Assembly: GCA_965218785.1 (NCBI GenBank)
Contig: OZ244650.1
Location: 800,001 to 864,000, forward strand
Direction: 5' to 3'
Length of the DNA: 64,000 bases
DNA from: Nitrosopumilus sp.
Lineage (GTDB): Archaea > Thermoproteota > Nitrososphaeria > Nitrososphaerales > Nitrosopumilaceae
Position numbers and translations under genes: made by a program. Below the pieces are notes generated by a model. The model worked only from the letters and a program-made list of their open reading frames with translations. It was not told the DNA's origin and searched no databases. The first letter of the stretch is position 1. Every line of letters begins with the position of its first letter. This document shows positions 1 to 64,000 of this stretch, piece by piece.

Positions 1-461
1 CTTGCGTCAATTACTATCTTGGAGTGAAATGTGACATCTCCATCGCCGTGTCTGCTCCCATTTATGCCGATAATATCGCCTTTGTCGTTTTTGATAATAC
101 CGTTGACGTTGGTTCCCACAAAAATATCTGCCCCCTCTTTTTCTGCCTGGTCTGCCAGCCATCTGTATGTTTTTCTTACATCCAAAACTGCCGCCCTTGG
201 AACCGAATCACTAATTGTAACCTCGTTATTTGGAGAGCAGAATGAAAAATTTTTAATCGGATTGTAACAATCATCTGGAATTCCAAACTCCCTGATGTTC
301 TGAATCCATGTCACCCCGCTGGTTCTGACTGTTTCTGCAATTGCATCCTCTTTTTCCAGCAGGGCCACCCTGACCCCGTTTTTTGCAGCTGCAAATGCCG
401 CAGACGATCCTGCCGGACCTCCCCCCACAACTACGACATCATAATCGAATTTCTCTGGCAA
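1..461 (-). CDS. FAD-dependent oxidoreductase, geranylgeranyl reductase-like (N-terminal part; runs off window start)
   Basis: Manual translation from TTG at 461: MPEKFDYDVVVVGGGPAGSSAAFAAAKNGVRVALLEK; GxGxxG FAD-binding motif. Confidence 0.85.
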   Translation of the reverse strand, partial: MPEKFDYDVVVVGGGPAGSSAAFAAAKNGVRVALLEKEDAIAETVRTSGVTWIQNIREFGIPDDCYNPIKNFSFCSPNNEVTISDSVPRAAVLDVRKTYRWLADQAEKEGADIFVGTNVNGIIKNDKGDIIGINGSRHGDGDVTFHSKIVIDA

Positions 462-509
462 TGATTATTCACTATTATTCTAGAATATAATTTTGAGGCA
501 TGCCCAAAG

Positions 510-719
510 TCATTTTTTTAAAACTGCCACTCCTGCCGAGTCGTTTTCTCTCTCAGAGTCAAAAGTTTCCATGTGTGCCGGATCCCTGTGCATGTAACTG
601 TGGGTTTCCCCCTCTTTTTTTCTACAGAATTTTGAATGAATCTTTTCTTCTATCTTCAGCGTGGTCTCATTTTCATGAAATAACCGCTTTCCGCAATCCG
701 GACAGATGATTTCAGGCAT
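510..719 (-). CDS. small hypothetical zinc-binding protein
   Basis: MPEIICPDCGKRL...H..C; CxxC motif. Confidence 0.6.
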   Translation of the reverse strand: MPEIICPDCGKRLFHENETTLKIEEKIHSKFCRKKEGETHSYMHRDPAHMETFDSERENDSAGVAVLKK

Positions 720-810
720 GAATCCAGTCTGCAACAAATCTATTTAGATGTTTATGACTAAACTGCATCCTGAACCGAAACTTTAGATGTTTGGAAATTC
801 ATGGTTACAT

Positions 811-936
811 GTGGATGAATCCGTGCTCTTCTCATTTGCAATGTGGTCTGCTGTTACCGGAATCGTCATGGTAACTGCCGGAATTAGCTACCGTGCATAT
901 ACACGGAGAAAAAACCATGAGATCCCTACATCTTGA
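811..936 (+). CDS. small single-pass membrane protein (41 aa)
   Basis: Manual translation MDESVLFSFAMWSAVTGIVMVTAGISYRAYTRRKNHEIPTS; hydrophobic helix followed by basic residues; overlaps the next gene start. Confidence 0.55.
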   Translation: MDESVLFSFAMWSAVTGIVMVTAGISYRAYTRRKNHEIPTS

Positions 937-1498
937 AAAAAAAGGCCTGCGTGGACTGGCAATTGCCGAGAGCTTTAAACAAAACTCCCAGAAATCCGTC
1001 TTTGCCGGGGTTGTAATGCGCCGGGATTTTGTAATTGACGGCTTTGTGTTTGGGGGTGCGACTCTAAAGGGTGATGATGCCACTGATGCCGTCCTTGAAA
1101 TGTATGATGATCTTCAAAGACCAGACATTGGCTACGTTTTGATCTCCGGATTAATCGTATCAATGTATAACATCATAAACATCAAAAAATTGTATGACTC
1201 TCTAAACATCCCAATCATTGGAATCTCCTATCATGACTCGGCAGGACTTGATGATATAATAAAGAAGCATTTTCCAACCTTCTTTGAATCAAAGATCACC
1301 GAATATCAAAAACTGGGAAAGCGAGAAAAAATCACCCTGAACACGTCTCATGATGTTTTTATCAGAAGGGAGGGCTGCACCACATGCGAGGTCAAAGAAC
1401 TTTTAGACGGACTGACACTGCACGGTTCTGTTCCTGAACCGGTGCGTGTATCACAACTGCTTGCAAAAACATTTCTAAGGAATCAATCATCCCTCTGA
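917..1498 (+). CDS. DUF99 family protein (endonuclease V-like fold)
   Basis: GLAIAESF...GVVMRRDFVIDG...GDDATD...YNIINI...PEPVRVSQLLA pattern typical of archaeal DUF99. Confidence 0.8.
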   Translation: MRSLHLEKKGLRGLAIAESFKQNSQKSVFAGVVMRRDFVIDGFVFGGATLKGDDATDAVLEMYDDLQRPDIGYVLISGLIVSMYNIINIKKLYDSLNIPIIGISYHDSAGLDDIIKKHFPTFFESKITEYQKLGKREKITLNTSHDVFIRREGCTTCEVKELLDGLTLHGSVPEPVRVSQLLAKTFLRNQSSL

Positions 1499-2248
1499 GG
1501 CTGTTTTACCGCCGTCAACATTCAGAATTGTTCCTGTAACCCAGTTTGCCTCGTCAGATGCCAAATAGAGTACGGCATTTGCGACATCTGCTGGTTCACC
1601 AACCCTTGCTAGCGGCAGTCTGTCTTCTAGGACTTTTCTTGCCTGGGGATCATCAAGATACGGCTTTATCATGCCTGAATTTATGATTCCCGGATTGACA
1701 CAGTTGCATCTGATGTTTCTTCTTGCATATTCTACTGCGATTGATTTTGTAAACATTGAGATTGCGGCCTTTGTGGCAGAGTACACTGCCAGATGAACCC
1801 TTGGAATCGCCCTCTCGCTGGAAATAGAACCGATGTTTATGATTGTACCGCTTTTTACATCCGACATTTTTGAGAGCACGGCTTTTGTCATGTGAAAAAC
1901 ACCAAGCAAGTTGATGTCGATGAGATTTTTAATCTCCGCACCTGGCATCTCATGAAAATGTACGGGATCATTAATTGCCCCCGCACTGTTGACTAGAATG
2001 TCAATCTTGCCGTATGTATCCATGACTTGGTTTACAACCTGCGATACCTGTGATTCGTCAGTCAGGTCACATCTTAGCGATGCGGCAGACTCTGTGCCTC
2101 CTATCTCGCTTCTTGTCTTTTCTAGCTTTTCTGGATTTCTTGCAGTCAGGATCACCTTGGCGCCTTCTTCTACGAATCTCTTTGCAATGCCCCTGCCTAT
2201 GTCACTTGATGCACCCGTGACAATTGCAACTTTGTTAGTTAATCGCAT
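1487..2248 (-). CDS. SDR family NAD(P)-dependent oxidoreductase
   Basis: [12 protein letters not shown], catalytic YSATK, NCVNPG, VDGG. Confidence 0.92.
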
Positions 2249-2297
2249 ACACTTGTATTACTGTCATAACTTAAAGAATTTTTGCAGTATCTGCCTA

Positions 2298-3179
2298 TCA
2301 GTCGCTGGATTCGTTGATCTTTTTAATATACTCGATAACTCCGGTGTAATCTATCTGGCCAAATCCCTCTTTGATGGCCCCCTCGTATACCTTTTCTGCC
2401 TTTCTAGTCATCGGAAGTTCAATTCCCAGTGATTCTGCAGTACGCCTCATGGTGCTGATGTCTTTTTTCAGATTGGCAAGCGTAAATGTCGTATCGTACA
2501 TTCCATCGATCATCTTGTATGCCTTTTTTTCACTCATTCCGGTTTTAAAGTATGTAGAATTCAAGACCTTGAGGAATATCTTCGGGTCTACACCCGACTT
2601 TTTAACAAGTGTGATTCCTTCAGATAACGCAAGTGCAAGCATGGTTATCTGCAGGTTCATAGCTAGTTTGACTGAATGGGCCACCCCCGTACCTCCCAGA
2701 AAAAACATGGTGCCTGCAATCTTTTCAAAAACATCCCTGCAATGATCAAAGCATTTTCTGTCTCCTGATGCCATCATGATCAAATCCCCTGTTATCGCAA
2801 CGTTTGGTCCTCCCATCACCGGAATCTCCAGTTTCTGGATTTTGTGATCCTGGAATTTTCTTGCAATGTCTTTTGATTCTGATGGATCTATGGTGCTCAT
2901 GTCTGCAACTATCAATCTTTTGTTTTGAGCCTCTATGATTCCGTTTTTTTCAAATGATACATTTTTTACCGCATCTGCGTCTTTAACTACTATGATGACT
3001 AATTCCGAGTTTTCTGCGACTTTTCTTGGCGATGCTGCAACAATGGCGCCCCTTTCTCTTACCTGCGCTGTTTTTTCCATCGTCCTATTGTAAACTGTAA
3101 CTTTGAAACCCGAATCAAGCAGGTGCAGTGCCACTGCATTACCAAGCATCCCCAGTCCGATAACTCCTATCTTTTTCAT
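2298..3179 (-). CDS. NAD(P)-dependent oxidoreductase, 3-hydroxyisobutyrate dehydrogenase family
   Basis: [32 protein letters not shown]. Confidence 0.9.
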
Positions 3180-3199
3180 CTTTGCTCCAACATCTGCGT

Positions 3200-3586
3200 T
3201 CAACGACGTTCCTCCTTTTGGATCTCCCACTGTTCGTTTCCAAATCTTGATACTGCAAATTCCAGCTGTCCTACCGTCTTGTCCCCCTTTTTGACTTTGG
3301 CATAATCAAATTTCTTCATTCTAAAGACTTTTTCCTTTGGCTTGTATCCTCCCTCGATGACTTTGATCTTGAATCTTTTGCTTGCCCTTATGACCAGCTT
3401 CCGGGCAATCTGTACGTCACCCATCCATGAAAACATTTCAAAATCGCCAAAATTTTTGGTGGATATCTCGTGATTATACAGTCTTGCCTCAAGTTTTGTA
3501 CCGTGGGTTCTTGCCTGCTCGTTTATCCACTCTAGAACCTCCTTACCGCGCCCTTTTTCAACTCCAAAAGTCTCCGAAATTGCCAT
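3200..3586 (-). CDS. conserved hypothetical protein
   Basis: Clean 128-aa ORF co-oriented with the downstream operon. Confidence 0.75.
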   Translation of the reverse strand: MAISETFGVEKGRGKEVLEWINEQARTHGTKLEARLYNHEISTKNFGDFEMFSWMGDVQIARKLVIRASKRFKIKVIEGGYKPKEKVFRMKKFDYAKVKKGDKTVGQLEFAVSRFGNEQWEIQKEERR

Positions 3587-3661
3587 CTACAAAAATTTAA
3601 CGCCTCAGCATAATAATCATATGTCTGTTAGACTAAAATATCGACCTGACTTTGAAATTAC

Positions 3662-4036
3662 ATGCTGATAATTGAATGCAAGGATGTCCTGTCGATAAAA
3701 AATGAGCTGTTGGTTTACGTCTCAGATAAGGTTGAGGCCATACCAACCCTGAAAAACCATCAATTTACCCTGTCTACTTTTGATGATGATGACGTTATTG
3801 ACACTAATACGGTAATTTCTGCAATCAAGGAATATCTAGAGTCAATTGGCGAGGCCTCTCACTTTGCTGTGATCTCCAACCACGATGTGATAAGTATAAC
3901 ATCCATTTCCGGTAGAATCATAGAAAAAAAAGCCCAGCAGCAGCACTCACCTGAAATGTTTTCATGCACCCATTGTGGATTCGTAACACAGTATGAAGTC
4001 GAGCTCAATATTCATATGCGGATACATTATCTCTAG
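3662..4036 (+). CDS. hypothetical protein with C-terminal C2H2 zinc finger
   Basis: FSCTHCGFVTQYEVELNIHMRIH. Confidence 0.8.
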   Translation: MLIIECKDVLSIKNELLVYVSDKVEAIPTLKNHQFTLSTFDDDDVIDTNTVISAIKEYLESIGEASHFAVISNHDVISITSISGRIIEKKAQQQHSPEMFSCTHCGFVTQYEVELNIHMRIHYL

Positions 4037-4090
4037 ACTCCATCCGGATTTCTGAGCTGATCTTTATATGTATAGACGTGCAAAATAAGC

Positions 4091-4288
4091 GTGGAAAAGC
4101 CCTCAAAAAACAACGTGAGAAAAGTTTATTGTGAAAAATGTGATCTGATCTTTGAATCACGGGAGAAATTTGACAGGCATTTTGACAGACACTACTCAAA
4201 TGCCGCTGCCTGTGAGATGTGTCCGATCGATACTGTGATCTCAAAATTTGTAAACATGTTTAGGCGAAAGTCCAATAACTTGGAATAA
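4091..4288 (+). CDS. small C2H2 zinc-finger protein
   Basis: YCEKCDLIFESREKFDRHFDRH and CEMCP. Confidence 0.7.
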   Translation: MEKPSKNNVRKVYCEKCDLIFESREKFDRHFDRHYSNAAACEMCPIDTVISKFVNMFRRKSNNLE

Positions 4289-4319
4289 GTTTTTTAACTC
4301 ATTTTTACTGCATTAGACA

Positions 4320-4985
4320 ATGATGGACAAAAAGGGCATAATCATAGGATCTGCTGTAATAGTGGCAGTTATTGCTGGAATTGCAGCATCATACACTTCT
4401 GAGACTTCCAGTCCTAGTATGGAGAGAACACATGGCACAATCTCCACTGTCATGGGACCCCGATTTTAGGTGATCCGTTAGCACCAATCACCATTAGTAG
4501 AGTTTGGTGACTATCAATGTCATCAATGTTACAACTGGTTTCATAACACAAAGCCCGAAATAACTCGCAATTACATCGAGACTGGAAAGGCAAATTTGGT
4601 TTTCGTTGATCTGGCATTTTTGGGAGATGATTCTCCAAAGGCTGCCCAGGCATCGTACTGCGCAGAGGATCAGGGGATGTACTGGGAATATCATGATCTT
4701 CTTTATAATTTTCAGGAACCTGTAATTGATGGCGGCTGGGCAAATTCTGAGCGACTCGAGGCTTTTGCTTTTAGTCTGGATCTTGAGATGGAACAGTTTG
4801 AAGAGTGTTTTGATTCTGGAAAACACTCAAAACGCGTCCAGTATAACATTCAACAAGCAAGGGAACACGGTGTCAAGGGAACCCCCGGATTCTTTATTGT
4901 GGGTCCTGATGGGCAACAGCAACAACTTGGCGGTGCACAACCATTTTCCGTCTTTCAAAGAGTACTGGATTCCATGATTAAATGA
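4320..4985 (+). pseudogene. DsbA-family thioredoxin-fold protein interrupted by two compensating indels (pseudogene or sequencing error)
   Basis: N-terminal TM, then EFGDYQCHQC and GVKGTPGF...GAQP in one frame; PILGDPLAPITI (about 4458-4495) is in a shifted frame, leaving TAG stops at about 4467 and 4479. Confidence 0.8.
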
Positions 4986-5461
4986 CGCATGTAACACGGC
5001 AGGTCTTTTCTAATCCAAAGTATCTCTTGCTTGCATCTGTAATCTTTGCCTCAATGATGACTGGGTTGTTGATCCTCTCCGGATTTATCTTTCTGGAACC
5101 TTTTGTAGTGAGTCATCTGCCTGTTGGAACCGAACTGGGGTTTGTGTTAATAGTGGTGCTCTCGGCGCTCTCTGCGCTGGTGGTCCCAATGAACGTCTAT
5201 CGAATTGAGATTCTCAAAAGCTCAAAACAGAAAATGAGCGGGGGAATCCTCGGCTCGTTTATTGGAGCTGCCGCAGGTGCATGCAGTTGCGGGCCGGTCG
5301 GATTTGCCCTAATCTCCACCTTTGGCTCTGTGGGGGCCACTGCCACGGCATTTGTGACAAATTACGAGACTCCAATCAGGATAATTGCCATTACAATCCT
5401 GGCTATCACCTATTTTACGACCGTAAAATCCCTAAAATCTGAATGTAAATACGCCCCCTGA
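4982..5461 (+). CDS. membrane protein, likely DsbA redox partner
   Basis: Several TM segments with an ACSC motif; ATGA-type overlap with the DsbA gene. Confidence 0.75.
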   Translation: MTHVTRQVFSNPKYLLLASVIFASMMTGLLILSGFIFLEPFVVSHLPVGTELGFVLIVVLSALSALVVPMNVYRIEILKSSKQKMSGGILGSFIGAAAGACSCGPVGFALISTFGSVGATATAFVTNYETPIRIIAITILAITYFTTVKSLKSECKYAP

Positions 5462-5690
5462 TGATGTATTAGAAATTACCAATTAGGCAAATTTTTGTAA
5501 CCTTGGAATGTATCTTTGAGTTAGCTGAACAGATTATGTGACAATCATTTATGTTCCAATTCGACCTCATAAAAGAGATCCAGAATTTGATGAAATCGAG
5601 GATGCAGAAGATTAGCATCCCCTGCTTTGCATGATGGATTTCCAGAATGCATAGTCGAGATATTTATTTGGTATTTTTTAGATTAACACA

Positions 5691-6632
5691 ATGCAAAATT
5701 GGAATCTCATAATTGGAATTCTGATAATCTCTGCTCCGATCCTCTTTGCAATAATTGCATTTCCTGATTCTATCTCCTGGAGCTGGAATGAGGGGAGGGG
5801 TGGCTATCTTTTTGCCCTTGTATTTGTAGTAGCCGAACTTGTCGGTCTTAGAATTGTCATCTCTAGAAAGCGGTTACTTGCGGTAATACCGATGGCACTT
5901 GCCGCAATCTCTTATCTGGCTTTGCTTGAATACGGTCTGCGGGATTATATCATAGAATCAGCAGAACTGTTTGACGTACAACTAATCTACTCCTGGACAT
6001 GGATGTGGGATTTTATCGTGATGGGGGCCTTTATCGTTGCCGCCCTGACTATCTTTTTTGGAAGACGCTGGATTAGAATCGCCCCTGCCGGACCGATCTT
6101 TCTGACAGGTACTGCAATAATTCTCTCACTTGATGCATTCTTCCCGTATGACACGCTTGGTCCCCTACAGTATATCGTTCCATACTTTGTTCAGGCAAAC
6201 GTGTGGCTGATTACCGCACTTGATCTGGGAACTGCGATAGCTAGGGATAACGTCATGTTCCTACGCGGTGATCACGGTTCAATAGCGCTGCAGGTGTTTT
6301 GGCCATCTGCCGGGGTTCACAGCATCATAATATTCTCCCTGGTGATCGGTGCATTCATGTTAAAGATGAACATTCCTAGAAACAGAAAGGCAGTCTATTT
6401 TGTTTTGGGAATAATCGGAACGATCATTGTAAATCTGATTCGGATATTCTCGCTGTCGTGGTACGCCCTCAAAGTCACAACGGATCCCGTGGCGTGGGAG
6501 GAATACCATAAAATTGCAGGCGAGATCATGTTTCTGCCGTGGCTGTTTTCATTTATTCTAGTTGTAATCCTGATAGAATCCCGGCGCCTTAAAAAATTGG
6601 AGAGCCAGGCACCCCCTAAAAATAACTTGTAA
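5691..6632 (+). CDS. thaumarchaeosortase (archaeosortase/exosortase family)
   Basis: Multi-TM; VFWPSAGVHS (Ser at the catalytic Cys position), NLIRI and conserved His; Ser substitution is the recalled hallmark of the thaumarchaeal subfamily. Confidence 0.85.
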   Translation: MQNWNLIIGILIISAPILFAIIAFPDSISWSWNEGRGGYLFALVFVVAELVGLRIVISRKRLLAVIPMALAAISYLALLEYGLRDYIIESAELFDVQLIYSWTWMWDFIVMGAFIVAALTIFFGRRWIRIAPAGPIFLTGTAIILSLDAFFPYDTLGPLQYIVPYFVQANVWLITALDLGTAIARDNVMFLRGDHGSIALQVFWPSAGVHSIIIFSLVIGAFMLKMNIPRNRKAVYFVLGIIGTIIVNLIRIFSLSWYALKVTTDPVAWEEYHKIAGEIMFLPWLFSFILVVILIESRRLKKLESQAPPKNNL

Positions 6633-7707
6633 TGTCCCTTTGCCCCTCCATCTCTGAAAGCTCTGAAACCCTTACTCCCAGCCGCCTGATCGTAATTTTT
6701 TGATCCTCTAACGCCTCTTTTAGCAGATGATTCGTGTTTTTTTGCAGTTCCTCAAGACTCGCAGCCGGATTTCTCAGCATTTTTGATCTTGACTTGTTTG
6801 ATAAATCAGACTGGACAAAATGTATTCCGACTGATTTGAACATTTGATTGTTTTCCATGACGACACCGTGCACCTTTTTGCATAACTCCATCATGTTTTC
6901 AGAGAGGAACTGGTAATCTTTTGAATCCTTTTTCAGTGTTGTAATCTTGCTGTACTGTATCCTGGCCTCCCTTTCCTTGACCGGGTCGTAGTCTATCCCC
7001 CTGACTGCGTTGTAGATGTATGTGCCGTTTTTTCTTCCAAACTCTTTGTTTAAAGTAAAAACGTCTAATTTTTTTACATCCTGGATTGTCCCTAGATTCA
7101 TCTCTGAAAATCTTTCCTCTGTCTTTCCTCCGATGCCCGGTATCGTCCTGATTTCCAGCCGTTCTAGAAACTCTTCGATTTTATCCGGGGATACAAGTGT
7201 GAGGCCGTCTGGTTTTTGAAAATCAGATGCAATCTTTGATAACAACTTGTTTGGTGATATTCCTATAGAGCAGCCAAGCTTTGTTTGGTCCCTGACTGAA
7301 TTTTTAATTTGCTGTGCAAGATGGCTTGCTTTTTTAAAATCCCCGCCGATTCTTTTTGTTACATCCAGGTATGCCTCGTCTTTGCCGACATATTCAAAAA
7401 CATCCGCATACTCGCTTATGATATTCATTGCCTTTTCAGAGATTGCTTCATAGTACTCAAAATCCACTGGCAAAAACACCGCGTCTTCTCTATCCTGCAG
7501 TTTTTTCTTTGCAAAGATTATCGGCATTCCTGATTTTGCACCATATTTTCTTGCAGTGTAGTTTGCCGTGGCAATTGCACCGGTATCCGTACCCCTCTCT
7601 GAATACACGCAGACACATACCGGCTTGGGTTTTAGCTCGGGCAATCTTATCTCCTCGCATTGGGCATAAAAATAATCAAAATCTATGTGGAAGACCACTC
7701 TTTCCAA
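6616..7707 (-). CDS. dinB: Y-family DNA polymerase IV
   Basis: HIDFDYFYAQCE, ATANYTARKYG, KDEAYLDV, KIASDFQKPDG. Confidence 0.93.
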   Translation of the reverse strand: MERVVFHIDFDYFYAQCEEIRLPELKPKPVCVCVYSERGTDTGAIATANYTARKYGAKSGMPIIFAKKKLQDREDAVFLPVDFEYYEAISEKAMNIISEYADVFEYVGKDEAYLDVTKRIGGDFKKASHLAQQIKNSVRDQTKLGCSIGISPNKLLSKIASDFQKPDGLTLVSPDKIEEFLERLEIRTIPGIGGKTEERFSEMNLGTIQDVKKLDVFTLNKEFGRKNGTYIYNAVRGIDYDPVKEREARIQYSKITTLKKDSKDYQFLSENMMELCKKVHGVVMENNQMFKSVGIHFVQSDLSNKSRSKMLRNPAASLEELQKNTNHLLKEALEDQKITIRRLGVRVSELSEMEGQRDITSYF

Positions 7708-8288
7708 TATTTTCTGGATTTTTTTTGATTATTACAATATTTGGATCGTAAAATATGGTCTTAACGCGTGGATATCTGATCTGATTTCCAGCCGGTTTTC
7801 TGCCTGCCTACAGACACGTCTTTTGTGTATCACATTTTATTTTATCAAAAATGACTAGCCACGCGTATTATGGCTTTGAGTCGGTTTTATCTGGTGATGC
7901 CTGTGCATGTTTGTATCATTTACCCTTGTTTTTTCTGTCTTGTCGGAATCTGGTTCTGGCAGTGATATGTGTGTGGTTTATAGATATCTGTGACTTGCAT
8001 CTTCTTGCCTGCAAGATGTATTCCAGGTTGCAAGTTTTTATTCATTGATTGATTGCAATGTCTACCAATATGACATTTTTTCTCCTTGCACCAAGTTTGG
8101 CAACACCATCGTAAAACCTTGATTCGCAAATCCGGCAATTCCCAGAATTTATGTCGAATTATATTAGATCTGTTTACTCCAAAATATTTGATCCTGTGAC
8201 TGGAATACCCTTTTACTGAATCGTAAGTAATTTTTGAACTATGCATAAATAACAATTATGATGTGATATTGTTCATAGTTGGGATTAA

Positions 8289-9446
8289 ATGAAATATGAA
8301 AAAATTACTTTAAAAAATATTGGTCCTATAGAAAAAGGTCAAATTCAGCGTCATAAAATCAATGTATTTTTTGGACCTAATAATTCTGGTAAATCTATGA
8401 CATCTAGACTGATTCATGGTATCGGTCAGCTAAATACTGGTTCTAGAGGTCTTCAAGGAATGGTTAAAAAAGAAATGAATTCACAGAAAGAACTGCATGC
8501 GTTTTATAGATATTCTATTCTAAATAGCGCTGGTCTTGGCATGCAAGATCTCTTATCGTATAAGAAAGAATCATGTCATCTAACTGTCACATTTAGTGGA
8601 AAAACACCTGAAATGGATTTTGGCTTTAAAAAAAACACGTCAATTACTAAAAAACATTTAATGTTACAACACCATGCATCAGTGCTTTCTCAAACTTCAA
8701 GAGACAGTGTGTATATTCCAGCAGGCAGAACTGGAACCATCCAATCTTTCACGAGTATCACTAAAATGAGAAATCAACTTCTTCGAGATCTTTTGGGCTC
8801 TTTTCAAATTGACGATCCTTCTAATATTAAAAAAACATCTGCAAAAGAAATTAAAAACTTTACACGTTCATCAAGTAAGTTACCTGAACATCTGGAACAA
8901 TTCCATGATTTGATTCTTGATACACATGCTAAAGGAATGAGTAAAGACGTTCAAGATTCATTTTCAAATTTACTCCTTGGTTTAATTGAATCTACGGATA
9001 CTGGAGGACTGCCTGAAATAATTTACCGAGATCCGACTGGATTTGTGACTGAAATTGAATCTGCAGGTTCTGGAACGGTGTCATCTTTTCCGATTGTTGC
9101 AGGTGTTCATTGTGTTAACAAAAATGGTATTTTGATTATTGAGGAACCAGAGGCACACTTGGAACCGGCAAAACAGCTTAGGCTTATTGAAGAACTTGTT
9201 ATGATTGCTGAAAAGAAAAAAATAGATTTGATTTTTACAACTCATAGTGATTATGTTGTTAAAAAATTATTGGCACTGGTAAGTAGAAAAAAAATAAAAC
9301 ATAGTGATTTGGGTTTATATTATTTTAATCGAACTCCTACATCCCTAACACATATAGAAAAAATCCCTGTTGATAAAACTGGGGAAGCAGAACAGGCACT
9401 ATTTGAAAACGCACTAGATACACTGGTGGAAGAATTTTCAGAATAA
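8289..9446 (+). CDS. AAA/ABC-type ATPase (AAA_15/AAA_21-like, defence or TA associated)
   Basis: Walker A GPNNSGKS, YIPAGR, AGSG signature, IIEEPEAHLEP, TTHS; AT-rich. Confidence 0.88.
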   Translation: MKYEKITLKNIGPIEKGQIQRHKINVFFGPNNSGKSMTSRLIHGIGQLNTGSRGLQGMVKKEMNSQKELHAFYRYSILNSAGLGMQDLLSYKKESCHLTVTFSGKTPEMDFGFKKNTSITKKHLMLQHHASVLSQTSRDSVYIPAGRTGTIQSFTSITKMRNQLLRDLLGSFQIDDPSNIKKTSAKEIKNFTRSSSKLPEHLEQFHDLILDTHAKGMSKDVQDSFSNLLLGLIESTDTGGLPEIIYRDPTGFVTEIESAGSGTVSSFPIVAGVHCVNKNGILIIEEPEAHLEPAKQLRLIEELVMIAEKKKIDLIFTTHSDYVVKKLLALVSRKKIKHSDLGLYYFNRTPTSLTHIEKIPVDKTGEAEQALFENALDTLVEEFSE

Positions 9447-9703
9447 CTTGATTCACAAAAATATTGCCTAGTCCTTGATACTAATGTTCTTGGAGGTATT
9501 TTTGAAATTGATAGTTTTGAGAATATTAAAATTGTTTTAAAAAATTGGATTTTGAAAATTATTACAAATATGGAAAAAAATCAAAAGTAAAAACAATTAC
9601 TGTTTTTGCATCAACAAATATCATACATGATTATAAGACAGGATTGAGTAAAAGTGGATACAAGGTCCATCCCCATCCTCAATTTTGTATGTCCCACTCG
9701 TGA
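9447..9703 (+). pseudogene. degenerate PIN-like partner of the ATPase
   Basis: Reads LDSQKYCLVLDTNVLGG (PIN-type DTNV start); no clear start codon; breaks near 9585. Confidence 0.4.
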
Positions 9704-9788
9704 TATTGAACCTTAAATTAATGATGAAAAAACACTTACGAATAATTGACCTTATTCATCTAAATAATTGATGATTATTGAATATTTT

Positions 9789-10037
9789 ATGGAATACCCC
9801 ATATCTGTGGATGAAAACGGTTTAAATTTAAAACCTGAAAAAATGGAGAAAGAGAAACTCTATCACTGTATGTTCAAAAACAAGGCAATCCTGATCTTCA
9901 AGGATTCCCAAGATGTCCTGAATTGCTATGAAATCGAGGAAAAGGAGTTAGTTGAGAAAATTCAAAAATGTGCCAATGATGATGATCTCGAAAGGTTGTT
10001 TGAAGACTATGTTAAAGGACAGGATCTTAAAAATTAA
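9789..10037 (+). CDS. conserved hypothetical protein
   Basis: MEYPISVDENG...; clean ORF. Confidence 0.7.
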   Translation: MEYPISVDENGLNLKPEKMEKEKLYHCMFKNKAILIFKDSQDVLNCYEIEEKELVEKIQKCANDDDLERLFEDYVKGQDLKN

Positions 10038-10080
10038 AATAAAAGTGAAAGAAGGTTTTGTTAGAAAAGGAATTTGAAAA

Positions 10081-11073
10081 TTGAACGACACTAATAAATC
10101 AAAAGATGCAGAAGACATTTTATCAGAGTTTGATTCTAGAACCAAGCTTGCATCAGAGCCAGAATCCGATCCGGAACCCGAATCTGAGATAGAGCCAGAA
10201 TCCGATCCAGAGCCAGAATCCGATCCAGAACCAGAATCTGAGACAGAGCCAGAATCTCGGCCAGAAGCAACATCCGAACCAAAAGCAGTATTTCATTCAG
10301 AACCAGAAACTGCACAAGCCTCCGAATCAGAACCTGATACTGCACAAGCTTCCGAATCAGAACCAGAGACTGCACTTGCATCAGAACCAAAGGCAACATT
10401 TCAATCAGAACCAGAAACCGCACAAGCCTCCGAATCAGAACCAGAAACCGCACAAGCATCAGAACCAGAAACCGCACAAGCCTCCGAATCAGAACCAGAA
10501 ACCGCACAAGCATCAGAACCAGAAACTGCACAAGCTTCCGAATCAGAACCAGAAACCGCACAAGCTTCCGAATCAGAACCAGAAACCGCACAAGCTTCCG
10601 AATCAGGACTAGAAACTGCACTTGAATCAGAACCAAACACAACATTTCAATCAGAACCAGAAACTGCACAAGCCTCCGAATCAAAACCAGAAACCACACT
10701 TGAAACCGATTCCAAAACCGCACAAACATCCGAATCAGAACCGGAAACCACCATTGAATCTAAACCCCTTGACGAATCTGCCGACTCCACCAAACCTGTA
10801 GAAGACCGTAATGTAATCTTCATTGGTACAAAACCAATAATGGCTTACGTATCGGCAACTTTGACTCAACTCTCAACACGAAAAACTGTGACCATTCAGG
10901 CCAGGGGAAGAAAAATCACGCAGGCAGTTGATGTATCACAAATGATTGTTAAAAGAATGGATTTTGTAGGCTATGTAATCAGTGATGTAAGAATTTCATC
11001 TGCTTCCCTTACCTCTCAAGATGGAAAACAACGTAATGTATCTGTAATAAAAATTGACATTTCAAAAAATTAG
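10081..11073 (+). CDS. Alba DNA/RNA-binding protein with long acidic repeat N-terminal extension
   Basis: C-terminal VIFIGTKPIMAYV...ARGRKITQAVDV...RNVSVIKI is an Alba domain; N-terminus is (EPETAQASES)n. Confidence 0.85.
   Translation: MNDTNKSKDAEDILSEFDSRTKLASEPESDPEPESEIEPESDPEPESDPEPESETEPESRPEATSEPKAVFHSEPETAQASESEPDTAQASESEPETALASEPKATFQSEPETAQASESEPETAQASEPETAQASESEPETAQASEPETAQASESEPETAQASESEPETAQASESGLETALESEPNTTFQSEPETAQASESKPETTLETDSKTAQTSESEPETTIESKPLDESADSTKPVEDRNVIFIGTKPIMAYVSATLTQLSTRKTVTIQARGRKITQAVDVSQMIVKRMDFVGYVISDVRISSASLTSQDGKQRNVSVIKIDISKN
10150..10760 (+). repeat. coding tandem repeats of 24/30 bp (tcagaaccagaaaccgcacaagc[ctccgaa]) and 18 bp
   Basis: Directly visible. 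Confidence 0.9.
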
Positions 11074-11293
11074 TTTAAGAAATTTAATATTTGCCGTAAC
11101 TGGAATTTTGATTGTTGGCATTCTCATTAGTTATTCTGATGAATCTTGCGGCATACAGCACATGATGATTTTAAATAAAATCAATTCATATGAAAAATCC
11201 CTTGATCCGGAGGCATGTGAGACCATAGTTGAGAAAATAGATCTGTTTAATCCTTCATGTGAGCCACAAATGGAAATTTTAGACTGCGGTTAG
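11054..11293 (+). CDS. small membrane-anchored hypothetical protein
   Basis: N-terminal TM, four Cys, ends EILDCG. Confidence 0.65.
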   Translation: MTFQKISLRNLIFAVTGILIVGILISYSDESCGIQHMMILNKINSYEKSLDPEACETIVEKIDLFNPSCEPQMEILDCG

Positions 11294-11910
11294 AGTGATA
11301 TCTCACTCAAAAACGTAATTCCAAAATAGATCAACATCACACTCAGACCTATCATGGCTATCTTGTAATTCTTGTTAGAAAGAATTTTTGAACTTTTATC
11401 TGCAAGAAACGCCACTGCCCCCAGCCATGCAAAGTCCATCCAAATATGCAGCACAAATACGACTAGCACTCCTGCAAACGCCCACATCAACATCGCATCT
11501 GAAATTAACTTTAATCCGATCGTCAGCCACCAGATAATGAAAAACGGGTTTAATCCGGTAAATACAATTCCTGTAATCACCGCCTCTTGTTTTGGATTAG
11601 ATGGCACAAGTTCTTTTTTTCCAAGTATTCCTCTGATTTGCAATCCTGCAAATACAAAAAGCGTGATTGCACCAAAAACCGAGATTACCGTCCGGAATTC
11701 TGGAAATGCCTCTAAGGAAAACGACCCGATTCCCAGCAAAACTACCAGCGGCAACTCTACAATTGTATGACCCACTGCCATCTTGTATCCTGCCTTTGCC
11801 CCCTCCCGTAGCCCATATGATACATTTGCCGCAAAAAGTGGTCCGGGCGCCATAACTCCGGATGCTGAAACAACTATGACCAGTACTGCAAATTCAATTA
11901 TCTGAACCAT
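11290..11910 (-). CDS. LysE family transporter
   Basis: SGVMAPGP...G..MAVGH and LNPFFIIWW. Confidence 0.88.
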   Translation of the reverse strand: MVQIIEFAVLVIVVSASGVMAPGPLFAANVSYGLREGAKAGYKMAVGHTIVELPLVVLLGIGSFSLEAFPEFRTVISVFGAITLFVFAGLQIRGILGKKELVPSNPKQEAVITGIVFTGLNPFFIIWWLTIGLKLISDAMLMWAFAGVLVVFVLHIWMDFAWLGAVAFLADKSSKILSNKNYKIAMIGLSVMLIYFGITFLSEISL

Positions 11911-11956
11911 GTCTATTTGTTGTTTTCAATCATAAAATAAAGATGATTGGAAAATC

Positions 11957-12670
11957 CTATCTATACATAGAGTCTTTGAGGTGTTTTGATTCCTCTTCTG
12001 TCTCCTTTATTCTCACTTCAGCTTTCTCTGCTTCTTTTTGCAGTGAGGGAATATCGCATGACACTCCTGGAATCAATTTAGACATTGCAAGACAAAGCTG
12101 CGTACTTGACTTGAAATCAGGACCCTTCCCATTGGTGTGGAATATTATCACAATTACATCCTGACCTGTCAAACTTCCCTCATTTAGTAATAATCCCGGA
12201 ATTCCCGGAACCGTCCCATGTTCCAAAATTTTCAAATTGGCTTTTTTGATTTTATCCCTTGCAGAATCCGTGCTTCCAATGCAGATAATTTCCTCAACGC
12301 CCTCTGTTGTCTTGACTGCAACACTGCTAATAATTAATTCAATCTTGTGTCTCTTTGCCCATTTTAGCATGGTCTTAGCTACGGTTCGATGGAATGCCTG
12401 ATCAAGTGTGAGATATGACAGGAATATCCCGACCTTTAGATTCTCGTTGGTGAAAATCCTGGTCGGATAGTTGGGCTTGCCGTTTTTAATTACGCTAATT
12501 GGCGGAAAACTATCCGAATCAATAATCCCGCTTACCTCAAACTGCGATGTGTGTACCATCGATTCAGTTGCAATCGCACTGCTGAATCCTACCGAGGGAA
12601 ACCCGTCAATAAGATACCCGCCTTCTAAATTCAGCGGTTTTAGTTCTTTTACTCTGATTCTGGGAAGCAA
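11957..12670 (-). CDS. PAC2 family proteasome assembly chaperone
   Basis: LIDGFPSVGFSSAIA, FPPIS, GIPGLLL, PDFKS. Confidence 0.85.
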   Translation of the reverse strand: MLPRIRVKELKPLNLEGGYLIDGFPSVGFSSAIATESMVHTSQFEVSGIIDSDSFPPISVIKNGKPNYPTRIFTNENLKVGIFLSYLTLDQAFHRTVAKTMLKWAKRHKIELIISSVAVKTTEGVEEIICIGSTDSARDKIKKANLKILEHGTVPGIPGLLLNEGSLTGQDVIVIIFHTNGKGPDFKSSTQLCLAMSKLIPGVSCDIPSLQKEAEKAEVRIKETEEESKHLKDSMYR

Positions 12671-12851
12671 TGATTGGTTTTTACATCCATAGAATAATAG
12701 TTTTTACCTAATTTTTTTAATTTTGTAGGATCCGAAAAGTGATTTGCCCCTAGATACGCATGATATCTCTTCTCTCCTGTCCTCTTAGTTTTCCCCTCAT
12801 TTACCCACGAGGAGCAAACCACTTTTTGGACAGAATAAAATTCTTGATTCC

Positions 12852-12902
12852 GGTTCTGTCGGGTTATCGTGATATAGACATGAAATATGGATTTTCTCCA
12901 GA
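12852..12902 (-). repeat. dispersed ~50-bp element A, copy 1 (inverted relative to copy 2)
   Basis: Reverse complement TCTGGAGAAAATCCATATTTCATGTCTATATCACGATAACCCGACAGAACC. Confidence 0.85.
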
Positions 12903-12934
12903 TCAGTTATTGTAAAGTTATTGGGAGCTAGAAA

Positions 12935-13019
12935 TGGGCTTGGTGTGTTTTGAACCCACGTAATCCTAAGATAGCTATCTGACAAACAGCCGTGTTTAAC
13001 CTAGCTTTACTACAAGCCC
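12935..13019 (-). tRNA. tRNA-like sequence: class II (Leu-like) body with GTC anticodon; possibly a pseudo-tRNA
   Basis: Acceptor GGGCTTG/CAAGCCC plus A73; D loop AGCTAGGTTAA; anticodon stem GCTGT/ATAGC around loop TTGTCAG; long variable region; T arm GTGGG-TTCAAAA-CACAC with one mismatch; 85 nt. Confidence 0.6.
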
Positions 13020-13170
13020 ATTAAATGTTAAAATACTACAAGTTAGTAATAATATTATCTGACAAACAGTATCCATAGGAATATGGCGGTGGAATGATCC
13101 AAATTAATTAATTAATTTGGAACTCCACTTTTTTCTATTCTATTCAAACTAGCATTTTGGATCAAAGTAA

Positions 13171-13290
13171 TCCATTTATTCTTACCATCAAGGAGACCAC
13201 ATCATACCTTGGCACAGGGGTGGGAGAACAATCGAAGATAACTGCCAGATAATTTGTAAGGACTGTAATAGTAAAAAAGCAGGTAAATAA
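13171..13290 (+). pseudogene. HNH endonuclease C-terminal fragment
   Basis: [29 protein letters not shown]; in-frame stop upstream, no start. Confidence 0.75.
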
Positions 13291-13300
13291 GAAATTTCAA

Positions 13301-13351
13301 TCTGGAGAAGATCGTTATTTCATGTCTATATCACGATAACCCGACAGAACC
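13301..13351 (+). repeat. dispersed ~50-bp element A, copy 2
   Basis: TCTGGAGAAGATCGTTATTTCATGTCTATATCACGATAACCCGACAGAACC. Confidence 0.85.
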
Positions 13352-13385
13352 TTGATTCCTAACTCTTTTTTAGTGGTGCAAATAC

Positions 13386-13529
13386 ATGAGACACATATCC
13401 GATGCAAGACAGGCAGATGATCTCACTCCTGAGGAGATCAAGGATATTGATGAGTTTTATGCAGATGACAAAGGCAGGAAAACAGTGTCTTTTGATGAAT
13501 TCATGAAAGAGCTAAAAGAAGAATCTTGA
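13386..13529 (+). CDS. small acidic antitoxin-like protein (47 aa)
   Basis: MRHISDARQADDLTPEEIKDIDEFYADDKGRKTVSFDEFMKELKEES; TTGA overlap with a RelE-like ORF. Confidence 0.6.
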   Translation: MRHISDARQADDLTPEEIKDIDEFYADDKGRKTVSFDEFMKELKEES

Positions 13530-13693
13530 GTGACATCTGGAATGCTGCAAGAAAGACAAAATTTCTCAAGCAATACAAAAACCTTGTTCTCAAATTCAGG
13601 AAAGTAAACCATTCAATACGGGAATTACAATCTCGGAGAATCCCACACTCTGGAAAATATAAACAGGACAAACTATTTTTGGGAATAAGCTAG
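13526..13693 (+). pseudogene. degenerate RelE/ParE-like toxin
   Basis: MSDIWNAARKTKFLKQYKNL... resembles a RelE N-terminus (F.K.YK.L); only 55 aa. Confidence 0.45.
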
Positions 13694-14631
13694 TCTTTTA
13701 ATTTTGAAACAAGCGCGGCATAAATGAACGGCAGGATCGTCGTTACCTCGGCATGAAGTGTTGCCTGTTTTGCTTTTCGTGTCACCTTTCCCCAAGAGAT
13801 CGCCTCCCTGACTAGCGCACCGCTAAGGCTGCCGTCAAACTCCTGTGCCGTCGTAATGTAAAACGCATAGTCCAGCCCCTCCCTATACTGGTTCCACCAC
13901 AACGTATGGTGCTTGGAAATGCCCCCTCCAATCATAAATGCTCCTGATTTTTCAGCCTTGAAGATTAATCCAGAAAGTAAGTTTGCATCCCCTGTCATGT
14001 CTAATCTGAAATCATTGTGTTTTTGTGTAAAAAGCCAAATCTGGCTTCCTACTGCGCCATCCATTATTCCTGGAACTATTACACTGACGTCATTTTTGTT
14101 TGCCCAATAAAGAAACGAGTCCGGACCCAGGTGCCTGCCGATCATCTTGCATATTTCTGCAGTAGTCATCTCCCTTTTCCCGTTTTGATACTCTTCTTCT
14201 AAAAATGCCTGCATCTTTTCTTCAATGAGCGGTCCGTAGCTATCCATGGGCACAAGTATGTTGCCCAGTCTGTGGATGTTTTGATCAGCTAGCGCCATGT
14301 CATCCATTGCAAACGAGCCTTCCTTGTAATGTGAGAAATGCCTTGCAATATCGTGATCCAGCGCGCCACAGGTTGTTATGGCAACATCAAACCAGTTGTT
14401 TTTGATCATGTTTTTGATGATTCCCCGCTGCCCTGTTGAAACAACGGCGCCCACAAATGAGACAAATCTGAGACACTGCTTATCTGAGATCATATCAGTT
14501 AGAATCTCCAATCCGTCTGAGAGATTCACAGACTCGAATCCCCCTGACTGGGATAACTCTTCAAAGATTTTCTCTATTGATGAATTTGAATCAATTTCAA
14601 TATCCTTTACAGGTCTGCCTGGGTTTATCAT
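13690..14631 (-). CDS. dys: deoxyhypusine synthase
   Basis: ITTCGALDHD, HRLGNILVP, IGGGISKHH, DGSLSGA...EAISWGK. Confidence 0.93.
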   Translation of the reverse strand: MINPGRPVKDIEIDSNSSIEKIFEELSQSGGFESVNLSDGLEILTDMISDKQCLRFVSFVGAVVSTGQRGIIKNMIKNNWFDVAITTCGALDHDIARHFSHYKEGSFAMDDMALADQNIHRLGNILVPMDSYGPLIEEKMQAFLEEEYQNGKREMTTAEICKMIGRHLGPDSFLYWANKNDVSVIVPGIMDGAVGSQIWLFTQKHNDFRLDMTGDANLLSGLIFKAEKSGAFMIGGGISKHHTLWWNQYREGLDYAFYITTAQEFDGSLSGALVREAISWGKVTRKAKQATLHAEVTTILPFIYAALVSKLKD

Positions 14632-15010
14632 GATCTGATTCGATGATACTGATATAAAATCGTGCCTTACTGTATACTGACAAACTGTGATGAATTTAAT
14701 ATTTTCAGACAGATGCAATTAGGTAATGCAGATGTATGGAGATGTCCTGGAATTGGCAATCAGATCATTATTTGCATCAGGTATTGTGGGCAGAGAGGAG
14801 AAAACCAATGTATTACAAGAAGGATGTCTGTGTTGGGATCTTTCTAAGATTCCACATTACCATAATGGGGTTCTGTAAAGTTATAGAGGCCGACTAGTCA
14901 TAATGTCTGGAATTAATAAAATGTGTAACCACTTTTCAATACATGAAAAGCAGTACACAAACCTGGGCTGTCAACTATGATTTTTGAGATGTAAGTATAA
15001 TAAAAAGTTA

Positions 15011-15052
15011 TGAATGGCTGGGAGTCGAACCCAGTTCCCCTGAGTTGACAGG
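15011..15052 (-). other. 3' half tRNA-like fragment (GTC anticodon loop plus perfect T arm)
   Basis: Reverse complement CCTGTCAACTCAGGGGAACTGGGTTCGACTCCCAGCCATTCA; T stem CTGGG/CCCAG; no matching 5' half. Confidence 0.5.
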
Positions 15053-15970
15053 GTGACGGATTCTAATAGGAATACGGATTCAGAAAAAACAGAGACCATT
15101 CCAATTTACATTTGGTCAAGCAGGGATTTGGATAAAAAAAAATTGATTGCAACTGAGACAGAAACAGACACTGGAATTTTTGAGGCATCTGTATCTTTTG
15201 GAATGACTGATGATATAACTAGTCAGCAAATACAGGCATTTGAGGGGGACACACTATACACTCAATATTATAATTTTGTATCACCCACGCCATTCTCAAC
15301 ATCCCGTGAGTACAACACAGACATGGATACGACAATTATGGGATGGGCACATCCGGACTCTGTGTGGGGTGATAACTGGGCAAACATCGTGGTGCAAAAC
15401 AATGTCAAATTCATTTATGATCCCTGCATGGTTGAATTCATGGACAAAATAGGTGAGAATGATCCCGGATTTGACCTGCTTGACATACAGTACCCCACAC
15501 CACTAAAACAAATGAAATCTGGATTATACCCATTTGAGATAAAATGCAAGGATCATTTATTGCTGATCTTCAGGCATTCGGATAGTTCCCCCGTATGTGC
15601 AAGTCCGGAACATGCCATAAAATTAACTTCAAAAGCAGGCTGGACGAATAATTTTAATCCGCTTGTCCATCCGATGGCTGATTCACCGACTCTTGAATAT
15701 AGAGAAAAGTTTTGCGAGTCACACAATGGAACCTGGTCTGAGCAGTTCAATAACTGTGTTGGTGGACTCTTGAATGTGCCATGCGATAACATTGATAGAT
15801 CCGAATTGAGCCCTCCGGATATTTTCATAGGGGTATATGGAGAAACAACCTGTTCATCACATGAATTATTTTGCAGGTCCATGGGCGGGCATTCTGAATG
15901 CATGTCTTATGAACAATTAGGACACGGACGTGATGTTTGTAGTTCCATCTGTGAGTTTGATGATAAATAA
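15053..15970 (+). CDS. probably 5'-truncated extracellular protein with thaumarchaeal PLKQ...C...SPVC...KL..GW module and Cys-rich tail
   Basis: ETETDTGIFEASVSF (S-layer-like repeat); PLKQMKSG...CKDHLLLIFR..SSPVCA; no signal peptide at the GTG start. Confidence 0.6.
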   Translation: MTDSNRNTDSEKTETIPIYIWSSRDLDKKKLIATETETDTGIFEASVSFGMTDDITSQQIQAFEGDTLYTQYYNFVSPTPFSTSREYNTDMDTTIMGWAHPDSVWGDNWANIVVQNNVKFIYDPCMVEFMDKIGENDPGFDLLDIQYPTPLKQMKSGLYPFEIKCKDHLLLIFRHSDSSPVCASPEHAIKLTSKAGWTNNFNPLVHPMADSPTLEYREKFCESHNGTWSEQFNNCVGGLLNVPCDNIDRSELSPPDIFIGVYGETTCSSHELFCRSMGGHSECMSYEQLGHGRDVCSSICEFDDK

Positions 15971-16058
15971 CAGTTCAAATCCCAGGTGTTGAAAGATACC
16001 TGAATGGAATCTGACTGACCTCATGAATTTTTGATAATCGCCACATCTGATGAATCTA

Positions 16059-16105
16059 GGTTATAGTGGATTCTAGTGATCTGATCACCAAAATGCACCA
16101 GAGCC
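16059..16105. repeat. 47-nt imperfect palindrome (hairpin B), copy 1
   Basis: GGTTATAGTGGATTCTAGTGATCTGATCACCAAAATGCACCAGAGCC. Confidence 0.85.
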
Positions 16106-16295
16106 CAGCAAAGCGTGATTTCACACCAGATCCACCCAAAAATAGATCAAACTATAAAAATAATCAAATTCAGGGTAATTTCTATATACTAATTATGACT
16201 ACTTTACTCATGGATAGATTCACTTTAATTAATTATGATATGCGGTTAATTGATTTTTATACTTTGAATTTTATCAGTAGGAGTGAAGTCAAAGC

Positions 16296-16553
16296 ATGAG
16301 TAATTCAACAAGTACTGTCAAATCTAGTTTCCTTAATCCCAAAGAACGTAAAGCATTAAAAGAATACCAGGAGTATAAAGAACTCAGAATAATTGTTACA
16401 AGACCAGTTAGGGCATTTAATGATACTGAAGCAATACTGAAAGATTTACAAGGTGAGGGACTCTCATCATTACAGAAAGAAATTGAGCGATCAAAAAAAT
16501 CTCAAACAAAAACCATTACCAGACCAAAACTCAAAAGATCGCATGTTAGATGA
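16296..16553 (+). CDS. hypothetical protein upstream of Clp-fold protease
   Basis: 85-aa ORF with SD-like AGGAGTGA; overlaps the next gene. Confidence 0.55.
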   Translation: MSNSTSTVKSSFLNPKERKALKEYQEYKELRIIVTRPVRAFNDTEAILKDLQGEGLSSLQKEIERSKKSQTKTITRPKLKRSHVR

Positions 16554-17355
16554 AACTGGAAAGATCATCAAACAAATAGAAGAGATACGCAAATCAAAAC
16601 TTCTAGTTGTTATATGTCATCAGTCAATCAGTTTACAAGCAAGCTTATCAATAAATAAAATCTTGCGTAAAATCGAACATTTGGATCATTTGGATATCCT
16701 TTTGGAATCTGGAGGAGGTGATATTGATGCAGCATATAAAATTCTTAACTTATTCAAAAGTTATGCAAGTAAAATATCTGTAATAGTTCCTTTTTATGCT
16801 AAAAGTGCTGCAACGTTAATTGCCCTTGGTGCTGATGAATTAATTGTTTGTAAGGCTGGGGAATTAGGTCCTCTTGATCCTCAAGTTAGAGATCCGCAAA
16901 CTAATTCATTTGTACCTGCACATTCCATTAAGGAAGCAATGAGTTTCATAGAAGAGATTCATGATCCTGTGATGAAACTAAGTCTAACTGACAAGATTCC
17001 TGCATTATTGATTGGTGCATATAGGGCATCAGGAAAATCATGCAAGCAATATCTTGATGCAATATTCACAGAAAAAAAGATAAAAGATAAAGATAAAATG
17101 ATAAAAATATTTACAGAGAAATTTTTGTCTCATGGTTATCCAATGCACAGAGACTTTTTAGCAAAATATCCCATTAATTTGATTAAACATGATGATGTAT
17201 TGGAAGATAAATTCTCTGAATTACATGAAAAATACAGTGATTATTATAAACAATTATACCGTGATAATTCAGAGTTAGCAGGAGATTTACTACTTTTACA
17301 ATCAAATGAGCATTCTCTAGTCATGTTAGATGATGAAGAAATTGATAACACATAA
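16543..17355 (+). CDS. SDH-family Clp-fold serine protease
   Basis: LESGGGDIDAA, VPFYAKSAATLIALGADE, LGPLDPQ, SHGYP. Confidence 0.85.
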   Translation: MLDETGKIIKQIEEIRKSKLLVVICHQSISLQASLSINKILRKIEHLDHLDILLESGGGDIDAAYKILNLFKSYASKISVIVPFYAKSAATLIALGADELIVCKAGELGPLDPQVRDPQTNSFVPAHSIKEAMSFIEEIHDPVMKLSLTDKIPALLIGAYRASGKSCKQYLDAIFTEKKIKDKDKMIKIFTEKFLSHGYPMHRDFLAKYPINLIKHDDVLEDKFSELHEKYSDYYKQLYRDNSELAGDLLLLQSNEHSLVMLDDEEIDNT

Positions 17356-17512
17356 ACCACCAATCTTTTGTCTCCACATCTTACAACAGAAAACTCAAGG
17401 TATAGGTGATTGTTGCATATATGGATTCCTACGATAGGTAAACTATCTTAATTTGTAAATTGCAAATGTCAATTCAAAAATACATACTACAGTGAAAGTC
17501 CGTGGACAGTGA

Positions 17513-17559
17513 GGTTCTGGTAGATTCTAGTGATCTGATCACCCAAATGCACCAGAGCC
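17513..17559. repeat. hairpin B, copy 2
   Basis: GGTTCTGGTAGATTCTAGTGATCTGATCACCCAAATGCACCAGAGCC. Confidence 0.88.
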
Positions 17560-17624
17560 TACAACACCCATGTCTGGATCTGAGATCATCCCTCAACTTG
17601 TACCAGAATTTTGTGCATAAAATA

Positions 17625-17660
17625 TCAAATTTTAAATATCCATTATGATAAACATGTCAT
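17625..17660 (+). promoter_or_regulatory. TATA-box promoter for a leaderless antitoxin-like ORF (repeated at about 18685 and 19101)
   Basis: TTTAAATA 23-30 nt before the ATG, conserved in all three units. Confidence 0.55.
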
Positions 17661-17804
17661 ATGGCAGTAAGAGAAGTTGCACCACTTAGTCAAAGACAAT
17701 GGGATAAATTACAGGAACTTATGGCAAGAGGATCTACTAAGAAACAATTGAAAACAATTGCAGACGCTAAAGAACGTATTAAAAATATCAAAGTAGAATT
17801 TTAG
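17661..17804 (+). CDS. antitoxin-like micro-protein A1 (47 aa)
   Basis: MAVREVAPLSQRQWDKLQELMARGSTKKQLKTIADAKERIKNIKVEF; directly upstream of the GNAT gene; two paralogs nearby. Confidence 0.7.
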   Translation: MAVREVAPLSQRQWDKLQELMARGSTKKQLKTIADAKERIKNIKVEF

Positions 17805-17815
17805 GTTTTTAAAAA

Positions 17816-18379
17816 TTGTCCGAACAAATTGATTTCAATGATCCAAACTTGATTAGATTTCAAAGAGTAAAATCACCTGCCGATTTAGATGGATTTAACT
17901 CTGATGTTGTTGAGTTTAATGAATACATTGGTCCGGAGATTGCTTTTGATCTAGAACACAGCATTACACGGGCTTACTTGATTAGAGTTGAAGAGGACGT
18001 TGTAGGATATATTGATTTATCCATGGCTCATCTTAAAAATAATGCAACTCCTGCCATAGCAGATAAACAAATTAAAAGCAATGTTCCGGCAATATTGATT
18101 AGTCATTTGGCTGTAGATGTCGTATTTCAAGGACACGGTGTTGGGAGATTCCTTTTAAAATTGATTATTGATAAATTGATTCCGAAATTAAAAAAAATGG
18201 CAGGATGCAGATATGTAATATTGAATCCAAGAGATGATCAAGGTGTCCGAGATTTTTATATAAATTGTAAATTTGAGTATGTTAAAAAACTCAAAGATGA
18301 CAGAAAACCTGATAATGAATTGGATTTTTGTTTGTTTGATTTGATAGGTATTAAAGAGGAAGATGAGGAATACACCTAG
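17816..18379 (+). CDS. GNAT N-acetyltransferase, TacT/AtaT-like toxin type
   Basis: VPAILISHLAVDVVFQGHGVGRFLL, GCRYVIL, DFY motifs. Confidence 0.8.
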   Translation: MSEQIDFNDPNLIRFQRVKSPADLDGFNSDVVEFNEYIGPEIAFDLEHSITRAYLIRVEEDVVGYIDLSMAHLKNNATPAIADKQIKSNVPAILISHLAVDVVFQGHGVGRFLLKLIIDKLIPKLKKMAGCRYVILNPRDDQGVRDFYINCKFEYVKKLKDDRKPDNELDFCLFDLIGIKEEDEEYT

Positions 18380-18528
18380 AAAAATCCGTGAACTAAAAAC
18401 CATCAAAAAACTAGAGAGGTTAATGGCTTTACCCAAGACCCCTGAATAATAAAATCAAAATATCCTGAAAATAAATCACAAACTGTTTTGCCACACATTA
18501 CAAGAAATTTTTCACGACAACACAACGA

Positions 18529-18617
18529 CTGATGCAAAACAGTGATCTGAGCACCAAAATGCAAAGTCCATGGTTTGGTGGATTCTAGTGATCTGATCAC
18601 CAAAATGCACCAGAGCC
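18529..18617. repeat. hairpin B partial variant (18529-18563) plus copy 3 (18572-18617)
   Basis: Two adjacent matches to AGTGATCTGA(T/G)CACCAAAATGCA. Confidence 0.85.
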
Positions 18618-18718
18618 TACAACACCATGTCTGGATCTGAGATCATCCCTTCACTTATGCCTGATTTTTATACATAAAATGCCAAAATTTTAAATATCCA
18701 TTATGATAAACATGTCGC

Positions 18719-18862
18719 ATGGCAGTAAGAGAAGTTGCACCATTTGATGAAAAACAATGGAAACAATTACAGAAAAGTATGGCAAGAGGACCTACTAAGA
18801 AACAGTTGGAAATGATTGCAGACGCTAAAGAAAGTACCAAAAACATCAAAGTAGAATTTTAG
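18719..18862 (+). CDS. antitoxin-like micro-protein A2 (47 aa)
   Basis: MAVREVAPFDEKQWKQLQKSMARGPTKKQLEMIADAKESTKNIKVEF. Confidence 0.7.
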   Translation: MAVREVAPFDEKQWKQLQKSMARGPTKKQLEMIADAKESTKNIKVEF

Positions 18863-18873
18863 GTTTTTAAAAA

Positions 18874-18990
18874 TTGTCCGAACAAATTGATTTCAATGAT
18901 CCAAACTTGATTAGATTTCAAAGAGTAAAATCACCTGCCGATTTAGATGGATTTAACTCTGATGTTGATGAGTTTAATGAATACATTGGT
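18874..18990 (+). pseudogene. 5' stub of GNAT gene cut at hairpin B
   Basis: Near-identical to 17816-17932, then switches into GGTTCTGGTGGATTC. Confidence 0.85.
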
Positions 18991-19034
18991 TCTGGTGGAT
19001 TCTAGTGATCTGAGCACCAAAATGCACCAGAGCC
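18988..19034. repeat. hairpin B, copy 4
   Basis: GGTTCTGGTGGATTCTAGTGATCTGAGCACCAAAATGCACCAGAGCC. Confidence 0.88.
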
Positions 19035-19135
19035 TACAACACCATGTCTGGATCTGAGATCATCCCTCAACTTATGCCATATTTTTATACATAAAATGCC
19101 AAAATTTTAAATATTCATTATGATAAACATGTTGC

Positions 19136-19279
19136 ATGGCAGTAAGAGAAGTTGCACCATTTGATGAAAAACAATGGAAACAACTTGAGGAAATGATGTT
19201 CAGAGGATCTACTAAAAAACAATTGAAAGCAATTGCAGACGCTAAAGAACGTATTAAAAACATCAAAGTAGAATTTTAG
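19136..19279 (+). CDS. antitoxin-like micro-protein A3 (47 aa)
   Basis: MAVREVAPFDEKQWKQLEEMMFRGSTKKQLKAIADAKERIKNIKVEF. Confidence 0.7.
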   Translation: MAVREVAPFDEKQWKQLEEMMFRGSTKKQLKAIADAKERIKNIKVEF

Positions 19280-19290
19280 GTTTTTAAAAA

Positions 19291-19363
19291 TTGTCAGAAC
19301 GAATTGATTTCAATGATACAAGCTTGGTTGAATTTGAAAGGGTAAGATCACCTGCCGATTTAG
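19291..19363 (+). pseudogene. diverged 5' stub of a GNAT allele
   Basis: MSERIDFNDTSLVEFERVRSPADL versus MSEQIDFNDPNLIRFQRVKSPADL. Confidence 0.75.
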
Positions 19364-19545
19364 TTATAACATGGATCCCATTAATAAAACGCTTATTCTT
19401 TTTCTTTATTATCTACAGGAAAGAATTTCGCAATAATTGTCTCTGAATCTATCTTCATAACGTTTCCTTTTGTTGTACAAAAAGTAGATATCTAGGATTC
19501 AAAAGATCATAGTGGATTAATTTTGAATGATCTTCATTTTATTAA

Positions 19546-20238
19546 TTATTGAAATAATTCCGGCATTTTGATGTCTGATGGTATATTCTCCAGGATATCC
19601 AGTGGTTCGTTAAGCTCCATTGCACCGTACTCTATCATTTTTTCAGGCCATTTCAAGTTATTATTGTGAACTACCGACTTGCAAATAAACAGTGGTCTGC
19701 CTAGTCTGAGTGTCTCCAAGCCCTGATGTAGCGAACCGCTTGAATCACCGGCTTCCACAATTACAGTGGCATCAGAAATCAACGCCATGGTTTTGTTTCG
19801 CAACACAAAATCCTTTGGCGTAGTTGTATGACCTGTAGGATACTGGGAAATCACCAAATGATTTTTCATAATTTCTTCCTGCAATTCTGAATTTTCTTTG
19901 GGATAGACCCTGTTTAACGGAGTGCCAATAACTGCAATGGTTTTACCTTCATGTCTGATGGCAGTTTGGTGTCCTGCCGTATCAATTCCCTTTGCGAGTC
20001 CGCTTACAATGGTTACTTTGTTTTCAATCAAGCACTTTGAGATCTCTTTAGCTTCTGATAGTCCCTGTTCTGATGCTTTTCTAGAACCGATGATTGAGAC
20101 TCTTGGACAGGGTAAAGGAATCCTCATGGGACCTTTGCAGAAGATCCTCTTTGGAGCAAATTTTGATTCAACATCATTTAACAGACGACCGAGTAGTTTT
20201 TCTAATCGAATATCCTGATATCCTGCGTCTTTAACCAT
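19546..20238 (-). CDS. dprA: DprA/SMF-family DNA-processing protein
   Basis: VSIIGSR, IVSGLAKGIDTAGH, FVLRNKTMA, VIVEAGDSSGS. Confidence 0.9.
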   Translation of the reverse strand: MVKDAGYQDIRLEKLLGRLLNDVESKFAPKRIFCKGPMRIPLPCPRVSIIGSRKASEQGLSEAKEISKCLIENKVTIVSGLAKGIDTAGHQTAIRHEGKTIAVIGTPLNRVYPKENSELQEEIMKNHLVISQYPTGHTTTPKDFVLRNKTMALISDATVIVEAGDSSGSLHQGLETLRLGRPLFICKSVVHNNNLKWPEKMIEYGAMELNEPLDILENIPSDIKMPELFQ

Positions 20239-20275
20239 CTATTAGGAAACCATCATGTTTGTATTTTAATATTAG

Positions 20276-20640
20276 TGACACGCAAATATTTTTGAGATCA
20301 ATTTTATCAAACCAAAAACTACAAGGATCATTCCTGTTCTAAAATAACATGAGATCAATCATGCCGGAAGATTTCAGAAAAGCGTACAAAAAAGAAAAAG
20401 ATCCAAAAGTAAAGCCAAGAATGCTCAGTACACATGTTTTATGTACGTAACAAGGATGTGCAGGAAATAGCACAAGATCTACTGCAATGTCCTAACTGGG
20501 TCACCTAGTGAGTAGAACGCTTGGAAAATGAAGGTCTGGAAGGCTCCTGGATCTTCCCAAATATGAAAGACCTGTAAAAATTCCACACAAAAAAATGGAT
20601 CAGATAATGCCCAAAACATCCAGTGGACGCATTACGCCGG
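20276..20640 (+). mobile_element. degraded IS630-like transposase (N-terminal HTH) with terminal sequence shared with 33980-34020
   Basis: MPEDFRKAYKKEKDPKVKPRML...EIAQDLLQCPNWVT*..R.ENEGLEG..DLPK..RP; frameshifts and stops. Confidence 0.65.
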
Positions 20641-20731
20641 GATTCCACCATTATTTGCACATCCATTTGTAATTTTGTATTATGATACAGCAACATCATG
20701 TATTGTAAAAATTTCAGAAATAGTTAATTCT

Positions 20732-20821
20732 CTAAATTTCATCTAATGCATCAAAAATCACTCTTGACTCATTAATGCTTTTTCTAACTGCTTCTTGGAG
20801 CTCTTCTTTAGTCATTTTCAA
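20732..20821 (-). CDS. 29-aa micro-ORF, antitoxin-like amphipathic helix
   Basis: MKMTKEELQEAVRKSINESRVIFDALDEI; AT-rich TATA-like region upstream. Confidence 0.35.
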   Translation of the reverse strand: MKMTKEELQEAVRKSINESRVIFDALDEI

Positions 20822-21174
20822 TACCAATTTAACATTATAATATAATCTATTAAAGATAACGGTTGTCTGCTCTGGATAATTTGCGGGTGTTTTCACTGCA
20901 CTGTAATTGGGGTGTTTTCGAGAATTTTAGATACTTGTAGCGATCAAAAATTGCATATTAAGTCAATAATCCTGCTTTAAAAATATTCCAGCTATCTAAA
21001 AATGGAGATGTTAAACCTTGACCCACCAACCATTATTTTTTCCAGATAGGGTATTCCCAGTACCATCTGAATTTCGTTTTTTCTTCACATGTGGTTAATA
21101 GAATAAACGGTAGAATTTTTATTGAAATCTACTTTAATTTGGATGCTGATACGTAATTGGTTGCCTTGAAACAC

Positions 21175-21290
21175 GATTCTGGTGTAAAACAGTGGTCTGA
21201 TCACCCCAATACATCAGAACCGGTGGGACTGACTCTGGAGAAGATCATATTTCATACCTCATGTCTAGCACACGATAATTTCACAGTACC
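21175..21290 (+). repeat. hairpin B copy 5 (21175-21221) followed by element A copy 3 (21234-21290)
   Basis: GATTCTGGTGTAAAACAGTGGTCTGATCACCCCAATACATCAGAACC, 12 nt, then TCTGGAGAAGATCATATTTCAT...CATGTCTAGCACACGATAATTTCACAGTACC. Confidence 0.75.
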
Positions 21291-21333
21291 GATCATACCA
21301 AAAAATTATAAAGTCATTTTGTTATAATATAAC

Positions 21334-21456
21334 ATGATACCAAAAGAAAAACTACTATGGACTGCTAAAGATAGTGAGGATGCTAAAGCATTCGTAGAAG
21401 GTGTAGATAACGGTTCAATTCAAACCGAGGATTTCTTTAATTTAAAAAGGACATAA
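21334..21456 (+). CDS. 40-aa micro-ORF, antitoxin-like
   Basis: MIPKEKLLWTAKDSEDAKAFVEGVDNGSIQTEDFFNLKRT; TTATAAA box about 22-28 nt upstream. Confidence 0.4.
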   Translation: MIPKEKLLWTAKDSEDAKAFVEGVDNGSIQTEDFFNLKRT

Positions 21457-21556
21457 TATTCATTAGTAAATGCCTTGGATACCTTCAAGTCATTCTCCAA
21501 ATGTGGTTGATTTCAGTTTATGCATTTGGAATATGTCAGTCCAAGATAGATTACCA

Positions 21557-21688
21557 CTAAACTCTATCGAGTTCTTGCAATAGCTCCTTGAGGGTTTTTA
21601 TCTCTCCATCCTCACGGTTGCTTCTGAATTCTTTAATGTCCTTAATCTCTTCAGGTGTCAAATCATCAGACTGTTTTGTTTCAGTCAT
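21557..21688 (-). CDS. 43-aa antitoxin-like protein, paralog of 13386-13529
   Basis: MTETKQSDDLTPEEIKDIKEFRSNREDGEIKTLKELLQELDRV shares DDLTPEEIKDI.EF. Confidence 0.6.
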   Translation of the reverse strand: MTETKQSDDLTPEEIKDIKEFRSNREDGEIKTLKELLQELDRV

Positions 21689-22033
21689 ATTCTTTCTATT
21701 TTTTATATATTAAAAAAGACTATGAATCAAGATTATGCAAATTTGCAGACTCGATCAATCTTTTCCATATTTTGATGGTTATGATACCTGCTATCAATAT
21801 TAGATGATTCAGATTGGATGGTTCTACAAAACACTGTCTGAATCAATCCTCCAGTCTACAATACCCTCATTCTGACTTGGAAAAAACAGATCTGATGATA
21901 AACTGGAACACCACCACACACCATACAACTGCCAAATATGCGTAAAACCGTTCCACAGATGATATCATGCTGGGATAACTGACGGGATCCTGTCAAGAAA
22001 ACTTTAAACCTACTCAACAACACCAGTTTTTAA

Positions 22034-23128
22034 ATGGGAGGCAGAATTAAAGTCGGTTTAATAGGCATTGGTAACTGCTTTTCAGGGCTGATTCAAGGCA
22101 TAGAATACTATCGAAAAAACCCGTCGCAGCAGGTTATTGGAATTATTCATGAACAACTAGCCGGATATGGCATCCATGATGTTGATTTTGTATGCGGCTT
22201 TGATGTTGGTAAAAACAAGGTTGGCAAGCCACTCATGGATGCAATTTATGAATCCCCCAACATCGTTGACTGGATTCCCAAAAATGAAATGCCAAAGACT
22301 GCCGCCATGGTACATGAGAGTCCCATATTAGACGGGGTCGGACTGTGGGTTGAAAACAAAATCCTGCCAATTCAAAGTAACAAAACCATCGAGCAGATCA
22401 CCAAAGATGTAAAACAGATCATCCAAGATACAGGCGTCGAAGTTCTCGTATCGTACCTGCCTGTGGGTTCTGACAAGGTAACTGCATTCTGGGCTCAAAT
22501 CTGTCTTGATACCAAAACCGCATTTGTAAACTGTATTCCGTCATTTATCGCATCAGATGAGAAATGGGCTAAAAAATTCCAAGATGCAAACATTCCGTGT
22601 ATTGGCGATGACATAAAGGGCCAGGTTGGTGCCACCATAGTTCATAGGACTCTGGCAAAGTTATGTAACGACCGGGGGACCAAAATTGAAAAAACATACC
22701 AGATCAACGTTGGAGGCAACACTGATTTTCTAAACATGAAGGAGCAGGAACGGCTTGTTTCTAAAAGAATCTCCAAGACCGAAAGCGTTCAAAGCCAGCT
22801 TGATACCAGGCTAGATGATGATCAAATCTATGTCGGTCCGTCTGATTTCATCCCGTTTTTGGGCAATACCAAACTCATGTTTATGAGAATTGAAGGGCGT
22901 CAATGGGCAAACATCCCATACAACATGGAGGTTCGTCTGGACGTTGATGACAAGGCAAACTCTGCTGGTATCGTAATTGATGCAGTCAGGCTTGCAAAAA
23001 TCGCCCTTGATAGGGGGATTGGGGGGCCGATCAAGGCTGCCAGTGCATACCTGATGAAACACCCCATAGAACAAACCTCCGATGTTGCAGCAAAAATTGC
23101 ATGTGAAGAGTTTGTCGCAGACAAGTAA
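22034..23128 (+). CDS. ino1: myo-inositol-1-phosphate synthase
   Basis: GIGNC, SYLPVGS, GDDIKGQVGATIVHR, NVGGNTDFLNM, DDKANSAG. Confidence 0.93.
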   Translation: MGGRIKVGLIGIGNCFSGLIQGIEYYRKNPSQQVIGIIHEQLAGYGIHDVDFVCGFDVGKNKVGKPLMDAIYESPNIVDWIPKNEMPKTAAMVHESPILDGVGLWVENKILPIQSNKTIEQITKDVKQIIQDTGVEVLVSYLPVGSDKVTAFWAQICLDTKTAFVNCIPSFIASDEKWAKKFQDANIPCIGDDIKGQVGATIVHRTLAKLCNDRGTKIEKTYQINVGGNTDFLNMKEQERLVSKRISKTESVQSQLDTRLDDDQIYVGPSDFIPFLGNTKLMFMRIEGRQWANIPYNMEVRLDVDDKANSAGIVIDAVRLAKIALDRGIGGPIKAASAYLMKHPIEQTSDVAAKIACEEFVADK

Positions 23129-23581
23129 CCATCAAACACTGTTCTGAAAATCCTGTTTTTTCTGCCTTTTTCGTGAGCGGATTGTTTTGAGCGTTAACCG
23201 AGTCGTGGCTTTAGTAGTATCATCCATGCCTGTAATCATGCCTGTCAGACTAAATCCGCCTGATTTCGGTGTCCACATCTGAATACCTGCATACTGTCAT
23301 GACCCCCCATAATCAGACTGCCTCAAACCGTTTAGTACCCTGCCCTGCAACTCCTGACAGCAGTCTGAATCAAATCTGCTTTCCACTTTTGGCATGTCTT
23401 CCATCCCAAACAACACAAATTAGAAACATCAGCAGACTAGCCACTGCTGCCATAAATTCAAAACGCTTCTAACGCGACAGCCGCTACGAAAAATCTCATA
23501 GTAAAACAAGAAAAATTATGCAATTATGTCAACTAAACTTGTTAACCATCGATTATCCAATCAGATGTGATAAGATACCTA

Positions 23582-26500
23582 TTGGTTCACATTAAAAAAG
23601 TCGAGATCTTTGGTTTCAAGTCATTTGGATTTAAAAACACCACCGTCCAGTTCGAACCCGGACTTGTATCGATCTCCGGTCCGAACGGTTCAGGCAAAAG
23701 CAACATCCTAGATGCAATTATCTTTGCAATGGGTGAGAACAAACCCAAAGTGATGAGGGTGGACAAACTGCGATCACTAATCCATGATATCGAGGGTGCG
23801 CACCGCAGTACAAAAATGGCACGATCCAGCGTTCATTTTGACAACACAGACAGAAAGATCCCAATCGATTCTGATCTTGTTGAGGTGACAAGAGAGATGG
23901 ACACAAACGGGGAGAACACGTATTACCTAAACAAAAAAAAGACAAACCGCGGGCAGATCCTTGATCTGCTTGATATGGCAAATGCCGGTCTCGGACAGTT
24001 AAATGCAGTCCAACAGGGAACAGTCACCAGAATTTCAGAATTCACATCCGAAGAAAAAAGAAAGACGATCGAGGATTTAATCGGTCTCTCCTACTTTGAT
24101 GAAAAAAAGACAGAGGCAGTAAAACAGCTAGACGAGGCTGACAGGCGGCTGGAGATTGCCCTGGCAAAGATGGGTGAAATCAAAAAACGCATTGACGAGC
24201 TAGAGGAGGAGCGAAACCAGAAACTGCGCCATGGCCTGCTTGGGCGCGAACTTGGCAGGTACAAAGCAATAGCTGCTGCCGATAAGATGAAGGTGGTCTC
24301 AACCCAGAAGGAATCCCGGGAATCCACGCTACGCACGATCACTTCCCAGATAACGGTATTTAATGATGAACGCACTGCCTCAAGAACCGAGATATCCGGA
24401 CTGGAGGCTGAAAAATCAGCTCTGATGGGGGAGGCCAACGATTACAGCCAGGAAAAGGCATCCCTTGATGCTGAGATCAGCTCTGCAATGGAGCAGTATG
24501 AGACAGACAACAGTGCAATCTCTGTATCCCACAAGCGAATAAAACAGCTCGATAACAGAATTCCTGAAATAAAAACAGAGCTGGAGAAGATCACCGGCAT
24601 CAGAGAGGATATTGACAGTCAAATTATAGATATGAACCAGTCCATAACAGAGACAAACCTGAAAAAAACCAAGATTGATGATGACATGAGAGTCGTCGAT
24701 TCCCAGCGAAATAAAATCCTCACAGAGCAGTCCAAGATTGCGGCAGAAAAATCCGAAATTGATGATAAAATAAAACGTCTTCGTACACAGCTAAATGATT
24801 CAGAGCTAAAACTCTCAAAGGCCAATCATAAAAAAGAGCAGCACGAAATCAACATCCAGAGAAACTCTACAAAATTCTCAGAGCTGGAACAGGACGTCAC
24901 AAAACTCTCCGGGTACAAATCCCAGCTTGAATCAATGATGAAAAACCACAATGCGTCCATCATCGAGCTAAAATCCAGAATTGCAAAATTACAAAAAAGA
25001 AAGCTAAAGATTACCAGTGACATGGATGAGCTGGGGCTGGTACTGGATAAATCCAGCACGGCTGCAAACCAGTACGAATCCAAAATAAAGACCGTAAAGG
25101 GATTCATGCACGAGGATTACACCATTGCAAAGCTAAAGGGGGATGCAGACCAGCTCGGCATCGAGGGTCTGGTGTATGAGATGATCTCATGGGATAAGAA
25201 ATACGAGCGCTCCGTACTTGCTGCCAGCTCCGACTGGATAAAGGCAATCGTCGTAAAGGACTTTGCAACACTTCTCGGTCTTGCCCAGGTTGCCAAAAGC
25301 AAAAAACTCCCGAAATTAAAAATCATCCCACTTGATGCCATACCTGATTTCAAACTAAAAATACCAGACAAACCCGGGGTTTTGGGGGTGCTTGCAAACC
25401 ACGTACAATGTGATCCCGCATACACGGCACTTCGGACATTTCTCTTTGGTAACATCATACTTGCAGAGACCCGGGAATCGGCATACACCATCTCCAGATC
25501 CGGCTACAAGGCAGTAACCCTGGACGGCGAGTATTTTGAGGCACGGGGCGGGACTGTAGTCATTGACATCAACTCAAAGATCTCAAAACTCACAAAACTA
25601 ATCTCGATGAGCAGTGATATTGACGGGTTGTTCCAGTCAATCAACGTCATAAAAAAATACGTGTTAAAGAAAAAGCACTCTTTGAAAAAACTCGACGACT
25701 CTATCCAGTCATATACGGCACGCCTCTCAGTTTCAGAGAGCTCCCTTGCAAAGACAAACGAGAACTACTCCAATTTAAAATCACGAATCGACTCTGCGGT
25801 AAACACAAAGGCACAACTAACAGATAGAATCTCCAAACTAACCTCGAGAAACTCTGTCATTGATTCTGAGACTGCCACAAGCGGATCCCACGTTGAATCA
25901 CTGCATCAGCGCATTGCAATCGTGGATGAAAACTATGCCACAGGCAAACAGACCAGCATTGCAAACGAACTATCCCGAATCAACTCAAAAAAAGACGACG
26001 TTGAAAAGCTGTTCACTGCAATCATGATTGAATACCGTGACAGACACTCACAGCTAACGGCACTGCAGACGCAGGATAACAGGGAGAAATCCCAGTCTGA
26101 CAGGCTGCACCAGGAAGAGGATTCCCACAACTCAGAACGCCTGGAACTAGAGGCAAAAATTCAGAGACTCGGGGAGCAAAAAGAGTCAAAGAGCGCGGTT
26201 CTTGTGAAACTAAGGCAGACAGAGCAGGATCTTATCTCCACCTCAGGTTCCTCCATAGGACGGCTCAAGGAATACGATGACAAGCTCAAAACGTTATCAG
26301 AGCGGGACAAGTATCTGACAGGACAGATAAACACATTAGAGCGCCAGTCTGACTCTATGAACCGCGACCTTGCCGATTTAAAAGAGAGCATGGGCGCACT
26401 GCGACAGATTCTTGCCGCATCAGAATTTGATAAAAACATGGAGACCTTTGATGTTGCCCCAATCATTAGCGGGCTCTCATCAGAACTCGCCTCCCTTGAC

Positions 26501-27106
26501 GCGCTAAATGCAAAGGCACCTGAGATATACGCCGAGATCTCCTTTGGTTACCGTTCCATGTCGACTCGAAAGAACTCCCTTGAGGAAGAGAGAAATTCCA
26601 TTGTAAAATTCATCGAGGGCGTTGAAAAAGACAAGCGCCAGACATTCCTTGACGCATTTGACAGGGTGGATAAAGAGATCCGTCTGATATTCAACAAGAT
26701 GACTGGTGGAAACGCCTGGCTGGAACTGCAAAACGAGGATGACATCTTCAACTCCGGCATCTCATACCTGATCCAGTTCCCAAACAAGCCAAAAAGAGAG
26801 TCCACTGCAATCAGTGGCGGTGAAAAGACGCTTGCTGCAATCGTGTTTGTGCTTGCACTACAAAAACTAAAGCCGTCTCCTTTTTACCTGTTTGATGAGG
26901 TTGATGCGCACCTTGATGCACCCAACGCCAAAAGACTGGCAAATATTCTAGAAGAGAGATCCAAGGAGAGCCAGTTTATCATGGTATCCCTAAAGGACTC
27001 TGTAGTACAAAGGGCAAAGCTAATCTACGGTGTCTTTCCAAAAAACGGCGTATCGCACGTTGTAACATACAAGGACAAGCGGATGCCTTCTGTAAACGCA
27101 TCCTAG
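23582..27106 (+). CDS. smc: chromosome segregation protein SMC
   Basis: GFKSF, GPNGSGKSN, hinge, ISGGEK, LFDEVDAHLD; long coiled coils. Confidence 0.95.
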   Translation: MVHIKKVEIFGFKSFGFKNTTVQFEPGLVSISGPNGSGKSNILDAIIFAMGENKPKVMRVDKLRSLIHDIEGAHRSTKMARSSVHFDNTDRKIPIDSDLVEVTREMDTNGENTYYLNKKKTNRGQILDLLDMANAGLGQLNAVQQGTVTRISEFTSEEKRKTIEDLIGLSYFDEKKTEAVKQLDEADRRLEIALAKMGEIKKRIDELEEERNQKLRHGLLGRELGRYKAIAAADKMKVVSTQKESRESTLRTITSQITVFNDERTASRTEISGLEAEKSALMGEANDYSQEKASLDAEISSAMEQYETDNSAISVSHKRIKQLDNRIPEIKTELEKITGIREDIDSQIIDMNQSITETNLKKTKIDDDMRVVDSQRNKILTEQSKIAAEKSEIDDKIKRLRTQLNDSELKLSKANHKKEQHEINIQRNSTKFSELEQDVTKLSGYKSQLESMMKNHNASIIELKSRIAKLQKRKLKITSDMDELGLVLDKSSTAANQYESKIKTVKGFMHEDYTIAKLKGDADQLGIEGLVYEMISWDKKYERSVLAASSDWIKAIVVKDFATLLGLAQVAKSKKLPKLKIIPLDAIPDFKLKIPDKPGVLGVLANHVQCDPAYTALRTFLFGNIILAETRESAYTISRSGYKAVTLDGEYFEARGGTVVIDINSKISKLTKLISMSSDIDGLFQSINVIKKYVLKKKHSLKKLDDSIQSYTARLSVSESSLAKTNENYSNLKSRIDSAVNTKAQLTDRISKLTSRNSVIDSETATSGSHVESLHQRIAIVDENYATGKQTSIANELSRINSKKDDVEKLFTAIMIEYRDRHSQLTALQTQDNREKSQSDRLHQEEDSHNSERLELEAKIQRLGEQKESKSAVLVKLRQTEQDLISTSGSSIGRLKEYDDKLKTLSERDKYLTGQINTLERQSDSMNRDLADLKESMGALRQILAASEFDKNMETFDVAPIISGLSSELASLDALNAKAPEIYAEISFGYRSMSTRKNSLEEERNSIVKFIEGVEKDKRQTFLDAFDRVDKEIRLIFNKMTGGNAWLELQNEDDIFNSGISYLIQFPNKPKRESTAISGGEKTLAAIVFVLALQKLKPSPFYLFDEVDAHLDAPNAKRLANILEERSKESQFIMVSLKDSVVQRAKLIYGVFPKNGVSHVVTYKDKRMPSVNAS

Positions 27107-28080
27107 TCCGGATTTACATAACATGCACAATAGTGAGCATCGCCGATCCTCTCTAGGTCCGGCTCGTCCTTACATTTATCTATCACATATGGGCACCTGT
27201 TGCTGAACCTGCACCCCTGATACACGTCCGTATTACCTGCAGGTTCGTTTATCCTGATTATCTTCTCCCGGTGCAGGTTCTCCGGATCCGGCTCTGAGAT
27301 GGCATCAATTAACGCCTGGGTGTATGGGTGTCTGGGTTTTTGGAGGACTATATCCACCGGTCCCATCTCTACGATCTTTCCCAGGTATAATATTCCAATC
27401 CTCTGGCCAAAGTATCTGGCAGTTGCCAGATCATGGGTGATATACACAAATGTAATGCCGTACTTTTTTTGCAGTTCCTGTAGCAGCTCTAACATCTCTG
27501 CCCTGATTGATACATCCAGCATTGAGACTGGCTCATCAGCTAGAATGATTTTAGGTTTTAGTGCCAGCGCCCTTGCCAGAACCACCCTCTGTCTTTGTCC
27601 TCCTGATAACATGTGGGGGTACTTTGTCATCATATCTTTGGCAGGCTCCAGTCTTACCTCCTGCAGTACCTCCAGCACTCTGCGTTCTCTCTCCTCCCTG
27701 TCCCCTATATCGTGAATCTCAAGCGGCTCTGATACGATATCCTTTACCTTCATTCTCGGATTTATCGAGTCGTAGGGATCCTGGTGGATCATCTGGCAGT
27801 TCATTCTGATCTTTTTCATGCTCTCTGGCTCGTCAGTTATCTCCTGACCCTCAAAAAAGATTCTGCCTGAATCCGGCTTTATTGATTTTAGGATTAGCTT
27901 TGCCATGGTTGATTTTCCAGAACCTGACTCCCCTGCCAGGACAAATACCTCGCCTTTTCTTACCGAAAATGAGACGTCGTCTGCCGCCCTGACCGTATCT
28001 GATTTTGAGCCGGACAGCCATCCAGTTTTTTTGGTAAAATACTTTTTTAGATGCTCTACTCTGAGTATCTCGTCTTCCAT
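27103..28080 (-). CDS. oligopeptide/dipeptide ABC transporter ATP-binding subunit
   Basis: GESGSGKST, LSGGQRQR, DEPVSMLD, HPYTQAL, GCRFSNRCP. Confidence 0.92.
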   Translation of the reverse strand: MEDEILRVEHLKKYFTKKTGWLSGSKSDTVRAADDVSFSVRKGEVFVLAGESGSGKSTMAKLILKSIKPDSGRIFFEGQEITDEPESMKKIRMNCQMIHQDPYDSINPRMKVKDIVSEPLEIHDIGDREERERRVLEVLQEVRLEPAKDMMTKYPHMLSGGQRQRVVLARALALKPKIILADEPVSMLDVSIRAEMLELLQELQKKYGITFVYITHDLATARYFGQRIGILYLGKIVEMGPVDIVLQKPRHPYTQALIDAISEPDPENLHREKIIRINEPAGNTDVYQGCRFSNRCPYVIDKCKDEPDLERIGDAHYCACYVNPD

Positions 28081-28180
28081 GAGTATCCCCCAGCAAAGAA
28101 GTATATCAAGATGATAACCACTCATAAATTCGGGATAACGCATTTATGTTGAATGAATTTATTTTATAACTTGAGTAATA

Positions 28181-29223
28181 CCCTACAAAAAAATCCCGGC
28201 TATAAAAAATACGTGGCTGATTCCAGACTTCAATACTTTAAACCGCATGCCACCAAAATTGAAAAGACGTTTGCAGAAGAGATTGCCGCCAGTCTGAGCA
28301 ATGACTCCAAATTCATAAATCCAAAGTTCTTTTATGATAAAAAGGGCTCAAACCTGTTTGAAAAAATATGTGATTTACCAGAGTATTACCCCACTCGGAC
28401 TGAGATTGCCATCCTAAAGAGCATGCAAGACGGGCTGCTCTCCCCGTATCTTGCCGGAGATCAGTTCCGTCTAGTTGAACTCGGATCCGGTGCGTCAGTA
28501 AAAACCCGGCTGATTCTTGATGTTCTTATGACGCTGCAAAAACAGACAGAGTACGTACCAATCGACATCTCTGAAATTCTCGCCGAAAGCTCAGAGCAGC
28601 TATTATCGGATTATACACGCCTGCACATCACGGGTATCATCGATACGTATGACGGCGGTCTGGAGTTTCTCAAAAACTATGATGATAAAAAAAACCTGAT
28701 ACTGTTTCTGGGATCCAGTTTTGGCAATTTCTCACCGGGGGATGGCCGTGAATTCCTGCGGAGAATCAACTCGACTATGAAACAGGGTGACCTCTTTTTG
28801 ATAGGACTAGACCTGGTAAAAGATGTGCAGACCCTGGAATCCGCATATGATGATATGCAGGGGATTACTGCCGAGTTTAACCTCAACGTCTTATCCCGGA
28901 TTAATGACGAGCTTGATGCCGACTTTGATTTGGGGAATTTTGAGCATCATGCCATATATGATAAAGAGCATCAAAGAGTGGAGATGTATCTGAGATCAGT
29001 TGTGACACAGTCAGTCGTGATATCAAAATCCAATCTGTTGTTACATCTGGCAAAAAACGAGTTGATCCACACGGAGCACTCGCAAAAGTTTGTGCTATCT
29101 CACATTCGTGAGATGCTCCACGATGCGGGATTTGAGATAAAACACATCTGGCTTGATGAAAAAAAGTATTTTTCACTGACTCTGGCATCAAAACTAGATG
29201 TTACTGGCACATCTGAATCCTGA
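28181..29223 (+). CDS. egtD: L-histidine N-alpha-methyltransferase
   Basis: PKFFYDKKGSNLFEKICDLPEYYPTRTE, ELGSG, FLGSSFGN, AYDD.QGITAEFN, IHTEHSQK. Confidence 0.92.
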
Positions 29224-30507
29224 GAACTGCCACCTCTCATCTAATCTGAAGAAATTCCTGTAGCTTGCCCTAATTGAGATTTTCGGGGTTGCAAACGAGC
29301 CTCCCCTCAGCACCTTCTGATTTGTAAACCACTTGTCGTTGTATTCATCAAATCCTGATTTGAATCCTGGGTACCCGGTAAACTCTGAGGATGTCCACTC
29401 CCACACATCCCCAATCATCTGCTGGCATCCTGCAGGACTGGCACCGTCTGGGTATGCCCCTATCTCCGTGCACCCCCAGTGATGTGACTCTAGCAGGTTG
29501 CATCTCTGCTCTGTGGTGTGCGTATCCCCCCACGGGTATACTGTTTTCTCCTGGCTTTTCTCACTCCAGCATGCTGCCTTTTCCCACTCTGCCTCTGTTG
29601 GCAGTCTCTTTCCTGCCCATTTGCAGTATGCGTCTGCCTCATAGTAGCTGACGTGGCATACTGGCTCGTCTGGATTGATCTTATTTGCACCCCTGAAATT
29701 TCTGACACGCCACGTATCATCGGCCTTCTCCCAGTACATGGGCGCACACCAGCCGTTCTCTTTTACTTTCTCCCATCCGTCTGATAGCCAGTACCGGTAC
29801 GTGCCGTATCCTCCGTCCTCGATGAATTCCATATACTGCCGGTTTGTTATCGGAAAGACATCCATGGTGTAGTCATTCAGGTATACCCTGTGTTCTGGGA
29901 GTTCTATATCGTAACAGTATTGATCCCCGTTGTATCCCAGTGCGTATATCCCGCCTTTGATGTGTACATCTCCTTTTTTGACGTTTGCTGGTTTTGCCGG
30001 TGTGTCATTTTTTGTAACTGGTGTATACTGTTCTGCAAGCAGGTGCTGCAAGTCATACACCAAAAGTTCCTGATGCTGGCATTCATGATGAAATCCCATG
30101 GTGATCAGCCGGGTCTGCTCGTCGTCTAGCTCGTGTGTCCCGATGAGCTTCTCCATTCTTTGGTTAATCGTGTTAAAATACTGGAAGATCTGTTCAGTTG
30201 TCGGTCTTGAATTTATCCCGCGCTGCCCCTTTTCGTGCGGGACTCCAAACTGCTGATAGTAGGAGTTTAGATACTCTGTAAATTCCTTAGAGTAAAACTC
30301 GTAATTCTTCTCAATCTTGCTCATGACCACCTCGTAGATCCAGCTGACATGACCTACGTGCCATTTTGCCGGGCTGGTAAAAGCCGCGGTCTGTACAACA
30401 AAGTCGTCTTTCTCCAGTGTCTTTACTAGTTCTGCGGTTGTATCCCTAGTCTGCCTGAACCGTTCCAGCAGGGATCTTTGCTGTGTTAATTCCTGGTTTG
30501 AGGTCAA
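29194..30507 (-). CDS. egtB: ergothioneine biosynthesis sulfoxide synthase
   Basis: SPAKWHVGH, NSYY, HHECQHQELL, FGE-sulfatase domain (RLPTEAEWEKA, GDVWEWT); adjacent to egtD. Confidence 0.88.
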   Translation of the reverse strand: MTSNQELTQQRSLLERFRQTRDTTAELVKTLEKDDFVVQTAAFTSPAKWHVGHVSWIYEVVMSKIEKNYEFYSKEFTEYLNSYYQQFGVPHEKGQRGINSRPTTEQIFQYFNTINQRMEKLIGTHELDDEQTRLITMGFHHECQHQELLVYDLQHLLAEQYTPVTKNDTPAKPANVKKGDVHIKGGIYALGYNGDQYCYDIELPEHRVYLNDYTMDVFPITNRQYMEFIEDGGYGTYRYWLSDGWEKVKENGWCAPMYWEKADDTWRVRNFRGANKINPDEPVCHVSYYEADAYCKWAGKRLPTEAEWEKAACWSEKSQEKTVYPWGDTHTTEQRCNLLESHHWGCTEIGAYPDGASPAGCQQMIGDVWEWTSSEFTGYPGFKSGFDEYNDKWFTNQKVLRGGSFATPKISIRASYRNFFRLDERWQFSGFRCASNI

Positions 30508-30551
30508 TTGAAAAACCCTGATTTTTGCATGATTATATTTGTGTGGGTTAT

Positions 30552-31997
30552 CTAGTAACCCCTGGCAAAGACTGGAATCACGGTGCTTTGCTGCTGGCAA
30601 TACACGCATTTTTTAGACGTATCCTCTGCCTTAAAGGGAATCACCCTGATATCTGCGCCTGTCTCTTCTTTTATCTTCTCCTCGCATTCGGTTTTCCCGC
30701 ACCAGGGGGCATAAAGGAATCCGCCTGTCTCTATCTTTGATTTGAATTCTGTGTAATCTGAGATATTGATGATCTGTCCTTCTGATCGTTTTCTGGCGGC
30801 ATTTAGCATGTCAGTCTGAATTTCATCTAGTGTTACGGGGATGTCCTTGATATCTGTAAATGGCATCTTTGATTTTTCCTGATTGTATCTTTTTGCCATG
30901 ACGATACAGTTCTGTTCGATATCCTTGGGTCCTATCTCTATTCGTATCGGAACCCCCTTTAACTCCCAGTCATTGAACTTGTATCCTGGTGATAATCCCT
31001 CCCTGTCATCAACATGAACCCTGACATTCATTGATTCCAGGTCTTTTTTGATCTCTGAGACCTTGGCTAGTATCGCTGTTTTGATGTTATCATCATTTTT
31101 GTATATTGGGACAACTACCACCTGCATTGGTGCCACCTTTGGCGGTAGAACCAAACCGCGGTCATCACCGTGTATCATGATCATCGCGCCAATCAGCCTC
31201 CAGGAGACACCCCACGATGTCTGCCATGCAAAGTGCTCCACGTTGTCCTTGTCTGCAAACTTTACCTCAAAGGGTTTGGAGAAGTTCTGCCCCAGAAAAT
31301 GCGAGGTGCCCATCTGTAACGCCTTCCCATCAGGCATAACCGACTCCATGGTAGTAGTGTATACGGCACCGACAAATTTCTCTTTCTCGCTCTTTTTTCC
31401 CACAGTCACCGGAATTGCCAGCTCGTCTTGGACCGTATCCTTGTATATTTCCAGGATTGCCATCACCTCTGCCTCTGCCTCTTTTTGTGTGGTGTGTACG
31501 GTGTGCCCCTCCTGCCATAGAAACTCTGATGTTCTAAGAAACGGCTTTGTTCCCTTGATTTCCGCTCTTAGTGCGGTATTCCAGAAGTTAATCTTTAGCG
31601 GTAAGTCCCTCCAGCTTTGAATCCATTTGGCGTATAACGTGTATGCCAGAGTTTCTGATGTCGGTCTTAATGCGAGCCTGTCTCCAATCTCGTTCTCACC
31701 GGAGTGTGTGACCCAGAACACTTCGGGATTGAATCCTGCAAAGTGTTTTTTTTCCTTTCCTAATAGTGATTCCGGGATTAGTATCGGCAGAAATCCGTTT
31801 CTTATGTTGTTGGCTGCAAATTTCTTATCAAACGTGTTCCGTAATGACTCCCAGATGGAGTATCCGTCCGGTCTGAGAACGATTAATCCTTTTACCGGGG
31901 CGTAATCTGCGAGTTTGGCCTTTAGTACCACCTGGGTGTACCACTCGCTGAAATCCTCCTTTTTTGAAACCGTAATGCCCTTCTCTTCCCTGCTCAC
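30552..31997 (-). CDS. proS: proline--tRNA ligase (archaeal type)
   Basis: LRPTSET, FLRTSEFLWQEGHT, QTSWGVSWR, C-terminal FARGY. Confidence 0.96.
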   Translation of the reverse strand: MSREEKGITVSKKEDFSEWYTQVVLKAKLADYAPVKGLIVLRPDGYSIWESLRNTFDKKFAANNIRNGFLPILIPESLLGKEKKHFAGFNPEVFWVTHSGENEIGDRLALRPTSETLAYTLYAKWIQSWRDLPLKINFWNTALRAEIKGTKPFLRTSEFLWQEGHTVHTTQKEAEAEVMAILEIYKDTVQDELAIPVTVGKKSEKEKFVGAVYTTTMESVMPDGKALQMGTSHFLGQNFSKPFEVKFADKDNVEHFAWQTSWGVSWRLIGAMIMIHGDDRGLVLPPKVAPMQVVVVPIYKNDDNIKTAILAKVSEIKKDLESMNVRVHVDDREGLSPGYKFNDWELKGVPIRIEIGPKDIEQNCIVMAKRYNQEKSKMPFTDIKDIPVTLDEIQTDMLNAARKRSEGQIINISDYTEFKSKIETGGFLYAPWCGKTECEEKIKEETGADIRVIPFKAEDTSKKCVYCQQQSTVIPVFARGY

Positions 31998-32149
31998 GGG
32001 ATTAAAAGAATTAATTTAATTTATGTGCCTTTCGTGTATGTATTTGGATGTTATTTGTAGAGGTGATGGCTGTGTCATCAATGTGTCTTGATGTAATCTG
32101 TCGTATACATAATGAAAAACATCATATTTGAGCTGTATGAAATAAAGAC

Positions 32150-32398
32150 ATGAAGTATTTCTGGGGCGTGATATCCGTGATTCTGGTGTTGGTGTTCTTT
32201 GTATCCGGTTATGCCATTGTTGCATTTGATGATGACCCTGAACCAAAAAGCGGTTTAAACCATACACTTAACGCATCATCCACCCTTGTAGTTACAGATG
32301 ATCTCAAAACAGGTGCTTCCCCTGATTCTGTCAGTTCAAACGGCACCAAACATTACGTCATAAACGTATCTGACTCTCCCATCGTGGGCGGAAATTAG
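32150..32398 (+). CDS. small secreted or membrane hypothetical protein
   Basis: N-terminal hydrophobic segment. Confidence 0.6.
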   Translation: MKYFWGVISVILVLVFFVSGYAIVAFDDDPEPKSGLNHTLNASSTLVVTDDLKTGASPDSVSSNGTKHYVINVSDSPIVGGN

Positions 32399-32400
32399 TG

Positions 32401-32841
32401 TTACTTGTCCCACTCTGTGATGTAGTACCTGTATTTTTCTGCGTGAGTCTGTGCCTCTGCAATCACATACCAGATGTGTAACTCCGATGTGTCCCCTGTT
32501 AACTGGTCACAGGGTATTGTGAGTGTCTTTTCTGCTGCGTTGTAATCGAGCTGGTCTGATAGCTGGTCTGCCCTGACAAAGTATTGGTGCTCTATAATCT
32601 GGTTATAGTGCTCTGCTGTAACATTGCAGTTGCCGTTTTCATCCCCCCCGTCAATTAGCCGTATCGGAATCGAGTTTTTTACGATGTCCCTTTCATTTAT
32701 CTGGCTCCAGTCCGGCTCTGCGTACTCTTTGAGTATGCCGCCTAGTACTGATTCGTTTAGAAACGACTGCTCGTATGTTCCGGCGATTATCACTGCACCA
32801 AGAGCTGATGCGGCTATTATGGTTAGGATTTTGTAGTTCAT
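32401..32841 (-). CDS. membrane-anchored hypothetical protein
   Basis: N-terminal TM; clean ORF. Confidence 0.65.
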   Translation of the reverse strand: MNYKILTIIAASALGAVIIAGTYEQSFLNESVLGGILKEYAEPDWSQINERDIVKNSIPIRLIDGGDENGNCNVTAEHYNQIIEHQYFVRADQLSDQLDYNAAEKTLTIPCDQLTGDTSELHIWYVIAEAQTHAEKYRYYITEWDK

Positions 32842-33219
32842 GGTGTGTCTGTTGTTATATGGATTCACAGATACCCTTGTAAATTAGTTGCTATTTTGCC
32901 GTGCCGTCTTTTCTGCCTTGCAGACTTGGCAGTTAGTTGAAGTGGGGCATCTGACTGGTAATTATTGTGGACTCTTGCTTCTTTTTTTGTATTCGAGTCG
33001 GCTCTGTTGAGTGCCTGTGGTTGCAGGCAGGTTAAATGCCCGGAACCATCATATCAAGCATGCTTTTGCGATTAATACCTGGTTCTTGAGCCCAAGTGGA
33101 TATGGCAGGATACGCATCACCCATCTTTTACGGAAAATAACCCCATAAACGCTAAAATCATGGGATTATGCGTCAAATTACCCCAAACCTTTATTAGATT
33201 AAATTATCTCCGTACCTAC

Positions 33220-33879
33220 ATGACAAACACAAACACAAGTCAAAAACTGGCCTACAAGCTTTCTGCAACTGGGCTCTTTGCGATATTTGCCATGATGGTT
33301 ATTCCTGGCAGTGTATTTGGAGGAGCAGCAGCGGCAGATTCCACCGAGACCGGACAGATATCTGTCTATGGAATGTTGGATCTTGTACAAAAAGATGCCA
33401 GTGGAAACACGTTGTTATCACAGACAGTGCACAACCAACTCACAAATGATGGTGAAAACTTCCTGTTAAATCAGGCATTTGCATCAACCACAGCATCAGT
33501 AGCTGACACACTTAGAATAGGTGCAATCTGCGTCACTGGTGTTGTAGCACCTCTAGGTGAGACATCTACTGCAGCAACCATGAGTGCAGTTCCTCTGGGA
33601 ACATCACTAGACAACTGTAAAGTACATACTCTCGCAGCTGCCAGCACAAACAGCCTAGCAGTAATAGGACCTCTTACATTTATAGGTGGTACTGAAGTTC
33701 CTGCTGCTGGAGAGATTCAGTCAATAGCAATATGCAATCATGCTGCTGCCGACTATGCACTTTGTAGTGATGCTTCAGGCGTTGCATTTGCAATAGTGAA
33801 TACCAACCCAGTGACCCTAGAACAGGATGACACTGTAGAAATCACATACACATTCAACGTGGAATCTCCAGACACATAA
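33220..33879 (+). CDS. secreted beta-rich protein, possible filament subunit
   Basis: Signal peptide; VHNQLTNDGENFLL; ends VTLEQDDTVEITYTFNV; four Cys; followed by a T-tract. Confidence 0.75.
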   Translation: MTNTNTSQKLAYKLSATGLFAIFAMMVIPGSVFGGAAAADSTETGQISVYGMLDLVQKDASGNTLLSQTVHNQLTNDGENFLLNQAFASTTASVADTLRIGAICVTGVVAPLGETSTAATMSAVPLGTSLDNCKVHTLAAASTNSLAVIGPLTFIGGTEVPAAGEIQSIAICNHAAADYALCSDASGVAFAIVNTNPVTLEQDDTVEITYTFNVESPDT

Positions 33880-33880
33880 A

Positions 33881-33910
33881 ATCTTTTTTTCTTTATTTTT
33901 TTATTTATTC
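33881..33910 (+). terminator. oligo-T archaeal terminator
   Basis: atcttttttt ctttattttt ttatttattc directly after the stop. Confidence 0.6.
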
Positions 33911-34169
33911 ATTGCAGGCTTGCCTGTAGGTTTTCACATGCAATCCATTCCGCATATTCCTTGTCAATCCAATATATAATGACGCGCAAATATTGAGATC
34001 AATTTTATCAAACCGAAAACCATCAAGTCATCATATCCATATCCCAAACAACGAGATCAACCTTTTACCTGAAACGGTAGGGAGATGCAGGATGGACAGG
34101 GCTGGAATTACCGGTGAGTAGTGACACACAATGTTTTCAAATTAAAAATCATTCAAAAATAAAGATTAG

Positions 34170-34910
34170 ATGATTTTACCAAGGCAAACATAATAACCAA
34201 GGTAAAGAACAAATTCACCCAACAAGAAAGGCAAGAATCATTCTGGAATCCATAAACACCCGGATCAGCACGGCAGCCGGCATATCATGCAGAAAACAAG
34301 CATGGGAAAGTCGGTGTCCATGTCGGATTATCTCGCAACAAATTATATCACAACCCAAGACCGAGAGTCATCAGCAGATCCCACCGTCACAACTGTCGGG
34401 AATCTGGTTTGATGATCTCTACTAGACAGCAGACGCACGGCCGCAAGCGTTTCACGGTAGATTGCTGTGCCCATAAACTGCAGGCAGATTCAGAGAATAT
34501 GCCGTAAAACAGGCGTGATTTCACCCCAAAAGACCAAAAAAGACATCATAAGATCCAACAGAAAACTGCTCAAGCCACAGGACCAAACCAGTATGGAATG
34601 GAGATGACGTACATTGGAGACATCGACGACAGGTGCTCTGCTTTAACGTAATGGACGTCCTTACCAGAAAATGGATATCTATTCCTTTGACGTACGGCAG
34701 ACAAGCATCTGCAGTTGATTCCAGTCAACACCATGCCACTGATGCCCCGACTGCTCACATCTAATAATTAGAACAGACAACGGCGGCCAGTTCTCAGCAG
34801 GACGTTCCAGGATGCGATCATTCTTGGTGCAGACAGTTCATAAGAATCACACATCATGGCAGCGGACATGTAGAATCGTTCCACAAGACTCTCAAAAAAG
34901 AGTATGCTCC
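34170..34910 (+). mobile_element. degraded IS3-family transposase
   Basis: Fragments KFTQQE..RIILES (HTH), ATGPNQ..MTYI, IRTDNGGQF, GHVESFHKTLKKEY; many frameshifts. Confidence 0.75.
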
Positions 34911-37900
34911 TTGATTATCTGCAGTAAATCTTTGTATGGAGACATTTTTCTTGCTCTCTGCTATTATCTTGGCAACCCCCCCTCCTCTCCGTAATCCTGA
35001 TTTCTGAACGGATCTCAGATCCCCGTTAATGGCATTTGAACCGATCATAATTACCCGGTTTTGCCGCAAAAATGATCTAATCCCAATAGTCCTGTCACAC
35101 CAGATAACACACATCCTTTTCTTTGATTTTCATAATTTGAGGGATTGATTGAAAATTTGAATTGATCATATCTAGTCAGATATTTCATCGGGTCCTGTGG
35201 TGGGACATCTGACAACAGGTAATCCATACATGGGCATTATCGGCCTCCGCACCTATCTGCCTGCAAAACCCTTATCATATCTGATGACCCAAGCGATCAG
35301 ATGTCTGATTAGGTGGCTAAATTTCCATATATTTCCTATATGGATAGGAAAAAACTAGCAAAATCAAGAAAATATAGAATATTCCCAACTAATTTGGATA
35401 TAACTATTTTAACTAAAGAATTACGGAAAACTACTATTGACTTCAAAAGACGTTCAATCACGGAGGAAAGGGGGGAACTGTATTGCAGTACAGCGCAATG
35501 ATTACTACTACCTGTTTGATACTATATGATATTATGTTGTTGTTTACTTGTCCTCCTTTTTGCATTCACTGCTGGACTGGTACTATCCGATGCACATGCC
35601 CAGACATACGTCCCACCCTTTGGGACTTTTGTAGACACGTTTGATAGTACCGACCTGGCTTCCCTTCCACGGGGAATCACAGCAAACTCCACTCACGTAC
35701 TGGTTGCAGATTATAACGGAATAAACATATTTGATCTGGACGGTAACATTGCCGGCACGATTGGCAGTTTTGGCAGAGACAACGGTCAGTTTGACAATCC
35801 ACGAGGAATCACAACAAACTCCACTCACATACTGGTTGCAGACACCGACAACAACAGGATACAGGTATTTGATAACACGGGCACCCATGTCACCACGATT
35901 GGCAATCCTGCTAACAGCATATCTGGCAGCTCATTAGACGGCATGTTTGACACGCCATCAGGAATCACAACAAACTCCACCCACATACTGGTTGCAGACA
36001 CCTACAACCACAGAATCCAGGTATTTGATCTGGATGGCAACTATCTCAGCCAGTTTGGCAACGACCTGCTTTCCCTTCCACGGGGAATCACGACAAACTC
36101 CACCCACATACTGGTTACAGACACCGGAAACAACAGAATCCATGTATTTGATTCAAACGGTACCATTGCCGCCACGTTTGGCAGTGTCGGCGGTCGTGCA
36201 GGTCAGTTTAACTATCCTACCGGAATCACAACAACTTCCACACACATACTGGTTACAGACACCCACAACGATAGAATCCAGGTATTTGATCATAGCGGCA
36301 ACTATGTAAGCATGATTGGCAGTTCCGGTAATATCGGTAATAATGAGAACCAGTTTGACAGACCATCCGGAATCACGACAACCTCCACGCACGTACTGGT
36401 TGCAGACACCGGCAACGCCAGAATCCAGATATTTGATCTTCCGCCTACCGTAACGATATCTTCCACTCTTTCTGATGGTGGACCTGCATTCTCTAATACC
36501 ATATCTTATGTTGTCCTGTTCAGTGAACCTGTGACTGGCTTTATGGCATCGGATATTACAATATCTGGGACGGCATCCGTCGACCCGTATGTGGCATCAA
36601 ATTTTGGTGGAACTGCTGATCGATACACCTTTGAGGTGGTAACCCCCTCCGTTGATACAGTCACAGTATCAATTCCTGAAAACACGGCAGAGGATAATGC
36701 AGGCAACGGCAACGTGGCATCTGACCAACATACCATTGCAATCGATATCGTCGCACCTACAGTATCTCTAACTACTGATGTCACCTATGGTGGTACCTCT
36801 GAGACTAACATGATATTCTATACTGCCGCCTTTGATGAGACCGTAACGGGATTTGATACCGCATCTGATATCACCATATCTGGAACAGCTACTGCAACGG
36901 CATCTGCACCGACTGGAGAAGGCGACACATACTACTTTACTGTGACTACCACCACTGACGGTACGGTCACAGTATCAATTCCTGCAAACGCGGCAGAAGA
37001 TAATGCAGGCAACGGCAACGTGGCATCTGACCCATACATCGTTACAGTGGATGCCCCTGCATCATTTGGGACTTTTGTCAGCACTATTGGCAGTTTCGGC
37101 AGAGACGACGGTCATTTTAACAATCCTAATGGAATCACGACAAACTCCACGCACATCCTGGTTGCAGACTCTGACAACAACAGAATACAGGTATTTCATC
37201 TAAACGGCACCCATGCCGACACGCTTGATAGTTTCGGCGATACGGGAGACGACGGGTTTAATCATCTACAAGCAATAACAACAAACTCCACGCACATCCT
37301 GGTTGCAGACACCTTCCATGACAGGATATTGATATTTGACACCGCAGGTAGATTGCTCCACACGTTTGGCAGCCACGGCACAGGCGACGGTCAGTTTGAC
37401 AGCCCGCGAGGCATCACGACAAACTCCACGCACATACTGGTTGCAGACACCAGTAACGACAGAATACAGGTATTTGATAACACAGGCACCCATGTCAGCA
37501 CGTTTGGCAATCACGGCTCAGGCGACGGTCAGTTTGACAGCCCGCGAGGAATCACGACAAACTCCACGCACATCCTAGTTACAGACTCTAGAAACGATCG
37601 GATACAGGTATTTGATAATACGGGCACCCATGTCGGCACAATTGGCAGTATGGGCTCAGACCTCCGCGAAATTGACAACCCACGAGGCATCACAACAACC
37701 CCCACACACATCCTGGTTGCAGACACCAGCAACCACCAGATACAGGTATTTCATCTGAACGGCGCCCATGTCGGCACAATTGGCAGTTCAGGCTCAGGCG
37801 ACGGCCAGTTTGGCGCACCACACGGAATCACGACAAACTCCACGCACATGCTGGTAACAGAAATCAGCAACGACAGAATCCAGATATTTGATCTTGCACC

Positions 37901-40900
37901 TGCCATGACCATAAATAGTAACACCTCCAACGGCGGTATGTCTTCCTCCGAGACCGTATCATACACTGTAACCTTTACAGAAGATGTGTCATACTTTGAT
38001 GGTACGGATATCACCGCATCTGGAACCGCATCCTGGGGTTCGCCTACCGTGTCAAACTTTATGAAAATAACTGCAACTGATTATACGTTTGACGTGGCAA
38101 CCACCGATGACGGTACGGTCACAGTATCTATTCCTAAAAACGTGGCAGTAGGTAGTGCAGACATCGGCAACGTGCCATCTGCCACACATGCCATTACGGT
38201 AGATACCACTGCACCTGCCGTAACCATAACTGCCGATGTCACTGATGAGGACACCGTAGACACTAACATGATATCCTATACTGCCACCTTTGATGAGGCA
38301 GTCACTGGCTTTGATGTCGCTGATGATATCACCGTATCCGGATCAGATACTGCAACGGCATCTGCACCGACTGGAGATGGTACCACCTACCACTTTACTG
38401 TGACTGCCATCACTGACGGTACGGTCACAGTATCGATTCCTGCAAACGCGGCAGAAGATAATGCAGGCAACTACAATATATCATCTGAACCATACACCGT
38501 TACCGTGGATGCCCCAGTATCGTTTGGGACCTTTGTCAGCACGATTGGCAGTGTGGGTGGCTCTGGCAACGACCAGTTTAAAAATCCAAGAGGAATCACG
38601 ACAAACTCCACCCACATACTGGTTGCAGACACTCTCAACAGCAGGATCCAGGTATTTGATCTGGACGGCACATATGTCAACACGATTGGCAGTTTAGGCT
38701 CAGGTAACGACCATCTTAACATTCCTACTAGAATCACAACAAACTCCACTCACATACTGGTTGCAGACACCAACAACCACAGGATACAGGTATTTGATCT
38801 GGACGGCACCCACACCGGTACGTTTGGCAGTAAAGGCTCAGCCGACGGTCAGTTTAACAGCCCGCGAGGAATCACAACAAACTCCACGCACATACTGGTT
38901 GCAGACCGCAACAACCACCGAATCCAGGTATTTGATAACACGGGCACCCATGTCAACTCGTTTGGCAGTCGTGGCGCCACCTCCGAAGGCAACCCCGGCG
39001 AGTTTAGATCACCTGCAGGAATCGCCACAACTCCAATACACATACTAGTTGCAGACACTGGCTACGGCAGGATACAGGTATTTGATCTGGACGGCAACTA
39101 TGTCGACCAGTTCGGCAACGGTTATCTTGAATCCCCACAAGGAATCACAATAACCCCTACACACATACTGGTTACAGACACCTACGACAACAGGATACAT
39201 GTGTTTGATCTGGTCGGCAACCATCTCGGCATGTTTGGCAGTCTTGACCACCCACGAGAAATCACGACAAACTCCACCCACATACTGGTTGCAGACACCG
39301 GCAACCACAGGATACAGATATTTGATCTTCCACATACTGCAACCATAAAGACTGACACCCACCACGGCAGCACGCAGGTCTCTGAGACGGTATCCTACAC
39401 TGTCACCTTTACAAAAGACGTGTCATATTTTGATGGTTCGGATATTATAATATCTGGAACAGCATCAGGCGTTCGCCCACCATATCAAACTTTATGAAAA
39501 TAACTGCGACTGATTATACGTTTGACGTGGCAACCACAGATAACGGTACGGTTACAGTAACGATTCCTAAAAACGTGGCGGTAACTGATACAGGTAACAG
39601 CAACATGGCATCTGAACCCTATACCGTTACAGTAAATACCAACGCCTCTACCGTAACTGTAATTACCGATACTGTGGATGGTGGTACTGCAACCACTAAA
39701 ACCATATCCTACATGGTCACATTTGACATGGATGTAAATGACTTTACTGAATCTGATATTGTGATAACTGGAACGGCATCCGGTGACTCACCTGCACCAT
39801 CAAACTTTATGAAATTAAGTGCTACATAGTATACCTTTGATGTGGCAACCATCCGTGACGGCACGGTCATTGTAATCATTCCTGAAAACGTGGCAACAAC
39901 TGATGCAGGCAACGGCAACATATCATCTGACACACATGCCATTATAGTGGATGCCCACATACCTGCCGTAACCATAACTGCAGATACCGCTGATGGTCGT
40001 ACCACGGGCACTAACATAATATCATATACTGCCACCTTTGATGAGGCAGTAACTGGCTTTGATACGGATGATATCACAGTATCTGGATCAGCTGCTGCAA
40101 CGGCATCTGCACCAACCGGAGATGGCACCACATACTTCTTTACTGTGACTGCCGATTCTGACGGTACGGTCACGGTATCTATTCCTGCAAACGCAGCAGA
40201 AGATATTACAGGCAACGGCAATGTGGCGTCTGACCCATACACCGTTACTGTGGATACCCCTGTAACATTTGGGACCTTTGCCAACACGCTTGGTAGTTCA
40301 AGTGGCTCTGGCAACGACCAGTTTAACAGTCCACGAGGAATCACGACAAACTCCACTCATATACTGGTTGCAGACCGCAACAACCACAGGATACAGATAT
40401 TTGATCTGGACGGCACCTATGTCAGCACGATTGGCAGTCTAGGCACCGGCAACGACCAGCTTAAAAATCCTTCTGGAATCACAACAAACTCCACCCACAT
40501 ACTGGTTGCAGACCCCGGCAACGACAGGATACAGGTATTTGATCTGGACGGTACCCACATCGGCACGTTTGGCAGGGAAGGCTCAACCGACGGTCAGTTT
40601 AACAGCCCACGCGGAATCACAACAAACTCCACTCACATACTGGTTGCAGACCGCAACAACCACAGGATCCAGGTATTTGATAACACAGGCATCCATGTGG
40701 CAGCTCGTTTGGACAACCACAGTGGTCCACCCGCTGTAAAGACCAACACCCCCAACGGCAGCACACAGGCCGGTATCCTACACTGTCACCTTTACAACAG
40801 ACGAAGGCAATCCTGGCGAGTTTAGATTTCCTGCAGGAATCGCCACAACTCCCACAGGCACATACTGGTCGCAGACAGTGGCTACGGCAGGATACAGATA

Positions 40901-43900
40901 TTTGATATGGACGGCACCTATGTCGACCAGTTCGGCAACGGTCATCTTGAATCACCACAAGGAATCACAACAACCCCCACACACATACTGGTTGCAGACA
41001 ACGACAACGACAGGATACACGTATTTGATCTGGACGGCAACCATCTGCCACCTTTGATGAAATAGTCACCGGCTTTGTTGATGCAGATGATATCACGGCA
41101 TGTTTGGCAGTCTTAACAACCCACAAGAAATCACAACAAACTCCACTCACATACTGGTTGCAGACACCGACAACCACAGGATACAGATATTTGATCTTCC
41201 ACCCGCTGCAACCATAAAGACCAACACCCCCAACGGCAGCACACAGGTCTCTGAGACGGTATCCTACACTGTCACCTTTACAATACTGGTCGCAGACGTG
41301 TCATACTTTGATGGTCGGCAACGGATATCACCGTATCTGGAACCGCATCGTATTTGATCTGGCGGTTCAGCATGTTTGGCCCACCGTCCACTCAAACTTT
41401 GTGAAAATAAATAAAGACCAACACCCCCAACGGCAGCACACACTGATTATACGTTTGACGTGGCAACCGCCCACCGATCAAACGGTACTGATTATACGTT
41501 TGACGTGGCAACCGCCGATAACACGGTTGCAGTATCGATTCCTAAAAACGTGGCAGTAGATGATGCAGGCAACGGCAACGTGACATCTGACCTATATACC
41601 GTTACAGTAAATACCAACGCCCCCACTGTAACCATAATTGCCGATACTGTAAATGGTGGCACCGTAGATACTAAAACCATATCCTACATGGTCACATTTG
41701 ACATGGATGTAAATGACTTTACTGAATCTGATATTATGGTAACTGGAACCGCATCCGGTGACTCACCTGCACCCTCAAACTTTATGAAATTAAGTGCGAC
41801 AGAGTATACCTTTGATGTGGCAACCATCCGTGATGGTACGGTCACAGTAACGATTCCTGAAAATGTGGCATCAAGTAATACAGGCAACTACAACGTGGCA
41901 TCTAACACGCATACCATTACAGTAGATGCCTACATACCTACCGTAACCATAACTACCGATACCGCTGATGGTAGTACCACAGGCACTAACATAACATCCT
42001 ATACTGCCACCTTTGATGAAATAGTCACCGGCTTTGATACCACATCTGATATCACCGTATCCGGATCAGCTGCTGCGACGGCATCAGCACCAACCGGAGC
42101 CGGCACCACATACTCCTTTACCGTGACTGCCGATTCTGACGGTACGGTCACGGTATCTATTCCTGCAAACGCTGCAGAAGATAGCACAGACAACGGCAAC
42201 ATACAATCTGACCCATACACCGTTACAGTGGATACCCCGATAACATTTGGGACTTTTGTCAGCTCGTTTGGACGTCAGGGTTCAGGTGACGGCAGGTTTA
42301 ACAATCCTATTGGAATCACAACAAACTCCACACACATACTGGTTGCAGACGCCACCAACAACAGAATCCAGATATTTTATCTGAACGGCACCCATTCCAA
42401 CACGCTTGACAGTTTTGATGGCTCAGACGACGGCCTGTTTGATAACCCACAAGGAATAACGACAAACTCCACTCACATGCTGGTTGCAGACACCGATAAC
42501 GACCGGATACTGATATTTGACACTGCAGGCATTTTACTTCAAACGATTGACCGTTTTGGTCCAGATCTCCGTAAGTTTAACAGTCCGCAAGGAATCACAA
42601 TGACCTCCGTGCACATCCTGATTACCGACTCCCGTAACCACATGGTACACATATTTGATCTGGACGGTACCCCTGTCAACTCGTTTGAATTACAAGACGC
42701 AAGAACCAACCATCCTTTCATCCCACGAGGAATCACAACAAACTCCACACACATACTGGTTACAGACACCGACAACGGCAGGATACAGGTATTTGATAAC
42801 ACAGGCACCCATGCCGGCACTATTGGCAGTATTGGCACTACCGACGGCAAGTTTAAAAACCCACGAGGAATCACAACAACCCCTACACATATCCTGGTTG
42901 CAGACACCAGCAACCACAAGATACAGGTATTTGATATGGGTGGTAATCATGTCAGCACGCTTGGCCGTTTCGGAGGAGGCGCCGGCCAGTTTTCTTTACC
43001 ATATGGAATCACAACAAATTCCACGCATATGCTGGTTGCAGACACTCGCAACGCCAGAATCCAGACATTTGATCTTGCACCCACCGTGACCATAAATACC
43101 AACATCTCCAACGGAGGCACATCTTTTTCAGAGACCGTATCCTACACTGCCACCTTTACTGAAGACGTATCGTACTTTGATGGTGCGGATATCCTCATAT
43201 CTGGAACCGCATCGGGAGGTTTGCCCACCGTATCAAACTTTGTGAAAATAAATGCGACTGATTATACGTTTGACGTGGCAACCACAGATGACGGTACTGT
43301 CACAGTAGCGATTCCTAAAAACGTGGCAGTAGGCAGTGCAGACGCCGGCAACGTGCCATCTGCCACACATACCATTACAGTAAATACCGACTCACCCATC
43401 GTAACCATAACTCCCGATGATGACAGCACCGTAGATACTGACACAATATCCTATACTGTTACCTTCAGCGAGGAGGATATGGTGGGCTTTACGGTATCTG
43501 ATATTGAACTATCTGGAACGGCAACTATCCACCCGTCTGCACCATCAAACTTTATGAAAACAAGTGCGACAGAGTATACCTTTGACGTGGCAACCACAGA
43601 TGACGGTACGGTCATTGTATCGATTCCTGAAGACGTGGCAGTAAGTACGACAGACACAGGCAAAGTGACATCTGTAAAACACACCATTACAGTAAATGCC
43701 AACATACCCACAGTAACCATAACTGCCGATACGGCATATGGTGGCACCACAAACACTGACACAATATCCTATACTGCCACCTTTGATGAGGAAGTAACCG
43801 GCTTTGATGATACAGATGATATCGTCATATCCGGAACAGCTACTGCAACGGTATCTGCACTGACTGGAGACGGTGCCACATACTTTTTTACCGTGACTGC

Positions 43901-46900
43901 CCTCACTGACGGTACTGTTACAGTATCAATTCCTGAAAACGTGGCAACGGACATTGCAGGCAACAACAACGTGGCATCTGACCCATACACCGTTACGGCG
44001 GATGTTCCAATATCATTTGCGACTTTTGTCAGATCGTTTGGCAGTATAGGTGCAAGCGACGGTGAGTTTAGAAATCCTACTGGAATCATAACAAATTCCA
44101 CACACATGGTGGTTACAGACGCCGGCAACGACAGGTTACAAATATTTCATCTGAACGGCACCCATGCCAACACGCTTGACAGTTTTGATGGCTCAGACGA
44201 CGGTCTGTTTGATTACCCCCGGGCAATAACGACAAACTCCACCCACATGCTGGTTACAGACTCATCTCACAACAGAATACTGATATTTGACACCGCAGGC
44301 ATCTTACTCCACACGTTTGGCAGTCGTGGCTCAGACCCCGGCGAATTTAACCGCCCATCAGGAATCGCAACAAACTCCACGCACATACTGGTTGCAGACA
44401 CCAACAACCGCCGGATCCAGGTATTTGATAACACAGGCACCCATGTCAGCTCGTTTGATTTACGAGGTGCAAGAGGCGGCGATGATTTCAGCCCATCAGG
44501 AATCACAACAAACTCCACACACATACTGGTTTCTGACATCGGTAATGACAACATACATGTATTTGATCCGGACGGTACCCATGCCGGCACATTCGGTAGT
44601 GGAGGCACAGCCCCTAATGAATTTAGCATTCCTCGAGGAATCACAATAACCCCCACGCACATGCTGGTTACAGACAGCGGCAACGACCGAATCCAGATAT
44701 TTGATCTAGGCGGTAACTATGTAGGTATGTTTGGCAGTTCCGGTGACAGTGAGAACCAGTTTCATTTACCATATGGAATCACAACAAACTCCACGCACCT
44801 GCTGGTTACAGAATTACGCTCCGACAGAATCCAGACATTTGATCTTGCACCTGCTGCGACCATAAATACCAACACCCCCAACGGCGGTACATCTTTTTAT
44901 GAGACCGTATCATACACTGTCACCTTTACTGAAGACGTGTCATACTTTGATGGTACGGATATCCTCATATCTGGAACCGCATCAGGTGGTTCGCCTACCG
45001 TGTCAAACTTTATGAAAATAAATGCAACTGATTATACGTTTGACGTGGTAACCACCGATGACGGTACGGTTGCAGTAACGATTCCCAAAAACGTGGCAGT
45101 AGGCAGTGCAGACACCGGCAACGTGCCATCTGTCACACATGCCGTTACAGTCGATACCACTGCACCCACCGTAAGCATAACTCCAGATGATGACAGCATC
45201 ATAGACACCAACATAATATCCTATACTGTCGCCTTCAGCAAGGAGGATGTGACGGGATTTACAGCATTTGATATTGAACTATCTGGAACGGCATCCATCC
45301 ACCCGTCTGCACCATCAAACTTTATGAAAACAAGTGCGACAGAGTATACCTTTGACGTGGAAACCACCAGTGACGGTACGGTAATAGTAACGATTCCTGA
45401 AAACGCAGCAGTAAGTAGGACAGGTACCGGCAACATATCCTCTGATACACATACCATTACAGTAAATGCCAGGATACCCACCGTAACCATAACTGCCGAT
45501 ACGGCAGATGACGGCACCACGGGCACCAACATAATATCCTATACTGCCACCTTTGATGAGACCATAACTGGATTTGATACCACATCTAATATCACAGTAA
45601 CTGGAACAGCTATTACAACGGCATCTACACCTACTGGAGACGGCACCACATACTTTTTTACCGTGACTGCCCTCACTGACGGTACGGTCACAGTATCAAT
45701 TCCCGAAAACGTGGCAACAGATATTGGAGACAACAACAACACGGCATCTGACCCATACACCGTTACTGTGGATGCCCCGGTATCATTTGGGACTTTTGTC
45801 AGCACTATTGGCAGTAAAGGTTCAAGCGACGGTCAGTTTGAAAAACCTGCCGGAATAACGACAAACTCCACACACATACTGGTTGCAGACACCGACAACG
45901 ACAGAATCCAAATATTTCATCTGAACGGCACCCATTCCAACACGCTTGACAGTTTCGACGGTTCAGATGACGACAACTTTCATTACCCTCAAGCAATAAC
46001 GACAAACTCCACTCACATACTGGTTGCAGACACCTTCAACAACAGAATACTGATATTTAACACCGCAGGCATCTTACTCCACACGTTTGGCAGTCATGGC
46101 TCAGACCCCGGCGAGTTTAAAAGTCCACACGGAATCACGACAAACTCCACTCACATACTGGTTGCAGACACCAACAACCAACGGATCCAGGTATTTGATG
46201 ACACAGGCACCCACGTCAGCTCGTTTGGTTTACAGGGAGCAGGAGGCAGCAAATCTTTCAACCCACTAGAAATCACAACAAACTCCACGCACATACTGGT
46301 TACAGACCGCGGTAACGACAGAATTCAGGTATTTGATCTGGACGGCACATATACCAGCTCCATTGGCAGTCCAGGCTCAGCCCCCCGTGAATTTAACAAC
46401 CCACACGGAATCACAACAACTCCCACGCACATACTGGTTGCAGACACCGACAACGACAGGATCCAGATATTTGATCATAACGGCAACTATGTAGGTATGA
46501 TTGATAGTTTCGGTAATGATGTGAACCCGTTTGACACACCGTCAGGAATCACGACAAACTCCACGCACATGCTGGTTGCTGAATTAAACAACCACAGAAT
46601 CCAGGTATTTGATCTTGCGCCCGCTGCGACCATAAAGACTGACACCCCCGACGGTGGCACACATTTCTCTGAGATCATATCATATACGGTCACCTTTACA
46701 AAAGACGTGTCGTACTTTGATGGTACGGACATCCTCATATCTGGAACCGCATTGGGTGATTTCCCTGTGGCGTCAAACTTTGATGGTTCCGGTGCATCAT
46801 ACACCTTTGATGTGGTGAGTACCTCCAACGGCGTGGTTACAGTATCGATTCCTAAAAACGTGGCGGCAAGTAATACAAACATCCGCAACGTGCCATCTGC

Positions 46901-48699
46901 CACACATTCCATTACAATCGATACACACGCACCCACCGTAACCATAACTCCCGATGATGGCAGCACCGTAGATACCAACATAATATCCTATACTGCCACC
47001 TTCAGCGAGGAGGACGTGACGGGCTTTACGGTATCTGACATTGAACTATCTGGAACGGCATCCATCCACCCGTCTGCACCATCAAACTTTGTGAAATTAA
47101 GTGCGACAGAGTATACCTTTGACGTGGAAACCACCCGTGATGGTACGGTAATAGTAACGATTCTTGAAAACGCGGTGACAAGCAGGACGGGCAGCGGCAA
47201 CATGGCATCTGCCACACATACCATTACGGTAAATGCCAGGGTGCCTGCCGCAACCCTGACTGCCGATACTGCTGATGGCGGCACCACGGACATTAACACA
47301 GTATCCTATACTGCCATCTTTGATGAGACAGTCACCGACTTTGATGATGCAGATGATATCACCGTATCTGGAACAGCTACTGCAACGGCATCCGCACCGA
47401 CTGGAGACGGTACCACATACTCCTTTACTGTGACTGCCACCTCTGATGGTACTGTCACGGTATCTATTCCTGAAGACGTGGCAACTGATATTGGAGGCAA
47501 CTACAACGCGGAATCCGATCCATACACCGTTACAGTGGATGTCCCCGTATCATTTGGGAATTTTGTCAGCGAGTTTGGCAGTAAAGGCAGACCATCTGGC
47601 GACCAGCTTAGCTTCCCCGTGGGAGTCACAACAAACTCCACGCACATACTGGTTACAGACACCTTCAACGACAGGATACAGGTATTTGATCTAAACGGCA
47701 TCCCTGTCGGCACGATTGGCGGTTTTGGCAGCGTTGATGGCATGTTTGAAGATCCTACCGGCATCACAACAAACTCCACTCACATACTGGTTTCAGATTT
47801 TAGCAACACCAGGATACAGATATTACATCTGAACGGCACACATGCCAACACGATTGACGACGGGCAGTTTGACTCACCACACGGAATCACGGCAAACTCC
47901 ACGCACATACTGGTTGCTGATTCCTATAACGACAACATCCAGGTACTTGATAACACGGGCAACCGTGTCAGCACGTTTGGCAGTGAAGGCTCAGAAGACG
48001 GGCAGTTTGACTCACCACATGACATCACGACAAACTCCACACACATACTGGTTGCAGATACCCTCAACCACAGGATACAGGTATTTGATGACACGGGCAC
48101 CCATGTCAGTACGATTGGTAGTCCCAGCTCCAATTTTGGTATGGCCGACGGCGAGTTTAACCTTCCACGGGGAATCACAACAACTCCCACGTACATACTG
48201 GTTACAGACTCTAACAACAACAGGATACAGATATTTGATCTGGATGGCACCCATGTCAGCACGTTTGGCAGTGCAGGCTCAGGCAACAACCAGTTTGACT
48301 CACCATACGGCATCACAGCAAACTCCACACACATGCTGGTTGCAGACTCCTACAACAACAGGATACAGGTATTTGATCTTCCACCTGCAGCAACGATATC
48401 TTCTACCCCCTCTGATAGTGGAAGTGGATTTTTTGATACCTTATCTTATGTTGTCCTGTTCAGTGAATCTGTGACGGGCTTTGGTGAATCTGATGTTATA
48501 ATATCCGGAACGGCATCTGTCGACCTGTCTGCACCGTCAAACTTTGAGGGATCCGGTGCATTATACACCTTTGATGTGGTGAGCACCTCTGATGGTACAG
48601 TTACCGTATCAATTCCTAAAAACGCGGCAACAGATAATGCTGGCAACATCAACCCTCCCTTTACATCCCATACCGCTACAATAAATACATCTGTGATCG

Positions 48700-50365
48700 T
48701 TGACACATCTGACTCTCCGAGGATAACTGATGCCGCGTCACTGAAATTCTTTATTACGCACACTGACACCCTTGTCATCTCTGATATCGTAACTGGCATG
48801 GGCACCATCGAAACATCCGACTCTCCGAGAATAGCTGATACAGCATCACTGGAACTGCACATTACTGCCACTGACACACCAGCCATATCTGATGAATCAG
48901 ACATGCAGATCCTGTACGCCATCACCGAATCCACCATCACCGTATCTGACTCTCCCGTACTAGATGACTCTGCATCAATTCAGATCTCCATTACCCTCTC
49001 TGATTCTCCGGCAATCTCTGATGTCGTAACTGGCATGGGCGGCATTGACACATCCGACTCCCCCGTACTAGCCGACACCGCATCCACCAAGATCTCCATT
49101 ACCCTCTCTGATTCTCCGGCAATCTCTGATACCGTAACTGGCATGGGCGGCATTGACACATCCGACTCCCCCGTACTAGCCGACACCGCATCCACCAAGA
49201 TCTCCATTACCCTCTCTGATTCTCCGGCAATCTCTGATGTCGTAACTGGCATGGGCGGCATTGACACATCCGACTCCCCCGTACTAGCCGACACCGCATC
49301 CACCAAGATCTCCATTACCCTCTCTGATTCTCCGGCAATCTCTGATACCGTAACTGGCATGGGCGGCATTGACACATCCGACTCTCCGAGAATAACTGAT
49401 GCCGCATCACTGGAACTGCACATTACTGCCACTGACGCACCTGCCATATCTGATGAATCCGACATGCAGGTACTGGAGACCATCACCGAATCCACCATCG
49501 CCGTATCTGACTCCCCCGTACTAGCCGACACCGCATCCACCAAGATCTCCATTACCCTCTCTGATTCTCCGGCAATCTCTGATACCGTAACTGGCATGGG
49601 CGGCATTGACACATCCGACTCTCCGAGAATAACTGATGCCGCATCACTGGAACTGCACATTACTGCCACTGACGCACCTGCCATATCTGATGAATCCGAC
49701 ATGCAGGTACTGGAGACCATCACCGAATCCACCATCACCGTATCTGACTCCCCCGTACTAGATGACTCTGCATCCACCAAGATCTCCATTACCCTCTCTG
49801 ATTCTCCGGCAATCTCTGATATCATAACTGGCATGGGCGGCATCAAAACATCAGACTCTCCGAGAATAACTGATGCCGCATCACTGGAACTGCACATTAC
49901 TGCCACTGACGCACCAGCCATATCCGATGAATCCGACATGCATGTCCTGGAGACCGTCACCGAATCCACCATCGCCGTATCTGACTCCCCCGTACTAGCT
50001 GACACCGCATCCGCTCGGATCTCTATCATCCTCTCTGATTCCCCGGCAATCTCTGACACCATATCTGGCATGGGCACCATCGAAGCATCTGATTCTCCAA
50101 CAATAACTGACACCGCATCCATGCAACTACACATAACCACCACTGACGCACCTGCCATATCCGATGAATCCGACATAGAGATCACAACCCCCATCACTGG
50201 ATCCGAGATCACCGAATATCCAATCACCGTATCTGACTCCCCCGTACTATCTGACACCGTATCCACCAGGATCTCCATTACCCTCTCTGACTCTCCGGCA
50301 ATCTCTGACACCATATCTGGCATGGGCACCATCGAAGCATCTGACTCTCCGGTTCTATTTGATAC
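48700..50365 (+). repeat. coding tandem repeats (ISITLSDSPAISD.VTGMGGIDTSDSP), near-identical 108- and 240-bp units
   Basis: Directly visible. Confidence 0.9.
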
Positions 50366-51332
50366 CGTTACAATCAATACTGCAATACCTGAGATAATAT
50401 CTGCAAGACTCTCCACTAATACGATCACCATAATCTACAACGTACCAGTAACTACAATTCTTGCCCATTATATGGATCTGACTATCGATGGGGTATCATC
50501 ACAACTTGAAATATCTGATATTGCCGGTAGTACCACTGATACCATCTCACTTACCCTCCCCTCCGAGTTCCCAGCGGGAACCGTTGCCACAATAGATGTA
50601 TCTGGTCCAACAAGTACATCAGACTCTACACGCGTGCTTTTACCGCTAGTTGACCAACTGGTAACAGCAGAAGACAACGTTACACTTGTCGGTACTGACA
50701 ACAGCATTGCAGTAACTGATCCTGCTTCCACCCTTACCACAGTCACATATTCCAATACCGTTGGTGCCACGCTGGATTACTCATCACTGCTAGAAGACAA
50801 ACCGGGACTTCGAACTGCCATGACAAACGACGAGATTGTAATAACTGCGACAGGTCTGCGTGGAGGGAATATTCAGGTGACTATTCCTGCCAGCACCAGT
50901 TTTAGCTCTCCTACCTTTGATGGAATACTGGTTCTGCCAACTGACACTGACTCTGACACTGGTTGTAACTCTGATGCCATAACCTCCGGTGCACAGGCAT
51001 CCTGCATCGAGATAGGACAGTCTGATTCTGTGATAAACACTGATAAGCCAATACGGATACAGCTTGGAGGGCAGGCAGGCAACGTTCCATGGTATTCTGA
51101 GAGCGGTGCTGCAGCTACCCAGATAACTACGGCGTGTACTGCCGATGATATTGACTCTGTATCAGCGCAGCTTGACGGCACCGGGGAGTGCTTCATAAAC
51201 ACGAATGGTAACCTGATAATCTGGACTACGCACTTTACAACATTTGGCTCAAACCTGGTATCACCACCACCACCACCGGTTGTTGTTGAACCAGAACCAG
51301 AATCAATACCAGAACCTGCTCCTAGAAGGTCA

Positions 51333-51395
51333 GGCGGCGGCGGAGGTGGAGGTGGCGGCGGAGGCGGCGGCGGTGGCGGCGGCGGTGGCGGCGGC
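51333..51395 (+). repeat. poly-Gly linker (21 Gly)
   Basis: GGC/GGT/GGA run after a Pro-rich segment. Confidence 0.9.
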
Positions 51396-52430
51396 GACAG
51401 AGGTGAAGGCAGCAACAGCAGAGGTTCACCCTACAACCTGTCCTTCATCCTTACATCAGACGGAGCAAACGCATTGACAGGCCCATCACAGATAACACTT
51501 GAATCTAACACATCACTTACAATAGCACCACAGATACTGCCCATTGACGCACGCCAGAAAATCCTAAAGATGGAGATCATCATCTCGGATCATACAACAC
51601 CTGAACTTCCGGCTGCCCTGATACAATACATGTTGATTCCAAATACTCTTACACATGACAAATGTACTGGCAAGGAACACACATCAGACCGTCTTTATGT
51701 CTGTGATTTCTCCTCGATCATATCTGAGACACAGGTATCATATCTTAAATCCATTCTTTCAACTGCAAGGCACTTTGACAGTATAGTGATACCTTTTGAA
51801 GGGGATTTCTCAGGCAGTCTCAGCGTATTCTTGCAGGATAATCGTGGAATAACCCTGTCTTCGCACACCCGCACGATGTATGGTATTGTTGTAACATCAG
51901 GAGAGAATGACAAACCCGAGACTGTAGACGAGGTGAATCCAGAACCGGTGGAAATGAATCCAGAACCGGCACCCGTGAATCCAGAACCGGCACCAGTGAA
52001 TCCAGAACCGGTGGAAACGGATCCAGAACCAGTGGAAATGAATCCAGAACCGGTGGAAATAACAGAATCCACACGAGCAGATCCAGAATCTGCAGATGAT
52101 CGTAATTTCTTTGAGAAGATTGTAGACTGGTTCCAGTCACTGTTTGGACTTTGAGAATAAATCCCGGTAAGATCGTGATTCAAAAAGACTGCTGATCCGT
52201 GTCGGTACACGCATTTACCTGTCCCAACTTTGTGATCTTGCGGGTTGCTGTAAAATTTCCTAATGTCTGTAATTTCTTCGTCTGAAAGTAACCGTCCTGA
52301 TCTCTTTATCTTCTTTTACAGGCTGCTATCTGTATATGGTAGTCACCAATCAAAACGCCGTTTGTCTGCAACATGCGATTTACCAGTATACACAGTAACC
52401 GCCGGCATTTTAGGAAACATTTTTGATTAA

Positions 52431-52712
52431 TTACCCGCTGAAGATCCGCTCTCTTATCTCCGGTATGTGCTTGTATACCAGGTCCCTCACCCTCATCTGA
52501 TCTTCTGCAGTCGGCATCTCTTTTTGCGCGCTGAGAATCGCACCGCTTAACCCCAACGCCATTCCCATGACGACTCCGTATACAAACTCTTTTGGGTTTT
52601 CGACCTTTAGCGTATCCCGGTTCTCCTTGATATCCTCCATGTATGCAGGAATCGTTGCTATGGCACCGTTGATAGTCTGCGTGATTAGCATCTCTAGTTG
52701 GTCCTCACTCAT
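52431..52712 (-). CDS. conserved hypothetical protein
   Basis: Clean 93-aa ORF with GGTGG SD upstream. Confidence 0.75.
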   Translation of the reverse strand: MSEDQLEMLITQTINGAIATIPAYMEDIKENRDTLKVENPKEFVYGVVMGMALGLSGAILSAQKEMPTAEDQMRVRDLVYKHIPEIRERIFSG

Positions 52713-52783
52713 GCCACCTTCCGGAGAGTTTTCTTAATAAATCTGTGCCCAAGATTTTTAATCGGGGTTTTCTGTGTGGTGAC

Positions 52784-53185
52784 ATGTACTCGTTTTTTAC
52801 CGCTAATGAGGCCAACGCCGCCCTTCCGGATGTGATAAAAAAGTTTGAGCTTGCCCTGGCAAAAAGAAAGGGGGTTGCAAAACTCGAGCAGCAGCTGCAG
52901 ATGAGCATGGCCACTGCAGGCTCTTTTAAAGAGTATGTGCCCCTCAAACAGAAACTAAATTCCATGATCACCCAGTTTTACCAGTCAGTTGAGGTTCTCG
53001 AAAACACCGGTGTTGTAGTAAAAAGTATTGACGAGGGACTGCTTGATTTTCCCTCAAAAAGATTCAATGAGGAGGTCTGGCTGTGCTGGAAATACGGGGA
53101 GACGGAGATAAAGTTCTGGCATGAAAAGGATTCCGGTTTTATGGCACGAAAACCAATAGAGGTCAGTGACGAATCGCTGGTCTGA
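52784..53185 (+). CDS. DUF2203 family protein
   Basis: FTANEANAALP...VKSIDEGLLDFP....VWLCWKYGE..IKFWH..DSGFMARKPI. Confidence 0.85.
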   Translation: MYSFFTANEANAALPDVIKKFELALAKRKGVAKLEQQLQMSMATAGSFKEYVPLKQKLNSMITQFYQSVEVLENTGVVVKSIDEGLLDFPSKRFNEEVWLCWKYGETEIKFWHEKDSGFMARKPIEVSDESLV

Positions 53186-53194
53186 GCATATCTG

Positions 53195-53595
53195 TGCACA
53201 CAATTGGCACAAATTACGTGCCTTAAATTGACAATCTTTTCTTCTGGCACATAACACTCTGAAATGTATCCACCCATGTACTAGTCTGCAAGTGCGTGCG
53301 CGTCTATCTTGTCTGTTTTTTTCTTGGATGCTGCAATTGCCTTTGTATGGTATGGATTGGAAAGAATCACATCCAAGCCCTGTTATCTCGTATAAACATG
53401 AATGGACCATACCATACCGATGATGATTCAGTAACGCATTTTGAATTCTTTGGCAGGATGGGGGAAGGTATTATGCATATCATCATGTGTGTTTTGAGTC
53501 CTTTCATTAAACAGGACATTGCCATCATTATCCATTGCCTCTACTTGGAGAAATTCCTTATGTAGGTCGATTCCCACATATGTCACAGATTCCAT
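53195..53595 (-). mobile_element. degraded, C-terminally truncated IS110-family transposase
   Basis: MESVTYVGIDLHKEF, VTESS.VW, LSNPYHTKAIA..KKKTDKIDARTLAD; frameshifts and stop. Confidence 0.8.
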
Positions 53596-53749
53596 CTTTT
53601 TTCCCTAATGATTTTGTTTGTTTTTTTCTTGGAAACTGTATTTTTTCCAGATGGGGTCTTCCTAATAACATCTGAATTTCTTTTTTCTTCACATATAGCT
53701 AAGACTGATTAATAAATACGGTTTATTTGATATCTGATAAATTGGATCA

Positions 53750-55006
53750 ATGATGACAAATCCGGATGAATTTGTAATTAGAACTCCGGATGATCTGTAC
53801 AATGAATTCAGATCAGCAACAGAGCAGTTGTGCAAGCAAATGGGATTAGACCTAGAGAAGATACAGTACGAACCAAGAATGGAAACTAGAGGTAAAGGAT
53901 TGGACTATGTTTCATCACAACACCCTCCTGAAGGCGACGGTTTTGAATTCCACATAAAAACATTTACTAAAAATGACAACATTATTGGAAACACAATCGA
54001 GATTAGTATAGATATTAAGAATTCCAACAGAGTAACCCTGCATTATTTAGATCGTAAAATGGAGAAGCATGAATGGCATTCGAATTTTTTACAGAGATTG
54101 GTTTCACTAGCATGGTCTGAATATAATGATGAGGTGCTTTCAGACAAACTAGAAAATCTTTTTCATGATTCTGATATCAGGGTTTACGGTATACCAGATG
54201 ATCCAATTCTTACCCTTAAAGAGTTGGGGGTATTTTTAAAAGGAATGACATCAGTGACTGAAAAATTAACAATGTGTAAATTTTATCATGTTACAGGATC
54301 AGACAATTACAGACAGGTCAGTTTTGCGTTTTTAGCATCCGAATTAGATACACCACTCTGGGTGTTTTTTTTACAAGTAGGCTCGCCTGATAGCGGAGGT
54401 GCCAAGATAGCTTTGGACAGGGCATATGAAGAGATTGAGAAAGTAAAAAAGAAGATCAAAGTGGAGCCCAAAGAAATTCACATAGATTTTGACAAACTAG
54501 AATCATTTTTGATTGAACGCAGCAATTATTTTGAAAAAGGTTCCATCTCAAAAATATGTGAAAATTCAATTTTTGATCGTCATTATTTTGATGAATCAGA
54601 TTTTGGAGAAGAGTTTATAAAAAATTATAAAACAATGAAAAAACATTATAAAAATAACGAGTGGCGTTTAGCACTCCAAGAATTTCGTCCACTAGTTCAA
54701 GAGGCATTAAAAATCACATGTGATAAGAAAGGCATAGGCATTGCAGATATTCGTAATCCCGGTATTTCAAATTTAACTATAAGGATTATTCAGGCAAAAA
54801 TCCTGAAAAAAACAATGCAGAAATGGTTGGATGCAGTTGCCAACGATCCTAATATGGCAACTCATTCAGATTTTCCCACTGAAGAGGATCTACAGGATGA
54901 AAATATAAAAAACCGTATTTTTTTATCATTTCAAGTAGGGTTGAGCGTATTATCTGAACTCAAAGAAATTATCAATCCATTCCAAGATGAGTGGGAACAA
55001 GGTTAG
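53750..55006 (+). CDS. hypothetical protein with possible C-terminal HEPN/DUF4145-like helical domain
   Basis: 418 aa, AT-rich; ALQEFRPLVQEAL...DPNMATHS resembles a HEPN-fold RxxxxH region with the Arg missing. Confidence 0.6.
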   Translation: MMTNPDEFVIRTPDDLYNEFRSATEQLCKQMGLDLEKIQYEPRMETRGKGLDYVSSQHPPEGDGFEFHIKTFTKNDNIIGNTIEISIDIKNSNRVTLHYLDRKMEKHEWHSNFLQRLVSLAWSEYNDEVLSDKLENLFHDSDIRVYGIPDDPILTLKELGVFLKGMTSVTEKLTMCKFYHVTGSDNYRQVSFAFLASELDTPLWVFFLQVGSPDSGGAKIALDRAYEEIEKVKKKIKVEPKEIHIDFDKLESFLIERSNYFEKGSISKICENSIFDRHYFDESDFGEEFIKNYKTMKKHYKNNEWRLALQEFRPLVQEALKITCDKKGIGIADIRNPGISNLTIRIIQAKILKKTMQKWLDAVANDPNMATHSDFPTEEDLQDENIKNRIFLSFQVGLSVLSELKEIINPFQDEWEQG

Positions 55007-55116
55007 GAACAGTGGGAGGCGCATTGTATTTGATATCAGTTTGGTCTTTTTTCATGCTTTTAGGGAGCGATTCAAAATACCCCCAACCGAAATTTTTAAT
55101 AGACACAAAAATTCAA

Positions 55117-55165
55117 TCTGGAGAAGATTCGTATTTCATGTCTACATCTCCATAATTTCAGTACC
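55117..55165 (+). repeat. dispersed element A, copy 4
   Basis: TCTGGAGAAGATTCGTATTTCATGTCTACATCTCCATAATTTCAGTACC. Confidence 0.75.
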
Positions 55166-55182
55166 AAGCAATCAAAAACAAT

Positions 55183-55413
55183 TTAATTTTTGATCCTTTT
55201 TTTGTCCCTGCAAATCCCGCATAGGTAATTTTTTTTGAAATTTTCTAATTCTGTTTTAAATGCAATGGTTTTAGAGTGCTCTTTTCCCGTTTTTATTCCG
55301 CCTGGCACTCTTTTTCCACAGTTTGTACAGTGAATTACAATTTCTAGTCTTATCATCTTTTCATCATCTAATTTTTCCCCAATTATCATATGGTGTCTTT
55401 TATTGATTTTCAT
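55183..55413 (-). CDS. small zinc-ribbon hypothetical protein
   Basis: CTNCG...YLCGICRD. Confidence 0.65.
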   Translation of the reverse strand: MKINKRHHMIIGEKLDDEKMIRLEIVIHCTNCGKRVPGGIKTGKEHSKTIAFKTELENFKKNYLCGICRDKKRIKN

Positions 55414-55918
55414 ATAAACATGCTCAGCAGAATAAAGACTGGCAGATCAAAGCAGGATTAATCATCAAAACTAGAGAGTCTTGAGAAAAAAGAACAAGTG
55501 CGGTATATTTGAAATGCGGGTGATTCCAAACATCAAACAAAGAAATGGAGTGACAAGCCATAACTAAATCATCATCAGTTTGTATACTTTGATCATGTCT
55601 TGGGATTTGTTTGTGATCTCACTGAAAACACATCTGATTTGAACTGAACAATGCCTCAATACCCGTATGATTTCATTGCTACTTGTATGCTTGTTCTTGC
55701 GTAAGACATATCAAAAATTATACATCTGGAAAAACAAAGTGATTCAAGAACACAGAATAACAGGCTCTTGTTTCATCATTGGCTCGTTTAAGCCTCTGAT
55801 TTTATTATCTACATGCCTTTCTTGTCCTTACGTAATATCTAAAAATTTAAGGTGATTTAATGTTCTATACCTTAAGGTTTGAAAAAGATTTATAATTCAA
55901 GTTTATTTTTAGAATTAT

Positions 55919-56098
55919 ATGACTAGGTGGAAAAAAGATGCTACTGAATTCGAGGTCGGCGTGATCAATCTTACTAGCAGTAATGGACCTGCTTCAAAAA
56001 CATGTATAATTCCAAAACCGATATTTGAATTATTAAAAAGACCAACTCGATTAAAATTTAAAATCATTGGAAAAAGAATAGAGGTTCAAAGTGTTTAG
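55919..56098 (+). CDS. AbrB/MazE-like small DNA-binding protein (59 aa)
   Basis: Manual translation MTRWKKDATEFEVGVINLTSSNGPASKTCIIPKPIFELLKRPTRLKFKIIGKRIEVQSV; IPKPI..LL swapped-hairpin pattern; TTTATAA box upstream. Confidence 0.65.
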   Translation: MTRWKKDATEFEVGVINLTSSNGPASKTCIIPKPIFELLKRPTRLKFKIIGKRIEVQSV

Positions 56099-56340
<242 letters not shown>

Positions 56341-56344
<4 letters not shown>

Positions 56345-58242
56345 GAAAGTCTCTCAAAAAAACTAAACAGCGGTTAGATCGGATTTCTGAATACACCGAT
56401 AACGAAACTGTGGAAGAATTAATGGATGTTATAGAAATTCCAAAACAGCCTGAATTTTACAAAATTCCACGAAGGTTTGGTTCCATTCCTGTAGATGAGC
56501 TTCCTCTAGGTTGTGATAAAGACAAACAGTATTATAAAATTTATCCACGAGTTGCACTACCATTTCAAAAAGCCGATAGAATAACATTTGGTCATACAAA
56601 ATTAGAACCTAACAGATTATTTTGGGGAGATAATCTACATGTAATGCGAATACTTCCATCAAATTCCATAGATTTGATTTACATTGATCCTCCATTTTTT
56701 TCTGGAACGAATTATAATGTTATTTTTGGAGATCAAAATGAAATAAGATCTTTTACGGATATTTGGGACGGGGGGATGATTAGTTATTTGATATGGCTTA
56801 ATGCCCGATTGTTGGAAATTAAAAGAATTCTTAAATCTACAGGAGCTCTTTATTTACATTTAGATTTTCATGCATCTCATTATGTAAAACAAGAATTAGA
56901 TAAAATTTTTGGAATCGATAATTTTCGAAATGAAATAATATGGCATTATGGACAAAGAACAATGCATAATAAATATAAATTTAATTCCAAACATGATGTA
57001 ATTTTATTTTATTCAAAATCAAACAAACATATTATTAATCAAATAACACTACCTTGGACAAAAGACGATATATCTAAAACACGAGTAAGAAAAATTCTCA
57101 AAGATGACAATGGTAAAGAATACATTTTAGATAATCGCTCTGTATCTAAGGGGTATCCTGTAAAAAAGCAGTATATCGATGACATCATAAAAAAAGGAAA
57201 AGCAATTGATAGTGTTTGGAATATACCTATGATAGTGAGTACCAGTTCTGAAAGAATTGGTTATCCTACTCAAAAACCTGAGGTGCTTTTAGAAAGAATA
57301 ATCAAAGCTTCAACAAAAGAAGGTGATGTAGTAGCTGATTTTTTCTGTGGTGGAGGAACAACACCTACCGTAGCTCAAAAATTAAACCGTAAATGGATTG
57401 CATGTGATCAATCCAGAGTTGCAGTTGCAATAACCCAAGGCAGATTGGAAACACTGCATGAAAAATCTGAAAGCGCAGGAACTCAACAGACCCTGCTTCC
57501 AATACCTGACATATCTGTGGAATACTGGGGAACCTACGAGGTGCCAGCATTGGAGGATCTCACAGACATGGAGTTTAGAAATTTTGTCGTTTCTGCATAT
57601 GGTGGCAGAACAGCGTCAGGTGATGGAACCATTCACGGATTCAAACAACAGACACCGCTGTTTGTAGGTTCGTCAAAACAGAAAAACAGAATTACAAAAA
57701 ACAATGTCTTGGAGTTTGCAAGGGAAATATCTGAAACAAAGGGTGTGTACAAGGGAGTGATGCTTGCATGGTCTTTTGCTGATTCTGCCAGATTTGCAGC
57801 AGAAAAGCTAAAAGGAGAAAACCATGCAGAGATTGATCTGATTCAGATCTCACTTACCGAGATTGATTCTGCCACATTTAGAAATCACATAGTAAAACTC
57901 CACGATGATTACAAATCATTATTGACGTTTATCTTGCCACCGGATGTAACTTTACACCACAAAAAAATTAGTTCCATGACGTACAGGTTTGATACATCCG
58001 AATCCATCGCACTAAACACTAGTACAAAAATCGTAAATGTACAATGGGATTTTGAATACAAGGGAAGATTCACGCCAACCCAGGGGTTTGCATATGGCAG
58101 GGAAGGCTCTGGGGATAAAATCAAACCAATGTTTATTGTACAACACAAATTCAAACATCTTGGAAATACCCCAATAGCGGTTCGTGTTCAAGATGATCTG
58201 GGTGGAGAGAAAATACACACGGAGATAATTTCGGTGAGATGA
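56341..58242 (+). CDS. amino-methyltransferase (type III Mod-like, N6/N4) with C-terminal extension
   Basis: GDNL, IYIDPPF, YPTQKPEVLLERII, DFFCGGGTT. Confidence 0.9.
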
Positions 58243-60188
58243 TGCTAGATTCATTCATACAACACGAAGAAAAATTCAGGGATTGGAAGAATTCTGGATT
58301 TCCAAATGTAAAAGGCGAGACATATGATTTTATCGACAATATGTTGCATCATGATAAAGAAAACAAGATGTGGAAACACCAGACAGAAGGCATGCTTCGA
58401 GTCATCTACTCATTTGAGATATTGCAAAAAAGAAACAACCTTCTAAATATCGTAACAGGTGGCGGAAAGACTGCCATAATTGCAGCCATAATATTCTGGT
58501 TAAAATCTGCCCACAACATCAACAAGTTTGTCATACTGACTCCCAATACCATAGTCCGGGCAAGACTAGAATCTGATTTCAAAGATGGTACGGTGTTCCG
58601 GAAATTTGAATTTGCGACAGAACAAAACCAGATACTGCTAAATGATCTTGGATTGCATGTCATGAAGAGTGGTGAACAGCCGCAGGGAATGCTACAGTCG
58701 GGAATAATACTGGGTAATATCCAGCAGCTTTACTCATCAAAGAACACTAATAGAAATCTTGCATATCTCAAGGAATTTGTCGGAGATTTGGCAATATTTA
58801 ATGATGAGGCACACAACACTCCTGCACCCGAATACACAAACATACTAAACGAATTATCCCACAAATGCAGGATACGGTTGGACACTACTGCAACACCTGA
58901 CAGGGCAGACGGTTCAGAACCTGATTCGGAGATGATTTACTATTATGATGTGTCAAATGCGCTAGATGATGGAATAATAAAATCAGTAGTGGTATATCAG
59001 CCCGAAGTCAAACTACTTAAAATGACATATACCAATCCTGAAACCGGAGAAAAAAAAGATATTACCGAACTTGATGCAGAATTTGCAGAAGCAGAAAAGA
59101 ATCTAAAGCCGTTTCAGTGGATACTAGATCCAGAACCCATGAGAAAACAGATTGCAATCGCTCTACAACGTCACAAGGAACAGATTGCAAGGGCCAAGGG
59201 GAGATACAAGCCGATTCTGTTTGTAGTTACCATGAGCATACAGGAGGGACAAAGGGTTCAAAAAACACTTCAGGATGTCTTTAAGATAAACACGTTGCTT
59301 GTAACGGAGGAATCCGATGAGAGAGACCGAGATGAAGCACTGCACATTGGAACATTTGAGAGCAAGTATGAGGCAGTAGTTAGTGTGCTTATGCTACGGG
59401 AGGGATGGGATGTACCGGAGGTATCTACCATACTATTGCTAAGAAAGTTCTCATCGCCAGTATACGGCCAGCAGGTCATAGGTAGAGGACTACGAAAGAT
59501 AATACGAAAGCCTGAAGAAAGAGAGATACTGGCAGTGGTGGATCATCCACGTCTGGAACACGACTGGCTGTGGAGAATGGTGGCAGTAAGCAAGATAAAT
59601 CAGGAGGTGGCAGACGGACAGATATTTGATCCTAGTGAGGATCTGCCAAAACCGATAATTCAAACAATGGTCAGACCTGAAAAAATAATAAAAATTCCAC
59701 CTGCAACTTTTGATACAAATATCCCCTGGGGGAAATATGAGGAAGAAATACCTGAAGATGAATCTGAAAATGACTGGTATGCAATGCTGGATAGGGCATC
59801 ATATGACAAGGAAAGATGGACCATATCCAGAACACGGATCAGCACTGTTGAGGCAAAAGAGCTCAAAAATAGACGTCTTGAAATTCTAAACGGAGTAAGT
59901 GACTATGATTTTAACATATCCGGACAGTATCCTAGAGATATCCTGGAAGAAAAATTCAAGGAAACACTATTGGGAATATGTGCAGGTCTGCTAGATGAAT
60001 CTGGATTTGGAAATACGAATCGCGGCAAACTGTACAAGATCATGTTAAAACACATACGTGAAAAGATATTTGCAGGAAAGCCGTTGTCAGAGGCAGAACG
60101 CGATGATATTGAGTTTGCCATGTATATGATGCCTGAGATACGGGATAGTTTCTCAAAACCGATAATTGCAGGAATCGTGGAGAGTTAA
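58239..60188 (+). CDS. type III restriction-like SF2 helicase (ResIII)
   Basis: TGGGKT, DEAH, TATP, LREGWDVP, QVIGRGLR; ATGA overlap with the MTase. Confidence 0.9.
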   Translation: MMLDSFIQHEEKFRDWKNSGFPNVKGETYDFIDNMLHHDKENKMWKHQTEGMLRVIYSFEILQKRNNLLNIVTGGGKTAIIAAIIFWLKSAHNINKFVILTPNTIVRARLESDFKDGTVFRKFEFATEQNQILLNDLGLHVMKSGEQPQGMLQSGIILGNIQQLYSSKNTNRNLAYLKEFVGDLAIFNDEAHNTPAPEYTNILNELSHKCRIRLDTTATPDRADGSEPDSEMIYYYDVSNALDDGIIKSVVVYQPEVKLLKMTYTNPETGEKKDITELDAEFAEAEKNLKPFQWILDPEPMRKQIAIALQRHKEQIARAKGRYKPILFVVTMSIQEGQRVQKTLQDVFKINTLLVTEESDERDRDEALHIGTFESKYEAVVSVLMLREGWDVPEVSTILLLRKFSSPVYGQQVIGRGLRKIIRKPEEREILAVVDHPRLEHDWLWRMVAVSKINQEVADGQIFDPSEDLPKPIIQTMVRPEKIIKIPPATFDTNIPWGKYEEEIPEDESENDWYAMLDRASYDKERWTISRTRISTVEAKELKNRRLEILNGVSDYDFNISGQYPRDILEEKFKETLLGICAGLLDESGFGNTNRGKLYKIMLKHIREKIFAGKPLSEAERDDIEFAMYMMPEIRDSFSKPIIAGIVES

Positions 60189-60536
60189 ATGTCGATACAT
60201 GGCATCTTTGAGAATCCACAAAAAAGTGTATTCTCTATAGAATATTATGATTCAACATGGGAGCATGACTATATGAAGGAATTAGAAAAAGACGACATTG
60301 TATCAAAATGGACTAAAAACCATGGGATAAGAATTCCATATCTTGCAGATGACAACAAGTACAAGTATTATAATCCGGATTTTCTAGTGGAAAGATCTGA
60401 TGGTACAATAGAACTAGTCGAGATGAAGAGTACCCATATGCTAAAAGCGACAAATACAAAAAGAAAAGCAGAATATGCCAAGAAATGGTGTGATGCCCGG
60501 AGTATTGAATATCGTCTCATTTCTAGATATCAATGA
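60189..60536 (+). CDS. stand-alone PD-(D/E)xK nuclease, TnsA-N-like
   Basis: YDSTWE..YM..LE, YNPDFLVE, LVEMK. Confidence 0.8.
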   Translation: MSIHGIFENPQKSVFSIEYYDSTWEHDYMKELEKDDIVSKWTKNHGIRIPYLADDNKYKYYNPDFLVERSDGTIELVEMKSTHMLKATNTKRKAEYAKKWCDARSIEYRLISRYQ

Positions 60537-60940
60537 AGGTAGTTGTATGTGTAAGATCAATATGGAATAACATGATACGGAATTGATATGGATGACTTGC
60601 TATTCAAAAGTCAAATATTGGAATCCGGAGAAAATTGATATTTCATGTTTATGCCCTCACAACTTGGTAGATTTCAGATTAAACACTCTCAGAAAGAGAT
60701 AGTGGATTTTGATAAATTTTAGTGATTTATAACACAAATCATGAAATACAGATCTTCTCCGAACTACACTGTAATTTTACTAGATAATTTAACTGGGATC
60801 GTCTATGTTGAATTCTGCGGTTAAATTTTGGTGTTCAGATCATTATTTTACACTCGTGCGAGATAGTGATTGCACTCAAAAAGAGTACCCGAGAAGATTT
60901 GATATGAAAAAATTATAAATTAGTTATAGAATTATAAATT

Positions 60941-63900
60941 ATGAGCAGTATTTTCTCCGTTCGTGAAGACCATATCAATAATTTATCTCCAGAATATTGT
61001 GTACAATTATTCGGAGAATTACTCCATTCTGATGCTAGACGTCTCAAACTCTCTATATCTAAGGTTAATTTTACAACAAAAACTGTTCCTGATGGTGGAA
61101 TTGATGCTTCTATCGAAGATGGGATTTCTCAAGAGGGTGATCTGATAATTGATCCTGAATCTTTTTACCAAATTAAATCTGGAGAAACATTTTCTTCATG
61201 GCAAGAATCTGAAATCAAAGAAGAATTATTACATGGAAAACCTCCCATAAAACAAAATCTTGGTGATGAAGTTCAAAGATGTTTTGAACGAAACGGGACC
61301 TATATCTTAGTATGCATGAAAGTTCAATTGTCTACTCAACAAAAAAAACAATCTGAAAAAAATTTAATCAATGTTTTAACTGCATGTGGAATAGATAATC
61401 CCAAAGTCAAAGTATGGGGCCAAGACAAAATTATTGGTACAATTGCTTCATACCCTTCATTAGTTTTACGATTGACAAGAAAAGATGCTCCTGTCTTTCA
61501 ATCTCATCAGGATTGGTCAAATAATCATGACATGCAAAGAGAACTGGTACTTGGAAAAAAACAAAAGGACTTTATAAAAATAATTCAAGAAGCACTTCTT
61601 GATGATTCTGAAACTGTTCATGTACATATCTATGGTGAAACTGGAGTTGGAAAGACAAGACTTGTTTTAGAATCTACAAGAATTTCTTTCTTATGTCCTC
61701 TTGTGATCTATTGTTCATCTCCAAAAGAATTTCTTTCAAAATCACTGCTAAATGAAATTATTGCTGATAATAAGTTACATTGTATTTTGATTATTGATGA
61801 ATGTTACTATCTTGATCATTTAAACATATGGAATAAGTTGGCATCTCTTGGTTCTCGAATAAAACTTGTTACCATGTCTCACGAATATCGAAGAGTTGAT
61901 GAAACTACAAAGCAAAATGAAGCTCCAAATTTAGATGAATCACAAATTAAAGAAATTATTAAGAAATACCATGATGATGACATTTTGGCAGGTAGATTAT
62001 CAAGAATTTGTAATGGAATTCCTCGTTTGGCTCATATGATCGGATGGGATTTAAAAAATAATCCTAAAGAAATCCTTCGTGGTTCCCAAGATGTATTTGC
62101 ATTTTTTGACAGATATATTAACCAAGGAGAAGATCCTCTTTCAACACATGTGTTACAAAGAAAAAGAATTCTTTTAACAATTTCATTATTTAAAAAATTT
62201 GGAAGCATCACATATTTTCCTAATGAATTTAAGTCAGTACATGCGATTATTGAAGAGATAGATCCAAGTATTACATTACCAATATTTCTAGAACATGTAA
62301 AAGATTTACAAGATCGCAAAATTTTGCAAGGTCAGGAAACGTTGTATATTAGTCCTAAAGGATTGCATCTGTGGTTATGGATGGAGTGGTGGGAGTCTTA
62401 TCATGCATCAATTACATTTGAAAAATTAATCCAGATAATTCACCCTACTCTCAGAAAATGGTTCTTTACAATGTTTCAATATGCTGGTAATTCTGATGCG
62501 ACAAAAACTGTTGTACAAAAATTATTTAAAGACGGTGGCCCACTTTTAAATTCCGAATTCATAAAAACTAGTTTAGGTGCAGAGCTTTTTCATTCATTAT
62601 CTAATGCAGATCCTACAACTGCAACTGATTATCTTGAACGAACAATGGGAACATGGTCTAATAAAGAATTGTGTGATTTTTCAATAGGACGGAGATCCGT
62701 AATTTATGGGTTAGAAAGAATTGTTTTTGAGCCAGAACTCTTCACTCGGGGCGGTACACTTCTTAGAAGTTTGGCTGAAAATGAAAATGAAGAATGGTCA
62801 AATAATGCTACAGGGTTGTTTGCTAGCTTGTTTTCATTAGGTATCGGCTATGCTTCATTAACCAAAACCCCTCCTAAAATGAGACTTGCTTTGTTGAAAG
62901 AAACACTGTGTTCTGATAATGAAAATAGAAGAAATTTGGGGTTAAAAGCATGTGAATTTGCCTTAAAGACCGAGGATTTTTTATATCCTTCCGAACTGCC
63001 AGCAGATGAACTTAGAGTAGAACAAAAGGGTTGGGAACCAAAAATCAACCAAGACTGGGCTGATGCGTATAAATCCGTAATCGAATTAATTATTGAAAGA
63101 CTCCAAACATTTACAAATAAAGATAAGCAAAAATGTGCTTCGATGATCTCTCAAAACTCCAGATGGCTGTTTCATACATTTTCATTTATGGGAGAATACA
63201 TCGTAGAGAAATTATACCAGATTAAAAAATTTATTGACAAAGAAACCCTATTAGAAAATATTATTGATATTTTAGAATTTGAAAAAGATAGATTAACTCC
63301 AGAAACCAAATCAAAACTTGAGACACTTCAGATTGAAATTATTGGAACTGATTATTCTTCCCTTTTGAAAAGATATGTGGGGATGGATATTATGTTGGAT
63401 TTGGCAAACAAAGATCGTGAAAAAGAAAGGGTGGAACATATCCAAAAATTAGTTGAAATGTCGTTGAATACTGAAAAATTAAAACCAGAATTATCCTGGC
63501 TGACTACTGATAATGCGCGATATGGATACGTATTTGGACAAGAATTAGCAAAAAAAGATAATGATTTTTTATTACTGCCATTACTATTAGATGAACAAAG
63601 AAAAACTGATGAAAAAGGAACTGGTTTTTTCCTAAGCGGATATCTTGTAATTATTTTTGAAAAAAACCAGAAAAAATGGCTACAAATTATGAATGAAATA
63701 TCACAAGATCCTGAATTGATAAGATTTTTTACAGAAATAGCATGGAGATCTGGGATTACTGATGAAATTGGATTATTAATATTGAATCTGATAAAATCTC
63801 AAAAAATTAAAATCGATGAATTGGATAAATTTACTTTGGGTGGAGCTGTAAACAGACTCTCTGAAAAGGTGGTGTTAGAATGGATTGAATATATGATAGA

Positions 63901-64000
63901 TACTAATGAACAAAAGACAATTTTTAGCGCTATTTCATTGTATGATGCCTTCTTTGTATATAGAGCTGAAAAAACCTTGAATCCTGAAATCACCTTAAAA
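60941..64000 (+). CDS. Avs-like antiviral protein: N-terminal PD-(D/E)xK nuclease plus STAND NTPase (runs off window end)
   Basis: Manual translation of the 5' part: PDGGIDA...YQIKSG; Walker A GETGVGKT; Walker B LIIDEC; NNATGLFASLF; no stop noticed before the window end. Confidence 0.75.
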   Translation, partial: MSSIFSVREDHINNLSPEYCVQLFGELLHSDARRLKLSISKVNFTTKTVPDGGIDASIEDGISQEGDLIIDPESFYQIKSGETFSSWQESEIKEELLHGKPPIKQNLGDEVQRCFERNGTYILVCMKVQLSTQQKKQSEKNLINVLTACGIDNPKVKVWGQDKIIGTIASYPSLVLRLTRKDAPVFQSHQDWSNNHDMQRELVLGKKQKDFIKIIQEALLDDSETVHVHIYGETGVGKTRLVLESTRISFLCPLVIYCSSPKEFLSKSLLNEIIADNKLHCILIIDECYYLDHLNIWNKLASLGSRIKLVTMSHEYRRVDETTKQNEAPNLDESQIKEIIKKYHDDDILAGRLSRICNGIPRLAHMIGWDLKNNPKEILRGSQDVFAFFDRYINQGEDPLSTHVLQRKRILLTISLFKKFGSITYFPNEFKSVHAIIEEIDPSITLPIFLEHVKDLQDRKILQGQETLYISPKGLHLWLWMEWWESYHASITFEKLIQIIHPTLRKWFFTMFQYAGNSDATKTVVQKLFKDGGPLLNSEFIKTSLGAELFHSLSNADPTTATDYLERTMGTWSNKELCDFSIGRRSVIYGLERIVFEPELFTRGGTLLRSLAENENEEWSNNATGLFASLFSLGIGYASLTKTPPKMRLALLKETLCSDNENRRNLGLKACEFALKTEDFLYPSELPADELRVEQKGWEPKINQDWADAYKSVIELIIERLQTFTNKDKQKCASMISQNSRWLFHTFSFMGEYIVEKLYQIKKFIDKETLLENIIDILEFEKDRLTPETKSKLETLQIEIIGTDYSSLLKRYVGMDIMLDLANKDREKERVEHIQKLVEMSLNTEKLKPELSWLTTDNARYGYVFGQELAKKDNDFLLLPLLLDEQRKTDEKGTGFFLSGYLVIIFEKNQKKWLQIMNEISQDPELIRFFTEIAWRSGITDEIGLLILNLIKSQKIKIDELDKFTLGGAVNRLSEKVVLEWIEYMIDTNEQKTIFSAISLYDAFFVYRAEKTLNPEITLK

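Follow-up and report, generated by a model that had tools for sequence, protein, structure and literature searches.

What is the near-palindrome of 46-47 nt that recurs between accessory genes in this DNA of Nitrosopumilus, an ammonia-oxidising archaeon, and does it take part in joining them? In the window, by which we mean the whole 64-kb stretch analysed, five full copies and one degenerate copy lie at 16059-21221, inside a low-GC islet. A sequence-only reading had described five full copies and one partial, and pattern matches and a covariance model (CM) built from 27 palindrome copies found them where it had placed them. A 23-nt left-arm pattern with up to 3 mismatches had 4 matches in the window against 0.00 expected (100 shuffles). 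The CM scored the six sites at 39.8-73 bits (E 2e-8 to 5e-18), and the remainder of the window held no significant palindrome, the best other matches having E 1.4 and 3.4. All copies are on the + strand: copy 1 at 16059..16105 (68.9 bits, E 7.8e-17), copy 2 at 17513..17559 (68.8 bits), copy 3 at 18571/2..18617 (68.7 bits; 46 nt from 18572, with a single base absent near its 5' end), copy 4 at 18988..19034 (an exact pattern match, 73 bits) and the divergent copy 5 at 21175..21221 (54.3 bits, E 1.3e-12). Copy 5 has a "AAAACAGTG" type of left arm, as does the degenerate copy at 18527..18568 (39.8 bits, E 2.1e-8), which is without the outer stem. The copies recur as claimed, but they are not all isolated hairpins: those at 17513, 18572 and 18988 each form the 5' end of a longer repeat made of palindrome, leader, 47-aa ORF and GNAT gene, while those at 16059 and 21175 adjoin unrelated DNA.

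The islet (16000..21800) has a GC content of 0.30-0.36, against 0.40-0.48 in its flanks, with the exception of ~19600-20500 (0.38-0.42), which covers a DprA/ShosA-like gene. It is placed between a WING-49-domain ORF (15053-15970) and the inositol-3-phosphate synthase gene (22034-23128). GC falls at ~16000, and copy 1, 89 nt past the stop of the WING-49 ORF, is the left border. The cargo of unit 1 (16296..17355, + strand) is an SDH-type ClpP-like serine protease at 16453-17355 (Pfam PF01972, 6e-17; NCBIfam Clp_like_SDH, 1e-20), whose gene may be frameshifted because it overlaps an upstream ORF (16296-16553) in a different frame. Unit 2 (17661..18379, +) carries a 47-aa ORF (17661-17804) and a full 187-aa GNAT acetyltransferase (17816-18379), with a Pfam GNAT match and PDB sequence matches to 7f37_B (best, 1.1e-9) and KacT 5zgn_C; we read the two from sequence as a putative type II toxin-antitoxin (TA) pair. 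A TTTTAAATA promoter box, read by eye, stands 23-31 nt upstream of the ATG, and a diverged remnant of a separate ~135-nt MITE-like repeat (18381..18484, +) follows directly 3' of the GNAT stop codon. In unit 3 (18719..18987, +), a second 47-aa ORF (18719-18862) precedes a GNAT gene (18874-18987) cut after ~114 nt, exactly at the first base of copy 4, to which it is joined. As read from the sequence, the full GNAT gene carries a look-alike of the palindrome start at the cut point, and the earlier observation of a GNAT copy truncated at a hairpin's left end is borne out at 18987|18988. Unit 4 (19136..19363, +) has a third 47-aa ORF (19136-19279) and a GNAT stub whose homology is lost at ~19363 without a palindrome there.

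Beyond these units lie the DprA-like or ShosA-like gene (19546..20238, - strand; Pfam PF02481, 2.9e-52; PADLOC ShosA, 2.5e-72), with no ShosT partner seen, and an N-terminal transposase remnant (20358..20610, +; three-frame translation by eye), broken by stops and one frameshift, which we take by eye to be probably IS630-like. A 400-nt repeated unit (21099..21497, +) holds copy 5 and a 40-aa ORF (21334-21456), and is common to locus L001 (5194-5597, 92.3%). Other small mobile repeats are housed in the same islets, namely the ~135-nt MITE-like repeat, with 12-bp inverted ends, and IS630-like fragments; the palindrome arms are dissimilar both to the IS630-like end and to the inverted ends of the MITE-like repeat. 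The islets look decayed: the protease gene is possibly frameshifted, GNAT genes are truncated and ShosA stands alone.

The element also occurs outside the window. Of 19 stretches that matched the exact pattern in one scan, 16 were Nitrosopumilus, and OZ244579.1 alone accounted for 18 matches, in 13 stretches; the remaining three were bacterial chance matches, with no palindrome outside the pattern. Three Nitrosopumilus MAG records together carry the palindrome at 28 sites, in 16 stretches, and in OZ244579.1 it stands at no fewer than 13 separate places on one chromosome. The CM scan that the sequence-only reading had called for, run over the window and these loci, brought in 7 further copies that the exact pattern misses and showed a dispersed family of 34 sites, window included. 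No match came from Rfam, with E values up to 1 admitted, or from the phage and plasmid collections, and the available text of the literature searched made no mention of a 47-nt palindrome. These data support a genuine element that is dispersed and specific to a lineage, and the one scan places it in a few Nitrosopumilus genomes only. They also contradict the view that the palindrome merely accompanies a single TA unit that was duplicated in tandem within the window, which we consider extremely improbable. It is true that 3 of the 6 window copies head the repeated TA unit, but the copies at 16059 and 21175 do not, the 28 others sit beside unrelated genes in three other genome records, and the first two TA units of the window (w1 and w2) have closer counterparts in OZ244579.1 than elsewhere in the window.

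The positions of the 34 sites are informative, although the L-numbered loci were retrieved via the palindrome itself and their figures lack a genome-wide background. No site overlaps an ORF with a family match (0/34), copies are located within low-GC stretches or at their edges, and 25 of 34 are downstream of a co-oriented ORF. Both orientations occur, and of 17 adjacent pairs 13 point the same way. L009 shows a clean array of four sites flanked by two core genes, in which successive copies are separated by two ORFs, one ORF and two ORFs. Units between copies measure 0.2-2.2 kb, and cargo includes Shedu SduA, AbiV, GNAT TA pairs, a DUF6036 nucleotidyltransferase or AbiE-like pair, a PD-Lambda-3-like gene, ShosA and unknowns, with DndB nearby; a non-coding or small-ORF unit stands between two palindromes in both L010 and L004. 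That hairpins delimit cargo units therefore holds for accessory-gene units in co-oriented arrays such as L009, but a picture of units neatly bounded by a hairpin at either end is not upheld. In many pairs of homologous segments only one member has a palindrome (L010 3890, L012 4077, L001 7716, L011 1514), one TA fragment in L003 is inverted relative to both flanking palindromes, and upstream of the OZ244579.1 TA units there is only a non-significant palindrome-like remnant (8.7 bits, E 2.4).

The palindrome marks DNA joints. Its outer ends are sharp and joined to unrelated DNA on both sides, and breaks in homology between loci fall there. Blast endpoints lay within 10 nt of a site in 27 of 195 cases, where 1000 randomisations gave 3.3 on average and 11 at most, with the qualification that endpoints are not independent and the TA unit supplies many of them. 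At 16 of 34 sites, the homology of one flank to another place ends within 15 nt of the palindrome. In the window, homology of the TA unit to the OZ244579.1 copies begins at 17560, the base directly after copy 2, and in alignments the degenerate copy at 18527-18568 has as its orthologues the copies that close the TA unit at its 3' end in L012 (degenerate) and in L010 (intact). The GNAT gene is cut again in L003, 12 nt further on than in the window, and a surface-protein gene fragment is joined to the palindrome via a common 8-nt CCAGAACC. Downstream of an orthologous giant surface-protein gene in L011 (OZ244579.1) there is a 5.5-kb islet with a copy near each edge: homology to the window (52.1-53.5 kb) resumes ~12 nt past one copy, and the other is set ~400 nt in from the opposite edge. 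At the syntenic place, the window carries 1.3 kb of different DNA without a palindrome. Unit order also differs between the two genomes, as the comparison proposed with the cassette idea shows. The three tandem TA units of the window have relatives spread over four separate stretches of OZ244579.1 (w1-L012, 93.3%; w2-L010, 95.9%, the nearest relative of unit 3; w3-L003, 82.5%), with w3 nearest to w2 (89.4%).

The element has two 23-nt inverted arms, and its central 13 nt are almost invariant. Selection on the hairpin had been suggested from a T-A pair in the 21175 copy; this is not upheld, since family-wide pairing is 73.7% against 72.3% for shuffled arms, the arms vary almost independently, compensatory covariation is essentially nil, and the nearest relative (L001 5270-5316) has C opposite A at that position. 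It is the sequence itself that is conserved, and most copies carry the same asymmetric mismatches. The arms are combined in various ways: in L014 the outer triplets ACG/CGT are complementary, in L015, L019 and L008 they occur singly alongside the common type, and in L009 inner left and inner right variants assort independently, as read from the alignment. An operator, insulator, 3'-UTR stabiliser, terminator or other protein-binding or RNA-level element, with the coincidence with joints secondary, would suit the near-invariant centre, as in a dimer-binding site, the 25 of 34 copies after a co-oriented ORF and the better folding of most copies than of their shuffles. However, in 24 of 34 copies the antisense strand folds better than the sense strand, covariation and Rfam matches are wanting, and copies lie upstream of the cassette promoter box, as read from sequence, and so outside the downstream mRNA. 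Spread to unrelated modules and breakpoint enrichment would also be left unexplained, and we regard this explanation as very unlikely.

If the palindrome is a recombination site, its enzyme would be encoded elsewhere. As had been noted, the window encodes no recombinase among its 55 submitted ORFs. The suggestion of a recombinase, HUH or RAYT gene beside other copies failed at every copy examined: Pfam detected no tyrosine or serine recombinase, HUH enzyme or intact transposase among 55 window and 145 locus ORFs, nor did PADLOC, PHROGs or NCBIfam reveal a recombinase or transposase in the subsets searched with them, and the sole transposase-type match was a DDE_3 fragment in L013. As an observation against a dedicated enzyme, near-identity over 47 bp could by itself support homologous recombination or replication slippage. 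Large serine recombinases act on ~40-50 bp imperfect palindromes centred on the crossover, and recombinant sites are half-site hybrids. Our element is similar in length and imperfect symmetry, and its mixed arms suggest half-site hybrids; unlike attB/attP, it comprises many alike sites rather than one pair, and no large serine recombinase gene is in or near any unit. Another source could be larger elements or proviruses with an integrase, which integrated again and again and later fell into decay, leaving their attachment sites behind and the "cassettes" as debris. It would account for islets flanked by direct repeats (window, L009, L011), for decayed islets with cargo typical of mobile elements and for a terminase large-subunit-like gene ~750 nt from a copy in L019. 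Tandem integrations are known in this archaeal phylum, according to the available text of PMC6563490. We nevertheless find such an origin improbable: the 16 loci and the window contain no integrase or remnant of one, the units between copies are merely 0.2-2.2 kb, the same site at so many places of one chromosome is unusual for an attachment site, and the locus syntenic to L011 lacks an "empty" solo, attB-like copy.

The main rival to a joint site is a selfish REP/REPIN- or foldback-MITE-like palindrome, spread as a bare 47-mer by a putative transposase and landing mainly in tolerant AT-rich accessory DNA, where homologous recombination or palindrome-stimulated slippage would make the joints and arrays. 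Together with recombination between copies, it fits most of the same data. Discrete units with sharp ends, both orientations, and the MITE-like repeat and IS630-like fragments in the same islets agree with it, and the asymmetric mismatches common to most copies are as expected from descent from a master copy. Like REPs, the palindromes are short, interspersed, extragenic, lineage-specific, present in tens of copies and mostly 3' of genes, a position that the available text of PMC3733652 also describes for REPs, and their enzyme, if there is one here, would likewise be single-copy and encoded elsewhere. On the other hand, we found no target-site duplication or conserved flanking tetranucleotide (read by eye), no empty-site counterpart with contiguous flanks (0/34), no GTAG or CGTC tag and, across the 212 kb analysed, no gene of RAYT or IS200 type. 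Arm variants common within arrays (L009, window) suggest local rather than master-copy spread. The palindrome exceeds the 20-40 bp given for REPs in the consulted part of PMC3733652, where head-to-head dimers predominate, unlike the co-oriented arrays here, tied to variable islets and module borders. REP families are reported from bacterial phyla in surveys, including PMC3733652 as far as its available text goes. We consider this rival unlikely, though clearly ahead of the attachment-site view.

More generally, the palindrome lacks the defining features of attC, REP, MITE and IS200/IS605 ends alike. Lengths of attC are roughly 57-141 nt, longer than our 47 nt. As the sequence-only reading had stated, this is not a canonical attC, the ends GGTTCTG...CAGAACC being the reverse of the RYYYAAC...GTTRRRY order. 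By description, it is also set apart from attC by a centre that is the most conserved part rather than variable and by arms without covariation, while the units have their own promoter boxes and the short arrays are scattered rather than gathered in one platform. There are also features in common with species-homogeneous chromosomal attCs such as Vibrio VCRs and with CALIN, attC clusters without integrase for which the available text of PMC9668308 gives a definition and archaeal occurrence: imperfect palindromes in direct orientation separate one- or two-gene units, cargo is rich in TA and small unknown genes, no integrase is adjacent, sites are more similar within a genome or array than between them, and the strand antisense to cargo folds better. 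In pdif modules of Acinetobacter plasmids and other Xer-exploiting elements, short inverted-repeat recombinase sites bound TA or resistance modules, which are moved by a host enzyme in trans. Here too, discrete modules, often TA, lie between short inverted repeats, but the site is 47 bp with a 7-nt centre instead of 11-6-11 and mostly direct instead of alternately inverted. Thaumarchaea lack xerA, according to the available text of PMC2958812.

We therefore favor, tentatively and at somewhat less than even confidence, a site at which accessory modules are joined by recombination, through an enzyme acting in trans. The proposal of a cassette-shuffling site stands as regards dispersal between genes, islet borders, breakpoints at outer ends and rearranged units; that a dedicated recombinase does the joining is what we infer. 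Exchange may occur inside the palindrome, as hybrid arms suggest, and at its ends with look-alike secondary sites, as in the GNAT and surface-protein truncations. The 47-bp element would be a double-stranded, directional, inverted-repeat site at which a putative enzyme encoded elsewhere would insert, duplicate, truncate and reshuffle modules with their own promoters, namely TA pairs, defence genes and small unknown genes. The outcome would be short co-oriented arrays at many places of the Nitrosopumilus chromosome.

Six near-palindromic copies of 46–47 nt lie between 16059 and 21221 of the window, all on the + strand, with starts at 16059, 17513, 18527 (degenerate), 18571/2, 18988 and 21175 and spacings of 1454, 1012, 46, 417 and 2187 nt. 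The recurring palindrome of about 47 nt described in the sequence-only reading was thus recovered both by pattern and by covariance model. A 23-nt left-arm pattern gave four matches at up to three mismatches against 0.00 expected from 100 shuffles, and the covariance model, trained on 27 palindrome copies, scored the six sites at 39.8–73 bits. The remaining 59 kb of the window contained no significant match to the model, the best having E-values of 1.4 and 3.4. The copies occupy an islet with a GC content of 0.30–0.36, rising to 0.38–0.42 at ~19600–20500 over a DprA/ShosA-like gene, between flanks of 0.40–0.48. It is bounded on the left by an ORF with a WING-49 domain (15053–15970) and on the right by the gene for inositol-3-phosphate synthase (22034–23128). 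Linkage to a tRNA gene was not found, the sole one in the window (Asp, 12934–13020) being 3 kb off the islet. The host is archaeal: deoxyhypusine synthase, SMC and an Alba-domain protein are encoded in the window, and the relatives returned by the scan are Nitrosopumilus records only.

The first unit between copies (16296–17355) carries an SDH-type ClpP-like protease gene, identified by family match (16453–17355, +). An upstream ORF of 85 aa overlaps it in a different frame, close to seven consecutive A, and a frameshift in the gene is possible. Units two to four are one module present three times, consisting of the palindrome, a leader of ~100 nt with a TTTTAAATA box 23–31 nt 5′ of the ATG, a 47-aa ORF and, 12 nt downstream of it in all copies, a GNAT acetyltransferase gene. 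The 47-aa partner had no family match. The GNAT protein matched Pfam below or near the cut-off, and among PDB sequences it matched 7f37_B (1.1e-9) and KacT, 5zgn_C (0.007). Because of these matches to GNAT chains and the small upstream ORF, the module reads as a putative type II toxin-antitoxin (TA) pair. Only the first module has a complete GNAT gene (17816–18379). The second breaks off at 18987|18988, precisely where the next palindrome starts, and the third loses homology at ~19363, where there is no palindrome. The precise cut at the left end of a hairpin, and the look-alike of the palindrome start within GNAT at that point (a 10/14 match), had both been pointed out from the sequence and are real.

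Further to the right lie a DprA/ShosA-like gene (19546–20238, −; PADLOC ShosA, 2.5e-72), with no ShosT-like partner beside it (ShosA being the antitoxin-like component of Shosta), and the broken N-terminus of a transposase gene (20358–20610, +), recognized by eye, with in-frame stops and a frameshift, which we take to be of the IS630-like family. The last palindrome (21175) is located inside a 400-nt unit 3′ of this fragment. Two small paralogous ORFs share the motif DDLTPEEIKDI and had no family match; one (47 aa, 13386–13529, +) is just outside the islet near the deoxyhypusine synthase gene and the other (43 aa, 21557–21688, −) within its right end. Elsewhere in the window, an AAA_15/AAA_21 ATPase of the abortive-infection kind is encoded among core genes (8289–9446, +), and an N6/N4 DNA methylase, a type III restriction Res-like helicase and a small TnsA-like endonuclease are encoded in a row (56341–60536, +).

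The element is not confined to the window. An exact-pattern scan, which covered one genome per species and in which the window's own genome was absent (no record with its flanks), returned 19 stretches, L001 to L019: 13 from OZ244579.1 (18 matches), a chromosome record of 2.36 Mb, two from JAEFCZ01, one from CBDFGF01 and three bacterial. All 16 archaeal stretches are titled Nitrosopumilus sp. MAG; the three bacterial matches have the pattern in common but no palindrome and were discarded. Running the covariance model over the relatives' fetched stretches added seven copies missed by the pattern, and the element proved to be dispersed, with 34 sites including those of the window. Rfam gave no match to the whole window at gathering score or to 15900–21400 at E ≤1, and blastn of 16000–21300 found nothing in either the phage or the plasmid collection. 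The element is not described in the available text of PMC6563490, PMC8371274, PMC2958812, PMC9668308, PMC6697440 and PMC3733652, of which the first and fourth have a supplementary att-site table and data files, respectively, that could bear on novelty. In the available part of the thaumarchaeal mobile-element survey (PMC6563490), neither "hairpin" nor "MITE" is used and "palindrom*" is used once. The existence of the family and its link to the borders of defence modules are firmly supported, and both are new for these archaea.

Other repeats occur beside it. A second dispersed repeat of ~135 nt, called MITE-like because of its 12-bp inverted ends (TATAGCGAGAAG ... CTTCTCGCTATA), occupies the same islets, often directly after stop codons. 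It was seen at L001 3553–3689, L013 2546–2671, L015 ~218–330, L002 4748–4828 and four places in L011 (2481–2616, 3577–3709, 5522–5655 and 2138–2253), and as a diverged remnant without ends at 18381–18484 of the window. Apart from the window fragment, IS630-like debris is found in L013 (4906–5226, −, a DDE_3 fragment) and in L002 (5847–5897), where an IS end directly adjoins a palindrome copy.

The TA modules allow the two genomes to be compared. Over the shared 330–370 nt, the first window copy is closest to L012 (93.3%) and the second to L010 (95.9%), whereas the third, for which the nearest OZ244579.1 copy is L003 (82.5%), is nearer overall to the second (89.4%); the first is 91.1% identical to the second and 87.5% to the third. 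Judged by these identities, the three window copies are not recent tandem duplicates. Instead, the pairwise values define three paralogue types that stand in tandem in the window and in separate fetched stretches in OZ244579.1, so that comparison of unit order between genomes, as suggested with the original observation, does reveal a different arrangement. Mere local duplication as the origin of the repeats is contradicted by these values and by the dispersed family, and its probability is negligible. Comparable syntenic non-cassette DNA is 75–78% identical; because this reference consists of a surface-protein gene that evolves rapidly, with its flank, the contrast with the TA modules only suggests exchange between lineages. 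A second unit between two palindromes, of 211 nt, occurs in both L010 and L004 (68.7% identical). Of the two unknown ORFs that accompany the OZ244579.1 TA units, reading of the sequences suggests a small membrane protein for one and low complexity for the other. A palindrome-like stretch upstream of these units (8.7 bits, E 2.4 with the covariance model) was not counted as a copy.

It had been proposed that hairpin structure is under selection, and this was not sustained. Over the full 22-pair stem in 34 copies, 73.7% of cells are standard pairs; shuffling the 3′ arm letters between copies gave 72.3%, and 8 of 500 shuffles reached the observed value. Double changes affect 11 pairs against 8.1 expected. 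Three stem pairs are unpaired in 21–25 of the 33 distinct rows, and the central GTGATC-T-GATCAC is near-invariant. The palindrome is thus a conserved, slightly asymmetric sequence whose arms vary nearly independently. For this reason a double-stranded protein-binding site with two arms would fit better than a structure maintained by compensation. A 7-nt ATCTGAT centre stands between 11-nt arms, with a second pair of arms outside, and the ends are GGTTCTG (5′) and CAGAACC (3′) on either strand. Arm variants also occur in mixed combinations: L014 has ACG/CGT as complementary outer triplets, in L015, L019 and L008 one of the two stands alone with the common type (TTC/GAA), and inner-left and inner-right variants are combined differently in the four copies of L009. 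Folding z-scores of the window copies range from −1.2 to −4.2. With RNA parameters, folding was more stable for the strand antisense to most cargo in 24 of 34 copies and less stable in 8, with 2 ties (Wilcoxon p 0.0005), since A-C mismatches of one strand are G-T on the other. That the palindrome serves as a regulatory or RNA element is, in our judgement, very improbable.

Several known systems were considered. Like an attC site, the element is an imperfect palindrome able to fold single-stranded, and the window copies, on the same strand and at most 2187 nt apart, fall within the spacing that defines CALIN (two or more sites separated by under 4 kb) in the available text of PMC9668308. No IntI-like ORF was detected in the window or loci. 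attC sites run from R″ (RYYYAAC, 5′) to R′ (GTTRRRY, 3′), whereas the element has GTT 5′ and AAC 3′, the reverse order. The remark that its ends (GGTTCTG...CAGAACC, with unconserved flanks) are not those of a canonical attC therefore holds, and because of these ends, its length of 47 nt, its invariant centre and paired arms that do not covary, the element was not classified as attC. REPs carry a GTAG or CGTC tag and occur predominantly as head-to-head dimers, according to the available part of PMC3733652. In contrast, all 34 copies of the 47-nt element lack such a tag at their ends, there are no head-to-head dimers, and identity with REPs was rejected on that description; no RAYT (IS200-like Y1) gene was found in the 64-kb window and ~125 kb of Nitrosopumilus loci.

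Unlike MITEs or foldback elements, the copies have neither target-site duplications nor TA-dinucleotide flanks, as judged by reading the flanks, and none of the 34 has an empty site in the fetched DNA. Comparison of the arms with the IS630-like end and the MITE-like 12-bp inverted ends gave nothing convincing within the fetched DNA, and a MITE identity was rejected on these three grounds. This absence of an insertion footprint is what stands against the main rival explanation, in which a selfish REP/MITE-like palindrome spread and its dispersed copies then recombined; it does account for the sharpness of the ends, sequence conservation and the asymmetric mismatches common to the copies, and we rate it as a serious but rather unlikely alternative. 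Ends of IS200/IS605 elements (PATE) were also rejected: there is no conserved flanking tetranucleotide, the four bases 5′ differing from copy to copy, and no window or locus ORF matched a Y1 transposase. Xer/dif-type sites consist of 11-bp arms and a 6-bp spacer and are used by the host Xer recombinase; the geometry of the element differs from this 11-6-11 arrangement. Thaumarchaea lack xerA, as stated in the available text of PMC2958812.

Evidence for joining at the element comes from the ends of homology. Blast matches between the window islet and the 16 stretches gave 195 endpoints, of which 27 are within 10 nt of a copy, compared with a random mean of 3.3 and maximum of 11 in 1000 trials, the endpoints not being mutually independent, as many come from the GNAT module. 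At 16 of the 34 copies, flank homology to another place ends within 15 nt of the element, and at none are both flanks contiguous elsewhere in the fetched DNA; one match alone extends across a copy, that of window 21099–21497 to its L001 orthologue. Several different segments stop at a copy at one of their locations and run on into unrelated DNA at the other (L016/L001; L011 5355–5479/L011 1514–1639; L011 5305/L010 3890; L015/L012). In L003, GNAT was cut independently 12 nt further on than in the window, by an oppositely oriented copy. In L016 a surface-protein gene fragment is joined via a shared CCAGAACC, which, after the GNAT cut of the window, is the second joint at a look-alike of an end of the element.

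L011 is syntenic with the window at 50.3–53.7 kb, downstream of the giant NHL/Ig-repeat surface-protein gene. In OZ244579.1 this locus is occupied by a low-GC islet of 5.5 kb, with one copy close to either edge; window homology resumes ~12 nt past one of them, and the other is ~400 nt inward of the opposite edge. The corresponding 1.3 kb of the window consists of different DNA (a DUF2203 gene) and lacks the element. The very large, internally repetitive NHL/Big_12 proteins of the window (35526–39497, 39842–40825 and 41460–52154, all +; one of 3564 aa) have repeats similar to L012 and L011, and their coding repeats hold the same GGTTCTGG/CCAGAACC words as the palindrome ends.

All 34 sites lie clear of ORFs with family matches, within or at the margin of low-GC stretches. 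Their neighbours are often defence or toxin-antitoxin genes, such as Shedu SduA directly 3′ of a copy (L004), AbiV between two copies (L019), a wHTH protein with a DUF6036 nucleotidyltransferase (L009), GNAT modules (L003 and L010–L012), and DndB, PD-Lambda-3-like and DarG-like matches near copies. The cleanest array is that of L009, where four copies on one strand alternate with two, one and two ORFs between the genes for NDH-2 and cyclophilin. The claim that copies bound cargo units is supported by arrays of this kind; it holds less well elsewhere, as cassette boundaries are untidy and one module is inverted. Adjacent copies are co-oriented in 13 of 17 pairs, two weak copies scoring near-equally on both strands and thus being of uncertain orientation. 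With mechanically called ORFs, 25 of the 34 copies have an upstream ORF that runs in the same direction as the element. Downstream, 17 are co-oriented and 16 opposed (n=33), in a list that mislabels the window antitoxin genes, and this orientation is uninformative. L019 contains a terminase large-subunit-like gene (2338–4116; PHROG, 1.6e-19) that begins ~750 nt from a copy and is followed by large unknown ORFs; it may belong to a provirus with its other end beyond the fetched stretch. This gene is one observation in favour of the copies being decayed attachment sites of integrase-bearing elements, an explanation that we consider improbable.

Our preferred reading, held tentatively and with a little less than even confidence, is that the element is a recombination joint site for promoter-bearing accessory modules. 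Such modules would be inserted, duplicated, truncated and exchanged at the element, and the enzyme acting on it would be encoded elsewhere. A site served in trans had already been proposed in the sequence-only reading, which saw no recombinase in the window; indeed, the family libraries gave no recombinase or transposase domain in the 55 ORFs submitted, and Pfam, NCBIfam, PADLOC and PHROGs identified no recombinase among window and locus ORFs. The joint-site reading is favoured because it alone covers co-oriented arrays, islet borders, breakpoint enrichment, mixed arms and secondary-site joints together. Weighing against it are the lack of an enzyme among the genes found, the untidy cassette boundaries, the inverted module, the syntenic locus without a solo site and the sampling of loci through the element itself. 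A stronger version is possible but doubtful: these Nitrosopumilus genomes may have an integron-like but unrelated cassette system, in which a so far unrecognised recombinase acting in trans would cross over at the 47-bp directional palindrome, and promoter-bearing defence and TA modules would be inserted, excised and reshuffled at many small chromosomal arrays and exchanged between lineages.

Ammonia-oxidising archaea are abundant, and how their flexible genome is built up is poorly known. If the selfish palindrome were the true explanation, the family would correspond, in archaea, to the REP-like elements of bacteria. In either case, a short site marking the joints of defence and TA modules provides a handle for variable islets, for the search for the responsible enzyme, and for the question of whether cassette-style gene shuffling evolved outside integrons.
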